Shown one piece after another: positions 1 to 64,000 of a stretch of DNA of 64,000 bases. Position 1 is the first letter of the stretch, and each line of letters begins with the position of its first letter. Position numbers and translations under genes: made by a program. The notes below the pieces were generated by a model that had not been told where the DNA came from, did not search any database, and saw only the letters and a program-made list of their open reading frames with translations. The stretch is from a virus (taxonomy: Duplodnaviria > Caudoviricetes): IMG/VR virus record IMGVR_UViG_3300021376_000006. The stretch is one strand, 5' to 3'.

Positions 1-956
1 AGATCTAGGAATCGCAATTTGCGATCTAGATTGGCCACAAGCATGGTATCTTGTCGGTTGTAGTCAATGAACTTGGGAAAGTCTTTGTTGTATAGCTGAT
101 CCAGTGTGCCTTCGTATTGTGTCTTACGCTCATCTAGTTCGTATTCACCAATGGCATCCAAGCTATAACTGTGTCGCTCTTCATATGTGTATTTGCGATA
201 CAGTTGCATATAGTCCATATGCACTCGGCCAATTAAATCAAATGTGAGATTCTCTGCACCAAAACGTTCAAATGTTCGTTGTTTGGGTAGTTGATTCCAT
301 AGGCAGAATCTGCGGGTATCGTCCTTGGCCAACACCTTGGTTGTACGCATGACCATGTAAGGAATATCGAAGCCCTCTGAGTTCCACCCACTCAAGATGT
401 CTGCATCTTCGATGATATCAAGAAATGTATTAAGTAAATCTTCTTCTCGTTCAAATAAAAAACAGTTGTCGTATTGGTTGCATATTTCTTGTGCCGTAGC
501 CCACGAATAACTCTTGGGCGGCACAACCAACGTAACTAGTTTGTCCATCCAGTCTAGATACACGCTAATTGCTGTAATTGGATTGAACGGATCTTCAGGT
601 TTTGAGAAACCTCTCGCCGGGTCAAAGTCTACCTCAATGTCGAAAAAAACCGTTTGTAATTTAGGCGAATTGGCGCCAAGATAGTTTGTCTCTAAACAGC
701 GAAATATGGGATTGATGTCACTTTCCCACAAAATTTTTCCTGAGTTGATTTTAAGTTCTTTATGATATTCTTTGCTGTTGCGAGTGCTGAATCTTGACAC
801 CGCAGTGTGATATATGGTACGATACTTGCCCTTGGGATCATCATAGTAGAACACATATTCAGCGGGATATTCACGGTACTGTCGTTCGCCATTCACACGT
901 TCTACCACACGAATGCGATCTTTGTCTCTGTCAAACAGAGCATCTATATAACTCAT
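1..956 (-). CDS. DNA polymerase family B (T4 gp43-like), N-terminal/3'-5' exonuclease part; runs off the window
   Basis: Hand translation MSYIDALFDRDKDRIRVVER... with ExoI FFDIEV, ExoII SGWNSEGFDIPY and ExoIII YNRQD motifs; AAGGAG SD. Confidence 0.92.
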   Translation of the reverse strand, partial: MSYIDALFDRDKDRIRVVERVNGERQYREYPAEYVFYYDDPKGKYRTIYHTAVSRFSTRNSKEYHKELKINSGKILWESDINPIFRCLETNYLGANSPKLQTVFFDIEVDFDPARGFSKPEDPFNPITAISVYLDWMDKLVTLVVPPKSYSWATAQEICNQYDNCFLFEREEDLLNTFLDIIEDADILSGWNSEGFDIPYMVMRTTKVLAKDDTRRFCLWNQLPKQRTFERFGAENLTFDLIGRVHMDYMQLYRKYTYEERHSYSLDAIGEYELDERKTQYEGTLDQLYNKDFPKFIDYNRQDTMLVANLDRKLRFLD

Positions 957-967
957 CTATTCTCCTT

Positions 968-987
968 GTGTGACTTCTAGCTCACAC
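968..987 (-). promoter_or_regulatory. Hairpin abutting the polB Shine-Dalgarno (possible translational operator)
   Basis: GTGTGA-GCTAGAAG-TCACAC directly followed by AAGGAG..ATG. Confidence 0.45.
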
Positions 988-1027
988 TACTCTACATGCC
1001 GTTTTTGGTCCAGCGAGACCATGATAT

Positions 1028-1318
1028 TTATTGTGCAAGCATTCTTGCTAGTCCTACTGTGTCAATTGTGACCAGTAGTAGATAATTGGCCAACATACCA
1101 AAGGAACCACGACTATAAGCACACCCAGCGTATATAGCACAACCTGTAATCCAGACTGGATACAGGACAAGAAGGGGTGGATTAGGCACGGTGAGGGCCA
1201 TAGCGATAGCACAACCAATAGATAGAGCCCAAGCCAGGACCTCAAGACAAAAACGCAATCTATGACTCGCATAATCCTGCCGGATCCATTGTGAGATTTC
1301 ATATAATATGTGATTCAT
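1028..1318 (-). CDS. Small membrane protein
   Basis: 96 aa, 3 hydrophobic segments. Confidence 0.75.
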   Translation of the reverse strand: MNHILYEISQWIRQDYASHRLRFCLEVLAWALSIGCAIAMALTVPNPPLLVLYPVWITGCAIYAGCAYSRGSFGMLANYLLLVTIDTVGLARMLAQ

Positions 1319-1674
1319 TAGTCTGCATGCCTGGTTAAGTAATTGATTCTAATATTTTTTGCTCCAAAATATTCTTTCACACAGCGAACGACAATATCAG
1401 AATCAAATTCTTTACAACTAAAGACGTCAAAGTATGCAGAATGGTTTGTTTCAATAAAATGACCAGTGATGGTACTTGTGGTAATAAGTTGCATCAAACT
1501 GTAGCCTTGTTTGGGATCACCGGGTAAAAGATACTCTATCACCGGATCTCCGTGTGCTGTCATATCAATGCTCTTGACTAAATTGGTAACAAATGCGTGT
1601 ATATTTGCACGACTTTTTATACCATCGTTGCAGCCAGAACAATCAAGCATCAAATGATACCCAAAGTAAGTCAT
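1318..1674 (-). CDS. speD: S-adenosylmethionine decarboxylase proenzyme
   Basis: GYHLMLDCSGC, LITTSTITGHF (self-cleavage Ser), YFDVFSCKEFD motifs. Confidence 0.85.
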   Translation of the reverse strand: MTYFGYHLMLDCSGCNDGIKSRANIHAFVTNLVKSIDMTAHGDPVIEYLLPGDPKQGYSLMQLITTSTITGHFIETNHSAYFDVFSCKEFDSDIVVRCVKEYFGAKNIRINYLTRHAD

Positions 1675-1931
1675 AGTGTTTTACCTACAGTTTGCAGAAT
1701 GGTGTTGAGTTGTTCATTTTCTGCGTTTGTTTCGCCCAGCTTGCTTTTGTGTGCAATGCGAATCGCTTTCTTTAGCACACCAGGTTTAACTTCCAATTCT
1801 TCGGCAATGGCTTTAACGGTGTCGTTGAGTCCCTCTGTGAGATCCTCAACTTCTTGCATGATAGTCATGCCTTCATTTATCAATTGTGTAAGTTTGGCTT
1901 TTTGTTCTGAACTGAACATTCTTGAACTCAT
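1671..1931 (-). CDS. T4 DsbA/GapR(DUF2312)-like dsDNA-binding protein
   Basis: 86 aa helical; 'VKAIAEELEVKPGVLKKAIRIAHK' pattern. Confidence 0.65.
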   Translation of the reverse strand: MSSRMFSSEQKAKLTQLINEGMTIMQEVEDLTEGLNDTVKAIAEELEVKPGVLKKAIRIAHKSKLGETNAENEQLNTILQTVGKTL

Positions 1932-1980
1932 AATATCTCCTGTGTTGAGTTAAATAAATTATAAACTTATACGTCAAAAA

Positions 1981-2066
1981 TTGCAAGCGATATTTGCTCA
2001 CTTTCAACCTTGGGGCACGACTCCCGTGGTTGGCGCAGCAGCCGCGCACACCGGTCCTAAGGGTGT
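1981..2066 (-). ncRNA. Candidate structured RNA (three-way junction)
   Basis: GC-rich intergenic; CCTTAGG/CCCAAGG closes GCGC/GCGC and CACG/CGTG hairpins. Confidence 0.4.
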
Positions 2067-2068
2067 TC

Positions 2069-2248
2069 TTATTTTTTTGGTTCGCATGTGCGAGTGCGTT
2101 GGATTGTACCATCCGCTTTGCGTTCTTCACGCCATTCTGTGCATACTTGAGTTTCTGTTCGTTCTGGTAACACTTTGTCCACAGTCCAGTTGGCTGCCAT
2201 CCAGCCCATTGCACTAAAAAATCCCCATACTAGTATTTCTGCCATCAT
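2069..2248 (-). CDS. Small membrane/secreted protein (59 aa, not in ORF track)
   Basis: MMAEILVWGFFSAMGWMAANW...CEPKK; overlaps the upstream stop by 4 nt. Confidence 0.7.
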   Translation of the reverse strand: MMAEILVWGFFSAMGWMAANWTVDKVLPERTETQVCTEWREERKADGTIQRTRTCEPKK

Positions 2249-3399
2249 TTAGTTTGTAATAATAATTTAAGTCTTTGTTCTAGCTCTTCCCAATATACCA
2301 AATCTGCTGTTATTGGAGTGACCAATATAATTGAACTTGGAAGAAAATACGGAGTACACAATCCAGCATATTCGTAATCTTGTTTTGCCAATGATTTGTT
2401 TACTAAAAGCTCTTTAGCCAACCCGGTTCCTCGAAAACCAGTTACACCGTAATCTTTTAATTTATCAAATAAAATTTCATGTTGAATATTAATATTTTCG
2501 ACCAATTCAGAATTAAATTGTTCTAACACACAATTGGCTAAAGCTATACCAAGCATTTGCGGTTGCCAGGTATGACCGTACATGATTGAATTTTTTACAT
2601 TTGAATAAACTCTGTCATTCATCAAAGCACAACTAAGTGGAACCATGCCGCCTGTGATACTTTTTCCCATTATGTTGATATCAGGTTTTACGTTGTATTT
2701 TTGATAACTAAACGCAGGTCCTACTTTGCCAAATCCGCCCCACACATCATCTACTATCAATAATATATCTTTTTGGTCACACAACGTCCTAATTTTTTGC
2801 CACCAATTATTAGTCCATGGTCGTAAACCGTTTATCCACGGAATAGATTCCATGACAATAGTTCCTATAGAAATATCTGTATTGGTAATCTTTTCAATTA
2901 CACCAAGTAAATTAATTTCATCTTGAACTTGATCATTTGCAGGCGCTGGTAAAATTATATTGTAGTCTGACGACTTTTCTCCGCGTAGCATTCTTGCACG
3001 GTAAGTTGTACCATGATAACCAGGATAGAAGCTTATTGTCTTATTTTTTCTTGGATCAACATTTTTCCAATATTGGTCTGCAATTTCTAGTCCAGCTTCA
3101 ACACCATCACTGCCACTGACAGCATACAAAACTGCATTCATGCCACTTGTTTGCAAAAGTCGTTTGTTAACTTTTTCTACTAGATGATTTTTTTCACTTG
3201 ATCTACCGCGTAAAAACTGAACATCGCGCAATTGAGATTCAACAGCAGCAATTAAATTGGAATCGCTGTAGCCCCAAATGTATGCACTGTGTCCGCACAT
3301 TAGGTCTAAGTATTTTTTTGATTCTGTTTCGATCCAATAATCATAGGTTTTAGTAACAAAGCGGGTCGCTTCTTCGTTACAGTGTTCGACTATTTCCAT
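2245..3399 (-). CDS. Class III PLP-dependent aminotransferase
   Basis: YLDLMCG, SGSDGVE, GYHG, LIVDDVWGGFGK, DINIMGKSITGG (PLP Lys). Confidence 0.9.
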   Translation of the reverse strand: MEIVEHCNEEATRFVTKTYDYWIETESKKYLDLMCGHSAYIWGYSDSNLIAAVESQLRDVQFLRGRSSEKNHLVEKVNKRLLQTSGMNAVLYAVSGSDGVEAGLEIADQYWKNVDPRKNKTISFYPGYHGTTYRARMLRGEKSSDYNIILPAPANDQVQDEINLLGVIEKITNTDISIGTIVMESIPWINGLRPWTNNWWQKIRTLCDQKDILLIVDDVWGGFGKVGPAFSYQKYNVKPDINIMGKSITGGMVPLSCALMNDRVYSNVKNSIMYGHTWQPQMLGIALANCVLEQFNSELVENINIQHEILFDKLKDYGVTGFRGTGLAKELLVNKSLAKQDYEYAGLCTPYFLPSSIILVTPITADLVYWEELEQRLKLLLQTK

Positions 3400-3985
3400 A
3401 AAAATATTTTGAGGGTTGATTAATACAATCTTTGATAATTCCTACTGCTGTATTATTTAAAACAACTTCGTAATGGTTACATTCTAGTTCAACCAAATTC
3501 ATAATGTCTTCGCGTTTACGCTGACTCGATATAGTGACTACTCCGTCGTTAGGAGCAGGAATCCAAGGTGCTGATCCTTGAATAGTTACTATATTTGTCC
3601 ACGGTTTGTTAATACGTATTGATCTAGAAAGTTTCATAGCCCACGACGTGGGACCTATATCTTTCAGTAATCGACTGTAAGGTAAAAAGTACTTGGCAAC
3701 ATCCGCCACTTCCGCGCCACCGTATGGTGTACTTAGTGTTACTGCACCCAACACCTGATTTTCAAATGCGGCTGCTAGATGTAATGCGTAGATTCCGCCA
3801 AGACTATGACAAATAAAAAACATGTTTTTTTGTGCCGATAACAAATTTTTCATGTTTTCTAAGTTGACTTCGAAGCCGTTCCTGCTGTCATAATTTATGA
3901 GCAGTTCTTTGCCTTTAATTTGTTGTCGAATGTAGTTGAAACTTTCACTAGTTGCACTGGCACCGTGAATATAGACTAGAAGCAT
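3377..3985 (-). CDS. Alpha/beta hydrolase
   Basis: YIHGA, CHSLGG nucleophile elbow, NDGVV, C-terminal His. Confidence 0.85.
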   Translation of the reverse strand: MLLVYIHGASATSESFNYIRQQIKGKELLINYDSRNGFEVNLENMKNLLSAQKNMFFICHSLGGIYALHLAAAFENQVLGAVTLSTPYGGAEVADVAKYFLPYSRLLKDIGPTSWAMKLSRSIRINKPWTNIVTIQGSAPWIPAPNDGVVTISSQRKREDIMNLVELECNHYEVVLNNTAVGIIKDCINQPSKYFYGNSRTL

Positions 3986-3992
3986 TGTGCGC

Positions 3993-4427
3993 TTATTTAA
4001 GAGTAGATCTCAACATCCATGAATGTTTTGCATGGGCATCTTGTCTGCTTGCTAGAAAATCACTTAGGCCATGTTGTCCTAATTCTTCAGCAGCTTGAAA
4101 CACGATTCGAAACATTTCTTGCATCTTGTCGCTGTCTTGTAATAATTCTAGTAGCATGGACTCCGCAGGCAGAATATTAGTTTCGTCATCAACCAAACTG
4201 AGTACACTAAAACGCTCAAAAGAACCTGGAGTATATGAACCAGTCGCTCTTATTTCTTCAGCAAATTTGTCAATGCTGCTGTACACTTCTTCATAAATTT
4301 TCGCAAACAATTCGTGATATTGTGGAAAATTAGGCCCTTCCACATTCCAATGAAAATAGTGTGCTTTGAGGTAAAAAGCATACTCACTGGCAAATGCTAT
4401 TTTAAGAGCTTGTTTTAATGCGTCCAT
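3993..4427 (-). CDS. dps: Dps / ferritin-like DNA protection protein
   Basis: HYFHWNVEGPNFPQYHELF, DKFAEEIRA, HAKHSWML. Confidence 0.95.
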   Translation of the reverse strand: MDALKQALKIAFASEYAFYLKAHYFHWNVEGPNFPQYHELFAKIYEEVYSSIDKFAEEIRATGSYTPGSFERFSVLSLVDDETNILPAESMLLELLQDSDKMQEMFRIVFQAAEELGQHGLSDFLASRQDAHAKHSWMLRSTLK

Positions 4428-4449
4428 TGCAGATCCTAATAAAGCGTAT

Positions 4450-4596
4450 TTATCTGCCTTGCCCTTGATAGGCTTTATGACTTCTACGCTTACTTTTGTT
4501 CATAGCACTAGTCTTGGGTCTGCGTCCGCCTTGGCTGGTGGATTTGACCACGTGAGCTATACTTTTTTTGTTTGTTTGTTGTCCTGGTTTAGCCAT
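4450..4596 (-). CDS. Highly basic 48-aa peptide (not in ORF track)
   Basis: MAKPGQQTNKK...KRRSHKAYQGQGR; AAGGAG SD. Confidence 0.75.
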   Translation of the reverse strand: MAKPGQQTNKKSIAHVVKSTSQGGRRPKTSAMNKSKRRSHKAYQGQGR

Positions 4597-4611
4597 TGCG
4601 TTCTCCTTGAA

Positions 4612-5301
4612 TTATTTAAACAGTTTGCTTTTACCGTAATGTTCGTCGTTAACCGTATCGGAACTTTTTTCATACATTACGGTGTCTGTGTCGCCCAAAC
4701 GCCATTTGGGATTTTGTTCTACTACATATTTTTTAGTGCATACTTTAAAATCTGGAAACTTCATGTCGCGTGGGTTGCTGGCAGCATCAAAAAACAAGCA
4801 TCTATTGTTTGGTTGTGCTGCATATTGACCGCTGTCTAGTTCTATGAAATTAAAACTCTTATGGTCTTCTGGCCATTCACTGTATCCAGTGTCTATGATG
4901 TTGTGATTAGGATGAGCATGATCCACAGTAAACATGTAATTGCCTGAGTACATGTTTTTATCTTTGGCATAAAATTTACAACTTAAATTTCTTAAAAATG
5001 CTTTTTGTATCACAGTCATATCATAATCAAAGCAATCCCAGATTTGCAAGGTATCTAGATTTAAAAAACTTGCAGTATCAAGAAGGTTTGTGCGTGATAC
5101 AAACGCATGCAGTGGTAATTTATCGTACAGTGCTCCGTAGTTGGGCAAGTAGGCTTCAATTCTAAAAGCTTGTCCTCTTATGCTTTTGATAGATACCCAT
5201 ATACACGGCTCATATTCGCCGTGTCCCTTTTCAAAATCATAGAGAAATTCTCGTCTGATATAACAGTGTACAGGTGGTGTGTTAGCTACTAGAAATGACA
5301 T
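4612..5301 (-). CDS. Conserved phage hypothetical protein
   Basis: 229 aa ORF in operon orientation. Confidence 0.8.
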   Translation of the reverse strand: MSFLVANTPPVHCYIRREFLYDFEKGHGEYEPCIWVSIKSIRGQAFRIEAYLPNYGALYDKLPLHAFVSRTNLLDTASFLNLDTLQIWDCFDYDMTVIQKAFLRNLSCKFYAKDKNMYSGNYMFTVDHAHPNHNIIDTGYSEWPEDHKSFNFIELDSGQYAAQPNNRCLFFDAASNPRDMKFPDFKVCTKKYVVEQNPKWRLGDTDTVMYEKSSDTVNDEHYGKSKLFK

Positions 5302-5310
5302 AGATTTGAC

Positions 5311-6279
5311 TTATGGTTGTTGATTTTTGTCTCCGGGGAATATTCTGCGAATTAAGCTTTGATTTTGCCTGTTGGGATCAATTACATTGCCCAATTCTTG
5401 ATGTACCAAAGCCTTGGGATCTTGTAACAATTTGCCTGCTGTAAAAATCGTACCTAACGCATCTAGTCCCTTTCGTAATGCACTAGGTTCTTGCTGTTGA
5501 TCCTGTGGTGGCTGTAATTCCGGAATACCTTGTTCTTTCATACCTCTAGTCTTGGTTGCTACATTCTTGGCTGGCCCTCTACGCTCTGGATTGGGATCTT
5601 CTCTGCGTTTTTTAGCTGCTGAGCTAGCACGACCTTTTTTACCAAGACTGTGTGCTTTGCTAGCAGGCAAGCATTTGGGTTTACCTTCGCCGCCGTCTCT
5701 GCCACCACACTCACCTCTAATTTTACCATCAGGACCGAACCGTACCCATTTTTCACGAAACCACTTTTTGAGATCTTCTTCTAGTTCGGACTCTGACATT
5801 TTTACACAGTTTGGAACCTGGCGGGAACCTTTTTTCTTCATACCCTGTTGTTGATAACCATCCCAGCATTTTTCGTCTAGTTGTTCTTCATTTGTTTTCT
5901 TAATACTATTAATAAATTTTCTATAAACACTTGCAGCTTCAGTTTTTCCTGCAGCTTTTGCTCTTTGTTCCATTGCTACCGCTGCTTGTATTTTATGTGC
6001 ATGACTTTTGCCACTATTACGAATTTTACTTACACTTGCTTTTGCATCCTCTGCAGTGGCAAATTTTAATCCTTGAATGGTACCTTTTGGATTTTCATCT
6101 GTATATAAGTCACTGTGTTTTTTACTATTAGCAGGTTGTCCTGGCTTTCTAGGTATTCTTTGTTCTTCGTTTGTTTTTTTATTTTTGACGCAATTAGGAT
6201 ATCGTTTACCAAACATGGTCTTCATGCCTTCTTTGTGGTAGCCTTTCCAACAGGCTTCTAGGAGTTCTCTGTATTTCAT
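5311..6279 (-). CDS. Probable virion internal protein; repeated E-x-CW-x-GY...PNCVK modules
   Basis: 322 aa; N-terminus MKYRELLE; two CWxGY modules. Confidence 0.6.
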   Translation of the reverse strand: MKYRELLEACWKGYHKEGMKTMFGKRYPNCVKNKKTNEEQRIPRKPGQPANSKKHSDLYTDENPKGTIQGLKFATAEDAKASVSKIRNSGKSHAHKIQAAVAMEQRAKAAGKTEAASVYRKFINSIKKTNEEQLDEKCWDGYQQQGMKKKGSRQVPNCVKMSESELEEDLKKWFREKWVRFGPDGKIRGECGGRDGGEGKPKCLPASKAHSLGKKGRASSAAKKRREDPNPERRGPAKNVATKTRGMKEQGIPELQPPQDQQQEPSALRKGLDALGTIFTAGKLLQDPKALVHQELGNVIDPNRQNQSLIRRIFPGDKNQQP

Positions 6280-7058
6280 TTGGCATCTCCATCTTGGCCC
6301 ATTTGGCCATCAGTAGGCTCGGGTCCTGTGACTTGCACACGTGGCTGTGGTTTGCCATCTGGCCCCATTACAACTCGTTCGCTTAAAATATCTAAATATC
6401 GTCTAAAAAATCTTGGATCCATTTGTTGGTTATTTTGGTTTCTTACAGTGTCTTCTTGTACATTTCCGCCGCTATTAGTTTTTGTTTGTGCTGCTGGTTG
6501 AGCTGGTGGTTGAGGTTTGGCTGCGGCTGTAGGTGCTGCTGGTTGAGGTGCTGTTGCTGGTTGAGCTGGTTTAGCTGCGGCTGTAGGTGCTGCTGGTTGA
6601 GCTGGTTGTGTATCTAATACACGATTTATAGCATCAGCTGCTTTTGGTTGAGCCGGTTGAGCTGGTGCTGCTGTTGGTTGAGCTGGTGATGCAGCAACAT
6701 CATCATCTTTATACTGACTAAAATCAGGTTTTTGCGTAGGTTGTGTTTCTGGTGCTCTTCCCACACCAGCTAGTGCTAATCTTTTCTCTACGGTGTTCAG
6801 ATCTTGTTGCATGTCGCCAACTATGCTGTTTACTCTAGGATCAGTATAAGTTATTTGGTTCGGTCCACCTGTTGTTAAACTTTTATCAGTTTGCAAGGTA
6901 CCTGCTAATTTCTCTCTACTCTGTATGTCTTGTTGATTGGGTTGAATACCCAGTTGTGGCACTCCACCTTGACGGTACTCAGTGCCAGCAATATCCAACG
7001 GTGGTTGGGACTGCTCACTGAGAATGTCTAAATATCGTCTAAAAAATCTTGGATCCAT
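6276..7058 (-). CDS. Ala/Pro/Gln-rich protein with duplicated N-terminal leader
   Basis: MDPRFFRRYLDILSE at residues 1 and 213; AQPAAPTAAAKP repeats. Confidence 0.75.
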   Translation of the reverse strand: MDPRFFRRYLDILSEQSQPPLDIAGTEYRQGGVPQLGIQPNQQDIQSREKLAGTLQTDKSLTTGGPNQITYTDPRVNSIVGDMQQDLNTVEKRLALAGVGRAPETQPTQKPDFSQYKDDDVAASPAQPTAAPAQPAQPKAADAINRVLDTQPAQPAAPTAAAKPAQPATAPQPAAPTAAAKPQPPAQPAAQTKTNSGGNVQEDTVRNQNNQQMDPRFFRRYLDILSERVVMGPDGKPQPRVQVTGPEPTDGQMGQDGDAK

Positions 7059-7059
7059 T
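6391..7059. repeat. 33-nt exact direct repeat (6391-6423 and 7027-7059)
   Basis: tctaaatatcgtctaaaaaatcttggatccatt occurs twice. Confidence 0.9.
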
Positions 7060-7075
7060 TAACTTTCCTTTAGAT

Positions 7076-8365
7076 TTATTTCTTGCTTTTGTTGCCCCAA
7101 TTAGCAGCACCTTTTTTGCGGCAGCGTACCAAGGCACCTGACGCATATGCCGACGGCCATACTTTATAACGACTTTTTACTTTGTGATAACAGGCATCCT
7201 GTTTTTCTGCTAGCATGCGATCCGCATAAGCAACGCGGCCACATTCAGGACATAGTGTGGCAGTTTCTGTGACAATATCATATCCAGCTCGACCTAGTTC
7301 TTCAACATAACGTTCACAATCCTCGTTAGCTACCACAGCCTTCATTTGTGTTTTTTCTTCCTTGGGCTTGTCAAAAACTTTAACTGATTTTACCTTACGG
7401 TAGGGATGTAGGTTTTTATTAAAAGCTGCTGTGGTCGCAGGATCAGGCGTTACTTTTTCTCCTGGCTTGTCAGGTTTGGCAAAGAGATAATCTTTTTTTC
7501 CTTTATCGAGCTCAATTTTATATTTCACCGAACCGTCTGCGCTTTCTTTTACCTTGTATTTCTTTTTAATTTCTGCCTGCCGTGCATGTCTCTCTTGGTC
7601 GTCTTCAATGTCATATGACTGACCTAGTTCTTTAAAATATTCAGGATCTGGTGCCCCACGCTTTTTGCGTAGTTCTTGATGACGCTTGTATAACTTGTCT
7701 TGCACGGATCCTTCATCTACTGTTTTGTTCTTGGGTTCTGGCCTTGGTTGCGGTGCTCTTGGAATTTCAGGAATGGCAAATCCACCTTCACGCATGGCAG
7801 AGATACGCTGTTCGGCAATCATGATCAAGTCGCGCATTTCTTCTATGCTTTCGCAGTTCCATCTGCGTAAGGCCTTGTTGATTGGGCTATCTGGATTGCG
7901 TTTGGTTTTGGCACTGGCACGAGATTTTTTCATACCACTCATTCTGGCACAGAAACTCTTACGACGCTTGGCACTCTTGGAACCTTTCTTTAGTTTGCTG
8001 GGCTTGGTGGTCACTGCTGTTTGCAATTTACTACCGGGGTTTTCTCTGCGATAGGCCTTCACTGCCTTGCGACTCATGCCCGGGGTTTTGTCTCTACGAT
8101 TGACCTTTTTCCAGTCTTCATCTAATGGATCATCCACCTTTTTAGTTGGATAGTGTAGATCTAAGCTTCGAGCTCGCATACCGCTGACCACAGACCAGCC
8201 CATTTCTCTAGCACGATTTTCAGCAAATCGTCGGCCTGAACTTTTGTGGCTCCAAGTATCTTTGATTTCTTTTGTGTCTGGATCATAGGCATAAAAGTCA
8301 TCATCTAGAAAGCGTGGTTCACTGCCTTCATTTAATTTTTTACTAAATATATCGTTTACGAACAT
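7076..8365 (-). CDS. Probable virion internal modular protein
   Basis: 429 aa; basic modules EDWKKVNRRDK...RRWNC and EKQDACYHKVKSRY...WGNKSKK. Confidence 0.6.
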   Translation of the reverse strand: MFVNDIFSKKLNEGSEPRFLDDDFYAYDPDTKEIKDTWSHKSSGRRFAENRAREMGWSVVSGMRARSLDLHYPTKKVDDPLDEDWKKVNRRDKTPGMSRKAVKAYRRENPGSKLQTAVTTKPSKLKKGSKSAKRRKSFCARMSGMKKSRASAKTKRNPDSPINKALRRWNCESIEEMRDLIMIAEQRISAMREGGFAIPEIPRAPQPRPEPKNKTVDEGSVQDKLYKRHQELRKKRGAPDPEYFKELGQSYDIEDDQERHARQAEIKKKYKVKESADGSVKYKIELDKGKKDYLFAKPDKPGEKVTPDPATTAAFNKNLHPYRKVKSVKVFDKPKEEKTQMKAVVANEDCERYVEELGRAGYDIVTETATLCPECGRVAYADRMLAEKQDACYHKVKSRYKVWPSAYASGALVRCRKKGAANWGNKSKK

Positions 8366-8369
8366 AATT

Positions 8370-9674
8370 TTAAACCGCCTGTTGTCTTAGTGCTGCAATT
8401 TGTGCAGTTAAATCTTCAATCTGCTTTTTGATTTGTGTTTTTTGTGCTGACATTTGTTGCATGGCCATGGTTTTTTCAACAGGATTGGCACCTTGGGGAA
8501 ATTGTTGATTTAGGTCTGCCAACTGTGCTCGAGCTGCTTGCAGTTGTGCAACCAGTTGAGCTATCTGGCCTTGAATCTGTTGTTTGGCTGCTTTGCGTTC
8601 TTGCCCTTTTGCAAATTCTTCTGCGGGATTTCTAGCTGTGTCGTTGCCAATGCCAGATCCAGGAGCACCATATTCTGTAATAGGAGGAGTTTCCTTCCAG
8701 TTGGGCAATGGAGCATGATATCGACCTTTGTCTTGACCAGGTACTTTGATGTCTTGTATGGTGTCTGGTTCTTTAGGCATAAATTCTTTACCACGTTTAA
8801 CAGGAGATTGAATACCTTTGATTAGCTCTTGAGTAATTGGTGTTTCTTTGCCTGTGAAGGTTCTATACCATTTGTCATGGTAATACGAACCAATTGGTAC
8901 TAGCTCTTCCCTGCCATCTGGGTATATATGAATAAACCTTACTTTATCGTAGGCATCACTGCCAACCGGTCTTTTCATTCTAACAGTAACTTTTTCGCCT
9001 TCTTCGGAATCGTTGTCTTCTTGCACATTTTCGCTGATACGAGGATCTCCTCTTCCTCGAAAATATTGAGGAGGCAAACTTTTTTTTACCGGTCTTCCCC
9101 TAAAATAGTCAGTGTTATCTTGCCCAGGTATAATAGTATCTCGATCGGTAGGAACATCAGGTACCGGTATTGGGGGGGATTTCGGTGCTGGCCCAGGGTT
9201 TTCAAAGTTTTGTTTCAGTTGATCGTACATTTGATCAACCATGGGATCTCGTGGTGCAGGTCGGCCTGTAAAGTCTTCAATCCAATCTTGCCATGGACCG
9301 CTGTACCTGTCAAGTACTACTGGACCATTTGTCCCCGGAACGGTTATAATCCATTTGTGTGGATTTTCTGGATCATCGGGGTCTCGATCCAGAGAATGCT
9401 TTTCGTAGTCTTGTTCTGCCAGTTTGTATTCTTGCCATTCTTGAAATAAATCTCTTTTGACAGGATTGCTGTTGATCAATTGACCCAGCTCTTTTAAAAA
9501 ACTTTCTGACTCTTCTACACTTTCAGCCGCACCGTCACCTACCATCTTGTTACGAATTTTTTTGGCATTATCTGTGCCTTTTAGGTATCCGGGCCATCGT
9601 GGACCTGTTGGTTTCTTTTCGGCTGCTGTCATGGCATCCATTTTTTCCAACAGGTTTCGTAAATCACTCATCAA
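8370..9674 (-). CDS. Hypothetical protein, C-terminal coiled coil; probable virion protein
   Basis: 434 aa; MSDLRNLLE start; Q/A-rich heptads. Confidence 0.6.
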   Translation of the reverse strand: MMSDLRNLLEKMDAMTAAEKKPTGPRWPGYLKGTDNAKKIRNKMVGDGAAESVEESESFLKELGQLINSNPVKRDLFQEWQEYKLAEQDYEKHSLDRDPDDPENPHKWIITVPGTNGPVVLDRYSGPWQDWIEDFTGRPAPRDPMVDQMYDQLKQNFENPGPAPKSPPIPVPDVPTDRDTIIPGQDNTDYFRGRPVKKSLPPQYFRGRGDPRISENVQEDNDSEEGEKVTVRMKRPVGSDAYDKVRFIHIYPDGREELVPIGSYYHDKWYRTFTGKETPITQELIKGIQSPVKRGKEFMPKEPDTIQDIKVPGQDKGRYHAPLPNWKETPPITEYGAPGSGIGNDTARNPAEEFAKGQERKAAKQQIQGQIAQLVAQLQAARAQLADLNQQFPQGANPVEKTMAMQQMSAQKTQIKKQIEDLTAQIAALRQQAV

Positions 9675-10372
9675 TAGATGCCTTTGCCCACTGTGACTTT
9701 TTTAGATTTGTAACTGTTGCCCATTTTCTTTGGCACTCCACTTGAAGGTTTGTGACCAGGACCAGACATGGATGTTGCCACTGCACCTGCACTGCTGGCA
9801 CCACCTGTGGCCATCTCTGACAGTTGTTGGCCTTCTGCCATGCCTTGTTCACCCAGGCTGGCTTGTCCTGCCACAGCTCTACCTGTTGGCTTAGAACTGA
9901 TGCCAGTACGGCTTGACTTCATCTTTTCGCCACCGCCACCAATGTGTCTACTTCCGCCTAAACGTTCTGATTTTCTTGGCTTGTGTGTTTTACCTTTTTG
10001 CACTTGGCCGCCCTTGGCCAAAAAATCCTTGACAGCATCGTCGTAGTCATCTTCAACCAGCAGTTGGTCTAGAGCGTAATCAGCAGCTGATTCAGCGAAT
10101 GCCATCATTTCTGGCTCTTGACTTACTGCTTCGTACTTCATGTAATCTCTTACACTTTCTAGATACTGGCTTGCAAGAGTCAGTTTGCTTTGTACCCAAC
10201 CTTCTAGGCCTTCCATTTCGCTTACATCTCTAAGCAAACGATGTATTTCAATTGCTGCCTGTGCTGCTGAATACATCTGACTTCTAGCCATTTGCACTTC
10301 GTGATCTCTATGCATATCATCGGCTTCTTGAGCGATTATGCTGTTTTCTACTATAAATTCTGTTGGTTTCAT
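9671..10372 (-). CDS. Probable virion internal protein
   Basis: 233 aa; N-terminus MKPTEFIVE. Confidence 0.6.
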   Translation of the reverse strand: MKPTEFIVENSIIAQEADDMHRDHEVQMARSQMYSAAQAAIEIHRLLRDVSEMEGLEGWVQSKLTLASQYLESVRDYMKYEAVSQEPEMMAFAESAADYALDQLLVEDDYDDAVKDFLAKGGQVQKGKTHKPRKSERLGGSRHIGGGGEKMKSSRTGISSKPTGRAVAGQASLGEQGMAEGQQLSEMATGGASSAGAVATSMSGPGHKPSSGVPKKMGNSYKSKKVTVGKGIY

Positions 10373-10396
10373 GTGTGTTTCCTGATAATGTAGTAT

Positions 10397-10876
10397 TTAT
10401 TTTTTGGCGTTCAACTGCCTGGCTCTTTGTACCAATGGAATATAGGTATCATAATTTTTAACTTGTACAACCTTCCTAGGACGTTCAGCGGGTGGTGCCA
10501 ACGGAGTTGGTCGCGAAACCTTTGCTAGATCAATTAACAAATTATGTGTGTGTGTTTCGCGACGATTCAACAAATGATCTACAACAAATCTCCATTCAAT
10601 ACGTGCGCCATTTGTTTTTAACAAATTTTTGTTAACTGGTTGTTGGTCAACCTTAAAGTGTTCGAGTTCAAAACGACTGCGATTATCTAAATTTTCTAAA
10701 CAAAAAGTATGTACACCAGTGTCTAGGTCACAATACATGTGTTCGGTGATATAGTTCTGATAGCTAGGCCATCCAAATGTACGTTCGACCAGCATTTCGT
10801 TGTCAACATAAATTCTGTAAATTGGGGGATTGTCGCTCCAGTGGCTGTAAACATCAACCTCCAATTTAGTATGCAT
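10397..10876 (-). CDS. Hypothetical protein
   Basis: 159 aa ORF. Confidence 0.7.
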   Translation of the reverse strand: MHTKLEVDVYSHWSDNPPIYRIYVDNEMLVERTFGWPSYQNYITEHMYCDLDTGVHTFCLENLDNRSRFELEHFKVDQQPVNKNLLKTNGARIEWRFVVDHLLNRRETHTHNLLIDLAKVSRPTPLAPPAERPRKVVQVKNYDTYIPLVQRARQLNAKK

Positions 10877-12096
10877 TATTTTTTTCTACCTTGGCAATGA
10901 GCTCGCTGGCTAAAGCCTCGAGGACGATTGCAGTTGATGCTGCGTTTGTATTTGGCGCTCCATTTTTCTTTCAATGTGGCTATTTGTTCTTTCAATTGTT
11001 CTACACTGTCGACTAAATGCATTTTTTTAAGTTGTCTGTTTACTTCACCGGGACTTATATCATTGGTCAGACTGTGACTATATCTTGGATCGCGGGCCTG
11101 TTTTTTATTTGCAATAACACCTACACCAGCAGTTTCATAGTAACGATCGCGACTGCGTTTTTTAACTTCCGACTCCAGACCATAATTTTCACCGCCCCAC
11201 TTCAGCATAGGATCGTCCATTCTGGCTGTAGCAGGATCGCTTTTGATTCTTTTGCCTAATTCAGTGTCATGTACATGACCTTTAAAGTCACCGGGCATCT
11301 TCTCTGTTGGTTTATCCCAAGGCGCCTGATTACCAATCACATTGTCTTGACCAGGTGGGTATTTGCCAGTATTGTATTTGTCTTGTTTGTACAATTGGTA
11401 AGTTAATTTGCCGGTTTGTTTTTGAAGCGGAGTAAGTTCTGCTTCCTGATCCTCAGTAACAGTTTGTGGTATTTTATCCAGTATTCTACCAAGTTCAGCA
11501 TCATCTCTACCGTACATTTGTAACAAATATTCACTACGTAATTTAGGTGTGTCTCTAACTGCATTCCATGCTGCTCGTGCAGCTGTGCCATGACTGACAT
11601 CTACCTGTTGTCCGTTTATGGAGATAACTTTTTGACGCTCGTCTGCAATTATTACATACCCGTGCTTGTCAGCAGTTGTACATTCGTCCAAGCTTTTGAA
11701 CGTTTTAAAATAACCCGGATTGCCATCTTTCTTTACGCTGTCTGGGCGCAGGCGGTCTCGATCCGGAGTACCGACTGCTGCTATAAAAATTGTATTAGCA
11801 GGATTGAATTGCTGTTCTGGTAATTTGTAAGGATTGGTTACTTCCACAATACGATCACTGGGTACTCCAGCTGCGTTCATGAATACTGTTTTGTCTGAAA
11901 AATTAAAAGGGCTTTTAGGAAGTTCTGTTTTATTGCTAGTTGCAATATAGACGCTGTCGCGCCCGAACTTGTTTTGTAGGCTTTGAAATACTTCTCTGTG
12001 CCCGAGGTGAAAAGGTTGAAATCGGCCCGGGTATAGTACAACCAATTGCGGGCCAGCTTCAGCTACATACGATTCAAAAAGATCAGCAATATGCAT
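10876..12096 (-). CDS. HxGH cytidylyltransferase-like nucleotidyltransferase with C-terminal basic modules
   Basis: LYPGRFQPFHLGH; C-terminus EKWSAKYKRSINCNRPRGFSQRAHCQGRKK. Confidence 0.75.
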   Translation of the reverse strand: MHIADLFESYVAEAGPQLVVLYPGRFQPFHLGHREVFQSLQNKFGRDSVYIATSNKTELPKSPFNFSDKTVFMNAAGVPSDRIVEVTNPYKLPEQQFNPANTIFIAAVGTPDRDRLRPDSVKKDGNPGYFKTFKSLDECTTADKHGYVIIADERQKVISINGQQVDVSHGTAARAAWNAVRDTPKLRSEYLLQMYGRDDAELGRILDKIPQTVTEDQEAELTPLQKQTGKLTYQLYKQDKYNTGKYPPGQDNVIGNQAPWDKPTEKMPGDFKGHVHDTELGKRIKSDPATARMDDPMLKWGGENYGLESEVKKRSRDRYYETAGVGVIANKKQARDPRYSHSLTNDISPGEVNRQLKKMHLVDSVEQLKEQIATLKEKWSAKYKRSINCNRPRGFSQRAHCQGRKK

Positions 12097-12125
12097 GAAA
12101 CATCCATTATATTGCTGTATTTAGC

Positions 12126-12605
12126 TTAAATGGTCTCTAGCAACCAAATGTAAAACGGACTTGTAAAAGGTAAAGTCCAACGTCCGTTCCAGCCCAAGTT
12201 TACACAATTTTTAATTGATACAGCCAAATCTTGGCCTTGCTTGATGGTTTCTTGCCGATATATTTCAGGATAATCCGGCTCATAATCACTAGCTGTCCAA
12301 AGTAAAGATCCTAGATCAATTGCGTCTATTTCAACTGATTCTATGTTTAATAACATGTCTTCGGTTATGCTACCATCTTTATCTAATACAGTATCGTATA
12401 TTGTTTTGTTTAATAACTCGATGCTTAGTACACAATCGCCATCATGTACTGTAGCATCAAATTCAAAGTATTGAGTAACAAATGGGGCAACTGTCAATTG
12501 TGTAGATAACTGTTCTTGACCATTCAGCAAAATTTTAATTTTAGGTTGTTTTTTTGACGACGAGCCACTCAATCCTATTTTAAAATGTAAATTTTCATGT
12601 TCCAT
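12126..12605 (-). CDS. Hypothetical protein
   Basis: Likely start MEHENLHF. Confidence 0.7.
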   Translation of the reverse strand: MEHENLHFKIGLSGSSSKKQPKIKILLNGQEQLSTQLTVAPFVTQYFEFDATVHDGDCVLSIELLNKTIYDTVLDKDGSITEDMLLNIESVEIDAIDLGSLLWTASDYEPDYPEIYRQETIKQGQDLAVSIKNCVNLGWNGRWTLPFTSPFYIWLLETI

Positions 12606-12615
12606 TGCCTGTCCT

Positions 12616-13566
12616 TTATGCTGGTGCCTTTTGCGCCATTTTAATTGCATCAGCTAGTGCAGCCGGCGCAGATGCATCCAGTTCTGGTGCTGCACCTTCA
12701 GGTTGTGCAAATTGTGGCATCTTGCTGAGATCTCCAACAAATTCGTAATGTCCGATGTGGTTTAATAACACTTTGCCATGCGCCCAGATCTCGCCGCCTA
12801 ATGCACTCCATCTACGGCAGAACTGCCAATCTTCAGATAGATAGTGTCCTTTTTCATCAATGGCCACATCAAAGATGCTGTACATTGTGGGTTCAAATTG
12901 TTTACCAAGACCAACGTCATCTACATATTTGGTTTCTGGGTGTGCTTTGCACAGTGTTTCATATACATGCCGTTTAAACAACAAGAAACCTGTGCCCATT
13001 GTATCAACAGTGAAAATATCACCTTGTACTTTTGTTTCGCGCTTGAGATTGATAACATAATTTACTGGCAATGCTTTCTTAGGATATAGGCCGCCAATAA
13101 CATCTTTATCACAAGCCATCATTTGCAAGATACTTTCTGGTTGGAAACGAATGTCAGCATCAATAAACATAAAATGTGTAGCAGACGCATTAGTCATCAT
13201 CTTAGCCATCAAGTTGTTTCTTGCTCTAGTGACCAAGCTTTCATTGACCATGGTGTCAAGACTCCAATTTAATCCAACTTGTTGCGCCATAAGAATAAAA
13301 CGCAACAGACTAGTCATTGTAGGTTCGCTGACATTCCCACCATAACAGGGCATGCCAATATGCAAATGGCATTTAGTAAAGTCAAACGGAACACCTTGTT
13401 GCTGTTGTTCACGTTGCTGAGCCTGTTGTGCAGCAGCAGCTTTAATCATCGCTACTGCATCTTTCGGGTCAGGTGCTGCTGATTGCTTGGCTGCTACTGC
13501 TGCCTTGATTGCTGCCACTGCATCTGCCTGTGTAGATGCAGATTCTCCAATTACTTTTTTGGTCAT
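12616..13566 (-). CDS. GT-A fold glycosyltransferase-like protein
   Basis: HIGMPCYGG, FMFIDADIRF (DxD), YLSEDWQFC. Confidence 0.75.
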   Translation of the reverse strand: MTKKVIGESASTQADAVAAIKAAVAAKQSAAPDPKDAVAMIKAAAAQQAQQREQQQQGVPFDFTKCHLHIGMPCYGGNVSEPTMTSLLRFILMAQQVGLNWSLDTMVNESLVTRARNNLMAKMMTNASATHFMFIDADIRFQPESILQMMACDKDVIGGLYPKKALPVNYVINLKRETKVQGDIFTVDTMGTGFLLFKRHVYETLCKAHPETKYVDDVGLGKQFEPTMYSIFDVAIDEKGHYLSEDWQFCRRWSALGGEIWAHGKVLLNHIGHYEFVGDLSKMPQFAQPEGAAPELDASAPAALADAIKMAQKAPA

Positions 13567-13589
13567 TGATTTCTCTCTTAGTTAATTGA

Positions 13590-13754
13590 TTAGGCTTTGT
13601 TTGCTTCTACTACCACGCTGTTGCCTAGCAGTTCTTGTGCCACTTGTTCAAGTGCTGCTCTAATTTCTTCAGTAATAAACACACCAGGGGTTTCGTGGTC
13701 TTTGACAAGTTTGCTTACAGATATAATTACCACTTCTTCATGTACTTTGGCCAT
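13590..13754 (-). CDS. Small hypothetical protein (54 aa, not in ORF track)
   Basis: MAKVHEEVVIISVSKLVKD...VEANKA. Confidence 0.7.
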   Translation of the reverse strand: MAKVHEEVVIISVSKLVKDHETPGVFITEEIRAALEQVAQELLGNSVVVEANKA

Positions 13755-13777
13755 TTGGGCTTCCTTGAATAATAAAG

Positions 13778-14500
13778 TTATTTATTATCCAAGTAAACGA
13801 ACTCAGAAACTTCTCTAATAATATCTGGGTTAATAAGTGTTATGAACGTGGCCACTTTTTTATCGTTAGTGTAAAAATATGCACCCCAAATCCAATCGTG
13901 TGGTCTGGTTAAACTTTCACGAGTGTGATCAGTCAATCTTACCAGATCCCCTAAACTTTGAAGATAATTTAATATTTGAATCCGAGATTCATAACTAAAT
14001 TGCTTTTCCTTAAACCAAATTCTATATTGATATTTAGGAGGCTTTTTGACCAGTACCATATGTTTTTCTAATCTAGCCTTGATTTCTTCATTGGCTGGTC
14101 CAGTTATTGATGTTATTTTATCTCTGTTATCGGGATCTATTGATTTTGCAACAGATTTGATCATGGTTTCATCTGTAGCATAAACAGAAATTTTAGGTTC
14201 CTCTGTACGTATTTTTACGTCAGGATATTCATAATAAAGATTACTTAGACTATGCAAAAACCCCACATTCGCCTCTTTGAGATACTTAAACAATTGTTTG
14301 TTGTGCCAAGAACCTTGGCGTCGATAATCTCGCACCCAGTCACGCCTTTTACTAATGTCCAGTGCAATATCTGCACATCTTATACTTTTACAACCAGGAG
14401 CATAGATGTCTAATCTATAGTAATATTGATTATAAAATTGTTTTGTTGATGCTTGTATTTCAATACTGGGTGATAGGTTCTTCCAGAACGATGTATCCAT
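13778..14500 (-). CDS. Hypothetical protein
   Basis: 240 aa ORF. Confidence 0.75.
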   Translation of the reverse strand: MDTSFWKNLSPSIEIQASTKQFYNQYYYRLDIYAPGCKSIRCADIALDISKRRDWVRDYRRQGSWHNKQLFKYLKEANVGFLHSLSNLYYEYPDVKIRTEEPKISVYATDETMIKSVAKSIDPDNRDKITSITGPANEEIKARLEKHMVLVKKPPKYQYRIWFKEKQFSYESRIQILNYLQSLGDLVRLTDHTRESLTRPHDWIWGAYFYTNDKKVATFITLINPDIIREVSEFVYLDNK

Positions 14501-16754
14501 TTTCGTCTATTCTATGTTGAAAGGTTAATGTGTCTGCAGTTTGAAATACAAACTTGTCCTGGCAATAATCAACTATAACCGTATTACCTGCCATGATGTT
14601 TTCAAACAAGATTTTTTTACTTAAAGGCACTTTGATCAAATCATTGATTTTTCTTTGCAACGGTCTTGCGCCCATTTTGCTATCAAAGCCAGTTGTGATT
14701 AGTTCATCTACAGCCTGTTCGGTTAATCTAACACGCAATTGCTTGTCAAGAAGTAAATCATTGAGTTCATTGATACACTTGTTAACAATTTTACGCATGC
14801 TGAGTTGATCTAGTTTGACAAATTTTACTATGCCATCTAGTCTATTTCTAAATTCAGGTTTGAAAAAGTCCTTGACCGCACGATCATCTTCGCCTGACTT
14901 TTCTAATGCAGTGGTAAATCCAATAGTGTTTTTTTCGTTATCTGCTGCACCAAGATTAGATGTTAGTATAATAATTGCATTTTTGCAATCTGCTTTTTTA
15001 CCATTGCTGCTTGTGACTGAACCCTCGTCCATCATTTGCAATAAAATATTGCTTACATCCGGGTGTGCTTTTTCTATCTCATCCATTAAAATTATACAGT
15101 TTGGATTTTTTTCAATATCAGAAATCAATAATCCTCCACCAAGATTACCGTCGTCGTACCCTACATATCCTGGAGGTGCACCTATCAATTTGGCCACTGT
15201 GTGTCGTTCCTGATACTCACTCATGTCATATCTAAGCAGTTTCATACCAAGGTGCTCTGATAGTAATTTTGCTAGTTCAGTTTTTCCTGTGCCAGTTGGT
15301 CCTAAAAATAAAAAATTACCAATTGGTTTATTGATTGACTTTAAACCCGCTTTACTTACATAAATTTTTTCTAAAACATTTTCTACAGCAGTATCTTGAC
15401 CATACAATTTATCTTTTATAAGCATTTCTAAACTGCTAATGCCCTTTACACTTTTTGATGCAGTGTCTCCAATTTGATCAATTGGTATTTTTGTTATTCT
15501 ACTAATAGCTGTAACAACATCAGTTCTTGTTACAGTCCATGTGTTATTTTTGATTCGATGTTTAGCGCAACATGCATCAATCAAATCAATAGCTTTGTCT
15601 GGTAGTTTTTTGTCAGTCTGATATCTAACACTCAATTCCACAGCGGCGTCTATGGCTTCATCTAGTATTGTGCCGCCATGAAACTTTTCAAAGTTAAATC
15701 TTAAACCAAGTAGAATTTCTTTTGTTGTTTCTGCACTGGGTTCGTCGATGGTCACACGTTGAAATCTACGCATAAGTGCGCGATCTTTTTCAAAACTTTG
15801 CGTGTACTCCTCCCATGTTGTACTTGCAATTACTTTTATCTTGCCTTTGCTTAATGCAGGCTTTATCATGTTACTGAAGTCTACACTGCTTTGACTTCCT
15901 GCTCCGGCACCTCGCATTTGATGTGCTTCGTCTATAAAGAGAATTGCATTACCTTTTGTGTTCAATGCCGAGATAATTTCTTGTATTTTTTCTTCAAAAT
16001 CACCACGATACTTGCTGCCTGCTAACAAGCTTCCAATATCTAAATTGTACACAGTGTAGCCTTGTAGATATAACGGCACTGTTTTGGAAATAATAGACAA
16101 TGCTAGACCTTCTGCAATTGCTGTTTTACCTACACCGGGATCACCTACCATGAGTACATTGCTTTTGTTCCTACGTGCCAGTATTTCTACTATGTCTGCG
16201 GTTTCTTGCGCCCGACCAATGACTGGATCAATTTTACCTTCTTTGGCTGCTGTGTTTAGATTGTCACAGTAGTGTTCTAAAATCTTGTCTGCACGGTCTG
16301 AGCTGGCCAGGGATTTACTTGATTCAGATTTATAAGTTTTATTATACACCTCAACCAATTTCGCGCGATCGAGGCCATACTTGACCATAAAATAGTGTGC
16401 ATAGCTATTGTTTTCAGCATGGATGCTGAGAAACAAATCCATTAACTCTATATGCTTTCTTGCACTAAACAAAACCTGAGTAAACGCACGATTAAAGACA
16501 CGTTCGAGAGTGTGTGTTTTTTTTGGCTCAAAGTCACTAACAATCAAATTTGTAGCTTGGAGCAAATAAGATTCTAGCTCTGCATCTAATCCATCAGTAT
16601 CGGCACCAAACTCTGTTAACAATTCTTTGAAAGGATTAAACCTTATCATTGATAAAAATACATGCTCCAGAGTTACATATTCATGACTTAAATCTTTGGC
16701 CAATTGTGTTGCTTCAGCCACTATATAATCAATTTCTGGGTTGGTTTGTAGCAT
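14460..16754 (-). CDS. clpA: ATP-dependent Clp protease ATP-binding subunit ClpA
   Basis: Clp N-domain; Walker A GDPGVGKT and GPTGTGKT; LDIGSLLAGSKYRGDFE; IGF loop. Confidence 0.95.
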   Translation of the reverse strand: MLQTNPEIDYIVAEATQLAKDLSHEYVTLEHVFLSMIRFNPFKELLTEFGADTDGLDAELESYLLQATNLIVSDFEPKKTHTLERVFNRAFTQVLFSARKHIELMDLFLSIHAENNSYAHYFMVKYGLDRAKLVEVYNKTYKSESSKSLASSDRADKILEHYCDNLNTAAKEGKIDPVIGRAQETADIVEILARRNKSNVLMVGDPGVGKTAIAEGLALSIISKTVPLYLQGYTVYNLDIGSLLAGSKYRGDFEEKIQEIISALNTKGNAILFIDEAHQMRGAGAGSQSSVDFSNMIKPALSKGKIKVIASTTWEEYTQSFEKDRALMRRFQRVTIDEPSAETTKEILLGLRFNFEKFHGGTILDEAIDAAVELSVRYQTDKKLPDKAIDLIDACCAKHRIKNNTWTVTRTDVVTAISRITKIPIDQIGDTASKSVKGISSLEMLIKDKLYGQDTAVENVLEKIYVSKAGLKSINKPIGNFLFLGPTGTGKTELAKLLSEHLGMKLLRYDMSEYQERHTVAKLIGAPPGYVGYDDGNLGGGLLISDIEKNPNCIILMDEIEKAHPDVSNILLQMMDEGSVTSSNGKKADCKNAIIILTSNLGAADNEKNTIGFTTALEKSGEDDRAVKDFFKPEFRNRLDGIVKFVKLDQLSMRKIVNKCINELNDLLLDKQLRVRLTEQAVDELITTGFDSKMGARPLQRKINDLIKVPLSKKILFENIMAGNTVIVDYCQDKFVFQTADTLTFQHRIDENGYIVLEEPITQY

Positions 16755-16762
16755 AAAAATAT

Positions 16763-17629
16763 TTATTGAATGTAGAATAATTCTTTAAGCGAATCTATTT
16801 GTTGTTGTGACAAATTTATTGGAACGTTTATTTTAACATTAACTATTAAAGATCCCCTAACATTTTGATTCATTGCATAAAGACCTTGATTAGCTATTCT
16901 GAATCGTGTGTTTGGTTGAGTTCCGGCAGGTAAAGATAATTCAAATCTTTTGCCATCTAGGCCATGAACAATCAAGGTGTCTCCTACCATAGCTCTTACA
17001 CAATCAATTTGTGCTTCTGTAATTAAATCTAAATTGTCAATGCCAAACACAGTATTTGCTTCGATTTGAATACGCACATACAAATCTCCTCGTGGCAAGG
17101 AAGAAAAAAAGTTGTCGCCCAAGTTTGGATATTTTATTGTGCTACTTGGTTTAACTCCTCGAGGAATTTTAACTTCAATCGGATAGGTGTCACCATTTGT
17201 TGTTTTAACATTGATTATCTTGGTTTGCTCTTCAAGGGTGCTTGCCAAACTTATTAGCAGTTCGATTTGTAAATCTTTGTTTTTTCTTGGTTGCCTAAAA
17301 TGTGCCAAAGGGTCTCTGTGGTTTGCAAATCCTGAACCAAATGCAAATCCAAAATTACGGAGCATTTCTTCCATTCCTGGAGGTATGCCACCGTTGACAT
17401 CTTGTCCATTGACAGTAAATCTAAAACCACCCATACCACTACGTTCAGCATCGTATTGTGCTCTACGGTCATGATCACCTAATATATCATATGCTGCCTG
17501 AATTTTTTGAAATATATCGGTGTCTCCACCTTTGTCGGGATGATGTTGATTGGCAAGTTTACGATAGGCCTTTTTGATTTCATCTGGGCCGGCATTTTCA
17601 GTGACCCCTAAAGTTGCATAATGACTCAT
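16763..17629 (-). CDS. dnaJ: DnaJ/CbpA-type co-chaperone (no Zn finger)
   Basis: J-domain with HPD (HHPDKGG); C-terminal GDLYV substrate domain. Confidence 0.92.
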   Translation of the reverse strand: MSHYATLGVTENAGPDEIKKAYRKLANQHHPDKGGDTDIFQKIQAAYDILGDHDRRAQYDAERSGMGGFRFTVNGQDVNGGIPPGMEEMLRNFGFAFGSGFANHRDPLAHFRQPRKNKDLQIELLISLASTLEEQTKIINVKTTNGDTYPIEVKIPRGVKPSSTIKYPNLGDNFFSSLPRGDLYVRIQIEANTVFGIDNLDLITEAQIDCVRAMVGDTLIVHGLDGKRFELSLPAGTQPNTRFRIANQGLYAMNQNVRGSLIVNVKINVPINLSQQQIDSLKELFYIQ

Positions 17630-17635
17630 AATACT

Positions 17636-17664
17636 ATTATATAGCCTCCCAAGTAAGTAGTCAA
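17636..17664 (-). promoter_or_regulatory. Sigma70-type promoter of dnaJ (leaderless transcript)
   Basis: TTGACT-17-TATAAT, 6 nt before the ATG. Confidence 0.75.
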
Positions 17665-17676
17665 TATAAATGAAAT

Positions 17677-17693
17677 GAGCCCATAAAGGGCTC
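17677..17693 (-). terminator. Probable intrinsic terminator after the lysis block
   Basis: GAGCCC-TTTAT-GGGCTC followed by a T-rich run. Confidence 0.55.
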
Positions 17694-17718
17694 TAGTATT
17701 AAATTGTGTTTAACAATT

Positions 17719-17913
17719 TTATTTTTTTGAGTCTTTTTTTGCATCTTCAATCTTGGTTCCTTCTAGTTTCTTGTGAACCTTGATTGTTTTGCAAACTTCT
17801 TTTTCTTTCTTAGTTTTGTTATCAAATTCTTTAACACAAACTCGTTTTTCTTCGGCTGCATAAACACTGGATAGTGCAAGTACGCCGATCATTAATGCTA
17901 TAAAATAATTCAT
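17719..17913 (-). CDS. Small secreted protein
   Basis: Signal peptide, two Cys, Lys-rich. Confidence 0.7.
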   Translation of the reverse strand: MNYFIALMIGVLALSSVYAAEEKRVCVKEFDNKTKKEKEVCKTIKVHKKLEGTKIEDAKKDSKK

Positions 17914-18140
17914 TTTGGATTATCCTTTTTAGTAAATTTTTCTGATGCTGTAAATCCTAATCCACCCAATACAATATATGTGATCGCATCGAATGTCTGT
18001 GGACTAACTTTCTTTTCAAAAAACAATTCTGAAAAGAAAGCAGTTGCTAGTAGCAAAAAAGCCAAAAATGTAATGGTTCTTTTGCTACTAGGATTACTCT
18101 CGCTTTCTCCCGAAAGCATTTTAACAACAAATTGCATCAT
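17910..18140 (-). CDS. Two-TM holin-like protein
   Basis: 76 aa, 2 TM, basic C-terminus, in lysis block. Confidence 0.5.
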   Translation of the reverse strand: MMQFVVKMLSGESESNPSSKRTITFLAFLLLATAFFSELFFEKKVSPQTFDAITYIVLGGLGFTASEKFTKKDNPK

Positions 18141-18610
18141 TTTTCTGGATGTTCAGGTTGAAATGGTGCCTCCTTGCCGCCAAAGCCGGGAGTTACTGAT
18201 GCTACAAAACTTGGAACATCGCCAAACGGTGCTGCCGATGCTGCTGCTATTGTTGCGCCAAATCCACTTGGTGCCGTTGCCACTGGTGGTGGAGGTGGAG
18301 GTGGTGGTGGAGTATATGGCTTATTAGCAGCATCTAGTGCCTTGGCTCTAAGATCCTTATCGTCACCGGCTAACATAATACCACTCAGTGTGCCTGTTAA
18401 GAATGTAGCAATAGGAATAATAAGTTCAAAAAACTTGTTATCTACTGGGCTCATTCCGTTCATTGGTTGCGTAACAAAAATCAGACTGTATAGTACAACA
18501 AACACAATACCAAATAGCGTACATCCTAAAACAATACCAATAAAGAATTTGAGTCTAGCATTTAGTTCTTCTGTGGTATATCTCTCTTGGCTGAATAACT
18601 CATTAATCAT
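18137..18610 (-). CDS. Two-TM membrane protein with poly-Pro tail
   Basis: 157 aa, PPPPPPP stretch. Confidence 0.65.
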   Translation of the reverse strand: MINELFSQERYTTEELNARLKFFIGIVLGCTLFGIVFVVLYSLIFVTQPMNGMSPVDNKFFELIIPIATFLTGTLSGIMLAGDDKDLRAKALDAANKPYTPPPPPPPPPVATAPSGFGATIAAASAAPFGDVPSFVASVTPGFGGKEAPFQPEHPEK

Positions 18611-18849
18611 TTACAATCTCCTTTTCGTGGTGCCTGTGGTGCAGGCTGTAAGTTTGGGTTTCCTAATGCGCCTCCTACCTTATCTTTTTCATAAGGAGTT
18701 AGATCTTCTGGGCAGGTGCCATTGGCGCTACAATAGGGTTTTGTACATTCTTTCTTTTCCCAATTATCCGGGTCTTGGCAAGGATACCGATAGTTTTCCG
18801 AGCAAGCCACTAATAATTGTAATAGTATTAGTAGTGACACGTATTTCAT
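18607..18849 (-). CDS. Cys-rich lipoprotein
   Basis: Lipobox LVAC; RYPCQDP..C..P.C...GTCP. Confidence 0.7.
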   Translation of the reverse strand: MKYVSLLILLQLLVACSENYRYPCQDPDNWEKKECTKPYCSANGTCPEDLTPYEKDKVGGALGNPNLQPAPQAPRKGDCK

Positions 18850-19466
18850 TAATGCACTCCTAACACATGTAATGCATGGTTATAGTGTTTAATGCGATCA
18901 TCTAAACCAATGAATCCACCGTTAATTTTACGAGTCATTGTTTTAATGTCGCCTTTGTCAGCTTCGTTATTAAGTTTATTAGTTTCCCAGAACCAGCATG
19001 CTGATTGAGCTGCACCTTCGAAGGTTTGCGTATATTCTGCTGCCTCTTCAGCCGAGATTTCCAATGAGGCTGCAAACCAGGTATAGTTAGTCTTGCCAGT
19101 CAATTGAATTAATCCACGACCACGATATTTGTAACCGTCACCACTTGCTTCGTCGCCATTGCCCATTCTATTAGCATAGATTCTGTTAGCAATTTTTTCT
19201 GGCTTCTTTTCGTATGCTTTAGCAAGACTCATTTCTGTAAAATATTTTGGAAATATCTTCATCAAGCTTTCTGCTTTGTAGTTTAAATTTTCAGTTAAGA
19301 AAACAAAACTACCAGATTCGTGAGCACACTGAGCAATAAATGATGCAATACGCTGAGGTGTATTGATTTCATAATCTGGTAACAGTTGACTCAATGCCTT
19401 GTGCCAATGGTCGATGTATTGATTCTTCGGCAGTAGTTGTTTTAGTTGCTCTTTTGTAAGTTCCAT
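18849..19466 (-). CDS. Glycoside hydrolase family 19 endolysin
   Basis: FIAQCAHESG, ENLNY, YRGRGLIQLTGKTNY, INGG..GL.DR. Confidence 0.9.
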   Translation of the reverse strand: MELTKEQLKQLLPKNQYIDHWHKALSQLLPDYEINTPQRIASFIAQCAHESGSFVFLTENLNYKAESLMKIFPKYFTEMSLAKAYEKKPEKIANRIYANRMGNGDEASGDGYKYRGRGLIQLTGKTNYTWFAASLEISAEEAAEYTQTFEGAAQSACWFWETNKLNNEADKGDIKTMTRKINGGFIGLDDRIKHYNHALHVLGVH

Positions 19467-19530
19467 AAATTGTTGATCCTTTATTTTTTATGTTTTCCGC
19501 CACATATAGGGCAGGCTTCCTCTTGCTGCA

Positions 19531-19797
19531 CTACTTTACCTCTTCAAATATTTTTTTCTGTTTTACATACCATGTATTCCATTCTTCTACTTTTAACGCA
19601 CACTCATAATAGAGTGTGTAATTTTCAACAACTGTGGTATGTAATTCAATTATTGATATTTGGTCCCCGCTGAGTATTTTTAATTCTTCACATTTTTCCG
19701 TAAGAGATTTTGGAGCCTGAGGGAACTTTGCTGTAACTGGTACAGTAGTCGAACAACCTACTAATAAAGCTAATACAATCGCGTAAATAATTTTCAT
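19531..19797 (-). CDS. Putative o-spanin (lipoprotein)
   Basis: Lipobox LVGC, Pro-containing mature N-terminus, overlaps i-spanin stop. Confidence 0.65.
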   Translation of the reverse strand: MKIIYAIVLALLVGCSTTVPVTAKFPQAPKSLTEKCEELKILSGDQISIIELHTTVVENYTLYYECALKVEEWNTWYVKQKKIFEEVK

Positions 19798-20309
19798 TTT
19801 TTCTCCGCTGCTTTATTGTGTTCTTCAACTATAATTCGTGGAACAGGGCAGTTTTTAAGTGCATCCTGTAATTCTTGTTGTTTAGCCTTAAAAACCTTGC
19901 GCTCTTCTTCGCTCATGTCTTTTACTATTTCAACAGTATCTCCTTTAACCAGGCGATTGACATATTCAATTTGAATCTTGCCTTTTTCTCTGATTACCCG
20001 GGTTTTTTCAACTACACGAGTTTCTATTTCTGTGTTTGCCTGCTGTGATTTTTGTTCAGCCAGGCGCACTTTTTCTTCCATTTCTGCTACACGGGCTCTC
20101 CATAACATTTCGTTACTGTAGCCACCATACCAGTAGATACCAGCGATAAGCAATAGAACACTACCTATCTGAATCCATTTTCTATAGATATTTAGGAAAG
20201 GAACGAATGTAATGAACCAGCTGGCACCTAAGCCAACTAGTCCAGCACCCATTAAACAATAGGTAAAGAAGAGTATTAAACTGTCAGGTAATAAATGTAA
20301 AATCCACAT
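19794..20309 (-). CDS. Putative i-spanin
   Basis: N-terminal TM segments followed by a periplasmic coiled coil and C-terminal Cys. Confidence 0.65.
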   Translation of the reverse strand: MWILHLLPDSLILFFTYCLMGAGLVGLGASWFITFVPFLNIYRKWIQIGSVLLLIAGIYWYGGYSNEMLWRARVAEMEEKVRLAEQKSQQANTEIETRVVEKTRVIREKGKIQIEYVNRLVKGDTVEIVKDMSEEERKVFKAKQQELQDALKNCPVPRIIVEEHNKAAEKK

Positions 20310-20350
20310 AATATACTGTTAATCGAATCAAAGTATTTATGCAGTTTTGG

Positions 20351-20902
20351 TTATAAAATGCCAGCTAAACTGCGTAAAGTTTGAGTGTGATCGTTTTTTG
20401 GTGCTTGAGTTTTTACTGGAATGCCTGCTGCATTACGCATTTCGTCCAATTCTTTTTTGCCAAATTTGGCTTGATAAGCACTTGTGGTCAAAGGCACATA
20501 ATTTCTAATATTGTCTGCGTTAATTTCAATTTTGGTTGGATTCGATCTTACTTGCATGCTCCAATCAGACAGTTTCTGATCAGTAAGATTCATTATATCT
20601 TGTAACATGCTGATAACATTATCTGCAAGCTCTGGTTCTCTATCAGATTCTACGAAAACCAAATAGTCGCCGTCATCAAGTTCACCAGAACTAACGTCCG
20701 CATCAAGGACCCAATCGTATCCCTTTTCAATGAAGTTAACCAAATCCTCAGCTGGTTCTCGTCCGGATACCTTAAAACTAAGCACCACAATATCTTCATC
20801 TTTTCCCATTTTGCTTTTGTATTCATCGATATGCAGTTCTGGATTTACCAATCTAGCAAGATCATTTTGTTCTAGACCTTCATTGATATTATTGTGGGAC
20901 AT
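20351..20902 (-). CDS. Conserved hypothetical protein
   Basis: Likely start MSHNNINEG (AAGGAG SD). Confidence 0.7.
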   Translation of the reverse strand: MSHNNINEGLEQNDLARLVNPELHIDEYKSKMGKDEDIVVLSFKVSGREPAEDLVNFIEKGYDWVLDADVSSGELDDGDYLVFVESDREPELADNVISMLQDIMNLTDQKLSDWSMQVRSNPTKIEINADNIRNYVPLTTSAYQAKFGKKELDEMRNAAGIPVKTQAPKNDHTQTLRSLAGIL

Positions 20903-21440
20903 TTTGGGCTCCTTGTACTGCTCCCATTGGAGCTGCTGAATCTGTCTGATACATTTTCTTGTCAACACCTTGTTCGTATGCCTGTTCAATATCTTCGGCA
21001 TCAATTGTACCAGATTCTAATTCCAAGCTTCCTTGATTGATTTCTTGCATAAGCTTTTTGGGTATTACTATTTCTACTAACCATATAGGTGTTCTGGCCA
21101 TTTTTGGAAACTTTGTGCCAGGCTTAAAATCATTTGGACTTTTAACCTTAATTGGGTATTCTAAATGATCTTTTTTATATTTTATTTCACAACCATAATC
21201 CAATAAACGCTCGCCACCTCTAGGATCCGGCATTTTTTTATATGGCCACATAAATGTACAAGTAATAAAGTACTTTTCGTATTTGGGTCCTTGCACTAAT
21301 TCACCACGTTTCCAGTTTTTAAACGTGTATATATCAAGCTCGTTAATTACTCTTTCAAAATCTAACAAAGAGTTAACAGCACTGTCTGTAAGCGAAATAG
21401 ATTTAATATTTTCTAATACGTCATTTATGTTTGTAGCCAT
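20889..21440 (-). CDS. Conserved hypothetical protein
   Basis: Likely start MATNINDVLE. Confidence 0.7.
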   Translation of the reverse strand: MATNINDVLENIKSISLTDSAVNSLLDFERVINELDIYTFKNWKRGELVQGPKYEKYFITCTFMWPYKKMPDPRGGERLLDYGCEIKYKKDHLEYPIKVKSPNDFKPGTKFPKMARTPIWLVEIVIPKKLMQEINQGSLELESGTIDAEDIEQAYEQGVDKKMYQTDSAAPMGAVQGAQNVPQ

Positions 21441-21789
21441 ATTATTTGGTCCAATATACACTATTTAGCGTATTACAATCCATTTTTCTTAATTTTATAA
21501 TATTGGTATTGGTACATAATAATCTAATAATTTATGAGTACAATGTAACTGATTTTATATGCTGTCGTGACCATATTCAATGATAAGTTTTTTGTATTTC
21601 ATTTAATGAACAACAATGTACGGAATAGATAGAGAACGGTCTAATACTTAGCACAAAAAATAGCAAATAAACACGCAGTTTTAGGTATAAATTTTGCTTC
21701 TTAAATATCTACGTGGACTTGATAAAGAAGATGCCAAGCCCACTAAGGAGCAGGCTATGGCAGATCCACCCATTCTAAAGGAGGTAGTC

Positions 21790-22509
21790 TTGAGCAAACG
21801 CCGTAGAAGCGAAGTAACACAATTGTCTGTAGTGAGTAACATCGATTCATATCAAAAACAACGCCGTACTATCCAACTTATTCCCAAAAGTCTTAACCAA
21901 GAAACTTATATAGATTTATTAGAAAATCCCCAACGCTTAATAGTATTTGCCGCAGGCCCGGCAGGAACAGGCAAAACTATGCTGGCTGTGTTGGCCGCGT
22001 TACAAGCATTTAGATCCGGAGAATGCTCTCGAATTGTTATTACCAGACCCGCAGTAGGTGTTGATGACGAGCAACATGGATTTTTGCCGGGTACACTAAA
22101 TCAAAAGATGGAACCGTGGACTAGACCCATCTTTGATATTATAGAGGAGTATTATCGACCACAAGAGGTACAGCGTCTGCTAGAAGAAAAATATATAGAG
22201 ATTGCTCCACTAGCATACATGCGAGGGCGGACATTTAAAAATTCGTGGATTATTGCAGATGAGATGCAAAACGCGACACCAAGTCAGATGAAGATGCTGC
22301 TTACTCGACTAGGCGAAAACTCTAAGATGGTTGTAACAGGTGACACGCAGCAGGCCGACCGTAGGGCCCAGGACAACGGATTATTGGACTTTCAAATACT
22401 TATTAAGGACTTTGATAGCCAATATATTGCTGGCGTGGAGTTTGCAGTCAAGGATGTTCGTAGACATCCGGCTGTGGCTGAAGTTCTTAAATTATACAGG
22501 GAGGATTAA
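21790..22509 (+). CDS. phoH: PhoH-family ATPase
   Basis: GPAGTGKT, RPAV, LAYMRGRTF, DEMQN, GDTQQAD; TTG start after AAGGAGG (alternative ATG at 21757). Confidence 0.95.
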   Translation: MSKRRRSEVTQLSVVSNIDSYQKQRRTIQLIPKSLNQETYIDLLENPQRLIVFAAGPAGTGKTMLAVLAALQAFRSGECSRIVITRPAVGVDDEQHGFLPGTLNQKMEPWTRPIFDIIEEYYRPQEVQRLLEEKYIEIAPLAYMRGRTFKNSWIIADEMQNATPSQMKMLLTRLGENSKMVVTGDTQQADRRAQDNGLLDFQILIKDFDSQYIAGVEFAVKDVRRHPAVAEVLKLYRED

Positions 22510-22991
22510 TATAGCTGAGACAACGAGTACAAAGTACTATTCAAACTAACATGATGAATGGCGATACCTCCAGCAGCTCGCCATTCATCGATGTTACTTT
22601 GCCTATCATCAATCAAGATATCACCTGGTTGACAATGTTGCCATTTGTCTTTGCTGTACGGACCAAACATAACTGCTATGTTAGGAAAGTGCTGTTGAGC
22701 CCAAACAACTTTATCATAAAAAGACCATTTTACATCGTTCCCTTTGGGAACGGCTGTTAAAAAATACAAATTATATCCCTTAGTAAGTGCGAAATCCTTG
22801 CACTCGGCCACTAATTCATCTGCATAGGAAGTCTTTTTTAGATCTCTGTATAGCCTAGGATTCGCTGCTATTTTATTCCAATGTTCATCTGGATATATGC
22901 CATTATTTCCAGGCAACAATCCGAGAATACCCTCAGCAAATTCATCGAAGTCGGCTATGACTCCGTCCATGTCTAGGTATAGTGTTGTCAT
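22506..22991 (-). CDS. HAD-family 5'(3')-deoxyribonucleotidase
   Basis: YLDMDGVIADF, LIDDRQSN. Confidence 0.85.
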   Translation of the reverse strand: MTTLYLDMDGVIADFDEFAEGILGLLPGNNGIYPDEHWNKIAANPRLYRDLKKTSYADELVAECKDFALTKGYNLYFLTAVPKGNDVKWSFYDKVVWAQQHFPNIAVMFGPYSKDKWQHCQPGDILIDDRQSNIDEWRAAGGIAIHHVSLNSTLYSLSQLY

Positions 22992-23224
22992 TTGTTTTTA
23001 AGTTTTGAATGCACTGCTTGTAAATAAACGGTTTGATTGTTCAATTTGTTTTGCAAACTTCTCACAGTGTCTTTGAGGGTGAATATTTCTTGTTGCATGC
23101 TGGATATTACGCTTTGCTGATCTCTAATTTTTACGTCATGAGTCATTAAATTAGGTCGAGGCGGAGCATTGGGATCAACAGTCCGTTTCTTTTTGGCCTT
23201 CATTGCTCGGAATATATTACTCAT
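22988..23224 (-). CDS. Small coiled-coil protein
   Basis: 78 aa. Confidence 0.7.
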   Translation of the reverse strand: MSNIFRAMKAKKKRTVDPNAPPRPNLMTHDVKIRDQQSVISSMQQEIFTLKDTVRSLQNKLNNQTVYLQAVHSKLKNK

Positions 23225-23546
23225 CTAAGTAATATTTATCGCTGGGCACACTGGGAAATTTAATCGCCACTACCTTGGTATCTTCCAAGTAATGTGCCCG
23301 ATATTCTTCACCGGGTTCATTTACGTAAATATCTCCTGGTCCAAATTCCTCACCGTTGATTACCATACGACCTTCTGTTATTAACTGTACTTCAGTGACT
23401 ATTTTGTGCAGGTGCGGTTTATCTCTGTTTCCAGCTTTATTGGTTTGCCAGCAAATCTCAAAGTTTTTGGTTTTTACTATTGCTTTGGGAAAATTGCCAA
23501 TAAACCATCCCCTTTCCCCAGCATCACTCAGCTTGTACTTTTTCAT
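23217..23546 (-). CDS. Cupin-domain protein
   Basis: Start MKKYKL; HLHKIVTE..GRMVING..PGDI cupin motif. Confidence 0.75.
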   Translation of the reverse strand: MKKYKLSDAGERGWFIGNFPKAIVKTKNFEICWQTNKAGNRDKPHLHKIVTEVQLITEGRMVINGEEFGPGDIYVNEPGEEYRAHYLEDTKVVAIKFPSVPSDKYYLDE

Positions 23547-23886
23547 TGTCCAGTTCAGTCTGCATTTCATCCAACATAGTGTTGAAGTACTCGGCATCAA
23601 GTTTGGCCATTACTTCTGTAATGTATTTGTGGTAGCCTTTGAAAAAGTATTTGAACAGTTCATCAAAGTTCTTGACATTATTGAATGAATTTTTATCAAC
23701 TGTTTTATTTGATAAGTTGAGAATAATCTTGGCTGTGTACAAGTCTTGATTTCGCAATCGAGTTGAAATCTGCACACGTTCATCGTACTGAAAATTTTTA
23801 GGATCCTTCATATAACCTGCAATATGAGTCTTGCGTGGATCTCTAGGTCGTGTTACATATTGTGCTACTAGATAAATGTTTTTCAT
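23524..23886 (-). CDS. Hypothetical protein
   Basis: 120 aa ORF. Confidence 0.7.
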   Translation of the reverse strand: MKNIYLVAQYVTRPRDPRKTHIAGYMKDPKNFQYDERVQISTRLRNQDLYTAKIILNLSNKTVDKNSFNNVKNFDELFKYFFKGYHKYITEVMAKLDAEYFNTMLDEMQTELDNEKVQAE

Positions 23887-24806
23887 TGTATTTGACTCAA
23901 TTCTACCAGTGTGGCGCTGAGATTTATTTCAGGGTCTGCAACTATGGGATGATTCACAATACCTTTTCTAATGGCTAGAATGGCTTGATCATGTTGCTCA
24001 GGAGTAGATCCCCAAAGATCCAAGTTGTCATACATCCAACGAAATAATTCTTCCATTTCTTCAGGAGCAGTGTGTGTACAAAGTAGTGTTCTTGCTTCTC
24101 TAACTCGTCCCTGTTTGAACAGTTCAATCACTTCCAGTTTGTGATCTGCCGATCCCAAACCACTTGAAGTTTTTGACAAGTTGAGTGTGCCAGACAGACT
24201 GTTTGTTTGTAACAGTTTCAAGCAGCTTCTGAGATCAGGATAAGTGGCTTTCACAAAGCTATCTAACGTATCAAGTTCGAACTCAACGCCTTCGTTGAGC
24301 AATATGGTTGCTGCTCTACTGGTAAATTCTGTTTGATCAGACTTATCAATAATGATTTGTTGACATCTTGATTTTAATGGAGCAATAATTTTGTGTGCTA
24401 GATTGGCAGTCAATATGAATCTAGCCTGACTTTGATAAGTTTCCATTAGGCCACGTAGGATGGCCTGTGCGTTGTGACTCAAGTAATCAGCTTCGTCAAG
24501 TAACACAATCTTTAAGTCACCAAACGGCATGGTACTAACAAAGCCTTCAATTTTGCTTTTCAAGAAATCAACACCATTGTCTCGCGACGCATTTACTTGC
24601 AAGAAATCATATGGATCAATGTTTAAACTGTTCACTAGAATTTTGGCCAAGGTTGTTTTACCTGTGCCTGCAGATCCAGTGAATAACAAATGAGGAATGG
24701 ATTTTTCTTGTACAAAGTATTCAATCTGCTCACGTTGTGCGGGGTCAGTGAACACATACCCGTCTAATGTCTGCGGGCGATATTTCTCAGTCCAAAGTTC
24801 TTTCAT
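23883..24806 (-). CDS. Sliding-clamp loader ATPase subunit (T4 gp44/RFC-like)
   Basis: WTEKYRP, GSAGTGKT, NAS, LDEAD, SRC motifs. Confidence 0.92.
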   Translation of the reverse strand: MKELWTEKYRPQTLDGYVFTDPAQREQIEYFVQEKSIPHLLFTGSAGTGKTTLAKILVNSLNIDPYDFLQVNASRDNGVDFLKSKIEGFVSTMPFGDLKIVLLDEADYLSHNAQAILRGLMETYQSQARFILTANLAHKIIAPLKSRCQQIIIDKSDQTEFTSRAATILLNEGVEFELDTLDSFVKATYPDLRSCLKLLQTNSLSGTLNLSKTSSGLGSADHKLEVIELFKQGRVREARTLLCTHTAPEEMEELFRWMYDNLDLWGSTPEQHDQAILAIRKGIVNHPIVADPEINLSATLVELSQIQ

Positions 24807-25000
24807 TTAATCAATTGGCGTAAGTTGTTGAGTGCGCTGGGTGACAATAACAACGTGTATTTTACTTGTTCTTCAGTGCAATTCCTAGCAGTTTCACACT
24901 GAGTGGTTATCTTTAATGATTGATATCCTTCGGGATGATTGGCAGGTGTCAAACTGGCATACATATGGTAACCATTGACATTGCTTAATTCAATTTTCAT
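24803..25000 (-). CDS. Small hypothetical protein
   Basis: Likely start MKIELSN. Confidence 0.6.
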   Translation of the reverse strand: MKIELSNVNGYHMYASLTPANHPEGYQSLKITTQCETARNCTEEQVKYTLLLSPSALNNLRQLIK

Positions 25001-25794
25001 AGATTGTCCTTGTGAATACATACCAAATCTTCGCTTTTGCGATTGAAATCGGCTGGCTCCATTGTGTCAGGATAATGTGCAACATAACCAGCATCATTAA
25101 TTGCATCAAAAAGTTTTTGACTGTCAACAGCACTATAGCCAAAAAACCATTCAGTCAGTAACACAGGTTTGTGCTCGTATAAAAAATCTTGCATGCCGCG
25201 AATAATTTCAATATCATGTCCTTCGGTATCAATTTTCACAAAGCCAATTTTTGATATCTCTTCATCGGTCAAATATTTTTTGCAAAGTTCAACAAAAGTT
25301 AAACCTGCTATGGTAATTGTGTTACCAGTCATACCTTTCACTGTGGCCGCAGTGCCTGCATCCCAATTTTCGTCCAAGATGCCGCCATTGATCATGGCGT
25401 TGTTATGATCTGCAAACACCAAATCTCTTGCCTCTCCATTTGTTACTGCTTCTGTTGCTATAACAAATTTTCCCAGATGACTGTTGGCATCACAATTTTT
25501 TCGTAAAAATGGAAGCATATGTATATTTGGTTCCACGGCCAACACAGTGGCTCTACAAGCTGCCATCATTGGCAAGGCCGTGTCCCCTATATGGGCACCT
25601 ATATCAACACAGGTCATGTCAGGTTTGATCCATTTACCGTAATGATAATCGTTCCAGTACGATGAAAAAACTTGTTCAAAAGGAGGCATCCTATGTAACG
25701 GGTGCTCAAAGTCATACCAGGTGCAATTCTCTTCTACACCGAATTGTGCAAGATCAAGTTCAACTGGATCTTTTAATCGATAATCTGTGTTCAT
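24997..25794 (-). CDS. FkbM-family methyltransferase
   Basis: VDIGAHIGD, VEPN, VKIDTEGHD. Confidence 0.88.
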   Translation of the reverse strand: MNTDYRLKDPVELDLAQFGVEENCTWYDFEHPLHRMPPFEQVFSSYWNDYHYGKWIKPDMTCVDIGAHIGDTALPMMAACRATVLAVEPNIHMLPFLRKNCDANSHLGKFVIATEAVTNGEARDLVFADHNNAMINGGILDENWDAGTAATVKGMTGNTITIAGLTFVELCKKYLTDEEISKIGFVKIDTEGHDIEIIRGMQDFLYEHKPVLLTEWFFGYSAVDSQKLFDAINDAGYVAHYPDTMEPADFNRKSEDLVCIHKDNL

Positions 25795-26213
25795 TCGTAT
25801 TGTTCTCTGGTTTTTCTTTCTGCATGTACTGCTGTGGAAAGAGTGTCTATGTTTTCTGGTTCTTGATCACTTACAAAAATAACAGCTTCAGGATCTGCTC
25901 TACGTATAGTTGTTTCCTTGCCATTTTGAATTATTTTGAGACCTCTGCTCCAACGTCCGTGTTCGACAAGTACCCACTGACCCACACGAACATCTTGTTG
26001 TTCAGGTCCAATAGCATATACTCGCGCCCATCTTGGACGAATACCCTCTGTCTTACCATCGTCTCCTAATAATACTATACCGCTGGCTAATTGTCTACCA
26101 CTGAAATCCATTTCGGTAACAATAATGCTGTTTCGTAAGGGTTTGATTTCTCCATCTATTTTGACGCCAAATTGATACCCTCGTTTTTGATCAAACGGAT
26201 TTTCTAATTTCAT
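25791..26213 (-). CDS. groES: GroES/Cpn10-like co-chaperonin
   Basis: IKPLRNSIIV..SGIVL..VYAIGP..VRVGQWVL. Confidence 0.8.
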   Translation of the reverse strand: MKLENPFDQKRGYQFGVKIDGEIKPLRNSIIVTEMDFSGRQLASGIVLLGDDGKTEGIRPRWARVYAIGPEQQDVRVGQWVLVEHGRWSRGLKIIQNGKETTIRRADPEAVIFVSDQEPENIDTLSTAVHAERKTREQYE

Positions 26214-26225
26214 ATATTCCTCTTG

Positions 26226-26630
26226 TTAAATTCTAGTTGGACCTGTTTTTTTAGATTCTTCTTGTTGTGGTAGTTGTGTTTTTGCTACTGAGCTAGCAAG
26301 ACTGCCTCTAAGAGGCTTAGGCGCAACGGGTTCTTGATTGTGCGAAACAGTTTGCTGCGGCACTACTGGTTCTACCCAATCATCTACCAAATCGCGTTTG
26401 TTTTCTTCTCTAGGAACTGGCACATTATCGGTTGCAACAGGAGTATTTAATTTGTAGTAGTCTGCCATAACACGTTCTCTGGTGCGTTCGATTCTACCAC
26501 CGGGACCTAATTCATCGCCCCTAGCATTTACTCGCATGTTACCAACTGCAATCGATTCTTCATTTTGTGACACAATTGCATCAATGTTAATTCTTTTACC
26601 ATTTGCTGTTTTATATACTCTTTTACTCAC
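26226..26630 (-). CDS. Conserved hypothetical protein
   Basis: 134 aa; upstream TAAATA box and AGGAG. Confidence 0.7.
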   Translation of the reverse strand: MSKRVYKTANGKRINIDAIVSQNEESIAVGNMRVNARGDELGPGGRIERTRERVMADYYKLNTPVATDNVPVPREENKRDLVDDWVEPVVPQQTVSHNQEPVAPKPLRGSLASSVAKTQLPQQEESKKTGPTRI

Positions 26631-26652
26631 TAGTTTCTCCTTGTGCCGATAT

Positions 26653-27165
26653 TTATCGCAAGAATTCGGTAATATCTAAATCATAATACATGCTGTTAAT
26701 TCTATGTACACCTATTAAGTATAACACATAACTGGCAACACTGGACCCGCGACCGACCCCCCACACGACATTATTTTTTCGCCATGTGTCTACAACATAT
26801 TTCAATTGTTTCAGCAATGGAAAAAGATCGCGTTCTTGAAATAACAAAAGTTCTTGCCCCACACGTTGTAACTCCTCCTGTGTTTTGCATTGATCTAATA
26901 ACCAATTGGCAATGTCCATATTGATATATTCTTCTGGCATGTGCCACACGCTTTGATTAGCAGAATCAAATTTTTTAATATCTAATTCATCTGCACCATA
27001 AAATTTTAGTGCAGCAAAATCTGCATAAAAGGCTTTGATTGCATCGTTATACTGCTGTGGATCTGTAACTAATATTTTTGATATATCAAGATCAGGATTG
27101 CCGTATAACAAGTTGCACAAGTCATCTGTATTTGCGTAAGCTCTACCCAATGTATCATACTTCAT
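26653..27165 (-). CDS. Stand-alone fragment resembling DNA Pol III alpha (DnaE) pre-catalytic region
   Basis: WGVGRGSSVASYVLYLIGVHRINS; ends before PDID. Confidence 0.7.
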   Translation of the reverse strand: MKYDTLGRAYANTDDLCNLLYGNPDLDISKILVTDPQQYNDAIKAFYADFAALKFYGADELDIKKFDSANQSVWHMPEEYINMDIANWLLDQCKTQEELQRVGQELLLFQERDLFPLLKQLKYVVDTWRKNNVVWGVGRGSSVASYVLYLIGVHRINSMYYDLDITEFLR

Positions 27166-27398
27166 TGTATATCAATGATTCCTTTGAACTTGTCGTTTTT
27201 TTCTTCCATTTCTTGCATAATTTTTCTATTACGTGCATCCATTTCGTATTTGTAGTTTTCAATAATCATTTGCATTTGTGGAATAATACTCACTGGGCCA
27301 AATCGATAGGCCTGATTTAATTTTTGAACCAATTCGTTGTATTTTTTGTGCAAATCTTCAGTTGACAGATTAGATAAATCTAGTACCAATGGATGCAT
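27162..27398 (-). CDS. Small hypothetical protein
   Basis: 78 aa. Confidence 0.7.
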   Translation of the reverse strand: MHPLVLDLSNLSTEDLHKKYNELVQKLNQAYRFGPVSIIPQMQMIIENYKYEMDARNRKIMQEMEEKNDKFKGIIDIQ

Positions 27399-27406
27399 AT
27401 TACCTC

Positions 27407-27841
27407 CTACAAATCTCCAGCCTGCCTATTTTCAGAATAGTGAACATCAAACGCACCACCTGGATATCGGGCTTTTAATTTATTTACGTTTTCCGCAATG
27501 ACGTCATTTGGATCTAGACCAAGTGCGCGGCATGCATTTATCCAATACCACATGATATCACCCAGTTCCCGTTTCATGTGAAATACATTTTCCTCAGTCA
27601 ATGGCTTGCCTTGAAAATAAATCTTTTTGGGAATCTCACAAAATTCACCTGTTTCGGCTGCAAGTCCTAGAGCTGCAGTTAGCAGTAGTGGCACGTTGAT
27701 ATCAGGACCATGTGTATCTGTGTTGTAATCAAAGTTGCCGTCTAAATAGTCCAAACGGTTCATAAAACTGGTAAGATCGTTTGATGGTTGGCTGGTCACT
27801 GCTTCAACAAAATCTTTATACTTGTTTAAGTCAACTGTCAT
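27407..27841 (-). CDS. mazG: MazG-like NTP pyrophosphohydrolase
   Basis: GLAAETGEF..KK..RELGDIMWY..NVNKLKARYP. Confidence 0.88.
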   Translation of the reverse strand: MTVDLNKYKDFVEAVTSQPSNDLTSFMNRLDYLDGNFDYNTDTHGPDINVPLLLTAALGLAAETGEFCEIPKKIYFQGKPLTEENVFHMKRELGDIMWYWINACRALGLDPNDVIAENVNKLKARYPGGAFDVHYSENRQAGDL

Positions 27842-27846
27842 AAAAA

Positions 27847-27891
27847 ACTCCTGGATAGCATAATTATAAACTATGCAACGCCAGGAGTCAA
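27847..27891 (-). promoter_or_regulatory. Overlapping terminator hairpin, sigma70 promoter and mazG SD
   Basis: ACTCCTGG/CCAGGAGT + T6; TTGACT-17-TATAAT lies inside. Confidence 0.65.
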
Positions 27892-27906
27892 TAATGTTTG
27901 GTTATT

Positions 27907-28884
27907 TTAACTACGTAACCAATTTGAATTTGTTACACTATAGGTAAACTTTGCTACCACATTACCTGAACTCACAGTGGTATTGGGGAACCATTTAACC
28001 AAGGCAGTATTGCCTTTGTTGACCCAAACCGCAGTAATTGGTGCTAGGAAACTAAGCGTAATTTCTCTACCATCTACGTCTGTATCGGGCAATGCAATAC
28101 GTGCATTAGCGATAGTGTCACTACTTGCAGTATCAAAATATACTGTATTATATCCTGTGTTGGCAAAAAAGTTTTGATCGTTGGTTAGCGTTACATAGGC
28201 GTAATTTGTGTTGATAGTTCCGGCACTGGTAATCAAGTTGGCACTTGCTGTTAAATTGCCATTCACTTGCAGTCCACTTAATGCTTTGGTTCTGTTTCTG
28301 CCTAAATCACGTATGCCTAATGTTGTGCCACCATCTACAGTAAAGATTTCAAAGAAATAATCTGTAGAGTTACTAATTTCGGCTGAACTGAATGACACAG
28401 TATTACCACTAAATCCAGCAATAGTGTCAGTATCGCCCAGTGTCATTGAGTTAGGAAAACTCAATGTATAACTGGCACTTGGATTACTTACCCATAGTTT
28501 AATCCTGGCATACTGATTGCCAGTGTTGGCCGGAAAACTAAAAGTGAGTGTTGTAGTGCCAGACATGGTAATTTTTTGAAAATTACCATTAACGAAATTA
28601 ATTGTAACACTTCCACTTACGCTACCTATATTATTGTAGGTTTCACGCCAGCTAGTTAGTGCAGGATTAACCATTGCATTACCTGCAAAATCGTTACTTA
28701 GCGTTGTATTTAACAAAGCACTTTTGAGCACAACTTTGTTTTGTAAATCTTCTATTTCGGCTTTAGAAAAGGTAAAATTATTGCGAATATTAGTGAAATT
28801 GTCGCGAAAACCTTGACTGTCATTGTCTTGGCCGGCTACAGGAAATGTACCGTCAATATTGTTTGGATTAACTTGGCTTGTCAT
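27907..28884 (-). CDS. Virion structural protein (tail/baseplate)
   Basis: 325 aa, T/N/S-rich beta composition, in structural operon. Confidence 0.6.
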   Translation of the reverse strand: MTSQVNPNNIDGTFPVAGQDNDSQGFRDNFTNIRNNFTFSKAEIEDLQNKVVLKSALLNTTLSNDFAGNAMVNPALTSWRETYNNIGSVSGSVTINFVNGNFQKITMSGTTTLTFSFPANTGNQYARIKLWVSNPSASYTLSFPNSMTLGDTDTIAGFSGNTVSFSSAEISNSTDYFFEIFTVDGGTTLGIRDLGRNRTKALSGLQVNGNLTASANLITSAGTINTNYAYVTLTNDQNFFANTGYNTVYFDTASSDTIANARIALPDTDVDGREITLSFLAPITAVWVNKGNTALVKWFPNTTVSSGNVVAKFTYSVTNSNWLRS

Positions 28885-31800
28885 TTATACAAATACTCCA
28901 GTTTGTGGGAATTTAATATATTTATCTAGTGTTTCAGGAATGATCCAGATATCTTGATTGCTACTAAATGTGGTCCCTGCAGCCACTGATTGTCCGGCCT
29001 CATGTCCGGCCTCAAACCTTTCGCGCATGATACATGTTCCACCATCAAAAGTGGTTTCTGCAGTACGCTCTAATCCAGTCGCAAAAGTAGCCACATAATA
29101 ACTTGGAGTGGCTGTTCCTGGATCCACTCTATACTGTAAAGTGGTTATAGTATAGGTATCACCTGTGCGTACTTTTACAAGTTGATCTAAAATTATTTCC
29201 TGATCAAAAATTAGAGTTACTTCAGCATCGTCACCCTGATCAAAATGACTAAAAGTTAAAACTTCGCTTGCTTCGTCAAATCCTACTAAATCGTCATCAA
29301 GTCCCACATCAGGGAACTCTTCCCAAGTTATTTGCCAAACCCCGCCTTGTTGATTTATGGTACTATAATTTCCCACTTTGTCCAAGTAACCTGGAATGGT
29401 ATTACCTAATGCAGTTATCCATCCGTCATTGATTCCGCCATAACCGCTTTGTTTTGCAAAAATTATTTTTTCTCCCTCTAAGAAATTGCCAATTCCGTCG
29501 ACAATTAGTGAGGACCTCACTGTTTGTAAATTTTCCCCATCTATGCTATCAAAACTGGTGCTCACTGCGTAGTCCACAAATGCCTCGCCATTTATTCTTA
29601 TTGCAGAACCTGCTGTTGCAGTGATTTCGCTTGATAATGTCAATACATTTCCGGCAAGATTCAAGTTAGCTATAAAAGTTGAATCGGGTATAGTTGAACT
29701 GTCATCTATACTGCTAAATCTCCAACCATATCCTACGTTGATATCATTTGGTATTGTTACTACATTTGCATTGGTTACTGACGTTACTATAATTGTGTCA
29801 ACAAGTGCCGAACCAGATGCTAAGTTTGGATATTTGTCGAATGTAGTAGGTACACTAGGTTCAAAACTGTTTGTGTCTATGTTGTAAAATCTTGACAAAT
29901 AATTATCCCATTGATATCTATCTGCAACGAATGGAATTTGATTGATTTCAAATTCGCTATTTTGTAATCTATAAGAAATAAGTTTTGATGCACCGGGCTT
30001 AGTATATGCCAATACCACACATCTTATTAAGCCTAGTACATTCCCGTCCTCTTGAACGCTAGTCATCCATCTTGGCAACGTGCTTCTATTCGTGTAACCA
30101 ATTCCATTTTCCAAACGTTTTTGCATATTACCGAAACTGTTAGGATAGATAATATTGTAAAATTGATTTTGAAATAAAAAGTTATTGGCCAAGTCAAGTA
30201 CAATTTCTAACGGTGGACCACTGGTGTCAAAGGATTGAGTATCTATCAAATCAACATATACTATTTCGTATCCCACAGTACCATCTGAATTTACTGCCCT
30301 GGCTGTTTTTATTTCTCCAAAATTTATAGTTTTGAAATAGTGATTTCTTGCTATCGCACTGACAAAAGTTTCTGCTGTTACAGGGTTGAGCCCTGACAAA
30401 AATAAAGATTTTAACGTGCCTTGGACCCCAAAATAACTGTCATCGGGTCGGTATATCAATTCAGGAGGAAAGATGGTTTGATCTTTGATCGTGTTGTCCC
30501 AGCTTAATCTTTGTGTATAACTAGGCAACGCTTTTAAATATACATTTTCGTATGGAGATAAATTTCGTGGCCGAACCAGTATTGTAAATGATTGCGTTGA
30601 TGTGATTGAACCATCTACAGCAGTGGCTCGTACGGTAAATCCGCACTGTTGATCAAACGTAGTAGTACCACTATCTATTGCGGTACTAATAGCATTACTG
30701 GTAGTGCTTATTGCTTTTTGAATAGTGTCATTCGAAAATACTAATATAGTACCTTGTGTCATATAGATTGCTGGACTCACTTCAATGGTGTTTGAGTCAA
30801 CTATTGCAGTAATTTTACAACCTGCAGCAACACCTACTCCTTGCACTGTCATGCCTACCACCAAATCCTCAGTTGAAGTTACATTCAACTGAGCAACTTG
30901 TCCATCCAAACTAAAGTACCTAAAAGTAGTACGCCCGATCATTCTACCACTTCGTAAAAACTTCAATCCTTGCGGAATTTTTCTGAATGGAGCATAAATC
31001 AAACTGTATTGTAATTCTTTATCTAATGTGTTATAGGCTTCAATTGCTATTTCACTTACTGCACCGTTATCTATAATACCTAGATCAAATGGTGTGATCC
31101 AAACAATTTCCTCATTGAGAGTTCGTTTGACAGTTAGTGAAAATGTTACTCCATCACTTTCTGCGTCGGGGAAAGCTGTTCTATAGGCATATACTGTAAA
31201 ACTGTATGTGGTAAAATCATCGGTTTGGCTAGGAAGCGTTCCAATCGCCCAACCGGTGTCCGCGTTAATCTCTATACCTGAAGGAAAACCACTTGCTCCT
31301 TGGTCAAACAAGATACTGTCATATCCAGTTGTTGTGCTGATAAACTGAACAAAAATTGTATCAGCACTTGACGGTGCCAAAGACGTAAATGTCAATTGCA
31401 ATGAGGCGGTATTGTAATCAGTGTAGGCAGTATATAATACTCCATTTACCTGTACCACAATTCTGGCTGCATTTGCGGGAGCAAAATCAAGGGTGTAAGG
31501 TCCTACTGTTCCATTGCCAGTAATGGTCTGACTGTCCGCGGCATCAAGTTCGTCTATGCCACTGAATGCCAATTCGTCAATTTTCCATGACACATCTTCG
31601 TCCTCAGGATCATATGCCACAAATCTATAGGCAAAGGTACTACCGGAGACCAAGACTGGTAATGAATCTGGATTATTGAGTATAATCGGTCTATATTTGT
31701 TATCAGCATCTACAGTAATAAATGTATTGTTTATTACTGTCAAATCGTTGTCGGCAGTGTAATTGCCTTTACTTAAAATCAATAATCTTACATTCAAAGT

Positions 31801-32415
31801 GTCTACTTTAAAGTCATCAGTAACCTGAATAGTAAAATTGTAATATTTGTCAGTGCTTAATGGCAAAGCATCAAAAATAACTGCTTCAACAGGTGCTGCT
31901 TCAAAACCCAGTTCATCGATATTTTCAGCAACTATATCAACGTAACCATACAATCTACCTTCTGATGTAAAGGTGGTTCCTGGAGGAATATCACCTTCGA
32001 TAATACTCCATGTTTGTGTCGCATTGCGATTATCGTTAACACTGTTGAAACTGTAATCTAAAAAGTTACCATCAAACCATGCTCCAATTAGATCAGGTCG
32101 TGGCGTAATTTGCGGACCGTTTATGTTACTTACAGCCATGCTAAAAGATCTATCTGCTACATTCCCGTTTGGATTGGTTGCTCTTACTGTAAATGTATTA
32201 ACAGAAGTTTGATTTACCGAACTCAGTACTGTGGGAATTCCGCGTAATTCTCCTGTACGAGTAACATACATTCCTCCGGGCAACTGGCCACTAATAAAAC
32301 TGTAAAATAACTGTTGCTCATCGCTGTCTACTGCTTCCAATTGAAAACTATAATATAAATTTTCTGGAACAGTGCCTAAATCACCTCTTGGTGTTACCCA
32401 CGAAACCACGCTCAT
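28885..32415 (-). CDS. Large baseplate/tail protein with Ig/cadherin-like repeats
   Basis: 1176 aa; repeated G-L-G-P...FTVRAT...F-I-V units. Confidence 0.65.
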   Translation of the reverse strand: MSVVSWVTPRGDLGTVPENLYYSFQLEAVDSDEQQLFYSFISGQLPGGMYVTRTGELRGIPTVLSSVNQTSVNTFTVRATNPNGNVADRSFSMAVSNINGPQITPRPDLIGAWFDGNFLDYSFNSVNDNRNATQTWSIIEGDIPPGTTFTSEGRLYGYVDIVAENIDELGFEAAPVEAVIFDALPLSTDKYYNFTIQVTDDFKVDTLNVRLLILSKGNYTADNDLTVINNTFITVDADNKYRPIILNNPDSLPVLVSGSTFAYRFVAYDPEDEDVSWKIDELAFSGIDELDAADSQTITGNGTVGPYTLDFAPANAARIVVQVNGVLYTAYTDYNTASLQLTFTSLAPSSADTIFVQFISTTTGYDSILFDQGASGFPSGIEINADTGWAIGTLPSQTDDFTTYSFTVYAYRTAFPDAESDGVTFSLTVKRTLNEEIVWITPFDLGIIDNGAVSEIAIEAYNTLDKELQYSLIYAPFRKIPQGLKFLRSGRMIGRTTFRYFSLDGQVAQLNVTSTEDLVVGMTVQGVGVAAGCKITAIVDSNTIEVSPAIYMTQGTILVFSNDTIQKAISTTSNAISTAIDSGTTTFDQQCGFTVRATAVDGSITSTQSFTILVRPRNLSPYENVYLKALPSYTQRLSWDNTIKDQTIFPPELIYRPDDSYFGVQGTLKSLFLSGLNPVTAETFVSAIARNHYFKTINFGEIKTARAVNSDGTVGYEIVYVDLIDTQSFDTSGPPLEIVLDLANNFLFQNQFYNIIYPNSFGNMQKRLENGIGYTNRSTLPRWMTSVQEDGNVLGLIRCVVLAYTKPGASKLISYRLQNSEFEINQIPFVADRYQWDNYLSRFYNIDTNSFEPSVPTTFDKYPNLASGSALVDTIIVTSVTNANVVTIPNDINVGYGWRFSSIDDSSTIPDSTFIANLNLAGNVLTLSSEITATAGSAIRINGEAFVDYAVSTSFDSIDGENLQTVRSSLIVDGIGNFLEGEKIIFAKQSGYGGINDGWITALGNTIPGYLDKVGNYSTINQQGGVWQITWEEFPDVGLDDDLVGFDEASEVLTFSHFDQGDDAEVTLIFDQEIILDQLVKVRTGDTYTITTLQYRVDPGTATPSYYVATFATGLERTAETTFDGGTCIMRERFEAGHEAGQSVAAGTTFSSNQDIWIIPETLDKYIKFPQTGVFV

Positions 32416-32416
32416 A

Positions 32417-34441
32417 TTATATTATTACCGCTTCAATTATTTTACTGCCATTGCTGCCATTGGTAGTAAGACTTTTTGCAAACACTGCTGCACCATAGCT
32501 GTTATTTTGTCCTATGCTTTGAGCAAATCCTGCTTGTTTAGATGTTACTAATAGATCACCTTTTGACACCGCACCTAACACTTGTACTGGAACTCGTCCT
32601 CGCAATGCCACGGGTAAACCTGACGCTGCTGCATTCATGAGATAGGCCGGGTTACTGGAAATTACACCTGCTACACGTACATCAGCAAATGTTTCAGTAA
32701 CAGTGATTTCCTGATCGCCACCAAATACCACAACAGTCCCGGGTGCATAGTTGGAATCAGCAATGTATTTTTCTGCAAGGTCGGCATATAAAGCCTGTAC
32801 CGCCACACCATAAAAATTATTCCACCACGCTGTGTCGGATCCTAGGTTGTTTGTTACAGCAATGTTTGAACTTGGAACAATATTACCAGTGGCAACAATA
32901 GCATATCCACCAGATCCTGCTATCCATAGATTACCAGTTGAAATTGCCACACCGCCTTGTACAACCAATTGCCCAGTAGTGGTCGACGTTGATGGCGTAT
33001 TACCATCAAATACCACATTGCCGGTTGTAGTAGTAATACTTCTACCACCGGCTCCTCCAATTTGGACTTGACCGGTAGCTACACCTAGGCCGCCTTGTAT
33101 TACTACCGCACCTGTTGTGGTACTGGTCGATTGCGTGTTACTGTCGAATTCTGTTGTGCCATCTGCGCCAATTCTTATCGTAGTTGCATTAGTGTTAAAC
33201 AATTCAGCCACTGCCGTATTGGTTGTTATTGCTGCTGCACCAGAGGTGTTGATAGCAATGTTGCCAGTATGAGTGCCGCCGGTACTATTCACTGTACCAC
33301 CAGTCATGGTGCCACTCATGTCTATGTCGAATACCCATAATTTTACAAATCTATCATTGGTAGCTGTGCCTAAAGAATAGGTGTTATTGGTATTGGGACT
33401 TATATCGTTGGTATTCAACTGTCCAGATAATGTTAGAGTGGTCAAAGTGCCTAAACTGGTTATTAATGGTTGTGCTGGCATGGTAACGTTACCAAAAATG
33501 TTACCTTGAACACCACCACCGGCAGGCACATAGATGTTGGCAGCATACAGATTGCCGCTTATACCTAGCCCTCCTGTAACAATCACTGCTCCAGTAATTG
33601 TGCTGGTAGAAGGAGTGGTACAAGCAAAAGTAGTGGTCAGCCCAACTGTGCCACCGTTGAATGAAGTTGCACTGGTCACCACCGGACTGCCATTTATATA
33701 AATGGTGTCGCCACCGGCAAAATTCATATTACCTACGTGATAACCAGTAACTGATAGGTTACCAACGTTGGCACGGGTAGCGTGCAAATTTCCAAGAATA
33801 CCAACACCGCCTTTTACTTGCAGAGCACCAGTGACATTACTTGTGGCGGCAGTAGTATTACTCAAAAGCAGTTGCCCAAATTGTACATTACCAAACGTAC
33901 CGTCTGTGATTACATTGGCAGTATCGGTGATATTGTCCATATAGACCAAACTCGCCGAACTGTTTTGCCAACCCAAAAAGGCATATCTATCTGAGGTTTT
34001 AAAGTATTGCCATTCTAAACCAATGTCTTTACCGTCATTGGTAGTATACGGTGCTGCATTGGAGTGAATCAAGATGATCGGTGCAGTAGAATTACTTGAC
34101 TGCGATGCCTGCTGTGACCCGGTTACATTTAAATTACCAACAATATTCACATTACCTACAATGTAGGCACCATTTTGACTTACGAAAAGATTACCGTTAC
34201 TGGTCACAGTGTTAGAAACTATGCTGCCGGCATTTACATATGTTGTGGCATAAACATAACTGTTAGAGTACAAATATCCACCAGTTACACTTACAGCACT
34301 TATAATTGATGATTCGGTGCCTGCAAACAATCCGCCTTGTACGAATTGAAAATTTTTGTTAACAGTGTCAAACGCGGTCCTAATTGGATTGCCTGTTCCA
34401 TCATTTGCTACTGCTCCAATATTGATTGTATTAATTGCCAT
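32417..34441 (-). CDS. Tail fibre/spike-like protein with C-terminal ADLAEKY chaperone-like domain
   Basis: N-terminal INIGAVANDGTG (T4 gp9/10-like) motif; G/T/N-rich; YADLAEKY...GRVPV. Confidence 0.7.
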   Translation of the reverse strand: MAINTINIGAVANDGTGNPIRTAFDTVNKNFQFVQGGLFAGTESSIISAVSVTGGYLYSNSYVYATTYVNAGSIVSNTVTSNGNLFVSQNGAYIVGNVNIVGNLNVTGSQQASQSSNSTAPIILIHSNAAPYTTNDGKDIGLEWQYFKTSDRYAFLGWQNSSASLVYMDNITDTANVITDGTFGNVQFGQLLLSNTTAATSNVTGALQVKGGVGILGNLHATRANVGNLSVTGYHVGNMNFAGGDTIYINGSPVVTSATSFNGGTVGLTTTFACTTPSTSTITGAVIVTGGLGISGNLYAANIYVPAGGGVQGNIFGNVTMPAQPLITSLGTLTTLTLSGQLNTNDISPNTNNTYSLGTATNDRFVKLWVFDIDMSGTMTGGTVNSTGGTHTGNIAINTSGAAAITTNTAVAELFNTNATTIRIGADGTTEFDSNTQSTSTTTGAVVIQGGLGVATGQVQIGGAGGRSITTTTGNVVFDGNTPSTSTTTGQLVVQGGVAISTGNLWIAGSGGYAIVATGNIVPSSNIAVTNNLGSDTAWWNNFYGVAVQALYADLAEKYIADSNYAPGTVVVFGGDQEITVTETFADVRVAGVISSNPAYLMNAAASGLPVALRGRVPVQVLGAVSKGDLLVTSKQAGFAQSIGQNNSYGAAVFAKSLTTNGSNGSKIIEAVII

Positions 34442-34458
34442 TTTTATTCCACTTGTAA

Positions 34459-36855
34459 TTAGCCACCTAAGGCTTGTAATCTAGCCGCCAATTGGTCCAA
34501 AGCCTGTTGAATGTTAGTAATTGTGCCGTTGTAATTTGCTGCATTGTTTGGTGTATAACTTGCATTACCCAGAATATTTGATTGGAACAATGCAAGTGCG
34601 CCAATATTGGCGAATAAATCCGGAACATCAGCAATTGCAGTGCTTTGTGTTGAGCCATCTATAAATGTTAGATTACAATTAAAAAGTTCAAAATTTCCGT
34701 CTTTATTGATACCAACCAACGAAGTATTAGCTACCAAGAACACATTACTGTTTGTTCTCACTATGGCGTTACCACCAATCACATTGAAATATCCATCGTA
34801 AGGAGCTTCATTTAAACCAGTATCTCCAGTTGGTGGCGCAAAATTTCCACTAAAATTACTTGAGTTTATACCTATGTTGAGATATTTGTCACTGTCGTTG
34901 CCATCATCGGCAGTGATTACAAAGTCTCCTGAGGCGCTTGATCCAGTATTAATGTTTTGTATGACCACCTGATAAATACTATCAACATTTCCTACAAACA
35001 CACCGCCCAGACCTGGGTAGTTGATAGGATTGACATTACCTACTTCAAGTGTGGATCCTATTTTGACGTTGGCATTGGCTAACAAAAACGCCGCTTGAAC
35101 ATTGCCGTTAAACACAGCACCACTAAGGTTGGCACTATTGTTGATATTGGTATTAGCGGCAATTAAATTAGCGTTTAACAAATTAATCTGAACTGCCTGA
35201 CTGGCAGCATTGCTTTGTAACGAGGAGACATTAGTATTTGTACTGCCCAAGTTGGCATCAATCAAGATTATTCTAGCATTAGCCGCAGAAATATTTGCGT
35301 CTGATGAAGCAACATTGCTGAGATACAAATTTATATTTGCATATAAATTTTGTATATCTAATGCCTGAACTGCTGCATTTGATGTCAATGTTGTGATATT
35401 CAAGTTGGCCGCTGTTAAATTTGCATTTAACAAATCTAGCTGTACAGCCTGACCGGCACTGTCAGCTGTCAAGGTTGTGATGTTGGTGTTTGCCGCCAAA
35501 ACATTTGCATTTATTACGTCAATCTGTGATGCTTGTGTGGTAGCATTTGATTGTAAAGAAATTATATTTCCTTGTTGTGCCTGAGCATTACTTTGTAAAT
35601 TATCTAATTCTAAAGCTTGGATAGAAGCATTAGCTAGTAATGAAGTTATGTTTACATTAGCTGCTGTTACATTGGCATTAATAGACGTAATTGTTGTGGA
35701 TTGAGTTGCAGCATTGGCATTAGCATAAATTTGGTACGCACCAATATTTGCGTTAATGGTATTGATAGCCACAGCCTGTGTGGCTGAATTAGCAACAAGA
35801 TCATTAATAGATGCGCCTTGAGTGGCAGCGTTGCCTAAGAGACTGTCCAAATCCAATGCTTGAGATGCTGCATTAGATTGAAGTGTAATTATGGCTGCAT
35901 TTGCAGCAGACACATTGGCATTGATAGCTGCCACACTAATGGAAGCAATTACAGCGTTGGCAGCAGTTATATTTGCTCTCAATGCATTTATTTCTACGTT
36001 GGCAGCAGCCACTCTGTTGGTATTAGTTACAATAGCGGTGTTTGCTGCAGAAACGTTGCTGTTGGTTGTGTCTATGTAAGCAGCTAATATACCAGTGTTA
36101 CTTTGTAAATTGGTTATCAGTGTAGATTTTGTACCAAGATTGGCATCAATTACCACAATGCGAGCGTTTGCGGCCATAACGTTGGCATTTATAGCATCAA
36201 CATTTGAAGTGTTTATCGCAGCTATCACCAAATTTGCCGCTGTAATGTTCGCTCTTAGTGCATTTATTTCTACGTTGGCAGCTGCCACTCTGTTGGTATT
36301 AGTTGCAATAGCCGCATTGGCAGCAGTAATATTAGCACGTAATGAATCGGTTATTGATCCTGTAACATTTGCAAGATTAGCAGATATGGCAGCATTGACA
36401 TAGGCTTTGCTGGCAGCCTCAGTGATATTGTTGACAGTGAGTGTAACATTGCCTGTTAAACCATTTACTCTAAGTACAGGAGCCACAGGCACACCCACAA
36501 CCGACACTGTAGCAATATTGCCCACAGTGACATTTGCTAGAGTAGTCACTGTTAGTAAAACATCATTTAATGGCGTTGTACCTCCCAGAACATTGCCTTG
36601 GATAACATACACATTGCCAACCGTTTGCCCGGTGCCCCGTAGCACAGGTGCTGCTGCATAACTTTCTGTGTAACGGCTAACATTAAAGGTGATTCCGCTG
36701 ACATTGCAAGCAACGTTACCGTAGGTCAAACCTTCGTTATCTACAGTGCTGTAAAGCTCATCAAAATTTTCATTAATTTTGGTGAATGCATCGCGTAACG
36801 GATCACCTGTGCCATCACTAGCAGCAGCGCCAACATCAATAACTTGTTGTACCAT
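34459..36855 (-). CDS. Coiled-coil tail fibre-like protein
   Basis: IDVGAAASDGTGDPLRDAF N-terminus; long A/N-rich heptads. Confidence 0.7.
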   Translation of the reverse strand: MVQQVIDVGAAASDGTGDPLRDAFTKINENFDELYSTVDNEGLTYGNVACNVSGITFNVSRYTESYAAAPVLRGTGQTVGNVYVIQGNVLGGTTPLNDVLLTVTTLANVTVGNIATVSVVGVPVAPVLRVNGLTGNVTLTVNNITEAASKAYVNAAISANLANVTGSITDSLRANITAANAAIATNTNRVAAANVEINALRANITAANLVIAAINTSNVDAINANVMAANARIVVIDANLGTKSTLITNLQSNTGILAAYIDTTNSNVSAANTAIVTNTNRVAAANVEINALRANITAANAVIASISVAAINANVSAANAAIITLQSNAASQALDLDSLLGNAATQGASINDLVANSATQAVAINTINANIGAYQIYANANAATQSTTITSINANVTAANVNITSLLANASIQALELDNLQSNAQAQQGNIISLQSNATTQASQIDVINANVLAANTNITTLTADSAGQAVQLDLLNANLTAANLNITTLTSNAAVQALDIQNLYANINLYLSNVASSDANISAANARIILIDANLGSTNTNVSSLQSNAASQAVQINLLNANLIAANTNINNSANLSGAVFNGNVQAAFLLANANVKIGSTLEVGNVNPINYPGLGGVFVGNVDSIYQVVIQNINTGSSASGDFVITADDGNDSDKYLNIGINSSNFSGNFAPPTGDTGLNEAPYDGYFNVIGGNAIVRTNSNVFLVANTSLVGINKDGNFELFNCNLTFIDGSTQSTAIADVPDLFANIGALALFQSNILGNASYTPNNAANYNGTITNIQQALDQLAARLQALGG
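35983..36312. repeat. Near-identical ~54-nt repeat (35983-36036 and 36259-36312)
   Basis: Encodes TNTNRVAAANVEINA twice, 92 codons apart. Confidence 0.85.
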
Positions 36856-36912
36856 AAATCATCCTATATACTAGGTATTTATGGCTTTTGTCTGGAATGG
36901 GGTTTTGGTAAT

Positions 36913-37239
36913 TTAGTAGGGTGAAAAACTACTGCCGCAACCGCAAGTGGTCTGAGCTTGAGGATTTTCTATGTTAAAGCTAGCACCCATGGCATCTTCG
37001 GTATATTTGATTCGGGCACCCTGCAAATATTGTGCGCTTATAGAATCCACAAGCAGACCTACACCACCAAATTCAAGATCAAAATCATCTTCGTTTTGTA
37101 TTTCATCAAAAGTAAATCCATACTGCATGCCTGAGCAGCCACCACCCTGTACAAATATACGCAGTTTAAGATCCGGATTGCCTTCTTCGGCAATGAGTTC
37201 TCGAAGTTTAATTACTGCACTTTCTTGTAAATCAATCAT
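36913..37239 (-). CDS. erpA: Fe-S cluster insertion protein ErpA/IscA
   Basis: [20 protein letters not shown]. Confidence 0.95.
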
Positions 37240-37787
37240 GCACGGTCTCCTGCATAAATTCGTCTATTGACATATTCCCAATTGATAATACGCCATATGT
37301 TTTTCAAATAACGTTTCTTATCCGTACCATAGTCAAGTACCCATGCATGTTCCCACCAATCAACCAGCAGTGCTATATCTGTGCGTATGGCATGATTTCG
37401 AATTGTTTTGATTTGACCGCTGCGGCTAAGGTAAATCCAGTTTGAGCCCTGCAGTTTCATTGCTTCCGCTTCAAAATCTTTTTTGAAGTCAGTAAAGTTT
37501 CCAAAGTGTCTGTTGATCAATGCCAAACTAGCACCGGTTGGGCTGTTGCCATTTCGCGGTGGCCGTAATTGCGGAAAGTATATATTGTGCAAATATGCGC
37601 CAGCCTCGTTAAAGCTGGCATCACCTTCGCCTTTGTTGTATCTATCAACATATCCACGTGCTAATTTTCCGTAGTGATTTTCTATAGTTGCTTTACTCTT
37701 AACCGGACTCAATGCAGTCATTGAGTAAGGAAGTTTTTTTAACTCTAGTTTTTTCTTTTCTTCAGTTAAGGAAATAAGGTCTCTCAT
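37236..37787 (-). CDS. sod: Fe/Mn superoxide dismutase
   Basis: [26 protein letters not shown] (all four metal ligands). Confidence 0.9.
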
Positions 37788-37795
37788 TATTATAT

Positions 37796-38494
37796 TTAGT
37801 AGCCCAATCTTTTTAAAGTTTTTCCATGCATGGTATGTACCGAGTTAGCCGGCACATCGCTTAATACACAACTGTTCACATAAACAATGGCATTATCGCC
37901 AATGATGGTGTATACTGATTTCCTGGGCAACACTATACAACCAACGCCTAGTCTTACATTGTTACCAATTATTGCATTGGCAGTAGTTGTGGTTGCACCA
38001 ACAATAGTGTTGTTGCCAATTGTGGTTCTAGTACCAATATTACAATCCCAATCAATTACACTGTAATCTCCTATTTGTATATGACTAGTAAATTTTGCAT
38101 GTCCTAAAATTAGAATTCCTTTTCCCAATACAACTGTATCAAATTTATGGAAAAATTTTGCGGTAGGATGTATTAGATTGGGAACATCTACCTGTGCCTG
38201 TTCTAAGACTTTGATTCTTTCCTTTCTTAAAACACCGCCATCTAATTTGTTACCACTAAGGTCCTGTTTCCCATCCCACCAATCAGCCAAGAAAAAAGAA
38301 CAGTTCTTCCATCGATTATGGGGATCTAGTAATTCTTCTTCGCTACCTATTACTGGTACATTATCTATTGACTCGGTATTTTTAAAATAATGTTTGTCAA
38401 GAATTCCTAAAACATTATACCCTAACTCTTGGGCAGTATAGGTAATATCAGTAAGGTTTGTTCTACTACCAACTAAAATTAAGTCTTTTTTCAT
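37796..38494 (-). CDS. NeuD/PglD-like sugar O-acyltransferase
   Basis: Rossmann N-domain plus hexapeptide repeats (IGDYSVI, IGNNTIV). Confidence 0.8.
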
Positions 38495-38709
38495 TTGTTT
38501 CGATAAACTATACGACCACGATGTAAATCGTATGGGCTCATTTCTATTTCAACTGAGTCGCCTACTGATATGCGTATATTATTTTGACGTAGCTTGCCTG
38601 CAATGGTAGCTATAATTTGATGATTGTTTTCTAATGTGACACGAAACATGGCGCTTGGCAGCAGTTCTTCTACCACGCCTGACAGCCTAATCAAATCTTC
38701 TTTACTCAC
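38491..38709 (-). CDS. infA: Translation initiation factor IF-1
   Basis: [49 protein letters not shown]. Confidence 0.95.
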
Positions 38710-38733
38710 AAAACCTCTTTATAAAGTACGTAT

Positions 38734-39222
38734 TTATTTGGCCCATTGCTCGGCATGGCATTGATGATCCCATAAATTATATCTAATGTTTTCTTTCGTA
38801 GGATTACGCGGCTTTCCTTGCTGGTCAAAATAAATTTTAATACTGTCATTAGCATTTTTGTACGGAGCATAAACTTTGTAAGGAATTCTAAAAAAGTAAT
38901 TTTTGTTAGTTTTTGGTTCATGTACCATAACACGCAGCATACCAATTTTGTGTTGAAGTCCGCCGATACAAGCGTAAGCAGATTTTCCGTAATAGGTCAC
39001 AGTCACATATTTGCTTTCAGAATTATCGTCAAAATCGCTACCTTTTTTACCTCTTTTATTCTGTTTTAATTTTTTTTTGCTTTTTCTAACAATAGCTTTT
39101 TCTGCAAGCTCGCCTACATTTATAATACCATCTTGCCAGAGAAATTGAATTGCTTCTTGCAATGAAAAGAGTTCTTTTCTAAAACTAAGAGGATATGCCA
39201 TATTGACCAGTTGTTGATTCAT
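38734..39222 (-). CDS. Hypothetical protein, possible PD-(D/E)xK nuclease fold
   Basis: GELAE...SDFDDNSESK pattern (weak). Confidence 0.5.
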   Translation of the reverse strand: MNQQLVNMAYPLSFRKELFSLQEAIQFLWQDGIINVGELAEKAIVRKSKKKLKQNKRGKKGSDFDDNSESKYVTVTYYGKSAYACIGGLQHKIGMLRVMVHEPKTNKNYFFRIPYKVYAPYKNANDSIKIYFDQQGKPRNPTKENIRYNLWDHQCHAEQWAK

Positions 39223-39224
39223 AA

Positions 39225-39602
39225 TTATCTCCGCATAGATGAAATGTCTTTGGCTTCTTGATCGCTAAAGATAGGAACTGCATTACTTTTGTGCATGGTA
39301 CCAATACCTACAATGTTGTCGCCGGTATACTTTTGCGGCATACGAACATTGACTGCACCTTTGACACCGGTATCCAAACTGGGAATACGCGGCAGATCGG
39401 CATCACGACGTAGCGGCTTGGCTGGCACATAAGAGCTGCGACCCAGCTTGATCTTGGTCTTGGGTTCGTACTTGCTTTTGATAGCTTGCCACTCGGCCTC
39501 AAGAATTTCAGCCTGTCGCTTTTGTTCAGCAGACGCAAATTTTTTCTTGCCCTTGCGCTTGCCTGTTAAACTAAGCCAGGGACCTTCCATGTGCATACTC
39601 AT
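39225..39602 (-). CDS. Conserved basic hypothetical protein
   Basis: IGTMHKSNAVP; sigma70 promoter TTGACG-17-TATAAT upstream. Confidence 0.7.
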   Translation of the reverse strand: MSMHMEGPWLSLTGKRKGKKKFASAEQKRQAEILEAEWQAIKSKYEPKTKIKLGRSSYVPAKPLRRDADLPRIPSLDTGVKGAVNVRMPQKYTGDNIVGIGTMHKSNAVPIFSDQEAKDISSMRR

Positions 39603-39640
39603 AACAACCTCATGCAAGTTGACAGAATTGTATTATAACA

Positions 39641-39991
39641 CTAAATGGATTTTGCGTCAATGGGTTCAAGAATCTTGGTAATGGTTGCTTTTTCGTTAAC
39701 TATTACTATTTTGTGTCGCGGGTAATAGAGTTGAATATTTTTGGCTGCTTCGTCTTCGGTTAAACCTTGACCCAAAAACTTGTTGTTTTTACCATAAGCC
39801 AGTACCACTTTGTAGCCATTTTCTTCAATATGCTCGAATCTCAGAGCTATCACTGATTTTTCAACTGCTTCTACCATTTCAGCTTCGGCCACTGCATCAT
39901 TTATTTTGTGCTTGAGTGTTTGAACAAAAAGCCACGATTTTATCAACTGCCAAGCAAGATAAATGAAAACGATCCAGCCTAAAATTTCCAT
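39641..39991 (-). CDS. Membrane-anchored hypothetical protein
   Basis: N-terminal TM, 116 aa. Confidence 0.7.
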   Translation of the reverse strand: MEILGWIVFIYLAWQLIKSWLFVQTLKHKINDAVAEAEMVEAVEKSVIALRFEHIEENGYKVVLAYGKNNKFLGQGLTEDEAAKNIQLYYPRHKIVIVNEKATITKILEPIDAKSI

Positions 39992-39992
39992 A

Positions 39993-40820
39993 TTAAGTCC
40001 AAAGTGATTCTCTGATTCGAATAAGACGAATCATCATTTCTTCGTCTTCCTTTTTATACTTATCCTCTATGGCCTGAGTAGCATCCAGTGCCTGCCTACT
40101 GGCTTCGCGCTCTTCGTCGGTGCGATCTTCAAAATCCAAAAAGTCACGACCTTTGTCTCTAAATTTAGCACAGTAGTCTGACCATCCACCTGCATCATGT
40201 GGATCTGGGCGATTGGGATACACTTCAGTCCACCACCGATACAGTTCAAGTATTTCTCTGGCAGTTTCTGCTTGCGGACTGGGCAAGTTACGCTCTGGAT
40301 GAACGTCGTCCAAATAGTCACGCTTGAGATTCATTTGCCACTCAAGATTGTCCAGTCCGGCTTGTGGACAACGCCAGGTGCGCCAACGCCACCAGCCAGT
40401 TGCCCAGAACGGGGGACGGTATTTCTTTCTCACTTCCGAACCTTCCCAGGCTATGTGCCACCAAGCGAGCTCCACTTCAACAAAGTCTCTAAGTTCATTA
40501 AAAAGACATGGCAGAAAACGGTTGCCAACATCACGCCACTCGCCGCGAGCAATGTCGCTTGGATGAGCAGTAAGAGCGTGGGTACAAGTGACCCAACGAT
40601 TGTTGATATAGTATTTGAGACCATAGATTTTGTCCGGTATGTAGTAAAAGAATCGTTGTAGATAGTCTAAGCCTTCTTCAGCCAGCCAGTAGCGAACAGG
40701 ATGAGCAGCTTCGGCTTGCTCACGCCATTCTCGCCAGCCGCGACTGGTTTCGGCTTTAGGGCTCGGTGTACCTCTAAGCCAATCTGCAAATGGTCCAATT
40801 GTCCAATAGTGGTTACGCAT
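39993..40820 (-). CDS. Trp-rich hypothetical protein
   Basis: 275 aa ORF. Confidence 0.75.
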   Translation of the reverse strand: MRNHYWTIGPFADWLRGTPSPKAETSRGWREWREQAEAAHPVRYWLAEEGLDYLQRFFYYIPDKIYGLKYYINNRWVTCTHALTAHPSDIARGEWRDVGNRFLPCLFNELRDFVEVELAWWHIAWEGSEVRKKYRPPFWATGWWRWRTWRCPQAGLDNLEWQMNLKRDYLDDVHPERNLPSPQAETAREILELYRWWTEVYPNRPDPHDAGGWSDYCAKFRDKGRDFLDFEDRTDEEREASRQALDATQAIEDKYKKEDEEMMIRLIRIRESLWT

Positions 40821-41169
40821 CTTTTTTCTTTCGTTCGTTTCTAAAAGTTTCTACATCTATTATAGCATGTTCGAGAGTTTTTGCATAGTTCAATGCCTGT
40901 TGTCTGGACATAATAATACTTGCTTCGTATTCAACGTACCCTTGAGTTAGCAATGTCCAAATTTTTTGCCAACGGTTCATGCTCCACCATTTTGACTTTA
41001 CAGTTGTAAAAGTAGACACAGTGATGTTCACATCATCGGCTTCAACCCAAACATCATGGTTGTGTTCGTTTGATCCACAATCACAAGCGATCCTATACAC
41101 TTTTGAGTCGCCCCAATCGCTGATCCGCATTATGCCTTCGGCTGGTTGTTCAGGTTTCAATGATTTCAT
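40813..41169 (-). CDS. Hypothetical protein
   Basis: 118 aa, CDC..H motif. Confidence 0.7.
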   Translation of the reverse strand: MKSLKPEQPAEGIMRISDWGDSKVYRIACDCGSNEHNHDVWVEADDVNITVSTFTTVKSKWWSMNRWQKIWTLLTQGYVEYEASIIMSRQQALNYAKTLEHAIIDVETFRNERKKKDA

Positions 41170-41365
41170 CGCCGAAATAATCCAGTGCTGACAATTTGTC
41201 TTCGTATTCGGCTATATGGCCAATTTCTGCTTCCATGGCCGCCATCCAATCTGTGTGATCATGTATGGCAATTGGATTGTTCAACATGATCTCCACATTC
41301 ATACGATGCTTTTCAATTTGGCTAGCAAAATGTGCTCTAGCTGCTGATAATAACTGTTCTCTCAT
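41150..41365 (-). CDS. Small hypothetical protein
   Basis: Start MREQLL after GGAG. Confidence 0.7.
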   Translation of the reverse strand: MREQLLSAARAHFASQIEKHRMNVEIMLNNPIAIHDHTDWMAAMEAEIGHIAEYEDKLSALDYFGDEIIET

Positions 41366-41532
41366 TTTAAGATCTCCAAAATTAGTATAAAACTTGGTAA
41401 TGTAAAACACAAGGCCAAGGCCCAAAACATACTGCTACGATACCAAGGAACATACTTGATATTTAACACTTGACAGATTTCCTGTTCTGTCATCTTGCTG
41501 ACATCGATATAATGCACTTTTCGTTCGTTCAT
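41362..41532 (-). CDS. Small membrane protein (56 aa, not in ORF track)
   Basis: MNERKVHYIDVSK...; ATGA overlaps at both ends. Confidence 0.65.
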   Translation of the reverse strand: MNERKVHYIDVSKMTEQEICQVLNIKYVPWYRSSMFWALALCFTLPSFILILEILK

Positions 41533-41771
41533 TGTTCAACAACTCCGAAATGTTCTAGTACGGAAATGGCATAATGCGTAGGCGTTTGATTGATGTCCGG
41601 CGGAACTCGTCGTTCAATGGCATCATCATACATTACTTTGACACATTCTCTGACAATCAACTCGGCGAACTTTTCCAGTTTCTCGGGAGTAAATTCATAT
41701 ATCTGTGGATCACCACTGGCATGCCAGATGTAGCCTGTTTGTTTGGCAAGTTCTTGGATTCGTTCGTTCAT
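41529..41771 (-). CDS. Small hypothetical protein
   Basis: MNERIQELA..LEKFAELIVREC. Confidence 0.7.
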   Translation of the reverse strand: MNERIQELAKQTGYIWHASGDPQIYEFTPEKLEKFAELIVRECVKVMYDDAIERRVPPDINQTPTHYAISVLEHFGVVEQ

Positions 41772-42668
41772 TTAAATCTCCACATATTTGAGTTTAAAAC
41801 GATCGGCTAGTTCTTCATAACCATCATAGCCTCTTGGATTGCACACAATTCTAGTGGTACCAATCCGATAATCAAAGTCTTCATGTGTATGACCGTGTGT
41901 CCACAATTTTATTTGTCTACGATCCAAAATAAAGTTGTCCAAGTTAGTGCTGTATGCACCGTTAGTTATAAACTCACTCTTATAACGAGGATGAGTTGAC
42001 GCCTTGCTGGGAGCATGATGCCCCACAACCACAATAGGCAAATCCGGATAGAGAGCAAGTACCTCATCCAGTCCTTTTAAGAAAGCCTTGTGATCTACCA
42101 CACTATCTTCGGGCGTGAAGTTGGCTGGCCGTTCTTTAAAAGCCCATGCTTCCGCATTGTTCTCATCAAATGTGGGCACACGATGCTGCACAGTTCGGGC
42201 GCTATTTCGAACTGCACGATAGTCATTCATCATGTAAGCAATTTCTCTTAGAGTCTTGGGATCTTCGCCGTTCATGTCAGTCCACAATGTGCCACCATAG
42301 AATAGCACGCCATTGATGATACGCCATTCTTTATCCAAGAAATGCACATTAGAAAACTCGTCAACCACCGTACGAATCACATTGGCAGTGGCAGCATAGT
42401 CGCCATGATAGTGTTCGTGATTGCCCATGATTAGAATCACCTGCGGGAATCGCTCACTGCAACGCTTCAAGAAGTTGTAGTAGCGTTCGCCACGAGCCAA
42501 CATGCTTGGTGTAGCAGCCATGATTTGTTCATCTACATAACTAAAATTTTTTACATCATCGGCCACAAGGATATCGCCGCCGAGTACAAGTACATCAGCA
42601 CCTTCTGTGTTGTCAAAATCCAAGTCTCCAAACTCAAGATGGAGATCACTGCAAACTGCGATTTTCAT
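41772..42668 (-). CDS. Calcineurin-like metallophosphoesterase
   Basis: SDLHLE, LGGDI, MGNHE, HHAP, HGHTH. Confidence 0.9.
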   Translation of the reverse strand: MKIAVCSDLHLEFGDLDFDNTEGADVLVLGGDILVADDVKNFSYVDEQIMAATPSMLARGERYYNFLKRCSERFPQVILIMGNHEHYHGDYAATANVIRTVVDEFSNVHFLDKEWRIINGVLFYGGTLWTDMNGEDPKTLREIAYMMNDYRAVRNSARTVQHRVPTFDENNAEAWAFKERPANFTPEDSVVDHKAFLKGLDEVLALYPDLPIVVVGHHAPSKASTHPRYKSEFITNGAYSTNLDNFILDRRQIKLWTHGHTHEDFDYRIGTTRIVCNPRGYDGYEELADRFKLKYVEI

Positions 42669-42670
42669 AA

Positions 42671-42877
42671 TTACATCCATTTCAAAATAAAAAGTTCTGC
42701 ATCTCGAGTATGTCGAAAATACAGATCCATGTAGTCAGCTTCGGTAACATAATGCCAATTTTTGTTGTCACCAGGTATGCCCAATTCCATCACACACCAG
42801 CGGGTCATATCTAACCATCGTTTCTCATTGCCTAACTCTGTCGTCCACGGTTTGCGAACGTGAATCACTACATCCAC
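42671..42877 (-). CDS. Small protein, F-x-L-x-W C-terminal family
   Basis: ...AELFILKWM. Confidence 0.7.
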   Translation of the reverse strand: MDVVIHVRKPWTTELGNEKRWLDMTRWCVMELGIPGDNKNWHYVTEADYMDLYFRHTRDAELFILKWM

Positions 42878-43038
42878 CTAAGTGCAAAAAATGCTGCTTG
42901 GTCCGAGCATTCGAATCGGAACTCGTACATGTTGGCTGGAAAAGTGTGCTGGATCTGATAACCACCCGTGCCAAAATGTTCACTGGCCCAAAGTATGGCA
43001 TCATATGCTTTGCTGTGCGGTATAAGAATTTTAGTCAT
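42868..43038 (-). CDS. Small protein, F-x-L-x-W family (56 aa, not in ORF track)
   Basis: MTKILIPHSKAY...AAFFALRWM. Confidence 0.7.
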   Translation of the reverse strand: MTKILIPHSKAYDAILWASEHFGTGGYQIQHTFPANMYEFRFECSDQAAFFALRWM

Positions 43039-43095
43039 GCGTACATTGTAGCATAAAAGTCTATTTGTGTCTATAAATATCCAAAAAGGATTCCT

Positions 43096-43293
43096 ATGTG
43101 GTTGTTACTTATTATAGTTTTGAGTGCTGAATCTCCATACAACCATAGAGGTTCGGTGCAAAATTTCTATACGTCCGAAACTGAATGTAGATCCGAATTG
43201 GCTGCTGCGGTTAAAGCATTGTATCTAAAAGGCACACAAGTTTCGGGCACCTGTGAATTTAGACAATATCTAACACCTAAACGGACTTTTTGA
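43096..43293 (+). CDS. Small secreted protein
   Basis: Hydrophobic N-terminus; TATAAATA and AAGG upstream. Confidence 0.65.
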   Translation: MWLLLIIVLSAESPYNHRGSVQNFYTSETECRSELAAAVKALYLKGTQVSGTCEFRQYLTPKRTF

Positions 43294-43337
43294 GTATATC
43301 AAATACTCGTTGCTTTTCTAGTAACTCACGTTCTAGT

Positions 43338-43517
43338 TCATTTAATCTTGACCATGGTTTCTTTTCTAATCCAATTTACTCTACGATGCGGATCAGATTC
43401 ACGCCAAACACCGATGAAAGGTTCGCCGTCGATGAGCTTTTCGTAGACCGTGCTGGTAGTAAACACTTCGTTGGTACGAAGATTCTTTACTTGATAAATT
43501 TTTAAGGGTTTACGCAT
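43338..43517 (-). CDS. Small hypothetical protein (59 aa, not in ORF track)
   Basis: MRKPLKIYQVKN...; GAGG SD; TTGACG-17-TATAAT upstream. Confidence 0.7.
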   Translation of the reverse strand: MRKPLKIYQVKNLRTNEVFTTSTVYEKLIDGEPFIGVWRESDPHRRVNWIRKETMVKIK

Positions 43518-43562
43518 ATAGACCTCACAATAAATTATATAAAAATTAAAACACTACGTCAA

Positions 43563-43590
43563 TAAAAAACGGGCACTGGCCCGTTTATTT
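43563..43590 (-). terminator. Intrinsic terminator
   Basis: AAACGGGC-CAGT-GCCCGTTT-TTT. Confidence 0.75.
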
Positions 43591-43743
43591 TTTACTCTGA
43601 TGTCGGTATTCTCGACGTAGCCACCATTTGTAACGATGCCAGTATTCCGATAATGTATATGGCAGTTCGTTGTGGTCTTCGTGTTCGCGGCAGTTTTCTA
43701 ACCAGATAATTCTTAACCAATTTCTAAAATGTGATTCTAACAT
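43585..43743 (-). CDS. Small Trp-rich protein (52 aa, not in ORF track)
   Basis: MLESHFRNWL...YKWWLRREY; GGAG SD. Confidence 0.7.
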   Translation of the reverse strand: MLESHFRNWLRIIWLENCREHEDHNELPYTLSEYWHRYKWWLRREYRHQSKK

Positions 43744-43760
43744 ATCTGATCTCCCAAAAT

Positions 43761-43933
43761 TGGTGTTGGGCTACTGATCCTCATCAGCCCCCAACTGAGC
43801 AGTTACTCTGTCCACTGACGCTCCTTTTGGATAGTGCCAGCTTAACCTACGATTTTTCTTGCACCCAGGTAAACGGGTTCTGAGGCTGCGATCGTATGCG
43901 CCCTGGCGATGTGGTGAAGCCAACATACCCCCT
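43761..43933 (-). ncRNA. Candidate ~170-nt ncRNA ending in a minihelix plus ACCA
   Basis: No ORF; 3' GTTGGG..GCTGAT-GAGG-ATCAGT..CCCAAC-ACCA. Confidence 0.5.
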
Positions 43934-43960
43934 TTAATAATGCAGAAGGGACTGCGAGGT

Positions 43961-44037
43961 TGGTTGCAGGAGTCAGATTCGAACTGACGATCTCCAGGTT
44001 ATGAGCCTAGCGGGATGACCATCTTCCCTATCCTGCG
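43961..44037 (-). tRNA. tRNA-fMet(CAT), initiator-like
   Basis: C1:A72 mismatch, loop CT-CAT-AA, encoded CCA. Confidence 0.9.
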
Positions 44038-44067
44038 ATTGTTCTGTTGAATGTTATCCTCCCAGAT

Positions 44068-44164
44068 GTCCGTAGATTGAACGCAGCGTCCCGCGTCCCG
44101 CGTCCTTCACTGGTAAATTCCAGCTATACCGTTTTGCTCGTTGCCTTGCAACATAGGGCCGGAC
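44068..44164 (-). ncRNA. Candidate multibranch ncRNA
   Basis: GTCCG/CGGAC closure; GTTGC/GCAAC and CTGG/CCAG hairpins; GGACGC x3. Confidence 0.4.
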
Positions 44165-44174
44165 TATTCTTTAT

Positions 44175-44252
44175 TTACTTGAAACGCTTTAACAGTTGCC
44201 GAAACTTCCACTTGATATAATAGGGTATTTCACGCAAGGGGATTGCAAACAT
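44175..44252 (-). CDS. 25-aa peptide
   Basis: MFAIPLREIPYYIKWKFRQLLKRFK; AGGAG SD; TGATG coupling. Confidence 0.55.
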   Translation of the reverse strand: MFAIPLREIPYYIKWKFRQLLKRFK

Positions 44253-44434
44253 CACACGCTCCTGTTTAAACGAAAAGTAATATATTCATCATAGCTAATA
44301 GCTATCCAACCAAACAATGCTGTCACGTTAGCATAAAAAGCCGACATATTGTCTGACCCATATGCAGCCGTACCGTTAACAATAGATAACACAACTACCA
44401 AAAAAGGAATACCTACTCGAAAATATTTGATCAT
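44252..44434 (-). CDS. Small two-TM protein
   Basis: 60 aa; AGGAG SD. Confidence 0.65.
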   Translation of the reverse strand: MIKYFRVGIPFLVVVLSIVNGTAAYGSDNMSAFYANVTALFGWIAISYDEYITFRLNRSV

Positions 44435-44460
44435 GCTACACTCCTATAAAACGAAAAGCT

Positions 44461-44534
44461 TGGCTCCGGTGGAGAGAATCGAACCCCCACTAACGGTTTT
44501 GGAGACCGCCGCACTGCCATTATACTACACCGGA
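44461..44534 (-). tRNA. tRNA-Trp(CCA)
   Basis: Cloverleaf, loop CT-CCA-AA. Confidence 0.92.
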
Positions 44535-44539
44535 ACTGA

Positions 44540-44797
44540 TTACTCAGGGTCCTTGACTACATTACTCAACATTGTTTCTCTACGTTCTTGCATCTCTCGA
44601 ACTTTTGCTTCAGTTTCGAGTTGACCAAGATTGATACTATAAACTACCCATACCATCCAGGCAACGAAAGCAAGTATAAACAAATTGAAAAGTGTTTCTG
44701 CATCTAGTTGAAACAACCCTACAACTGCCAACGGTACCAGTGTTGCAACAGCAAACATTCCGGCGGTACGACCAATTGCACGAACTCGAATATTCAT
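44540..44797 (-). CDS. Small two-TM protein
   Basis: 85 aa; TTGACA-17-TAAAAT upstream. Confidence 0.7.
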   Translation of the reverse strand: MNIRVRAIGRTAGMFAVATLVPLAVVGLFQLDAETLFNLFILAFVAWMVWVVYSINLGQLETEAKVREMQERRETMLSNVVKDPE

Positions 44798-44865
44798 TTT
44801 AACTCCTACTTAGTTAATATACTTTATATTTTACATGAACTTGCATTTTGTGTCAACAATTAGTT

Positions 44866-44955
44866 TGGCGGAAGCGGTGAGATTCGAACTCACGGATCCT
44901 TTCGGATCGTCTGTTTTCAAGACAGGTGCAATAAACCGTACTCTGCCACACTTCC
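44866..44955 (-). tRNA. tRNA-Ser(TGA)
   Basis: Long variable arm, loop CT-TGA-AA. Confidence 0.92.
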
Positions 44956-44962
44956 TTTAAAC

Positions 44963-45040
44963 TGGAGCACTGGGCTGGATTCGAACCAGCGGATCGAGAG
45001 TTTTGCAGACTCCGCCATTGGGCCACTCTGGTACCAGTGC
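44963..45040 (-). tRNA. tRNA-Cys(GCA)
   Basis: Loop CT-GCA-AA, U73. Confidence 0.9.
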
Positions 45041-45043
45041 ATA

Positions 45044-45343
45044 TTAATCTTCTTCTGAATCTTCGTCGTCAAACTCTCCGGTGTTGTGAGCATAACCTCG
45101 TAGAGTGCCTATAACTAGTTCTTGGTCATTTACTACAAAAACATTGTATTCATCTCGACGAAACGGTTTCATTTTAGGTACCAACCGCCTTCCTGCTGTG
45201 TCGGACTTTACTGGTTCTACTTTAACGCTATACGAATTTTCAAATACTTGGATAATTCGACCCAAAATTATTCTGTTGTTATGACAAGTAATAACTGTGG
45301 AACCTACTTCAATTGGCGTACCCAATATGTCATTCAAATTCAC
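45044..45343 (-). CDS. Small hypothetical protein
   Basis: GTG start after GAGGAG; acidic tail. Confidence 0.65.
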   Translation of the reverse strand: MNLNDILGTPIEVGSTVITCHNNRIILGRIIQVFENSYSVKVEPVKSDTAGRRLVPKMKPFRRDEYNVFVVNDQELVIGTLRGYAHNTGEFDDEDSEED

Positions 45344-45399
45344 AGTTGTCTCCTCAAATAAAACAACATTGTAACATAACAGTTGAATTTTGGTCAATC

Positions 45400-45474
45400 T
45401 GGTCCGGCGTGCAGGAATCGAACCCACATTAAGGGAGTAGAAATCCCCTGTATTATCCATTATACTAACGCCAG
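45400..45474 (-). tRNA. tRNA-Arg(TCT)
   Basis: Loop TT-TCT-AC. Confidence 0.9.
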
Positions 45475-45481
45475 TATAACT

Positions 45482-45558
45482 TGGTGGGCCGGGTGAGACT
45501 CGAACTCACTGTCCCCCGATTATGAGTCGGACGCTTATACCAATTAAGCTTCCGGCCC
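45482..45558 (-). tRNA. tRNA-Ile2(CAT, lysidine type) or Met
   Basis: CGA-CTCATAA-TCG anticodon arm; C4/C5 acceptor as in TilS substrates. Confidence 0.8.
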
Positions 45559-45564
45559 TGAAAC

Positions 45565-45650
45565 TGGTACCCGGGACCGGACTCGAACCGGTACGCCCTT
45601 TCGAACATCAAATTTTAAGTCTGAGGTGTCTACCATTCCACCACCCGGGC
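45565..45650 (-). tRNA. tRNA-Leu(TAA)
   Basis: Long variable arm, loop CT-TAA-AA. Confidence 0.92.
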
Positions 45651-45659
45651 ATTATAACT

Positions 45660-45736
45660 TGGTCGGAGTAGTAGGATTCAAACCTACGACCTTCCGCTCC
45701 CAAAGCGGATGCACTATCAGGCTGTGCTATACTCCG
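45660..45736 (-). tRNA. tRNA-Pro(TGG)
   Basis: CGGAGTA acceptor, loop TT-TGG-GA. Confidence 0.92.
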
Positions 45737-45966
45737 TTGTCTTCATCATCTTCATTTGAATTGATATAATCAATTACCCTACTGCGAGCTTCCGCTTCGG
45801 TCAAAGCCGGCAGCGTTATTGTTGCTACGCAATTTTTTATTCGAATGTCAAAAGGCACAACACCAGTAGGTAACCAACCTTCCTCCACAGGCACACTTAC
45901 GGTAAACTCCCGCAAGTTCATTAGCCTGTTGATTGTCTGTTCAGTTAGATCGCTAAATTGTGCCAT
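45727..45966 (-). CDS. Small hypothetical protein; TAG stop inside tRNA-Pro
   Basis: MAQFSDL after AAAGGA. Confidence 0.65.
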   Translation of the reverse strand: MAQFSDLTEQTINRLMNLREFTVSVPVEEGWLPTGVVPFDIRIKNCVATITLPALTEAEARSRVIDYINSNEDDEDNGV

Positions 45967-45977
45967 AATATATCCTT

Positions 45978-46060
45978 TGGTGCTGGAGGTGAGACTCGAA
46001 CTCACGGAGGTTTCCCGACGGCTTACAAAACCGTTGCAATTGCCGCTATGCGACTCCAGC
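45978..46060 (-). tRNA. tRNA(TGT), Thr anticodon on a class II (long variable arm) body
   Basis: ACGGT-TTTGTAA-GCCGT; 12-nt variable arm; GCT acceptor start. Confidence 0.8.
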
Positions 46061-46069
46061 ATTAACACT

Positions 46070-46163
46070 TGGCGAAGAGTATTGGATTCGAACCAATGAT
46101 CCGGCTTTTGACCAGATGCCTTCTTAGCAGGAAGGTGCCTTCGACCAACTCGGCCAACTCTCC
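46070..46163 (-). tRNA. tRNA-Ser(GCT)
   Basis: Long variable arm, G73, loop CT-GCT-AA. Confidence 0.92.
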
Positions 46164-46205
46164 ATTTGTTACTATTATATAGTTGAGCAATGGTCCTGTC
46201 AACAG

Positions 46206-46808
46206 TTACATCACAGGACCATTACCGTTCCGAAAGCCTATTGTACCACCTTCTGCTGTAATACGCTTGATCACATCTTCAAACAAGATAGGTGCAAAGT
46301 CTGTTTGTTCTACACAGACACAATGGTAGCGAGGATCAATACGCTCTCTGACTCCCCACTCCATAAATTCGGCTGTGCTACTGGCTCGCTGCATTACACG
46401 ATTGGCATGTAAGTGCCCGTGTATGTTAGTACCAAAACGACCCAAGCTATCTTCGTGAATGGGAATATGGCTCAGTATCATTCCGTTCATCACATGGTAT
46501 GCTCTGAGTTCACGGAAGTACTGTCTATATTCGTCATCGCGGAAGATGTCGTGATTGCCTCTTATAAGCACCTTGTCGCCGTTAAGACGTGCAAGTGTGC
46601 CAAGGCTTCGACGATTGATAACCACATCACCCAGGTGATATACTTTGTCGTTTGGTCGAACACGTTCGTTCCAGGCCTTGACCATAAACTCGTCCATTTC
46701 TGCAGGATCATCCCACGGACGCAGTTTGGTTACACCGTCATTACGCATGAAACGGCAAACGCCAGCATGCCCGAAGTGTGTGTCCGATACTAAAAATACT
46801 GCTGGCAT
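46206..46808 (-). CDS. Calcineurin-like metallophosphoesterase
   Basis: SDTHFGH, HLGDV, RGNHD, SHIP, HGHLH. Confidence 0.9.
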   Translation of the reverse strand: MPAVFLVSDTHFGHAGVCRFMRNDGVTKLRPWDDPAEMDEFMVKAWNERVRPNDKVYHLGDVVINRRSLGTLARLNGDKVLIRGNHDIFRDDEYRQYFRELRAYHVMNGMILSHIPIHEDSLGRFGTNIHGHLHANRVMQRASSTAEFMEWGVRERIDPRYHCVCVEQTDFAPILFEDVIKRITAEGGTIGFRNGNGPVM

Positions 46809-46822
46809 TGTATTCTCCTTAA

Positions 46823-46990
46823 TTATTTGTTAGCAGGTGTTAGCCTATCAGCATGCACCCAAGTATACCAGTTGAGGCCTAACACTCCAATCTTGACATA
46901 TTTTAGTCTTTTGCGTAGCACTTCCCCACGCAGAAATCCGTGAACACGATGCTTAAACAAAACCTGTTCACCTTTGTTATAAATTCTCAT
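46823..46990 (-). CDS. Small basic protein (55 aa, not in ORF track)
   Basis: MRIYNKGEQVLFK...WVHADRLTPANK; AAAGGA SD. Confidence 0.65.
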   Translation of the reverse strand: MRIYNKGEQVLFKHRVHGFLRGEVLRKRLKYVKIGVLGLNWYTWVHADRLTPANK

Positions 46991-47002
46991 AAAATTTCCT
47001 TT

Positions 47003-47308
47003 CTATGCTACGAGCCACTCTTGTTTATCTCTATACTCGATGGATTCTGCTCCATCATACTCATGTATTTGAAATTCAGTACCTTGATCGATCCATTTAA
47101 TCACCAAATCGTCAAGGTCTCCAAAATACTCGTTAGGATATTTTAGTGCAAGATAATGTTCTATCTTGTCTATTTCCTCAGATTCGAGCCATTCGATTAT
47201 ACTAGGATCAAATAGTAATTCTTCGATCTGGTGCCACGAATACCACCCGGCTCCGTGCTCAGGGCTAAAAAGAACTGCTACTTTACCGTCGCGAACAAGT
47301 TTATTCAT
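47003..47308 (-). CDS. Conserved phage hypothetical protein
   Basis: GKVAVLFSP..GAGWYSW..EYDGAE. Confidence 0.75.
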   Translation of the reverse strand: MNKLVRDGKVAVLFSPEHGAGWYSWHQIEELLFDPSIIEWLESEEIDKIEHYLALKYPNEYFGDLDDLVIKWIDQGTEFQIHEYDGAESIEYRDKQEWLVA

Positions 47309-47334
47309 TTTATCTCAACAATAGTAACTAACAA

Positions 47335-47500
47335 GGACCGTCGTTAGTTGAGTTTAGGGTCCGCCATTTCCATCCTGCGCTTTTCCTTGCCGGGATGCCA
47401 TGGTCAAGCTGCGGCTCTCTAACGCCGAGGGCTTGCCGTCTGCCCTCACTCACTGTCGCTAGTGTCACAGGGCACTATAGAGTCAGCCTGTGCTCTGACT
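47335..47500 (-). ncRNA. Candidate structured ncRNA
   Basis: GC-rich intergenic; hairpins AGTCAG/CTGACT, GAGGGC/GCCCTC, CATCC/GGATG, GGACC/GGTCC. Confidence 0.5.
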
Positions 47501-47663
47501 ATGCTAGTTCTTCGTCCTCATCAAGGAAGAACTCATTGATGTGAGCCATGTCTGCTACATCATCCTCACTCATATACTTCAGGCAAGCCATAATAACAGT
47601 ATCACGATCTAAAAGACCGTCTTCAATCATGTCTAATAGTCGGTTAGTACATTGACGAGTCAT
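47499..47663 (-). CDS. Small hypothetical protein
   Basis: MTRQCTNRLLDMIEDG; AAGGAG SD. Confidence 0.75.
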   Translation of the reverse strand: MTRQCTNRLLDMIEDGLLDRDTVIMACLKYMSEDDVADMAHINEFFLDEDEELA

Positions 47664-47673
47664 TGTTATCTCC

Positions 47674-47988
47674 TTAGATAAATTGTAATTCTCTAGCCGG
47701 GTAATCAATGCGGCCATCAAACTCTAACTGATCACGCTCGAATTCAGTAAGGTAGTCATCGGCTACAATGTTAAAGTCAACAATGTGCTCACGGAAGTAC
47801 ACGCTGTCTTCTGCAATCTGGTCACGCAAAGCCATCACAGCCATAGTAACATCTTTACCTCGAAAATTCCGGACCACGTAATCGTTGCCGCCTTTGGACT
47901 TCCAATACTCAGGACACTCACCGGTACCGTCCCACGCATGGGCGCCATAGTTTTCGTAAACTTGGGTGGTGATTAGCAGCTTAGACAT
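47674..47988 (-). CDS. Conserved phage hypothetical protein
   Basis: MSKLLITTQVYENYG..YWKSKGG; AAGGAG SD. Confidence 0.75.
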   Translation of the reverse strand: MSKLLITTQVYENYGAHAWDGTGECPEYWKSKGGNDYVVRNFRGKDVTMAVMALRDQIAEDSVYFREHIVDFNIVADDYLTEFERDQLEFDGRIDYPARELQFI

Positions 47989-48118
47989 TTTGGCTCCTTG
48001 TTCTTCACTATACACATATTATAGCAAAATGGGCCATTATGGTCTACCAAAATAAAATGTTACAAGAATAGCAACACTTGTTGCTAGAATAATAATGTTG
48101 CTTTAGGGCAACAGAACG

Positions 48119-48192
48119 TGGAGCGGAGTAGGAGAATCGAACTCCTCGCTTTAGCTTGGAAGGCTAAGGTATTACCACTATACGAACTCCGC
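48119..48192 (-). tRNA. tRNA-Gly(TCC)
   Basis: Loop CT-TCC-AA, U73. Confidence 0.92.
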
Positions 48193-48246
48193 AAATAATA
48201 GATACACAAAATTACAGTTTATAAATAAAATTACTTATTTTTATAT

Positions 48247-49026
48247 ATGCATACGGTCAATCATCAATTGTTTCAAAATTTTGATCATCTAGTAGATATC
48301 AAATCGCTAATAAAACTGAAACCTCTAGTTTCAGCTTTTATTGCCAAAAACTTTCAATACATTATACCAACAAAATTTGCTGCATGGTCATTTCCGCCGT
48401 CGCATCAGCACAAACAAGGTATAGCTGACGCTAACGCCAAATATATTAAAAATCTCAACGGTTTTAGCAGCCATTTGCAAAGTGTAATACAAAATCTAGC
48501 AGATACAGACTGCCTTGGATCTTTTTGCCTATTTGAAGAAGATGTAGTTTTATCTTCATTTAGTTTTAATGTGAGATACAACCTGCAAGGACTGCCTAAT
48601 AAACACCTTGCATCTTGCGTCGCTAAAAGATCGATTGACAGTGACTTTGATTTTTTTTACAACTGGTTAGATAATCAAAACATTTTTCAAGAATACGGTA
48701 GAGTGGTCTTTTTTATCAACTATCCCGGATCAAATCAGGTACCGCATTATGATCCTATTGACGATACACGTGACAATCAACCGGACGAATTTATATTAAT
48801 TAACTTCAATCCCAATCGTAAAAGATTATACTTGTTAGATGACACAAACAATAAAAAATACTATTCATATGGCTATGTAAATTGGTTCAATACTAACAAT
48901 TTCCATGGCGCAGACACTGTAGAATATGCATGTTACACGCTACGAATTGATGGCACTTTTTCCGATCAATTCAGACAAAAGTTTATGGCGGTCCCAAGGG
49001 GTAACGATCCCCTTCTTCAAGCGTGA
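48247..49026 (+). CDS. 2OG-Fe(II) oxygenase-like protein
   Basis: VPHYD..FHGAD..LRIDG (HxD..H..R). Confidence 0.65.
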   Translation: MHTVNHQLFQNFDHLVDIKSLIKLKPLVSAFIAKNFQYIIPTKFAAWSFPPSHQHKQGIADANAKYIKNLNGFSSHLQSVIQNLADTDCLGSFCLFEEDVVLSSFSFNVRYNLQGLPNKHLASCVAKRSIDSDFDFFYNWLDNQNIFQEYGRVVFFINYPGSNQVPHYDPIDDTRDNQPDEFILINFNPNRKRLYLLDDTNNKKYYSYGYVNWFNTNNFHGADTVEYACYTLRIDGTFSDQFRQKFMAVPRGNDPLLQA

Positions 49027-49060
49027 CAGGCTTGTGTGCGTCCATGAACACTTTGAGACC
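48986..49060 (-). tRNA. tRNA-Asp(GTC), atypical T-loop
   Basis: Loop CT-GTC-AC, G73, T-loop ATCGTTA. Confidence 0.85.
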
Positions 49061-49065
49061 TTGCA

Positions 49066-49142
49066 TGGCTGTCCAGGTAGGGATCGAACCTACGACACGG
49101 TGATTAACAGTCACCTGCTACTACCAACTGAGCTACTGGACA
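49066..49142 (-). tRNA. tRNA-Asn(GTT)
   Basis: Loop CT-GTT-AA, G73. Confidence 0.92.
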
Positions 49143-49149
49143 ATAAAAC

Positions 49150-49225
49150 TGGTAGGAGGTGACGGGGTCGAACCGGCGACATCGGCCTTGTAAGGGCCGC
49201 GCTCTACCAACTGAGCTAACCTCCC
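49150..49225 (-). tRNA. tRNA-Val(TAC)
   Basis: Loop CT-TAC-AA. Confidence 0.92.
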
Positions 49226-49227
49226 AA

Positions 49228-49512
49228 TTAAATATATCTATCAATATGTAGGCCTACAGCACTTGCTCGTTGAACCAATCTTTGTTCTCTAATACTTTCG
49301 CCAAATGCATACTGCCTTAAAAATTCTGTTTGTTTATTGTAGTCATAATTTCTTTGCAATCTTGCGGCTTCTTGTAAAGCTAACAAATTAGCCATTTCTC
49401 GCACTTTTTGCTCTTCGTTGTCCCTACGTTTATAATCATTGAGAACTTGAACACGCTGACCTATCATTTGATAGTCGTTTAAGTAAGCATGTGGTACACG
49501 ATATATAACCAT
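49228..49512 (-). CDS. Small coiled-coil protein
   Basis: 94 aa; start uncertain. Confidence 0.6.
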   Translation of the reverse strand: MVIYRVPHAYLNDYQMIGQRVQVLNDYKRRDNEEQKVREMANLLALQEAARLQRNYDYNKQTEFLRQYAFGESIREQRLVQRASAVGLHIDRYI

Positions 49513-49520
49513 AATTTATA

Positions 49521-50390
49521 CTATAATTTACCTAAATTCACATTTGCAAAATCAAATGTGACTCTGTTCAATACTCGTTTGTTCATGCCTTCAAATTTCC
49601 AACGTTTATGAATACCCAACCACTGTTCGGCAATGACCACATCACCATCTTGCCAGTCGTGATGGTATATATATTTTTCTTGCAACACATGATCTCTTAG
49701 CGATTCTACAAGCTCACGACTTTGATCTTGTGTCATGCCAACAAAATTTCTAAATTGTAAAAAAGGAAAAAATAGTCCAGTTTGTTTACCTATATTGGTG
49801 TAGACCAGGTTAGGAGTGTAATGTTCATTAAAGTTTTCAGTAACCCCTGCTGCTTTACCAAAATCAAAATCACTGTAAGTGCCTTTTTTCCACCCACATA
49901 CCATCTTTAAATCTTTAATTTTATCAATCATTTGGTCATTAAGATCTTTGTAGGCCAAAATATTATTGGTCCAGCTGGTTCTTGAGCCGAACGTGGACTT
50001 GATACCACGCAACCATACCAATGGTTTACGATCGGGTTGAGCGGGTTGATTACAATGCCAGTCTAAATCGTCTACGTGTCCAAACAGTCCCGGTTCGCCA
50101 TGTTCATCAAGCTCACCTGTAACTCTTACCACTTTATAGTTAGTATCTTGAATAATTACATTTTTAAAAGGCGCTATGTCCTTAAGCGGAGTGAGGTCTT
50201 CTAACTCACCAAATCTACTGCATATATTTGCTTCATCTTGCGCTGTAAGATGATTTTGATTTTTGCATACCACTAAGGTATTTGTTGCCAACCAACGGGC
50301 AATTTGATTAATATCCGAATCTGACGCAGTTAAAAAATCAAAGTCATCTAAAATTACAGTCCATCCATTGTCATGTATTTTGTGTTTCAT
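49521..50390 (-). CDS. TauD/TfdA-family dioxygenase
   Basis: LDWHCN, T.W.N, HDWQDGDVVI..GIHKR. Confidence 0.8.
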   Translation of the reverse strand: MKHKIHDNGWTVILDDFDFLTASDSDINQIARWLATNTLVVCKNQNHLTAQDEANICSRFGELEDLTPLKDIAPFKNVIIQDTNYKVVRVTGELDEHGEPGLFGHVDDLDWHCNQPAQPDRKPLVWLRGIKSTFGSRTSWTNNILAYKDLNDQMIDKIKDLKMVCGWKKGTYSDFDFGKAAGVTENFNEHYTPNLVYTNIGKQTGLFFPFLQFRNFVGMTQDQSRELVESLRDHVLQEKYIYHHDWQDGDVVIAEQWLGIHKRWKFEGMNKRVLNRVTFDFANVNLGKL

Positions 50391-50403
50391 AGTTTATCCA
50401 TAA

Positions 50404-50490
50404 TGGTGGGTGCTGATGGTAACGCTCCACGTGCCTTGACTTCCGTACCTTTAGCAATGGTTTTACAGACCACCGTACGGGGCAACACCC
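50404..50490 (-). tRNA. Atypical tRNA-Tyr(GTA)-like RNA (8/4 fold, vestigial D-arm)
   Basis: GGGTGTTG/CAGCACCC-A-CCA; TGGT-CTGTAAA-ACCA; T-arm GTGG-AGCGTTA-CCAT. Confidence 0.65.
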
Positions 50491-50499
50491 ATTTAACAT

Positions 50500-50575
50500 T
50501 GGTGGAGATGACAGGACTCGAACCCGCTACCTATTGCTTGCAAAGCAACCGCTCTCCCAGCTGAGCTACATCCCC
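50500..50575 (-). tRNA. tRNA-Ala(TGC)
   Basis: G3:U70, loop TT-TGC-AA. Confidence 0.93.
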
Positions 50576-52083
50576 AATATATATTTTCTACATTCTTCAA
50601 GTTCGGGTATATAATCACCCAACTTGCTGTTTCTTGCATGATCTAAAGCATCATTATACAAGAAAAAGTTTTTAAGTGCAACCAAATCGCACTCGGGTTT
50701 TTTGCTGTAATAATCGTATAATGAATCTATGGCTGTCTTATTTGATTTGCCATCTGTGTAATACGTTTTGGTTTGTTGACACTTGTTCATAGATTCAACT
50801 ACCATGTCATGATTGGGATGATTATACGCAGACTGAAAACCCACATGATTGATTTGCAAATAAATTCCAGCATGTGGAAATTCTTGGTCCAAGAATTCAA
50901 ATAACAAATGCAAATTTGTCACATTGTATATTCCTGGAACACAATTAATAGAAATAGTATGTCCATGTGATTCCAACAATTTGGTATTAGCAATCACAGT
51001 ATCCCAATCAGTACCCCAACGCCAATAATCATTGACTTGACCGTAGCCATCTAAACTGACACTGAAATTTAAATTTGTAAAGTGATTGGCCAAGGTCAAA
51101 AACTTTTTAGAAATTTTCACTGCATTTGTGCCCAAAGTAAAATCAAAATCAGTTTTACCTGCGTCAATACATTTCTGCATAAATTCATACACTTCGGGTA
51201 TTACAGTAGGTTCGCCTCCAGTAAGATATACTCTAACTTTTGGATTTAGAGTTTCTATGTCAATTCTGTCTAATTTGGAATACTTAAAGGTTTGCTCGCC
51301 TGGAAAAACTATATTAAATTTTTTAAATTCTCTATCAATCAAATGACTGTGTTCAGGTCTGCAACCGCGGCACATGATGTTACACTTGTTGCTCAATCTA
51401 ATTTCATAATAATACGGCTGTGTAATCTTCTCTAAATCTTCATAGGAATTTATATCCAGTTTTGCCAACCATTCTTTGGTTTCAAACTGCCTATAGCTTT
51501 CAATATTTTTGTCTTCGTAATAATAACAAGTCTCACAATTACTTTCTAATCTTTCTCCGCGAAGCATCTTTTCGCGCACTGCGACAAAATTAGGATCAGA
51601 TTTCCAATCAGTAAATTTGTCCCATGTGGTTACATGATCTCGCCCTCTTGAGCAGGTCAACATATAACCACTCTCTTCGGTAATTGCTATCCAAGGATAG
51701 ATACAAAAACTTTTGTTGTTTTCTATGCTGTTGAAAAATTCTAAAAAGTTTTTGACATTTTTGTTATTTCTAAAACTGGTATTATGACCCAATTTTTCTA
51801 ATTCCAACATAACCTTGTATGAAGATAGCAGCGGCTTCCAATGTGGCCATTGTTGTTTGGGTTGATCTAACAACACAATCAAATCAAATTGTTTTGCAAC
51901 GCTGACGATTTGTCCAAAAGACAAATCTAAAATACTGGTATGATAATACCCAGGTTCGGTTATTAAATCGTCGCTGGCGATCAGCCCGTTGTTTATACAC
52001 TTGTTTTGTTTGGCTAGAATTGTAGTTTTTTTATCTGTGTCATCAGAGTTAGTTCCGATGCACAATATTTTTTGATCAAACAT
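50566..52083 (-). CDS. Radical SAM protein with SPASM/twitch-like domain; TAG stop inside tRNA-Ala
   Basis: CNIMCRGC, TGGEP, SLDG; CIYPW..C..CETC. Confidence 0.85.
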   Translation of the reverse strand: MFDQKILCIGTNSDDTDKKTTILAKQNKCINNGLIASDDLITEPGYYHTSILDLSFGQIVSVAKQFDLIVLLDQPKQQWPHWKPLLSSYKVMLELEKLGHNTSFRNNKNVKNFLEFFNSIENNKSFCIYPWIAITEESGYMLTCSRGRDHVTTWDKFTDWKSDPNFVAVREKMLRGERLESNCETCYYYEDKNIESYRQFETKEWLAKLDINSYEDLEKITQPYYYEIRLSNKCNIMCRGCRPEHSHLIDREFKKFNIVFPGEQTFKYSKLDRIDIETLNPKVRVYLTGGEPTVIPEVYEFMQKCIDAGKTDFDFTLGTNAVKISKKFLTLANHFTNLNFSVSLDGYGQVNDYWRWGTDWDTVIANTKLLESHGHTISINCVPGIYNVTNLHLLFEFLDQEFPHAGIYLQINHVGFQSAYNHPNHDMVVESMNKCQQTKTYYTDGKSNKTAIDSLYDYYSKKPECDLVALKNFFLYNDALDHARNSKLGDYIPELEECRKYILGM

Positions 52084-52331
52084 TAATTTCCTAAATCTTT
52101 CGCATCAACACAAGTTCCGCCTTTAAAAACATATATGTCGGAATCTATGCGTATTTGTTCGAACACATGATTGTTTACACAGATATATGGATCCTTATGA
52201 TTTTCCATATAATAAAACGCACCATATCCTATACCCGCTAATACCATTAGTACGGGGATATATTTTAAATACTTCACAACTTCAGGCATAGCGCCTAAAA
52301 TTTGTGGCAAAAATTTGAGCAGGTCTTTCAT
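52083..52331 (-). CDS. Small membrane protein
   Basis: MKDLLKFLPQ; TAAATA 5 nt upstream. Confidence 0.7.
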   Translation of the reverse strand: MKDLLKFLPQILGAMPEVVKYLKYIPVLMVLAGIGYGAFYYMENHKDPYICVNNHVFEQIRIDSDIYVFKGGTCVDAKDLGN

Positions 52332-52343
52332 GCTAGTATTTAT

Positions 52344-52419
52344 TGGCACACCCAACCGGATTCGAACCGGTGTCGCCGCCGTGAAAGGGCGATGTCCTAG
52401 GCCTCTAGACGATGGGTGC
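52344..52419 (-). tRNA. tRNA-Glu(TTC)
   Basis: Loop CT-TTC-AC, G73. Confidence 0.92.
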
Positions 52420-52421
52420 CT

Positions 52422-52583
52422 TTATTTTACTGCTCTACATTCTACTTGGATACGACTGTTTACTGCTCGTAATCTACGATCCCATGCCTGAGCAGATTCT
52501 GAAGATTTTTGCTGGGTGGCAAATTTTTCGTACACGGTAAAGTTTTCAGGGACTTGTATCCAGAATGCCAATATCCAAGGCAT
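52422..52583 (-). CDS. Small protein (53 aa)
   Basis: MPWILAFWIQVP after AGGAG. Confidence 0.65.
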   Translation of the reverse strand: MPWILAFWIQVPENFTVYEKFATQQKSSESAQAWDRRLRAVNSRIQVECRAVK

Positions 52584-52598
52584 AACAATCTCCTGTGA

Positions 52599-52673
52599 TG
52601 GTGCCTCTGGATGGAATCGAACCACCATCACAAGTTTCGTAGACTCGTATCCTATCCGTTGAACGACAGAGGC
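52599..52673 (-). tRNA. tRNA-Arg(ACG)
   Basis: Loop CT-ACG-AA. Confidence 0.92.
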
Positions 52674-52679
52674 TGTATA

Positions 52680-52830
52680 TTAGTAAGTGCTATAGGACCA
52701 ATTTAGACGTCCGGTGCTTCCGTGTCATAGCGTACAGTCGGTTATATCAGGACCTGTCCCACGCCGGTTAGGCCCGCATAGTGGCAGCGTCCTGCCACGA
52801 TACCCGCTTTTCATCTATAACACTTACTAA
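52680..52830 (-). ncRNA. Candidate 151-nt ncRNA closed by a 16-bp stem
   Basis: TTAGTAAGTGTTATAG/CTATAGCACTTACTAA; inner GTGGCAG-GACG-CTGCCAC. Confidence 0.6.
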
Positions 52831-52835
52831 TATAT

Positions 52836-53027
52836 GCTTAGGCCACGCTTTTCCACGGTCGCCCCCAAGCTGGAGTTGTTGCCCTGTCCTTCCTGTTTAT
52901 TCTTCTGTCTGTGTGCAGTTAGGATTATGCCTATCAGAGTCTGAGGGCTTGCCTCGCTAACGGTCTTCTGCCACCGGATCTCTCTCGCTAATCAAACGCC
53001 ACTTTCAGGAAAGTGGTAACCGGAACC
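52836..53027 (-). ncRNA. Candidate ~190-nt ncRNA
   Basis: No ORF; CCACTTT/AAAGTGG, GAGG/CCTC, GCTTGGG/CCTAAGC stems. Confidence 0.5.
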
Positions 53028-53171
53028 TTAACGAGCCCAAACAAGTGCAAACGCAACTGCTAGTCCGTTGTTAGCAAATCTATAAGTATCGCCTGAATCA
53101 AAATAATCATTGCCGCAGCGATATCCGTGATCCGAAAACCATTTTACAATAGCTTTATCTCTTTCTAACAT
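53028..53171 (-). CDS. Small protein, F-x-L-x-W family (47 aa)
   Basis: MLERDKAIVKWF...AVAFALVWAR. Confidence 0.65.
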   Translation of the reverse strand: MLERDKAIVKWFSDHGYRCGNDYFDSGDTYRFANNGLAVAFALVWAR

Positions 53172-53186
53172 TTTGTCGCGAACTTT

Positions 53187-53291
53187 TTATCTTGGAGCAC
53201 CAAATTCTGCTTCTTCTGCTTCCTTGACTAGATCAGCAAAAAATGGTTCACGATCTAACAAAACATTCAAATGAGGATATACTTGTTTCAC
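53187..53291 (-). CDS. 34-aa peptide
   Basis: GTG start after AAGGAG; MKQVYPHLNVLLDREPFF... Confidence 0.6.
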   Translation of the reverse strand: MKQVYPHLNVLLDREPFFADLVKEAEEAEFGAPR

Positions 53292-53346
53292 GTGTACTCC
53301 TTGATCTACTATACGCAACTTTTATGAAACCGGAAATCAAATGCTA

Positions 53347-53400
53347 ACAAGGAATTGCCTGTTACATGATACCGAAGGCAGTGCTGTATCAAACCCTTGC
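53347..53400 (-). ncRNA. Candidate pseudoknotted RNA element
   Basis: TGATAC/GTATCA stem; loop TGCCT pairs with downstream AGGCA. Confidence 0.4.
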
Positions 53401-53450
53401 TTAACTCTATACAGAGACAGAACGCACATTTTCTGTTTTATAAACTGATT

Positions 53451-53550
53451 ATTTGTTAGTTGGTGCCCCTCAGTATCACCACCTTCCTAGGTTCCCGTGC
53501 GGGCTAGTTTGAGGTCAGTTATGTCTCACGAACAAGGTCGAATAACAAAT
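53451..53550 (-). ncRNA. Candidate structured RNA with internal GGGGCACCA
   Basis: ATTTGTTA/TAACAAAT, CCTCA/TGAGG, CTAG/CTAG, CCCG/CGGG. Confidence 0.4.
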
Positions 53551-53590
53551 AAAATTGTATAGTAGCACACTACTTCTTTTTGGTCTACCA

Positions 53591-53670
53591 TATTGAAACA
53601 CACTACCCTAGACAGCTACTTTGGGGCGGGCTGGCCGATACCGGGACACCGCTCGAAGTGTGCTTTAATA
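53591..53670 (-). ncRNA. Stem-closed small RNA cassette
   Basis: AAGCACACT/AGTGTGTTT closure around a GC-rich core. Confidence 0.45.
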
Positions 53671-53751
53671 TGGTGCCCCAGGACGGACTCGAACCGTCAC
53701 CCGAAGACTGGCTTCTAAGACCAGCGTGTCTACCAGTTCCACCACCGGGGC
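53671..53751 (-). tRNA. tRNA-Leu(TAG)
   Basis: Class II, loop CT-TAG-AA. Confidence 0.92.
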
Positions 53752-53845
53752 ATTTGTTGTTAAATTTTTAATGATCGTTTACTGCACTATTTCATTATTA
53801 TACTTAATTGTTCTTTTTTGGTCAACTGTTTTATTATTGTTGCAC

Positions 53846-53866
53846 AAATAGCAACTGTTGCTATTT
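53846..53866. promoter_or_regulatory. Perfect 10-1-10 DNA palindrome (candidate operator)
   Basis: AAATAGCAAC-T-GTTGCTATTT upstream of TTGACC..TATAAT. Confidence 0.45.
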
Positions 53867-53873
53867 TGTTAAC

Positions 53874-53948
53874 TGGTAGAAGCGGAGAGAGTTGAACCCG
53901 CACTGTACACCGTATGAAGGTGCTGCACTACCGTTATGCTACGCTTCC
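53874..53948 (-). tRNA. tRNA-Met(CAT), probable elongator
   Basis: Loop TT-CAT-AC; weak T-stem. Confidence 0.75.
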
Positions 53949-53949
53949 G

Positions 53950-54023
53950 TGATACCCGGAGGTGGGAACGATCCACTGTCGGTCGATTATCAATCGACTG
54001 CTCTACCACTGAGATATCCGGGT
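53950..54023 (-). tRNA. tRNA-Ile(GAT), atypical T-loop, 3' TCA instead of CCA
   Basis: Loop TT-GAT-AA; T-loop ATCGTTC. Confidence 0.8.
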
Positions 54024-54033
54024 ATACAAACTT

Positions 54034-54108
54034 TGGCCGGTCCTGACAGATTCGAACTGCCGACAGCTGGTTTCGAAGACCAGAACTCTTCCACTGAGCT
54101 AAGGACCG
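54034..54108 (-). tRNA. tRNA-Arg(TCG)
   Basis: Loop CT-TCG-AA. Confidence 0.9.
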
Positions 54109-54875
54109 TATAAAAAATTGTTTACTCGTGCTGCAATATTTTTTTGAGTATTTTTCTTTGGTTCTGCTAACTCTGCGCCAAAATCAAGATTACGGTCATC
54201 AACTGTGTAAGTTTTGCGTAAATCTGTACAATCAATGTATTCATTAAGAAAATTCTCAAACTCAACATGATTGTTTTCACGGCACTGCCCAAATCTCACA
54301 ACAGCATAATCAATATTGTAGTTCTTTAATATTTTAATCAACAACTTAAAACTACGTCTATGAAACCGTGCATGCCACTTTCTGTCACGCAAAAAAGTTT
54401 TTTGCAGTGTTTCTTGTCTCAGTTTTTCTAGTGTTGGGTCTGAATTTGTCACGGTCAATGATTCAAAGTGATGTTTACGTCCTTGATACATTACAGAATA
54501 CGATAAGTGTGAAAATTCATAATCTGTAACTAATACTAAATCAGGCCTATTGTTAATTCTTAACCAATTAATCAATCTTCTACAATGACCAAAAAAATGT
54601 GCGCCGTTAAAAGATAAATTTGTTACATACCCGTTTATCATACTAGGCCAAGCCAATGACATTTCTTTGTGACGTACAAATTTCCATGCTTTAGATTCAA
54701 GAGAATCCAAATGTCCAACAAAATCATTTTGTTTTAAGCACCATTGTAGTGCAGGTTTAATTTGTTTATGATATCTTAAACTGAAAGTTCTAGGTTGTGT
54801 GTCGCCCATAATTTCATCAGACAAACAGTTATTGCCATTACTTTGGCAATCACCTAGTATCAAAATAGTTTTCAT
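54099..54875 (-). CDS. SGNH/GDSL-like hypothetical protein; TAG stop inside tRNA-Arg
   Basis: ILILGDCQSNG N-terminus. Confidence 0.6.
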   Translation of the reverse strand: MKTILILGDCQSNGNNCLSDEIMGDTQPRTFSLRYHKQIKPALQWCLKQNDFVGHLDSLESKAWKFVRHKEMSLAWPSMINGYVTNLSFNGAHFFGHCRRLINWLRINNRPDLVLVTDYEFSHLSYSVMYQGRKHHFESLTVTNSDPTLEKLRQETLQKTFLRDRKWHARFHRRSFKLLIKILKNYNIDYAVVRFGQCRENNHVEFENFLNEYIDCTDLRKTYTVDDRNLDFGAELAEPKKNTQKNIAARVNNFLYGP

Positions 54876-54921
54876 GATTGAATATTTATAGAAATGTTAA
54901 ATTGCGCCAATAAATATCATC

Positions 54922-55437
54922 ATGTATTACACCAAAGTTCATATTGATAATCTTGAACAACTTCAACAATCAATATTAGATAAATTACCACCAGAAGCAC
55001 TGACTACTCATGGAGTTCTGCCAATGTGGTCTCAGCAGCTGATGCAGTTTGATGAGATAAAAAACATTATTCAAGAACTTGGTCTTGAATCTACTGCTTA
55101 CTGCGTTTGTATTGTCACAATGCAGCCTTGGTCAGAATTTCCAGTCCACATAGACAGCGGAAAAAGCCAGGCAGCGTTAAACATTCCTTTAGCAAATTGC
55201 AATAATACATTTACTCATTGGTACCAAAGTACACAGCCATTGATAGAATATCAACATCACGGTGATGGCAAATATTTAGGTGCTGATAAAAATCTATGCA
55301 CCAGAGTTGCTAGTTTAGAAATGACTGAACCTCATTTTATCAATATTGGTGCTTTACATAATGTTGATAACCCTAATAACAGTTGGCGTATACTTTTATC
55401 AATACGTCTTACCGATTACAACTTTAATTCACAATAA
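54922..55437 (+). CDS. 2OG-Fe(II)/Asp-hydroxylase-like oxygenase
   Basis: PVHID..LNIP..LHNV..RILLSI. Confidence 0.7.
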   Translation: MYYTKVHIDNLEQLQQSILDKLPPEALTTHGVLPMWSQQLMQFDEIKNIIQELGLESTAYCVCIVTMQPWSEFPVHIDSGKSQAALNIPLANCNNTFTHWYQSTQPLIEYQHHGDGKYLGADKNLCTRVASLEMTEPHFINIGALHNVDNPNNSWRILLSIRLTDYNFNSQ

Positions 55438-55442
55438 TTTTG

Positions 55443-55518
55443 TGGTGCCAACTCTTGGGATCGAACCAGGTTCCATGCGTCTTCAGCGCACCGCAATGAC
55501 CACATTTGCTAAGTTGGC
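55443..55518 (-). tRNA. tRNA-Phe(GAA)
   Basis: Loop CT-GAA-GA. Confidence 0.92.
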
Positions 55519-55519
55519 T

Positions 55520-55594
55520 TGGGGTATCCGACCGGGATCGAACCGGTAATACAAGATCCACAATCTTGGGTGTTACCTCTACACTACGGACACC
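55520..55594 (-). tRNA. tRNA-His(GTG)
   Basis: G-1:C73, loop TT-GTG-GA. Confidence 0.92.
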
Positions 55595-55600
55595 ATTTAA

Positions 55601-55675
55601 TGGTAGGGGATGAGGGATTCGAACCCCCGAATGACGGAATCAAAATCCGCTGTCTTACCACTTGACGAATCCCCA
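55601..55675 (-). tRNA. tRNA-Gln(TTG)
   Basis: Loop TT-TTG-AT; U1:U72 mismatch. Confidence 0.88.
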
Positions 55676-55676
55676 A

Positions 55677-55826
55677 TTAACTTGGTATTACTTTTGGAAT
55701 GTATGGTACGTTCCTGGGCCCATGGCGCTGTTCAAACAACACGCGAGCTTCTTGCAAATCCTTTGCGTACACACGATCTTTAGTGTCACCTTGCGGTGTT
55801 CTTACTGTAGTTTCATACATTGGCAT
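55677..55826 (-). CDS. Small protein (49 aa)
   Basis: MPMYETTVRTPQG after AAGGAG. Confidence 0.7.
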   Translation of the reverse strand: MPMYETTVRTPQGDTKDRVYAKDLQEARVLFEQRHGPRNVPYIPKVIPS

Positions 55827-55923
55827 ATCAATCTCCTTCAATCATATAGAAACACACTCAATACTATTATACGCCTGTGCCGTTTGAGTAAGCCATTAAT
55901 GTATAAGCGAATTTGTTTTCGTA

Positions 55924-55998
55924 TGGTAGGGGCACCAGGACTCGAACCTGGATAGATCGGTTAAAAGCCGACTATTCTAGCCTTTGAATTATACCCCC
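55924..55998 (-). tRNA. tRNA-Lys(TTT)
   Basis: Loop CT-TTT-AA. Confidence 0.92.
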
Positions 55999-56048
55999 AT
56001 TCTTACACCGTACAGTTGCCACATCATCGCTGCGAGCCGATGCTTGTT

Positions 56049-56105
56049 TTAAAATGTATAACCGTATCTTAATAAACCTATCTTATCACTCTTGTCACTA
56101 TCCAT
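56049..56105 (-). CDS. 18-aa micropeptide
   Basis: MDSDKSDKIGLLRYGYTF; AGGAG SD. Confidence 0.45.
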   Translation of the reverse strand: MDSDKSDKIGLLRYGYTF

Positions 56106-56207
56106 AACAGGATCTCCTATTTAAAATTTCTTTCTAACCACACCAACATACCAATAATGAATAATAATACAGTCACAGCCCCATTTTAGTCAACCTTTCA
56201 TAGTTAG

Positions 56208-56281
56208 TGGAGCGGGTAGCGAGAATCGAACTCGCAAATAATCCTTGGCAAGGATTCAGGTTACCTTTACATCATACCCGC
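56208..56281 (-). tRNA. tRNA-Gly(GCC)
   Basis: Loop TT-GCC-AA, U73. Confidence 0.92.
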
Positions 56282-56287
56282 TCGGTT

Positions 56288-56382
56288 TGGTAGTAGGCCA
56301 GGGATTCGAACCCTGTCGTTCCAGCCCATCTGACCAGTCTCCACGGTTTATAAGTCCGCGCCGCATACCAATGCTGCCTACC
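56288..56382 (-). tRNA. Atypical tRNA(TAT) with tRNA-Sec-like D-arm and long variable arm
   Basis: GCAT-TGGT-ATGC D-arm; loop CT-TAT-AA; CAGGG-TTCGAAT-CCCTG; CCA. Confidence 0.75.
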
Positions 56383-56393
56383 ATAAAAATAGC

Positions 56394-56637
56394 GCATCCT
56401 TGTTCCTAAAATTATTAGGTAGGAATAGTTTACAAGACCTTCTGTTCATCAAGGATGCATGATAAAACACATTCTTGGGTGCCCGTAAAGACCATACCCA
56501 TGGCCTCGAGCGCCATTATGTGTTTGAATGTGCTTTATCATTCCTATTTTACTCCTGCGTTTTCGCCGACAGTTTCATCCAGGGCTCCGCCCGTTTGGCA
56601 AGTTATAGTGTTGCCGCAGCCTCGTTCCGCATCACAC
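56394..56637 (-). ncRNA. Three tandem stem-closed RNA modules (56394-56458, 56460-56540, 56552-56637)
   Basis: GCATCCTTG/CAAGGATGC; TGATAAAGCACATTC/GAATGTGTTTTATCA; GGCAA/TTGCC, GGGC/GCCC. Confidence 0.45.
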
Positions 56638-56639
56638 TT

Positions 56640-56804
56640 TTAGCGTCGTTCAGTTAGACGTCGCATTCGTTCTGCATCTTCATTTTGTTGACGCAGCCTT
56701 TCAATTTTACCTTTAACTAATTGTTCAAGCAATCTATCGTTAAAAACAAAATTACGCTCTTCTAACTTTTTTTGAAACGACACGATTTCTTTTTTGTTCG
56801 TCAT
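56640..56804 (-). CDS. Small helical protein (54 aa), first gene after the attenuator
   Basis: MTNKKEIVSFQKKLEER..; AAAGGA SD. Confidence 0.65.
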   Translation of the reverse strand: MTNKKEIVSFQKKLEERNFVFNDRLLEQLVKGKIERLRQQNEDAERMRRLTERR

Positions 56805-56816
56805 CGGTTCCTTTAT

Positions 56817-56852
56817 AAAACAAAACCCCAGGGTGTGTAGTCCTGGGGTTTT
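56817..56852 (-). terminator. Attenuator terminator hairpin
   Basis: AAAACCCCAGG-loop-CCTGGGGTTTT-GTTTT. Confidence 0.85.
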
Positions 56853-56874
56853 ATAGAATTTGGTTAATTAAAAC

Positions 56875-56997
56875 TTAGGTTCTATAATCCCCCAGGACAC
56901 GATTACTAATATCGCGTGTAATCATACCCCAGTAGGCGGTTAGCCCACATTCGGGTTGTGATATAAACGATTTACATAATAGTGCTGAAATCATCAT
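56875..56997 (-). CDS. Attenuator leader peptide (40 aa)
   Basis: MMISALLCKSFISQPECGLTAYWGMITRDISNRVLGDYRT; last codons form the antiterminator 5' strand. Confidence 0.7.
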   Translation of the reverse strand: MMISALLCKSFISQPECGLTAYWGMITRDISNRVLGDYRT

Positions 56998-57004
56998 AGT
57001 CTCT

Positions 57005-57033
57005 ATACTACATTTATTTATAATTGTTGTCAA
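57005..57033 (-). promoter_or_regulatory. Sigma70 promoter with nested T4-type late box
   Basis: TTGACA-17-TAGTAT; TATAAATA at 57015-57022. Confidence 0.7.
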
Positions 57034-57044
57034 CCTGTAAAATG

Positions 57045-57854
57045 TTAATTATTTGTTAATACTTGATTATTTATCAATTGATAATAATTGTCAAAGTCGC
57101 TATTGGGATAAAACAATGCATACAGTTTAAAAGTTTTCTTTAAAAAAATCAAATTAAATTGCTGATGCCAGCCATGATCATATATTAAATCCAAAAACCA
57201 TTTGCTTTTTTTACTAGTGCCGTTGTCCAGTGCGAAAAAATTTTTAACAAAGCCCAAACCAAAATATCTTAGTTCTGTCACTTGATTAATATAGTTATCT
57301 TGTTCTATTTTGATAGAACCGTGAAGTTTTTGATAAATTTTGAAAATATTGTTGTTATGATGCGATTCATCTACTAGTAAACGATGAAACATTTTTGCTG
57401 TTTGTTGATTTTGACAGGTTTTGTATAGCAAATAAAAACCAGTCCAAAGATAGCACTCACCTACGTAGTATCTGGTCAATAACTGTGTAAGATTACTGGT
57501 TTTAAATCTATCCTGCGCCTGCATTTCTGTGCTATTTAAATCATGCTGCGAAACATCTTTGTTAAAATTATTTTTAAAAAAATCTAATAGCATCTTGGCA
57601 TGCACTTCTTCATCATGTATCATTCTATCAAAATATTGACAAATCAAATTTTGGCTTTCGTACGTTAAATTGAGATCATGATAGTAATTTTGTTTAAAAT
57701 TGTTTCTAAGTGCAGGATATACTAGAGTAGTTTCATATTCCCCAAGATAGGTATTGTACAACCAATTACAAATAAATTCGTTTTCGAATTGATCATACTT
57801 TTGTCCGAGAGATTTGATCGCTCGATTAGAAAATATTGGAGTGTTAAATTGCAT
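57045..57854 (-). CDS. Ferritin-like di-iron enzyme
   Basis: E..DEEVH..GE..DESHH carboxylate/His pattern. Confidence 0.65.
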   Translation of the reverse strand: MQFNTPIFSNRAIKSLGQKYDQFENEFICNWLYNTYLGEYETTLVYPALRNNFKQNYYHDLNLTYESQNLICQYFDRMIHDEEVHAKMLLDFFKNNFNKDVSQHDLNSTEMQAQDRFKTSNLTQLLTRYYVGECYLWTGFYLLYKTCQNQQTAKMFHRLLVDESHHNNNIFKIYQKLHGSIKIEQDNYINQVTELRYFGLGFVKNFFALDNGTSKKSKWFLDLIYDHGWHQQFNLIFLKKTFKLYALFYPNSDFDNYYQLINNQVLTNN

Positions 57855-57886
57855 ACAAAGTATTTAACATTATTACTTTGATCATT

Positions 57887-57915
57887 AAAAAAGGGTCCTA
57901 AGCCCCTTTTTTTTT
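57887..57915 (-). terminator. Intrinsic terminator after pqqA
   Basis: AAAAAGGG-loop-CCCTTTTTT. Confidence 0.7.
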
Positions 57916-57929
57916 ACTAAATCGTAAAA

Positions 57930-58004
57930 TTAACGATTTGCAATATACATAGTGATTTCAAAACCAAAACGCATATCTTGAGCTGCTGGTGTAGTCCATG
58001 CCAT
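57930..58004 (-). CDS. pqqA: Pyrroloquinoline quinone precursor peptide PqqA (not in ORF track)
   Basis: MAWTTPAAQDMRFGFEITMYIANR: W..P..D.R.GFE.T.Y..NR with ExxxY; AAGGAG SD. Confidence 0.92.
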   Translation of the reverse strand: MAWTTPAAQDMRFGFEITMYIANR

Positions 58005-58123
58005 GTTATTTCTCCTTGATTAAAATTAACATACTGCAACAGTATGTATCAAGATTATAAGGCAATTTTTGGGTAAATTACATCCATACAGTCATGATTT
58101 TATGCTACGTAAATTTATTAGGT

Positions 58124-58384
58124 CTAGATAAAGTCCGGAGCAGGATAGTATCTCCGATTAGCCCATTGTTGTAATCTATGTTCATGCCAATAAATCATAA
58201 AATGATCTCTAGTTTCAAAATGTCTTTGGAATTCTTCAGTGACAGCCAAGCAACTGTTAAGATCTTGACCGCCCATTTCGCCTTTCATAAATGCAGTATC
58301 GCAATCCCAATAATACCGTTCTAGGTCTGCATAATTAAGATCCACTGCATTCAGTGCCACGGTTAATAAGAATATTTTGAGCAT
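58124..58384 (-). CDS. Small secreted protein
   Basis: Signal peptide; TATAAATA and AGGAG upstream. Confidence 0.7.
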   Translation of the reverse strand: MLKIFLLTVALNAVDLNYADLERYYWDCDTAFMKGEMGGQDLNSCLAVTEEFQRHFETRDHFMIYWHEHRLQQWANRRYYPAPDFI

Positions 58385-58405
58385 AGATGGCTCCTAAATT
58401 AATAT

Positions 58406-58588
58406 TTATAGGTCAACTTGCTTGCCCCAATTAATACGTAGCCATGCTCGTTCATGTACATAATGTAGTATGGTTAACACTATGTTTGCCATGATTGCTC
58501 CGGACCAACCAGCCCATATAGCAGTGACTAATGTTGCTATTATTCTCCATACCACTGCTCGTGCTATTGTTCTTTTATGCGTTTCCAA
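58406..58588 (-). CDS. DUF2061-like small membrane protein
   Basis: METHKRTIARAVVWRIIAT..YVHERAW. Confidence 0.8.
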   Translation of the reverse strand: METHKRTIARAVVWRIIATLVTAIWAGWSGAIMANIVLTILHYVHERAWLRINWGKQVDL

Positions 58589-58604
58589 TTATTTTTCAGT
58601 AAAA

Positions 58605-59012
58605 TTATCTAGTTTGATCTGCCAATATTTTGTAGCCCTTGTATGTGGGATGTACTCCGTCCCGACTAATATTATCTTCTGGTCTTGGAATTACAGTGTC
58701 TCCAAATTCCTCTGCTACCTGCCGTACTGCCTCCACCTGCCGAGGTTTCAGTTTGGCGCTTGGCAACAACCAAAATACTCTATCAGCTTGGGCATTAGTA
58801 CGCAATGATCTGACATGACCTTCGGTATTGATGCCACGATAATCGTTGGCACCTAGGCTGATGATCAAGTGTCGAGTTGGCTTTAGTTTGTGTAAATGCT
58901 TGGCTGTCCAATCATGTGAGTTAATACCGCTTTTGGCAATTGAGTGGCATTCGGGCCTTACTTGACTTACGCCCACTGCAATACTATCTCCTACAATTAA
59001 ACATTCAAGCAT
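58605..59012 (-). CDS. SGNH/GDSL hydrolase
   Basis: IVGDSIAVG, SLGAND, DGVHP. Confidence 0.85.
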   Translation of the reverse strand: MLECLIVGDSIAVGVSQVRPECHSIAKSGINSHDWTAKHLHKLKPTRHLIISLGANDYRGINTEGHVRSLRTNAQADRVFWLLPSAKLKPRQVEAVRQVAEEFGDTVIPRPEDNISRDGVHPTYKGYKILADQTR

Positions 59013-59188
59013 TTACAATCTCCTTATAAAAATTTGTTGCATTATATTATATATCCTGACAATGTCTATTGTCAACGCAATTTTAATAGATTTTTACCAA
59101 ATATATTTTTATTACTCCAATAGAATAAATCTAAGTCTACATTGCTCAATAAATATTTGTGCTTAAGGCTTTCAATTATGGGTGGACA

Positions 59189-60862
59189 ATGAATCGATAC
59201 GACGAACTTGAAATACTAATTAAAAAATTTACACGACCAATACCAGACACCGAAGAATACAACTCAAGACTCGAAGAAGAATTAGAAATTATCGCAAAAC
59301 TAGGTTTTGCTAAACATTTTCTTCGTGTAAGAGAAATTTTAGATTTAACCCGAGACATACCACACATTACTAGAGGATCTGCAGGCTCAAGCCTGATATG
59401 CTATCTTATGGGTATCAGTGATGTGGATCCTATACTGGAACGTATACCACTGTCGCGCTTTATGAATCCCAGGCGCGATGACCTACCTGACATCGACCTA
59501 GACTTTCCGCACTGGCAGCAGGAAACTGTGATGAACAGAATATTCCGTAGATGGCCTGGGCAGAGTGCTAGAGTGTCAAACTATGTAATGTATAAAGAAA
59601 AGTCGGCTGTTCGTGAAGCTGCCAAACGCTACGGTGCCAAGGGCAGATTAAAACGCAATTTTAATTTGGCAGATGTGGTGCCAGCTGAATATGTGGGCGA
59701 AGCTGAACGCCTGGCAGACAAACTGTTGGGCAAAAAACGCTGTATCAGCAAACACTGCGGCGGCATATTGATATTTGATCGTAGTGTACCTAAAAGTCTA
59801 ATCAATGGCGAAAATCAAATATTACTAGACAAATATGAAATAGAAGATCTAGAACACTTTAAGATTGATATTCTAGCCAATCGCGGACTAAGCCAGCTAT
59901 GGGAAATAGATCAAAGAGATTTGTTAGATTATCCTGAAACAGATGCTGCCACCGCTGCATTACTAAGTAGAGGCGATGTGCTGGGTGTGACACAAGCCGA
60001 AAGTCCGGCCATGAAGCGACTGTTTAGAGCCATACGTCCACAAAGTCGTGCCGACTGTGTGCTGGGCACAGCACTGATTCGTCCAGTGGCCACACAAGGT
60101 CGTAGGCGTGCAAGTGCGTTTCAAGACTGGACCCGAGACAACTTGAGCGAGACTATCGTGTTTGAAGATGATGCTATAGAACTTATATCAGAAATACTAG
60201 GATGTGATCAGTATGAAGCAGACATGTGGCGTAGAGCATTTGCCAAGAAGAATGAAGAAAAGATGTTTGAGTTTATGCAACAAATTGGTGACCATCCTCG
60301 TCGAAATGACGTCCTGCTGGCCTTACGTGAACTGAGTCATTTTGGACTGTGTCGTGCTCATGCTATCAACTTGGGTAGATTGATCTGGGCACTAGCTTAT
60401 CAAAAAGCACACAATCCAGAACAGTTCTGGCAAGCGGCATTAAAACATTGCCAAGGCTCATACGCTAGATGGGTATACTGGCAAGAAGCCAAATTGGCCG
60501 GAGCCGTGCCTGCCGCGGGCGAAGGCGGTGAAGTGGCAGACTTGATACAGGATGGTCGTTGGCGTTCGGGTAGATTTATTCCTGTGTGCCAAGAAATTCG
60601 TAAGCCAGGACAAGTTGAATTCTGTGGCCTAGTTGCTAACTATCGTGTGTTTAAATCAGGACCAAAAGAATACATAACCTTTGCCACACTAGGCACTGGT
60701 AATGGTAGATATCTTGATGTTATATTGCCACATGCTACCAGTTTTCACGAGCAGCCCATACTATGGGGAACGGGCAAGTTGGGGTATAAAAATAATTCAG
60801 AATATGTTACAGTATATCGTAGCAAGAAAATGAAATTAACTGATATAGCACACATAACATGA
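59189..60862 (+). CDS. dnaE: Minimal DNA polymerase III alpha-like (C-family), no PHP domain
   Basis: RGSAGSSLICYL, LPDIDLDF, SKHCGG, KIDILANRGL, C-terminal OB-like region; alternative GTG start at 59159. Confidence 0.85.
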   Translation: MNRYDELEILIKKFTRPIPDTEEYNSRLEEELEIIAKLGFAKHFLRVREILDLTRDIPHITRGSAGSSLICYLMGISDVDPILERIPLSRFMNPRRDDLPDIDLDFPHWQQETVMNRIFRRWPGQSARVSNYVMYKEKSAVREAAKRYGAKGRLKRNFNLADVVPAEYVGEAERLADKLLGKKRCISKHCGGILIFDRSVPKSLINGENQILLDKYEIEDLEHFKIDILANRGLSQLWEIDQRDLLDYPETDAATAALLSRGDVLGVTQAESPAMKRLFRAIRPQSRADCVLGTALIRPVATQGRRRASAFQDWTRDNLSETIVFEDDAIELISEILGCDQYEADMWRRAFAKKNEEKMFEFMQQIGDHPRRNDVLLALRELSHFGLCRAHAINLGRLIWALAYQKAHNPEQFWQAALKHCQGSYARWVYWQEAKLAGAVPAAGEGGEVADLIQDGRWRSGRFIPVCQEIRKPGQVEFCGLVANYRVFKSGPKEYITFATLGTGNGRYLDVILPHATSFHEQPILWGTGKLGYKNNSEYVTVYRSKKMKLTDIAHIT

Positions 60863-61155
60863 AATCAAGAATACACCTTTATCCGCATACCGGTCCTGGC
60901 ACTAGAGGCTACATAGTTGCAGAACGAGCCGCACTTAAATCTCTAGCAAAACATCTTGAAGATGCCGCTCGAGGCATAGTGGGTTTCGATACCGTAAAAT
61001 GTTATGGTTCAGATGGCCACGAATATGAACTAGTAATAGTATGTGATGTAGCCGAAGATGAATGGCAGAACTTACCCGGACCCGGAGATCAAAAAGCAGA
61101 TCCCAGTAAGTTAGCAGTGGTTCAAACTTTTGACGAGCTTCGTAAATCTAATTAG
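60859..61155 (+). CDS. Hypothetical protein coupled to dnaE
   Basis: 98 aa, ATGA overlap. Confidence 0.7.
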   Translation: MKSRIHLYPHTGPGTRGYIVAERAALKSLAKHLEDAARGIVGFDTVKCYGSDGHEYELVIVCDVAEDEWQNLPGPGDQKADPSKLAVVQTFDELRKSN

Positions 61156-61329
61156 TTATTTCTTTAAGTAACTAGAACACATCATTTCAAAATCACGTTG
61201 TTTTGAATTTATCAACGCATGACTAGCATTTGGATTTCTGCTACGATAAGACTCCCTCTCTTGATCTATGCACTCATCATATTTACTACTACAACCTGCT
61301 AGCAATAATAAAAGTATCAAGTATCGCAT
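61156..61329 (-). CDS. Small lipoprotein (57 aa, not in ORF track)
   Basis: MRYLILLLLLAGCSSK lipobox; AAGGA SD. Confidence 0.7.
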   Translation of the reverse strand: MRYLILLLLLAGCSSKYDECIDQERESYRSRNPNASHALINSKQRDFEMMCSSYLKK

Positions 61330-61352
61330 ATGATTCCTTAAAACTGTATTTA

Positions 61353-61592
61353 CTAGTTTTCGTCAAAGTTCATAGGAATAAAACCTTTGGCGGGAGTAAA
61401 TGCGGTCACTGCTTTCAATTTGGTGTCAAACACCACATCAAAACCGGCGAATCTGTCACCATCATACTTTGCTCTAATGTCTGATACCTGTCTTCCGGTT
61501 TGTCGTTCCACTGCGGCCACTACCATGTTGGAAACAGTTGTGGTACCAATTGTGGCTGTCATTTCAATGTCGATATCGTAAGTTTTTGGCAT
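61353..61592 (-). CDS. Small hypothetical protein
   Basis: 79 aa; AAAGGA SD. Confidence 0.65.
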   Translation of the reverse strand: MPKTYDIDIEMTATIGTTTVSNMVVAAVERQTGRQVSDIRAKYDGDRFAGFDVVFDTKLKAVTAFTPAKGFIPMNFDEN

Positions 61593-61602
61593 AAGTGTCC
61601 TT

Positions 61603-61678
61603 TTGTGCGCTAGACAGGAATTGAACCTGTTATTTTGAGCTTTAGAGACTCCGGCTCAACCATTTAGTTTCTAGCGGC
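61603..61678 (-). tRNA. Degenerate tRNA-like gene with CTA (amber) anticodon
   Basis: CGCTAG/CTAGCG acceptor; GAGT-CTCTAAA-GCTC; ACAGG-TTCAATT-CCTGT; weak D-stem; 3' CAA. Confidence 0.55.
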
Positions 61679-61692
61679 ATGTGTGTATTATA

Positions 61693-62325
61693 TTATCTTG
61701 ACATCAGCTGGTCAACAAATTCGAGCAACAACTTATGATTGCCACCGTTCCAATGCTTACGCATCCAGGAATAATCATTATACCAATGTTGATCCGCTTC
61801 AAGATGACAACCAATTAAACCAATTCTGTTTTGTACGATTGCCATTGGAGCCGAGTTATAGTATTGAGATATGGTATTAAATTTGTATCCATCAAAAGTG
61901 CAACCATCGTAAAAATACATACCTAGCCGTTGACCATTCCAGGTAACGGGCATTTGTTTAGCGTGTGGCCTTCGTGTGCATGCAGTGGGATGCTTTATAT
62001 ATTGCTTGACTCTAACGCTGTCAAGTAATCCAAGATAATCAGTATCAGCCCAATAAGCACCCATACATATACCAAGATAATGACCTCCTGCTGCTACAAA
62101 GTTTCTAATGTGTTGTCCATTGTTACGCATTAAGTAATCAAAACTGTCGCTATCACCAACACCTCCGGGAACGGCTATGCAATCAACATCGTCAAAGAAA
62201 TCATCTTCTAGTTCGTGTTTTGTAAAGATTTTAAAACGGTAATTGCGCCCTAATGCCCTAATTATTCCGTTGACTGATTGTACAGAACATTTAGGCTGAT
62301 GAAGGAACAGAGCTATAGTTTTCAT
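61693..62325 (-). CDS. BPL_N / class I glutamine amidotransferase-like protein
   Basis: IAVPGG, GHYLGICMGAY, GCHLE. Confidence 0.75.
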   Translation of the reverse strand: MKTIALFLHQPKCSVQSVNGIIRALGRNYRFKIFTKHELEDDFFDDVDCIAVPGGVGDSDSFDYLMRNNGQHIRNFVAAGGHYLGICMGAYWADTDYLGLLDSVRVKQYIKHPTACTRRPHAKQMPVTWNGQRLGMYFYDGCTFDGYKFNTISQYYNSAPMAIVQNRIGLIGCHLEADQHWYNDYSWMRKHWNGGNHKLLLEFVDQLMSR

Positions 62326-62564
62326 TGTGAACGATACTTTACACCAACCCAAGTTCCTGCAAATGCACCAATTACTGCAGGAATCAACAAATACGGATTA
62401 TAGGCCGACCCTATTAGGGCAGAAGCATATAATATGTATAGTATAGCAGCCCACGTAGACGCTTTCAATGCTCGACTTTGCTGAATAGCTTGTATGTAGT
62501 ATGCATTGAACACGTCAGTAAAAAACATAGCAAAAAATGCTGCCGGGTATTCCCAAAATTCCAT
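62322..62564 (-). CDS. Small multi-TM protein
   Basis: 80 aa hydrophobic. Confidence 0.7.
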   Translation of the reverse strand: MEFWEYPAAFFAMFFTDVFNAYYIQAIQQSRALKASTWAAILYILYASALIGSAYNPYLLIPAVIGAFAGTWVGVKYRSQ

Positions 62565-62599
62565 TTGAAACTCAATATTTGCTATCTATTTATGTTAAT

Positions 62600-62620
62600 A
62601 AAAAAGCCCTTTAGGGGCTT
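62600..62620 (-). terminator. Intrinsic terminator after pstS
   Basis: AAGCCC-CTAAA-GGGCTT-TTT. Confidence 0.7.
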
Positions 62621-62632
62621 AGTTATATACTA

Positions 62633-63658
62633 TTATTTCCAAATTGGATTGTTGTCTGGACCACGGAACTCAGTTTTCCAAGTTTGTTGCACTAATCGAA
62701 TTACATCTTGTGGCATATGAACATATTCCAATTCAGTTGCCATCTGTCCGCCGTTCTTGTATGCCCAATCAAAGAACTTAAGAACTGCACGACCTGTTAG
62801 TGCGTCTGCTTGCTGTCGGTGCATTATAATAAAACTTGCACCTGTTGCTGGCCAAGCATCTTTCCCTGTTTGCCAGGTCAATAACAAATACATACCTGGT
62901 GCATTTGCCCAGTCTGCATTGGCTGTGGCTGCTTTGAATGTAGAATCATCAGGTGATACAAAGTTGCCATCACGGTTCTTCAGCTGTGCAAAGGCAATTT
63001 TATTGCGTTTGGCAAATGCATATTCCACATAACCAAAGGCACCTTTGATACGTTGTACCTGGGTGGCTACACCCTCGTTGCCTTTACCACCAACACCCAC
63101 CGGCCATTTCACAGCAGGACCTTCGCCAACTGCTTTAGCAAAATCAGCATTGGCTTTGCTTAAGAAGTTAGTCCAGATAAATGTTGTTCCAGAACCATCA
63201 GCACGATGTACTACCACGATTGGCAGTGCCGGAAGGTTGATACCAGGATTGATTTCAACAATCGCTCGATCGTTCCACTTGGAAATCTTACCCAGGTGAA
63301 TATTGGCAATGATATCTGGTGTGAGTCGTAGTTTGCCCGATTCAACACCATCTATGTTGTAGACTGGTACTACGCCGCCAATAATTGCTGGAAACTGAAC
63401 TAGCCCTTCTTTGTCTAATTCTTCTTTCTTGAGTGGCATGTCGCTGGCGCCAAAATCAACTGTTCGTGCCTTGATTTGGCGGATGCCGCCACCTGATCCA
63501 ATTGATTGATAGTTAAGACCTATGCCGGTTTGAGCTTTGTAAGCTTCTGCCCACTTGGCATAGATCGGGAATGGGAATGTTGCTCCCGCTCCGGTAAATT
63601 CTGCGGCGCTAGCATTGAGAGCCATAGCAGCAAAGAGTATTGCTAATAGTTTCTTCAT
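62633..63658 (-). CDS. pstS: Phosphate ABC transporter substrate-binding protein PstS
   Basis: GAGATFPFPIY, YQSIGSGGG, DFGASD, RADGSGTT, GKGNEGV. Confidence 0.97.
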   Translation of the reverse strand: MKKLLAILFAAMALNASAAEFTGAGATFPFPIYAKWAEAYKAQTGIGLNYQSIGSGGGIRQIKARTVDFGASDMPLKKEELDKEGLVQFPAIIGGVVPVYNIDGVESGKLRLTPDIIANIHLGKISKWNDRAIVEINPGINLPALPIVVVHRADGSGTTFIWTNFLSKANADFAKAVGEGPAVKWPVGVGGKGNEGVATQVQRIKGAFGYVEYAFAKRNKIAFAQLKNRDGNFVSPDDSTFKAATANADWANAPGMYLLLTWQTGKDAWPATGASFIIMHRQQADALTGRAVLKFFDWAYKNGGQMATELEYVHMPQDVIRLVQQTWKTEFRGPDNNPIWK

Positions 63659-63710
63659 CTTGTAATCTCCATATTAGGTGCATTGCACGCTAATATTTAA
63701 ACATCGTAAG

Positions 63711-63728
63711 ATTACAAGCGTGTTACAA
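63711..63728 (-). promoter_or_regulatory. Putative Pho box upstream of pstS
   Basis: TTGTAAC-ACGC-TTGTAAT (11-bp period), 10 nt upstream of TTAAAT. Confidence 0.6.
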
Positions 63729-63745
63729 AATCCAGTTTTTTGAAT

Positions 63746-64000
63746 TTATTTTTCCGTAATTATTAACCAACCAATTCTCTCAAGATCAGTTTTGACCTCG
63801 GGTGCTATAAATCCTTCTTCATGGAAGCAATCATCATAATCACTTTTCCATGCACCCGAACAATACCATGTCATGTAATCGCCTTCGCCACGTATGTCGG
63901 CTACTAGACCTCCGGCGTACCGCCATGTGCAACTCCAACGAATGTTTTGCAGTAGACCCCACATGTCTTTGGGTGCAAATTCGTTGTTACAAAGTGCAGC
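63746..64000 (-). CDS. Conserved phage hypothetical protein, C-terminal part (5' end outside window)
   Basis: AALCNNEF..WSCTWRYAGGLVADIRGEGDYMTWYCSG. Confidence 0.7.
   Translation of the reverse strand, partial: AALCNNEFAPKDMWGLLQNIRWSCTWRYAGGLVADIRGEGDYMTWYCSGAWKSDYDDCFHEEGFIAPEVKTDLERIGWLIITEK

What the first reader, a model, noticed from the sequence alone, without database searches (positions are those of the whole stretch)
56817..57033. Ribosome-mediated transcription attenuator heading the phage tRNA array: a general tRNA-supply sensor
Seen: a sigma70 promoter (with nested TATAAATA) leads to a leaderless 40-codon ORF using 19 of 20 amino acids (all but His) and 30 different codons, including CTA x2, TTA, ATA, TCA, TCG, AGA and GGG; phage Leu(TAG), Leu(TAA), UAU/Ile2, Ser(TGA), Arg(TCT) and Gly(TCC) tRNAs can read these. 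Its last codons (GTCCTGGGG-GA-TTATAGAA, 56880-56898) pair over 17 bp with TTCTATAA-AA-CCCCAGGAC (56840-56858), which is also the 5' arm of a strong terminator (56817-56852). An upstream ACAC..GAT/ATC..GTGT hairpin completes a 1:2/2:3/3:4 layout. Known: trp/his-type attenuators work this way but sense one amino acid through tandem codons. Inference: a ribosome reaching the stop masks the antiterminator, so transcription terminates; stalling anywhere upstream (host tRNA cleavage or starvation) allows read-through into the small ORF, RNA modules and tRNAs. This would be a feedback switch that turns on phage tRNAs when host tRNAs are destroyed. Caveat: further promoters lie downstream (e.g. ~56164-56193), so only the first part of the array may be controlled.
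Basis: partly seen in the sequence, partly recalled or inferred. Interest (0 to 1): 0.9.

Follow-up and report, generated by a model that had tools for sequence, protein, structure and literature searches.

The report
All-amino-acid leader attenuator before phage tRNAs
A lake-water phage puts a tiny translated "test" gene, which in relatives nearly always contains all 20 amino acids, in front of a switchable transcription stop at the head of its tRNA genes, so it probably makes more tRNAs whenever ribosomes slow down at any codon; I found no published account of this control.

Summary
Observation confirmed; interpretation supported by comparison, with no experiment. On the minus strand a near-consensus promoter starts a 40-codon ORF at or within a few bases of the predicted RNA 5' end. 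The ORF's last codons form the 5' arm of a -28 kcal/mol hairpin that captures the 5' arm of a -19.8 kcal/mol intrinsic terminator. The next gene's ribosome-binding site lies just past the terminator's T-tract.

I found 91 relatives (85 distinct peptides, median identity 27%), all in uncultured viral and lake contigs.
- 72 of 85 peptides contain all 20 amino acids. Chance expectation is 1-5%; control ORFs give 2.6%; the other five frames give 0-3%.
- Cys and His occur about once per peptide, at many different positions.
- Both codon boxes of Ser, Leu and Arg are also over-represented.
- The antiterminator covaries, and its G-run is read in all three frames.
- Variants with a 5' UTR carry a Shine-Dalgarno-like stretch.
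- 61 of 62 loci have same-strand tRNA genes within 3 kb downstream.

Caveats: 22 of 77 loci have a promoter between terminator and first tRNA, the window has internal promoters, and no transcript data cover the leader.

This scan's earlier notes describe codon-matched leader attenuators before tRNA blocks in other giant phages. This is the single all-amino-acid version.

The parts
57005..57033 (-). Sigma-70-type promoter: TTGACA (57033-57028), 17-nt spacer holding the conserved TAAATAAA element (TATAAATA 57022-57015), TAGTAT (57010-57005).
   Evidence: 10 of 12 matches. Nearly invariant in type A relatives as TTGACA-N17-TACAAT-AGAGACT-ATG.
56875..56997 (-). Leader ORF: 40 codons plus TAA, no Shine-Dalgarno, ATG 7 nt after the -10 hexamer (predicted leaderless). 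Peptide MMISALLCKSFISQPECGLTAYWGMITRDISNRVLGDYRT, 19 amino-acid kinds.
   Evidence: Open in all 91 relatives. 72 of 85 distinct peptides hold all 20 amino acids. The signal is specific to this frame. Both ORF indels seen are 3 nt.
56894..56930 (-). Hairpin H1 (region 1:2; candidate pause or protector hairpin): 56930-56918 pairs with 56906-56894. Its 3' strand overlaps the antiterminator 5' arm by 5 nt.
   Evidence: -12.5 kcal/mol, z -2.5 in the window; family median z -1.8. An equivalent hairpin (UGG...GCGAUUA / UGAUCGC...CCA) underlies the conserved YW..NDRTPE peptide motif in type B relatives.
56840..56898 (-). Antiterminator hairpin (2:3): 5' arm 56898-56880 is codons 34-40 of the leader; 3' arm is 56858-56840. 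The stop codon lies 3 nt past the 5' arm.
   Evidence: -28 kcal/mol, z -6.05. Arm cores invariant and loop variable among close relatives. Family-wide covariation. The terminator's CCCC is paired into the ORF's 3' end in 88 of 91 nascent-RNA folds.
56817..56852 (-). Intrinsic terminator (3:4): stem 56852-56842 with 56832-56822, 9-nt loop, T-tract to 56817. Its 5' arm lies inside the antiterminator 3' arm.
   Evidence: -19.8 kcal/mol, z -4.55. The CCCCAGGAYT..CCTGGGGTTTT core is invariant in the family.
56640..56804 (-). First downstream gene, ORF2 (54 aa, helical, charged, function unknown). Its GGA ribosome-binding site begins about 6 nt after the T-tract, so there is no room for a promoter of its own.
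   Evidence: Clear coding signature. One family sits directly behind the terminator in 56 loci. 224 homologues. No Pfam, PHROG or Atlas hit.
56208..56640 (-). Rest of the first transcription unit: a conserved structured RNA region (about 56390-56640), a 93-nt tRNA-like gene (56291-56383), and tRNA-Gly(GCC) (56208-56281). The next consensus promoter lies at 56193-56164.
   Evidence: Metatranscriptome contigs of relatives cover 56208-56782.

Best explanation
This is a ribosome-dependent (leader-peptide) transcription attenuator. Its leader ORF is built to test decoding of every amino acid, and it gates transcription from a strong promoter into a small conserved protein gene, structured RNAs and the phage tRNA array.

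Proposed mechanism:
1. RNA polymerase starts at or next to the AUG.
2. If a ribosome translates the 40 codons without delay and reaches the last codons or the stop, it covers the 5' arm of the antiterminator (codons 34-40). The 3' arm stays free, the terminator hairpin forms, and transcription ends at about 56817.
3. If the ribosome is absent, or is held up at any codon upstream of the arm, the more stable antiterminator forms first and captures the terminator's 5' arm. Polymerase then reads through into ORF2, the RNA modules and the tRNAs.
4. Because the leader contains about one codon for each amino acid, and both codon boxes of Ser, Leu and Arg, shortage of any charged tRNA should raise read-through. 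That would be a negative feedback on tRNA supply.

Shown: the architecture, its conservation and covariation, frame-specific selection for a complete amino-acid set, and the position at the head of tRNA arrays.

Inferred: the transcription start, translation in vivo, the direction and size of the response, and the physiological trigger (host tRNA loss or cleavage, or starvation).
For: Architecture in the window. ORF2's ribosome-binding site follows the T-tract directly, so ORF2 can be expressed only by read-through.

Family: 91 members with 85 distinct peptides of 39-53 aa.

Complete amino-acid set:
- 72 of 85 peptides contain all 20 amino acids and 12 contain 19. Random expectation is 1% at 40 aa and 5% at 50 aa.
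- 2.6% of 1,339 control ORFs of the same size from the same loci are complete.
- The other five frames of the same DNA give 0-3%.
- Column shuffling predicts 10 +/- 2.8 complete peptides, with a maximum of 22 in 2000 shuffles.
- Cys sits in 23 different alignment columns at 1.14 copies per peptide, and His in 15 columns at 1.12 copies.
- 62 of 85 peptides are already complete upstream of the antiterminator arm.
- 15 of 17 clusters at 60% identity are complete.

Codon level, observed versus expected out of 90:
- both Ser boxes 90 (expected 70-81)
- both Leu boxes 82 (63-64)
- both Arg boxes 79 (54)
- AUY plus AUA 82 (47-55)
- GGY plus GGR 83 (61-63)
- 34.6 distinct codons against 28.7 expected

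Translation signals: type A has the ATG 6-10 nt after the -10 hexamer and no SD. Type B has a 45-60 nt 5' UTR with AAGGA or AAAGAGAAA 6-13 nt before the ATG.

RNA switch:
- The terminator's CCCC pairs into the ORF's 3' end, 12-25 nt before the stop, in 88 of 91 folds. Median dG is -23.7 for the antiterminator and -16.7 for the terminator.
- Cognate arms fold at -24.4 and swapped arms at -18.8 kcal/mol.
- 12 of 16 pairs covary. 134 cells changed on both sides, against 46.9 +/- 6.7 in shuffles and at most 58 in slid controls.
- The G-run of the arm is read in all three frames (48, 33 and 4 members).

Target: 61 of 62 loci have same-strand tRNA genes within 3 kb downstream (up to 24 genes) and none on the other strand. 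Only 17 of 65 have tRNAs upstream.
Against: - No transcript data cover the leader, so neither the start site nor termination at 56817 has been seen.
- Leaderless initiation is inferred from promoter spacing only. In some type A members the ATG lies 9-10 nt after the -10 hexamer, which would leave a 2-3 nt 5' UTR.
- In the window, consensus promoters lie inside the array (56193, 53825, 46202, 44856). In 22 of 77 relatives a consensus promoter lies between the terminator and the first tRNA. Part of the tRNA output is therefore independent of the switch, and the tightest target may be the ORF2 protein.
- Among close relatives the outer 2 bp of the antiterminator and the pair next to its internal loop vary without compensation.
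- The covariation alignment was fitted to the structure by the model.
- The window's own leader lacks His, although the array carries tRNA-His.
- Members are related, so counts are not independent trials.
- Residues within about 4 codons of the arm (often the only Glu) may not be sensed.
Confidence: 0.7

Rival explanations
1. The ORF encodes a small functional peptide or protein (for example an arrest peptide or a trans-acting micro-protein) and is followed by a leaky terminator. The alternative hairpin merely couples its translation to termination, and no tRNA sensing is involved.
For: The ORF is clearly maintained and very probably translated. Conserved residues exist (W, and the N-D-R-T-P-E or T-R-D-I-S-N-R stretch). 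Leader peptides with trans functions are known (peTrpL, PMC7298713).
Against: - Among close relatives the variant codons show no excess of synonymous change: 14 synonymous to 37 non-synonymous, against a random 23% synonymous.
- Median identity is 27%.
- The conserved peptide motifs coincide with RNA helices H1 and the antiterminator arm, whose G-run is read in three frames.
- No ordinary protein function explains about one Cys and one His per peptide at shifting positions, or 85% complete amino-acid sets.
Confidence: 0.1
2. A conditional terminator that is set by something other than ribosome position: a protein, an uncharged tRNA or a small ligand binding the conserved H1 region (riboswitch-like, T-box-like or TRAP/PyrR-like). 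The ORF would be secondary.
For: The leader is conserved at the nucleotide level as strongly in the ORF as in the non-coding hairpins. Diversity is 0.07-0.11 at all three codon positions, against 0.21, 0.11 and 0.28 in ORF2. A structured H1 element lies directly 5' of the expression platform.
Against: - No Rfam family, T-box included, matches at E up to 1.
- An aptamer would not need an ORF that is open in all members, a Shine-Dalgarno-like stretch only when a 5' UTR exists, frame-specific amino-acid completeness, or in-frame indels.
- The N-terminal half of the leader is poorly conserved in sequence.
Confidence: 0.08
3. A translation-coupled terminator that reports only whether ribosomes are engaged at all, for example as a timing or insulation device. 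Leaderless transcripts from this promoter would terminate, while untranslated read-through transcripts from upstream genes would continue. Individual tRNAs would not be sensed.
For: The default state of the naked RNA is antitermination. An internal AUG without SD on a longer upstream transcript would not be translated in type A. Internal promoters feed much of the array anyway.
Against: It does not explain selection for all 20 amino acids and for both codon boxes. Nor does it explain why completeness is reached upstream of the arm in 62 of 85 peptides. Type B members carry an SD and would be translated on any transcript.
Confidence: 0.08
4. A small non-coding RNA gene (promoter to terminator, about 180 nt) whose ORF is fortuitous.
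For: It has its own promoter and terminator, strong nucleotide conservation, and a significant fold (z -4.8).
Against: - The terminator is pre-empted by a more stable upstream hairpin, which is odd for a dedicated sRNA terminator.
- ORF2 behind it has no promoter of its own.
- The ORF evidence is as above.
Confidence: 0.03

Closest known systems
Leader-peptide transcription attenuators of amino-acid operons (E. coli/Salmonella trpL, hisL, leuL, thrL, pheL, ilv leaders)
   Same: A promoter-proximal short ORF, a 1:2 hairpin, a 2:3 antiterminator and a 3:4 intrinsic terminator. A ribosome that reaches the end of the ORF masks region 2, so the terminator forms. A ribosome stalled upstream allows read-through. 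The downstream genes relieve the shortage that is sensed.
   Different: There is no run of codons for one amino acid. Instead there is about one codon for each of the 20 amino acids, in a longer ORF (39-53 codons). The genes controlled are tRNA genes and a small phage protein, not biosynthetic enzymes. The element is phage-borne. Many members appear leaderless. Naked RNA is predicted to read through rather than super-attenuate.
pheST (pheM leader) attenuator and T-box riboswitches: control of translation-apparatus genes by charged-tRNA supply
   Same: The quantity sensed is tRNA charging or availability, and the output is a component of the decoding machinery.
   Different: pheM senses only Phe. 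T-boxes bind one uncharged tRNA directly without a ribosome, and none is detected here. Neither controls tRNA genes.
Leaderless polycysteine short ORFs acting as cysteine-responsive attenuators in mycobacteria (bioRxiv 10.1101/834739)
   Same: A leaderless short ORF is the first cistron, and its translation sets expression of the downstream operon.
   Different: It is specific for a single amino acid and belongs to a bacterial chromosome. In the abstract listed by the search (paper not read further) no intrinsic-terminator/antiterminator pair of this kind is mentioned.
General ribosome-stalling sensors upstream of resistance genes (ermCL-type leaders; the mexXY regulation in PMC13041342, whose full text holds 'leader peptide' and 'ribosome stalling'; regulated terminators found by Term-seq)
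   Same: Slowing of the ribosome on a leader ORF, whatever its cause, switches an alternative RNA structure and turns downstream genes on.
   Different: Those respond to drugs or specific arrest peptides. Their leaders are short and have not been reported to carry a full amino-acid set. (This row rests on my own knowledge of the field; none of these papers was read here.)
Codon-matched leader attenuators before tRNA blocks in other giant phages
   Same: A promoter, a mini-ORF and a terminator/antiterminator in front of phage tRNA blocks, with the leader composition mirroring the tRNAs.
   Different: There, several cassettes each cover a subset of amino acids. Here one leader covers all 20 and heads the whole array. 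I did not re-examine those genomes.

Membership tests
Ribosome-mediated (leader-peptide) transcription attenuator | Promoter-proximal short ORF with credible translation start | tested here: met
   The ATG lies 6-10 nt after the -10 hexamer (leaderless type), or a purine-rich SD lies 6-13 nt upstream when a 5' UTR exists. The ORF is open in all members, with a frame-specific signal and 3-nt indels.
Ribosome-mediated (leader-peptide) transcription attenuator | Intrinsic terminator between the leader ORF and the first downstream gene | tested here: met
   An 11-bp GC-rich stem plus T-tract, -19.8 kcal/mol. Family median is -16.7. ORF2's ribosome-binding site follows directly.
Ribosome-mediated (leader-peptide) transcription attenuator | Mutually exclusive antiterminator that shares bases with the terminator 5' arm and is conserved as a structure | tested here: met
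   (88 of 91 folds), and (12 of 16 pairs covary, above the shuffled and slid controls).
Ribosome-mediated (leader-peptide) transcription attenuator | End of the ORF placed so that a terminating ribosome masks the antiterminator 5' arm but not the terminator | tested here: met
   In the window the arm is codons 34-40, the stop lies 3 nt past it, and the 3' arm starts 16 nt after the stop. In the family the partner of the terminator's CCCC lies 12-25 nt before the stop.
Ribosome-mediated (leader-peptide) transcription attenuator | Upstream 1:2 hairpin (pause or protector) | tested here: inconclusive
   H1 is present (window -12.5 kcal/mol; family median z -1.8; 59% of members below -1.64). Pausing could not be tested.
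Ribosome-mediated (leader-peptide) transcription attenuator | Translation-dependent termination shown by experiment | not testable with these tools
   No cultured relative. No RNA data cover the leader.
Classical amino-acid-specific attenuator (trp/his type) | Tandem or clustered regulatory codons for the cognate amino acid | tested here: not met
   No codon runs. Instead there is about one codon for each amino acid, and all 20 occur in 72 of 85 peptides. It therefore works like this family but is not a member of the amino-acid-specific class.
T-box riboswitch | Match to the T-box leader model (specifier loop, T-box sequence) | tested here: not met
   No Rfam hit other than tRNAs at E up to 1 across 43000-58500.

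The most novel reading that the evidence does not exclude
The most novel reading not excluded is a phage-borne sensor of the whole tRNA pool. A family of leader peptides would be under selection to contain every amino acid, and both codon boxes of the split families, upstream of an antiterminator arm. A shortage of any single charged tRNA, for instance after host anticodon nucleases or tRNA degradation during infection, would then switch on the phage's own tRNA array and a conserved small protein of unknown function. That would be on-demand replacement of the decoding machinery and a counter-defence circuit.
Probability: 0.5. Interest if true: 0.95.

Novelty: new variant of a known kind. Interest (0 to 1): 0.88.

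Why it matters
Leader-peptide attenuation is a textbook mechanism, but it is known as a sensor of one or a few amino acids that controls biosynthetic or synthetase genes.

- **A different sensor design.** A leader selected to contain all 20 amino acids, placed at the head of tRNA arrays in about 90 phage contigs, would be a general sensor of decoding capacity. It would also be a transcriptional feedback control for tRNA genes, of a kind I did not find in four full-text literature searches.
- **A concrete answer on phage tRNA arrays.** It would explain how large phages regulate their tRNA arrays, and it would link them to host tRNA-targeting defences.
- **A small, portable part.** About 190 nt of sequence reports translation stress at any codon.
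- **Directly testable.** The hypothesis can be tested with reporter fusions and with reconstituted translation systems that lack single amino acids.
- **An unusual signature of selection.** Selection appears to act on the presence of a residue rather than on its position.

Tried and rejected
- **GenBank phages.** blastn and megablast found no relative of the leader, either type A (only tRNA matches) or type B.
- **Exact-pattern scans of viral contigs.** The window's exact 31-nt terminator found nothing. A 17-nt core of the leader found only two contigs.
- **Rfam.** Nothing lies on the leader at E up to 1.
- **Whole genome.** No whole genome is held for this window.
- **Bacterial genomes.** The terminator pattern hit 40 scattered, unrelated genomes. 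None had a leader-family ORF upstream, so this gives no clue to the host.
- **RNA evidence.**
  - Six metatranscriptome runs held small shares of the 901-nt stretch.
  - Laid contigs covered tRNA-Gly, the tRNA-like gene, the RNA modules and a relative's ORF2, but not the leader.
  - A search with the leader alone found only runs with under 5 words or a 0.12 share.
  - This is no evidence for or against transcription or termination.
- **Close relatives alone (23 sequences).** They gave no compensatory pairs and no synonymous excess, which at first suggested a purely RNA-level element. The wider family resolved this.
- **Apparent amino-acid swaps among close relatives** (K9I with I12K, Q14L with L19Q). 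These are too few events to test, and one could be an RNA pair. I dropped them in favour of the family-wide column-shuffle test.
- **MAFFT alignment of the hairpins.** It mis-aligned type A against type B, so I used a covariance model instead.
- **ORF2 function.** No Pfam, PHROG or Atlas lead.
- **Not attempted.** Structure prediction and complex prediction, because they would not bear on the claim.
Full report
**1. What is in the window**

All features lie on the minus strand.
- Promoter: TTGACA (57033-57028), a 17-nt spacer and TAGTAT (57010-57005). This is 10 of 12 matches to the sigma-70 consensus.
- Leader ORF: seven bases after the -10 hexamer stands ATGATG (56997). It opens a 40-codon ORF with no Shine-Dalgarno that ends at TAA 56877-56875. 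The peptide has 19 of the 20 amino acids (no His) and 30 codon kinds.
- Antiterminator: codons 34-40 (56898-56880) pair with 56858-40 as 9 + 8 bp around a 2x2 internal loop. dG is -28 kcal/mol and z is -6.05.
- Terminator: the 3' arm of that hairpin contains the 5' arm of an intrinsic terminator (56852-56817; -19.8 kcal/mol, z -4.55).
- The whole 191-nt RNA folds with the antiterminator, not the terminator (z -4.8).
- Hairpin H1: a further hairpin (56930-56918 with 56906-56894, -12.5 kcal/mol) overlaps the antiterminator arm by 5 nt.
- ORF2: about 6 nt after the T-tract comes the GGA ribosome-binding site of a 54-aa ORF (56804-56640). ORF2 therefore has no room for a promoter of its own and can be expressed only by read-through.
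- Further downstream come a conserved structured RNA region, a 93-nt tRNA-like gene and tRNA-Gly(GCC), and then 25 more tRNA genes down to 43961.

**2. The replicon**

- The window carries PolIII alpha, PstS and radical-SAM genes.
- It has no relative among GenBank phages, and no whole genome is held for it.
- Its DNA is present in many lake-water metagenome runs.
- Earlier notes of this scan on the same genome mention T4-type genes. I did not test that.

**3. Close relatives**

A peptide search, look-ups of the encoding contigs and pattern scans gave 23 distinct close copies.
- The promoter-to-terminator stretch is far better conserved than the flanks and than ORF2. Diversity is 0.07-0.11 at all three codon positions of the leader, against 0.21, 0.11 and 0.28 in ORF2.
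- Variant codons show no synonymous excess: 14 synonymous to 37 non-synonymous.
- No pair changed on both sides.
- The outer 2 bp of the antiterminator and the pair next to its internal loop vary without compensation.
- The ORF is open in all 23 copies.
- The two independent indels inside the ORF are both 3 nt, whereas the 75 nt after the stop carry at least eight indels, mostly of 1 nt.
- 16 of the 23 peptides contain all 20 amino acids.

**4. The wider family**

I searched with the downstream ORF2 family and with the terminator core CCCCAGGAYT..CCTGGGGTTTT. Together these gave 118 distinct loci.
- In 91 of them an ORF ends 25-34 nt before the terminator, and these ORFs are linked to one another by phmmer. 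They give 85 distinct peptides of 39-53 aa. Median pairwise identity is 27%.
- Some twelve further loci match the RNA model but have more distant peptides.
- No member occurs in one representative genome for each of 185,579 bacterial and archaeal species.

**5. The leader is translated and is selected to contain every amino acid**

- 72 of the 85 peptides contain all 20 amino acids, 12 contain 19 and one contains 18.
- Random peptides of phage composition reach 20 kinds in 1% of cases at 40 aa, 3% at 46 aa and 5% at 50 aa. The family's own composition gives the same figures.
- Of 1,339 other ORFs of 39-53 aa in the same loci, 2.6% are complete, and several of those are unrecognised family members.
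- The other five reading frames of the same DNA give 16-17.6 kinds, are complete in 0-3% of cases and carry 1.3-4.3 stops each.
- Shuffling residues within alignment columns leaves 10 +/- 2.8 complete peptides, with a maximum of 22 in 2000 shuffles. The observed number is 72.
- The reason is visible. Cys occurs 1.14 times per peptide but in 23 different columns. His occurs 1.12 times in 15 columns.
- 15 of 17 clusters at 60% identity are predominantly complete.
- In 62 of 85 peptides the set is already complete upstream of the G-run that starts the antiterminator arm.
- Codon level, out of 90 ORFs:
  - both Ser boxes in 90 (expected 70-81)
  - both Leu boxes in 82 (63-64)
  - both Arg boxes in 79 (54)
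  - AUY plus AUA in 82 (47-55)
  - GGY plus GGR in 83 (61-63)
  - 34.6 distinct codons in 44.4 codons, against 28.7 expected
- Translation signals fit. In type A (the window's type) the ATG lies 6-10 nt after the -10 hexamer of a consensus promoter and there is no SD. In type B the -10 hexamer lies 45-60 nt upstream, and a purine-rich AAGGA or AAAGAGAAA stands 6-13 nt before the ATG.

The members are related, so these are not independent trials. At this degree of divergence, however, the set cannot be kept without selection.

**6. The RNA switch is conserved as a structure**

- In 88 of 91 distinct regions, the minimum-energy fold of the nascent RNA pairs the terminator's CCCC with a G-run inside the ORF, 12-25 nt before the stop. 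Median dG is -23.7 for the antiterminator and -16.7 for the terminator.
- The hairpin has three stacked helices. The stop codon sits in or next to the apical helix.
- The apical helices differ in sequence between subgroups but stay complementary. Examples are UAUAGAA/UUCUAUA, UGUAGAG/UUCUACA, GUGUA/UACAC, GAGUUA/UAACUC and GGUUU/AAACC.
- Joining each 5' half to foreign 3' halves costs 5.6 kcal/mol on average.
- I built a covariance model and realigned 87 loci with it. On that alignment:
  - 83.8% of cells pair, against at most 51.7% when partners are slid.
  - 12 of 16 pairs changed on both sides.
  - 134 cells changed on both sides, against 46.9 +/- 6.7 in shuffles and at most 58 in slid controls.
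  - Caveat: the alignment was fitted to the structure.
- The G-run of the arm is read in all three frames (48, 33 and 4 members), so it is conserved as RNA.
- The conserved peptide motif (Y-W ... N-D-R-T-P-E in type B) coincides with hairpin H1 (UGG...GCGAUUA / UGAUCGC...CCA) just 5' of the antiterminator.

**7. What the switch controls**

- 61 of 62 loci with at least 1.5 kb of downstream sequence have same-strand tRNA genes within 3 kb. The first lies at about 185-2100 nt, typically around 440 nt. There are up to 24 genes, and none lies on the other strand.
- Only 17 of 65 loci have tRNAs within 3 kb upstream.
- In 56 loci the gene directly behind the terminator belongs to one family of 49-62 aa helical proteins, which includes the window's ORF2. 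The family has 224 homologues and no recognisable function.
- In others, a conserved RNA module or the tRNAs follow directly.

Against a simple picture:
- 22 of 77 loci have a consensus promoter between the terminator and the first tRNA, against 6 in shuffled sequence.
- The window has consensus promoters inside its array at 56193, 53825, 46202 and 44856. Its only strong minus-strand terminator in the scanned stretch lies at 43586-43567.

The switch therefore certainly gates ORF2 and the first RNAs. It adds to, rather than solely determines, transcription of the later tRNAs.

**8. Mechanism and rivals**

The best-supported reading is a ribosome-dependent attenuator.
- A ribosome that reaches the last codons keeps the antiterminator arm single-stranded, so the terminator forms.
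- A ribosome delayed at any earlier codon, or absent, lets the more stable antiterminator form first, so polymerase reads on.
- The full amino-acid set upstream of the arm makes this a sensor of decoding in general. The codon-box result suggests that selection acts at the level of tRNA species.

Which steps are shown and which are inferred is set out under Best explanation.

Rivals:
- **A functional small peptide.** It fails to explain the shifting single Cys and His, or the overlap of the conserved motifs with RNA helices.
- **A ligand-, protein- or tRNA-binding riboswitch.** It fails to explain the ORF, its start signals and the frame-specific completeness.
- **A mere on/off coupling device.** It fails to explain the amino-acid set.
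- **A non-coding sRNA.** It is contradicted by the pre-empted terminator and the promoter-less ORF2.

**9. Comparison with what is known**

- The element works like the trp/his class and meets that class's architectural features. It does not meet the defining run of cognate codons, so it is not an amino-acid-specific attenuator.
- No T-box is present.
- A leaderless attenuating short ORF has a precedent in mycobacteria (10.1101/834739, found).
- Four full-text searches found no description of attenuators on phage tRNA arrays or of leaders with a full amino-acid set.
- This scan's own earlier notes report leader attenuators matched to tRNA blocks in several other giant phages, including one in which four leaders partition the 20 amino acids. 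Those notes are unchecked AI notes, and I did not re-examine those genomes. The present family is the single-leader, all-amino-acid form of the same idea.

**10. Verdict**

- It is a new variant of a known kind of control, and of high interest.

Noticed in passing
window 56640-56804 (-): ORF2 is a 54-aa charged helical protein with a conserved L-[TS]-x-E-Q-x-x-K-L-I-x-D-K-x-E-R-A-R-like core in relatives. One family sits directly behind the attenuator in 56 loci and has 224 homologues in metagenomes. No Pfam, PHROG or Atlas hit. It is the most tightly attenuator-controlled gene, and its function is unknown.
   Followed up: partly
window about 56390-56640 (-): A conserved, apparently structured RNA region lies after ORF2. 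It has a helix that covaries between relatives (GCGG..CUGC against AGGG..CCCU around GGAACGAGG). In some relatives this module follows the terminator directly, with no ORF2. Metatranscriptome contigs of relatives cover it. No Rfam match.
   Followed up: partly
window 56291-56383 (-): A 93-nt tRNA-like gene with a long variable arm and an encoded CCA end. ARAGORN misses it in the window. It scores 32 bits on Rfam tRNA-Sec (below the gathering score of 47), and ARAGORN calls it tRNA-Ile(UAU), 92-95 nt, in relatives. It is the first tRNA-like gene after the attenuator in type A loci.
   Followed up: partly
window 57011-57027 (-) and relatives: The spacer of the leader promoter is itself conserved ((G/C)(A/T)TAAATAAA, and TATAAATA in the window). 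This is unusual for a sigma-70 spacer. It could be a nested second promoter or a factor site.
   Followed up: no
window 43961-56281 (-): The 26 tRNA genes cover 19 amino acids and include no tRNA-Tyr. In type B relatives tRNA-Tyr(GTA) is often the first gene after the attenuator.
   Followed up: no
L129, L146, L118, L127 (viral contigs): The same terminator sequence (AAAAACCCCAGGAYTCAAC(A/C)CC(C)TGGGGTTTTT) also ends ordinary protein genes in other viral contigs that have no leader ORF. The terminator is therefore reused widely in these phages.
   Followed up: no
type B loci, 5' UTR (e.g. L117, L135, L075): A short conserved hairpin (e.g. ACAGCAATGGTGCTGT or CATGCGTTAGAGATAGCGCA) lies between the -10 hexamer and the Shine-Dalgarno-like stretch of the leader ORF. 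Its role is unknown.
   Followed up: no
window 43534-43586 (-): A strong terminator (AAACGGGCCAGTGCCCGTTT plus T-run) closes the tRNA region. An 11-of-12 promoter (43562-43534) follows it immediately.
   Followed up: no

What the first reader, a model, noticed from the sequence alone, without database searches (positions are those of the whole stretch)
57045..58004. Phage-encoded pqqA directly upstream of a di-iron enzyme
Seen: a textbook 24-aa PqqA (ExxxY) with a strong SD and its own terminator, missed by the ORF track; no pqqB-E is in the window. The next gene is a ferritin-like ExxH/ExxH di-iron protein. Known: PqqA is the consumed substrate of PQQ synthesis, and PQQ serves methanol/alcohol/glucose dehydrogenases. 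Inference: an auxiliary metabolic gene boosting host PQQ and periplasmic respiration during infection, pointing to a PQQ-using betaproteobacterial host. More speculatively, the peptide plus di-iron or radical SAM enzymes form a diverged RiPP pathway.
Basis: partly seen in the sequence, partly recalled or inferred. Interest (0 to 1): 0.75.

Follow-up and report, generated by a model that had tools for sequence, protein, structure and literature searches.

The report
Phage pqqA cassette beside unrelated di-iron oxygenase
A giant lake-water phage carries a real, self-contained copy of the tiny gene for the peptide that bacteria convert into the cofactor PQQ, a kind of phage helper gene first reported in 2020; the iron enzyme gene next to it is a rare, uncharacterised oxygenase that looks like a separate passenger, not a partner.

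Summary
Window 57930-58004 (-) encodes a 24-aa PqqA that scores above the curated cut-offs of Pfam PF08042 and NCBIfam TIGR02107. It has an AAGGAG Shine-Dalgarno site. A hairpin plus U-run follows it in all nine related contigs.

The next gene (57045-57854, -) is a confidently folded ferritin-like di-iron protein. E39, E82-x2-H85, E133, E163-x2-H166 and Y46 are invariant or nearly so across 42 relatives. Its nearest folds are aldehyde-deformylating oxygenase, RNR R2 and AurF/CmlI, not true rubrerythrin.

Lone pqqA is common in phages:
- It is in every cultured Methylophilales phage that the search returned, mostly unannotated.
- It is in at least 120 IMG/VR contigs. None of these has pqqB-E or the di-iron gene nearby.
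- It was published for Lake Baikal methylotroph viruses (Coutinho 2020).
- This scan has already noted it about 90 times on other DNA.

The pqqA/di-iron adjacency is confined to one syntenic phage lineage. A terminator and a separate conserved TAAATA box lie between the two genes. The adjacency is broken in one relative and absent from distant di-iron homologues.

Verdict: pqqA is a known kind of auxiliary gene. The RiPP idea is not supported. The di-iron enzyme's substrate is unknown.

The parts
57930..58004 (-). pqqA, the 24-codon PQQ precursor peptide gene (E16 and Y20 are the residues that become PQQ)
   Evidence: PF08042 38.8 bits and TIGR02107 39.1 bits, both above their cut-offs. The peptide is identical in 8 related contigs, which differ only by synonymous changes.
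58012..58017 (-). Shine-Dalgarno AAGGAG, 7 nt upstream of the pqqA ATG
   Evidence: Read directly from the sequence. Invariant in all 9 aligned cassettes.
58029..58047 (-). Conserved 8-bp hairpin (ACATACTG-TTG-CAGTATGT) in the pqqA leader. Inferred to be a 5' stabiliser of the short mRNA, or the stop of the upstream gene.
   Evidence: Called terminator-like. Folds. Identical in 7 of 8 relatives. L012 keeps an 8-bp hairpin of altered sequence.
58054..58059 (-). TATAAT box 6 nt before the hairpin, a possible -10 element of the cassette
   Evidence: Conserved in the alignment (TACAAT in L002), including L006 where the cassette sits elsewhere. No good -35 was seen, and the promoter scan did not call it. 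This part is inference.
57887..57912 (-). Hairpin plus U-run after the pqqA stop codon (intrinsic-terminator-like), lying between pqqA and the di-iron gene
   Evidence: Folds. All nine related cassettes have a G+C stem plus T-run here, with different stem sequences. The window's stem is the weakest and was not called by the simple scan.
57861..57868 (-). GTTAAATA box 6 nt before the di-iron ATG. It resembles the T4-type late promoter (TATAAATA). The gene has no visible Shine-Dalgarno site.
   Evidence: TAAATA is conserved at this place in most relatives, for example AATAAATA in L004 and L012. A role as promoter is inferred.
57045..57854 (-). 269-aa ferritin-like di-iron carboxylate protein of a rare, uncharacterised family; probably an O2-dependent oxygenase or oxidase
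   Evidence: Pfam Rubrerythrin, 44 bits, a generic match only. AlphaFold2 mean pLDDT 93, all-helical. Nearest folds: ADO Z 15.9, RNR R2 13.9, CmlI/AurF about 13.7. Y46, E82, H85, E133, E163 and H166 invariant and E39 nearly so in 42 relatives. The family has 55 clusters among 1.84 billion representatives.

Best explanation
pqqA is a self-contained expression cassette: a TATAAT box, a 5' hairpin, a strong Shine-Dalgarno site, a 24-codon ORF and a terminator. A giant freshwater T4-like phage carries it as an auxiliary metabolic gene. During infection it would supply extra PqqA peptide. Host PqqD/E, a protease, PqqB and PqqC use up one peptide for each PQQ molecule made. The extra supply would sustain PQQ-dependent (methanol or alcohol) dehydrogenases and so the energy supply of the infected cell.

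The 269-aa gene downstream is a separate passenger gene. It appears to have its own late-promoter-like box. It encodes a di-iron oxygenase or oxidase of the R2/ADO/AurF structural class, and its substrate is unknown. It sits in the same variable island of redox genes, next to the tRNA array, and is not part of PQQ synthesis.

Shown here: the identity of PqqA, its conservation, the cassette anatomy, the lack of pqqB-E in the window and in sampled viral loci, the di-iron ligand set and the fold.

Inferred: that host enzymes process the phage peptide, that this raises PQQ, and that the di-iron enzyme acts independently.
For: PqqA identity: both family models score above their cut-offs.

Purifying selection on pqqA:
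- 8 contigs encode the identical peptide, with 8 synonymously variable codons and 0 non-synonymous.
- In the same contigs the neighbouring di-iron proteins have diverged to 41-70% identity.

The cassette is autonomous:
- The TATAAT box, hairpin and Shine-Dalgarno site are conserved, and all 9 relatives have a terminator hairpin with a different stem.
- This includes L006, where the di-iron gene is not downstream.

Lone pqqA is general in phages:
- It is in Melnitz (four isolates), P19250A, Venkman, MEP301 and MEP401/402, in an uncultured Caudoviricetes genome from Manatee Spring and in two records of an Acinetobacter phage.
- 120 of 120 IMG/VR pattern hits encode true PqqA peptides.
- 0 of 120 have PqqB-E within the flanks.
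- Their neighbours are phage genes: YqaJ, Sak, capsid, endolysins, RegA.

A sampled Methylophilus genome itself keeps 5 pqqA copies, which fits peptide supply being limiting.

The same interpretation is published for Lake Baikal viruses (PMC7678222).

Independence of the di-iron gene:
- No di-iron homologue in 50,697 GenBank phage records.
- 0 of 120 viral pqqA loci carry it.
- pqqA lies 3 kb away in L006.
- Distant homologues lack pqqA nearby.
- A conserved TAAATA box sits before its start codon.
Against: - No expression or biochemical data exist.
- The window's terminator is weak, so read-through into the di-iron gene is possible.
- pqqA lies directly upstream of the di-iron gene in at least 8 distinct contigs, even where the enzyme is only 41% identical. 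This could reflect selection for linkage and not only shared ancestry.
- The exact phage peptide was not found in any bacterial genome sampled. Fit to a host PqqD/E is therefore assumed.
- The host is unknown.
- The rest of the phage genome could not be checked for pqqB-E.
Confidence: 0.78

Rival explanations
1. The peptide and the di-iron enzyme form a pathway. The di-iron oxygenase would hydroxylate or oxidise PqqA or a cross-linked intermediate, standing in for host PqqB or PqqC, or would make a different peptide-derived product (a diverged RiPP).
For: - The two genes are adjacent and share a strand in the window and in L002/L010, L004/L005, L007/L008, L009, L011, L012 and L013, while the enzyme diverges to 41% identity.
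- The PQQ pathway does need O2-dependent hydroxylation and oxidation steps (PqqB, PqqC; established knowledge).
- The enzyme has an oxygenase-type di-iron site and an aromatic-rich set of conserved residues.
Against: - All these contigs belong to one syntenic phage lineage, so they amount to a single observation.
- A terminator and a separate TAAATA box lie between the genes in the relatives.
- In L006 the genes are 3 kb apart, with AhpC and CMD genes between them.
- 0 of 120 viral pqqA loci and none of the cultured pqqA phages carry the enzyme.
- Distant family members have no pqqA nearby.
- The enzyme has no sequence match to PqqB or PqqC, and neither is among the 50 nearest solved folds listed.
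Confidence: 0.07
2. The di-iron protein is an oxidative-stress enzyme: a rubrerythrin-like peroxidase, or an oxidase working with the phage's peroxiredoxin and SOD genes. It is unrelated to pqqA.
For: - Its only Pfam match is Rubrerythrin.
- In relatives it sits among AhpC-type peroxiredoxin, an AhpF-like reductase and CMD/AhpD-like genes.
- The window also encodes an Fe/Mn superoxide dismutase.
Against: - It has no rubredoxin domain and no CxxC pair (sequence).
- At 269 aa it carries extra helices, and its best structural matches are substrate-oxidising enzymes (ADO, R2, AurF/CmlI, R2lox), ahead of rubrerythrin, ferritin and Dps-type bundles.
- Weak secondary Pfam affinities are to the hydroxylases COQ7, AurF and MiaE.
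Confidence: 0.15
3. The di-iron protein is a nucleic-acid or tRNA base hydroxylase (MiaE-like) that serves the adjacent 26-gene tRNA array.
For: - It lies directly upstream of the tRNA region.
- It has the E/ExxH/E/ExxH ligand pattern that MiaE has (MiaE's pattern is from my own knowledge).
- 6 of 42 family members give weak MiaE Pfam hits, best E 0.0012.
Against: - The window protein itself has no MiaE hit.
- The profile search gives MiaE (8fhc) only E 1.7.
- MiaE is not among the 50 best structural matches listed.
- Distant homologues sit in other contexts, with no tRNA genes noted on their short contigs.
Confidence: 0.07
4. The phage PqqA is not a substrate supply. It would be a decoy that ties up host PqqD/E, or a peptide with a role unrelated to PQQ.
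For: The exact phage peptide was not found in sampled bacterial genomes, so it is a phage-specific variant.
Against: - All positions typical of functional PqqA are kept (W3, P6, the G-x-E-x3-Y core), and the family scores equal those of bacterial copies.
- Most viral copies are identical to the host-type Methylophilaceae peptide.
- Shutting down PQQ would cut the energy supply of a methylotrophic host during infection (inference).
Confidence: 0.04

Closest known systems
Virus-encoded lone pqqA of Lake Baikal T4-like Methylophilaceae phages (VP_266; Coutinho et al. 2020, Microbiome 8:163, PMC7678222)
   Same: A pqqA precursor gene in a large freshwater T4-like phage, read as boosting host PQQ for methanol oxidation.
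   Different: No methanol dehydrogenase gene is in this window. That paper linked viral radical SAM genes to PQQ synthesis, but the radical SAM gene here is a twitch-domain type, not PqqE. The peptide variant here differs from the common Methylophilaceae type.
Unannotated pqqA in cultured Methylophilales phages (Melnitz, P19250A, Venkman, MEP301, MEP401/402)
   Same: A lone 23-24-codon pqqA without pqqB-E. In Melnitz it also lies beside a tRNA gene.
   Different: Peptide identity is 63-73%. None of these phages has the di-iron gene. In Melnitz a hypothetical ORF annotated on the opposite strand covers the gene.
Bacterial PqqA (PF08042 / TIGR02107), including the extra dispersed copies in Methylophilaceae
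   Same: Same length, the same W-x2-P and G-x-E-x3-Y motifs, and family scores like those of bacterial copies. A hairpin follows the gene, as in bacterial pqq operons (this last point is from my own knowledge).
   Different: It is phage-borne. The exact sequence was not found in sampled genomes. No pqqB follows it.
Ferritin-like di-iron oxygenases: cyanobacterial aldehyde-deformylating oxygenase, class I RNR R2, R2lox, AurF/CmlI
   Same: A four-helix core with the E / ExxH / E / ExxH ligands plus extra helices. Z 13.5-15.9 over about 200-230 residues.
   Different: Sequence identity is only about 10%. No Pfam model other than the generic Rubrerythrin model matches. AurF's extra histidine ligand (from my own knowledge) is not among the family's invariant residues. 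The invariant Y46 sits at a position of its own. The substrate is unknown.

Membership tests
PqqA (PF08042 / TIGR02107) | Score above the curated family cut-offs | tested here: met
   38.8 bits against 21.1, and 39.1 bits against 20
PqqA (PF08042 / TIGR02107) | A short peptide (about 20-40 aa) with the conserved Glu-x3-Tyr pair that becomes PQQ | tested here: met
   24 aa, with E16-I-T-M-Y20
PqqA (PF08042 / TIGR02107) | PqqD/E, PqqB and PqqC convert it to PQQ | not testable with these tools
   Needs complementation or in vitro assays
Phage-borne lone pqqA auxiliary gene (Coutinho 2020 type) | pqqA in a phage genome without pqqB-E nearby | tested here: met
   The window has phage genes and 26 tRNAs and no PqqB-E by tblastn. 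The whole genome was not available.
Rubrerythrin proper | A di-iron four-helix domain joined to a rubredoxin-type Cys4 domain | tested here: not met
   Four isolated Cys residues, no CxxC pair and no extra domain. The Pfam match covers only the generic di-iron helices, residues 67-169.
Ferritin-like di-iron carboxylate oxygenases (R2 / ADO / AurF class) | The six ligands E, ExxH, E, ExxH on a four-helix core | tested here: met
   E82, H85, E133, E163 and H166 are invariant and E39 nearly so in 42 relatives. Helical model with pLDDT 93. Z 13.5-15.9 to ADO, R2, CmlI/AurF and R2lox.
Ferritin-like di-iron carboxylate oxygenases (R2 / ADO / AurF class) | Binds two iron (or Mn/Fe) ions and activates O2 | not testable with these tools
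   Needs metal analysis and spectroscopy
PQQ biosynthesis enzymes PqqB / PqqC / PqqE (tested for the di-iron gene) | Sequence or fold membership | tested here: not met
   No NCBIfam PqqB, PqqC or PqqE hit. The fold is a ferritin-like bundle, whereas PqqB has a metallo-beta-lactamase fold and PqqC a fold of its own (own knowledge).
RiPP gene cluster (precursor gene plus tailoring enzyme) | Precursor and enzyme co-occur across independent lineages | tested here: not met
   0 of 120 viral pqqA loci have the enzyme, and no GenBank phage has it. Distant enzyme homologues lack pqqA nearby. In L006 the two genes are 3 kb apart.
RiPP gene cluster (precursor gene plus tailoring enzyme) | Precursor and enzyme are co-transcribed | tested here: inconclusive
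   A terminator hairpin and a TAAATA box lie between the genes, but read-through cannot be excluded.

The most novel reading that the evidence does not exclude
In this phage lineage the rare di-iron oxygenase acts on PqqA or on a cross-linked PQQ intermediate. It would be a phage-supplied substitute for the slow host hydroxylation and oxidation steps (PqqB/PqqC), or it would make a new peptide-derived quinone. The pair would then be a two-gene cofactor booster.
Probability: 0.07. Interest if true: 0.8.

Novelty: new member of a known kind. Interest (0 to 1): 0.25.

Why it matters
Phage-borne pqqA shows that phages of methanol-oxidising bacteria invest in the one consumable part of PQQ synthesis. 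It also marks the likely host metabolism. Standard gene callers miss the gene, and in phage Melnitz an ORF annotated on the wrong strand covers it, so its true spread is under-reported. This locus adds a clear picture of the gene as a compact, mobile expression cassette with conserved leader and terminator hairpins. The neighbouring di-iron enzyme belongs to a very small, apparently phage-associated family with no known function. It is worth a biochemical look, but the evidence here does not tie it to PQQ.

Tried and rejected
- Whole-genome search: no genome is held for this window.
- Di-iron gene in GenBank phages by tblastn: no match.
- Di-iron gene in representative bacterial and archaeal genomes by peptide pattern: 45 pattern hits, none a relative. 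The broad alignment A2 was too divergent to build patterns.
A degenerate DNA pattern was used instead.
- Exact window-type PqqA C-terminus (QDMRFGFEITMYIANR) in 401 sampled genomes of the order that contains the Methylophilus genome G002: not found in those searched. The host remains unidentified.
- Foldseek against PDB, AFDB clusters and the ESM Atlas: only weak rows, E at or above 0.02 and TM about 0.5-0.6. The VIA-align wide search gave the usable ranking.
- PDB profile search: only generic di-iron helix matches.
- Several context look-ups for distant di-iron homologues returned no DNA or contigs under 2 kb.
- Complex prediction for PqqA with the di-iron enzyme: not run, because the peptide (24 aa) is below the 30-residue minimum for a scored chain.
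- Radical SAM gene at 50566-52083 as a PqqE candidate: rejected. It is an NF033640 twitch-domain protein at 229 bits, and PqqE (TIGR02109) was not among the 22 families listed.
- Covariation in the 5' hairpin: too little sequence variation to count, with one divergent sequence only.

Full report
**What is at the coordinates.**
Both genes in the finding lie on the minus strand.
- Window 57930-58004 encodes MAWTTPAAQDMRFGFEITMYIANR.
- It scores 38.8 bits on Pfam PqqA (cut-off 21.1) and 39.1 bits on NCBIfam TIGR02107 (cut-off 20).
- AAGGAG lies 7 nt before the ATG.
- It is the only such ORF in the window.
- The next gene, 57045-57854, encodes a 269-aa protein whose only Pfam match is the generic Rubrerythrin model (44 bits).

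**The window is a large phage.**
- It holds 26 tRNA genes.
- It encodes a family B polymerase fragment, a short DnaE-type polymerase, a clamp-loader-like ATPase, PhoH, ClpB-like and DnaJ proteins, PstS, Fe/Mn SOD, a TauD-type dioxygenase and a twitch-domain radical SAM protein.
- G+C is about 37-44%.
- No whole genome is held.
- Unchecked notes from this scan call it a giant freshwater T4-like phage with other C1 and redox genes elsewhere.

**pqqA is a conserved, self-contained cassette.**
Relatives of the di-iron protein led to contigs from freshwater metagenomes.
- Eight distinct contigs encode exactly the same PqqA peptide. Their genes differ at 8 codons, all synonymously.
- In the same contigs the neighbouring di-iron proteins have diverged to 41-70% identity.
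- The aligned cassettes share a TATAAT box, an 8-bp leader hairpin, the Shine-Dalgarno site and the ORF.
- Each is followed by a G+C hairpin plus T-run. The stem sequence differs from contig to contig, as expected of a functional intrinsic terminator.
- The window's own terminator stem is the weakest, and the simple scan missed it.
- In L006 the same cassette, with four amino-acid changes, lies 3 kb from the di-iron gene and still has its leader and terminator.

**Lone pqqA is common in phages and already published.**
- tblastn of the peptide against 50,697 GenBank phage records hit four Melnitz isolates, P19250A, Venkman, MEP301 and MEP401/402. It also hit an uncultured Caudoviricetes genome from Manatee Spring and two records of an Acinetobacter phage. 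In most of these nothing is annotated at the site.
- In Melnitz the gene lies next to a tRNA, under an ORF annotated on the opposite strand.
All 120 encode true PqqA peptides, most of them identical to the Methylophilaceae type.
- None of the 120 has PqqB, C, D or E in its flanks. The reference proteins for that search were confirmed by NCBIfam.
- Their neighbours are ordinary phage genes of several backbones: YqaJ, Sak, capsid, endolysins, RegA, Hsp20.
- Coutinho et al. 2020 reported PqqA in a Lake Baikal T4-like virus of Methylophilaceae and read it as boosting methanol oxidation (PMC7678222). The Melnitz paper does not mention it.
- This scan has noted phage pqqA about 90 times on other DNA.
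- A sampled Methylophilus genome has five pqqA copies, which fits peptide supply being limiting.

**Host.**
- The cultured phages that carry pqqA nearly all infect Methylophilales.
- The C-terminal half of the window peptide (RFGFEITMYIANR) is the type seen in Burkholderiales such as Derxia and Oxalobacteraceae. It is not the Methylophilaceae type, which ends VTMYVMNK.
- The exact C-terminal 16 residues were not found in 401 sampled genomes of the order that contains Methylophilus.
- A PQQ-making betaproteobacterial host is therefore likely but not identified.

**The di-iron protein.**
- AlphaFold2 gives a confident all-helical model, with mean pLDDT 93 and pTM 0.91.
- Across 42 relatives, some only about 20% identical, the invariant residues are Y46, E82, H85, E133, E163 and H166, and E39 is nearly invariant. 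This is the classic six-ligand di-iron carboxylate site plus one tyrosine.
- The best structural matches are aldehyde-deformylating oxygenases (Z 15.9 and 15.1), RNR R2 (13.9), CmlI and AurF (13.7, 13.6) and R2lox (13.5). These rank ahead of ferritin, Dps and rubrerythrin-type bundles.
- Foldseek and Atlas searches found nothing closer.
- Language-model features point to the same class: soluble desaturase, AurF, ADO and PaaA.
- Weak secondary Pfam affinities are to COQ7, AurF and MiaE.
- It has no rubredoxin domain, so it is not a true rubrerythrin.
- The family is very small, with 55 clusters among 1.84 billion representatives. The pattern scan of representative genomes found no member.
- The contexts that could be read look phage-like.

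**Are the two genes a pathway?**
The adjacency is real, but it is confined to one syntenic lineage. The order there is GDSL lipase, small ORFs, pqqA, di-iron gene, then the tRNA region or a methyltransferase/radical SAM block.
- A terminator lies between the genes, and a conserved TAAATA box resembling a T4-type late promoter sits just before the di-iron start.
- L006 separates the two genes with peroxiredoxin and CMD genes.
- Distant di-iron homologues have no pqqA nearby.
- No other pqqA-bearing phage has the enzyme.
- The enzyme is unrelated to PqqB, PqqC or PqqE, and the nearby radical SAM gene is not PqqE.

I therefore read the two genes as neighbours in a variable island of redox cargo. 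In relatives that island also holds AhpC, AhpF-like and CMD genes. I leave about 7% for a real functional link.

**Limits.**
- No complex prediction was run, because the peptide is under the 30-residue minimum.
- The rest of the phage genome could not be searched.
- The function of the phage peptide and of the di-iron enzyme is inferred, not shown.

**Verdict.**
- The auxiliary-gene reading is supported by comparison and is already known.
- The RiPP reading is not supported.
- The di-iron enzyme is a new, uncharacterised member of the ferritin-like oxygenase class.
- Interest is low to moderate.

Noticed in passing
L262:2467-2572 (Methylophilales phage Melnitz, MZ577097.1 76100-76205): Melnitz pqqA (MKWTKPVAQEMRFGFEVTMYIMTR) lies on the plus strand, 14 nt before tRNA-Leu. 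The record annotates a hypothetical ORF on the opposite strand over it, so the real gene is effectively unannotated.
   Followed up: partly
window 58124-58384 (-): An 86-aa ORF just upstream of the pqqA cassette has a hydrophobic N-terminus. L002 has a close 86-aa homologue (9471-9731). It matches no Pfam or NCBIfam family.
   Followed up: partly
L002:7617-9225, L004:4712-6789, L006:3660-4960: Relatives carry a peroxide-defence set next to the pqqA/di-iron pair: an AhpC-type peroxiredoxin, an AhpF-like flavoprotein of 500 aa and a CMD/AhpD-like protein. The window lacks these at this spot but has an Fe/Mn SOD at 37236-37787.
   Followed up: partly
window 50566-52083 (-) and 49521-50390 (-): A 505-aa twitch-domain radical SAM protein (NF033640, 229 bits) and a TauD-family dioxygenase sit among the tRNA genes. 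Neither is a PQQ enzyme.
   Followed up: partly
L018:51-251 and L019:2-499: Two distant di-iron homologues are each preceded by a protein with the same basic, Cys-containing C-terminal motif (...NFADGKVKGKSRPGRVKRSGASC...MYHWCANMKSGR). Its function is unknown.
   Followed up: no
window 59159-60862 (+): A 567-aa DnaE-type polymerase reduced to the palm and finger domains (PF07733, PF17657) is transcribed divergently from the pqqA block. It is conserved in L002.
   Followed up: no
window 56875-57033 (-): A 52-codon ORF lies between the di-iron gene and the tRNA array, and L002 has a homologous 51-codon ORF (10866-11021). Another agent of this scan read it as a leader-peptide attenuator. I did not test that.
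   Followed up: no
G002 (the Methylophilus MAG behind L145): Five separate pqqA copies lie in one 2.1-Mb genome. Several of the Methylophilaceae pqqA loci sampled have no pqqB downstream.
   Followed up: partly
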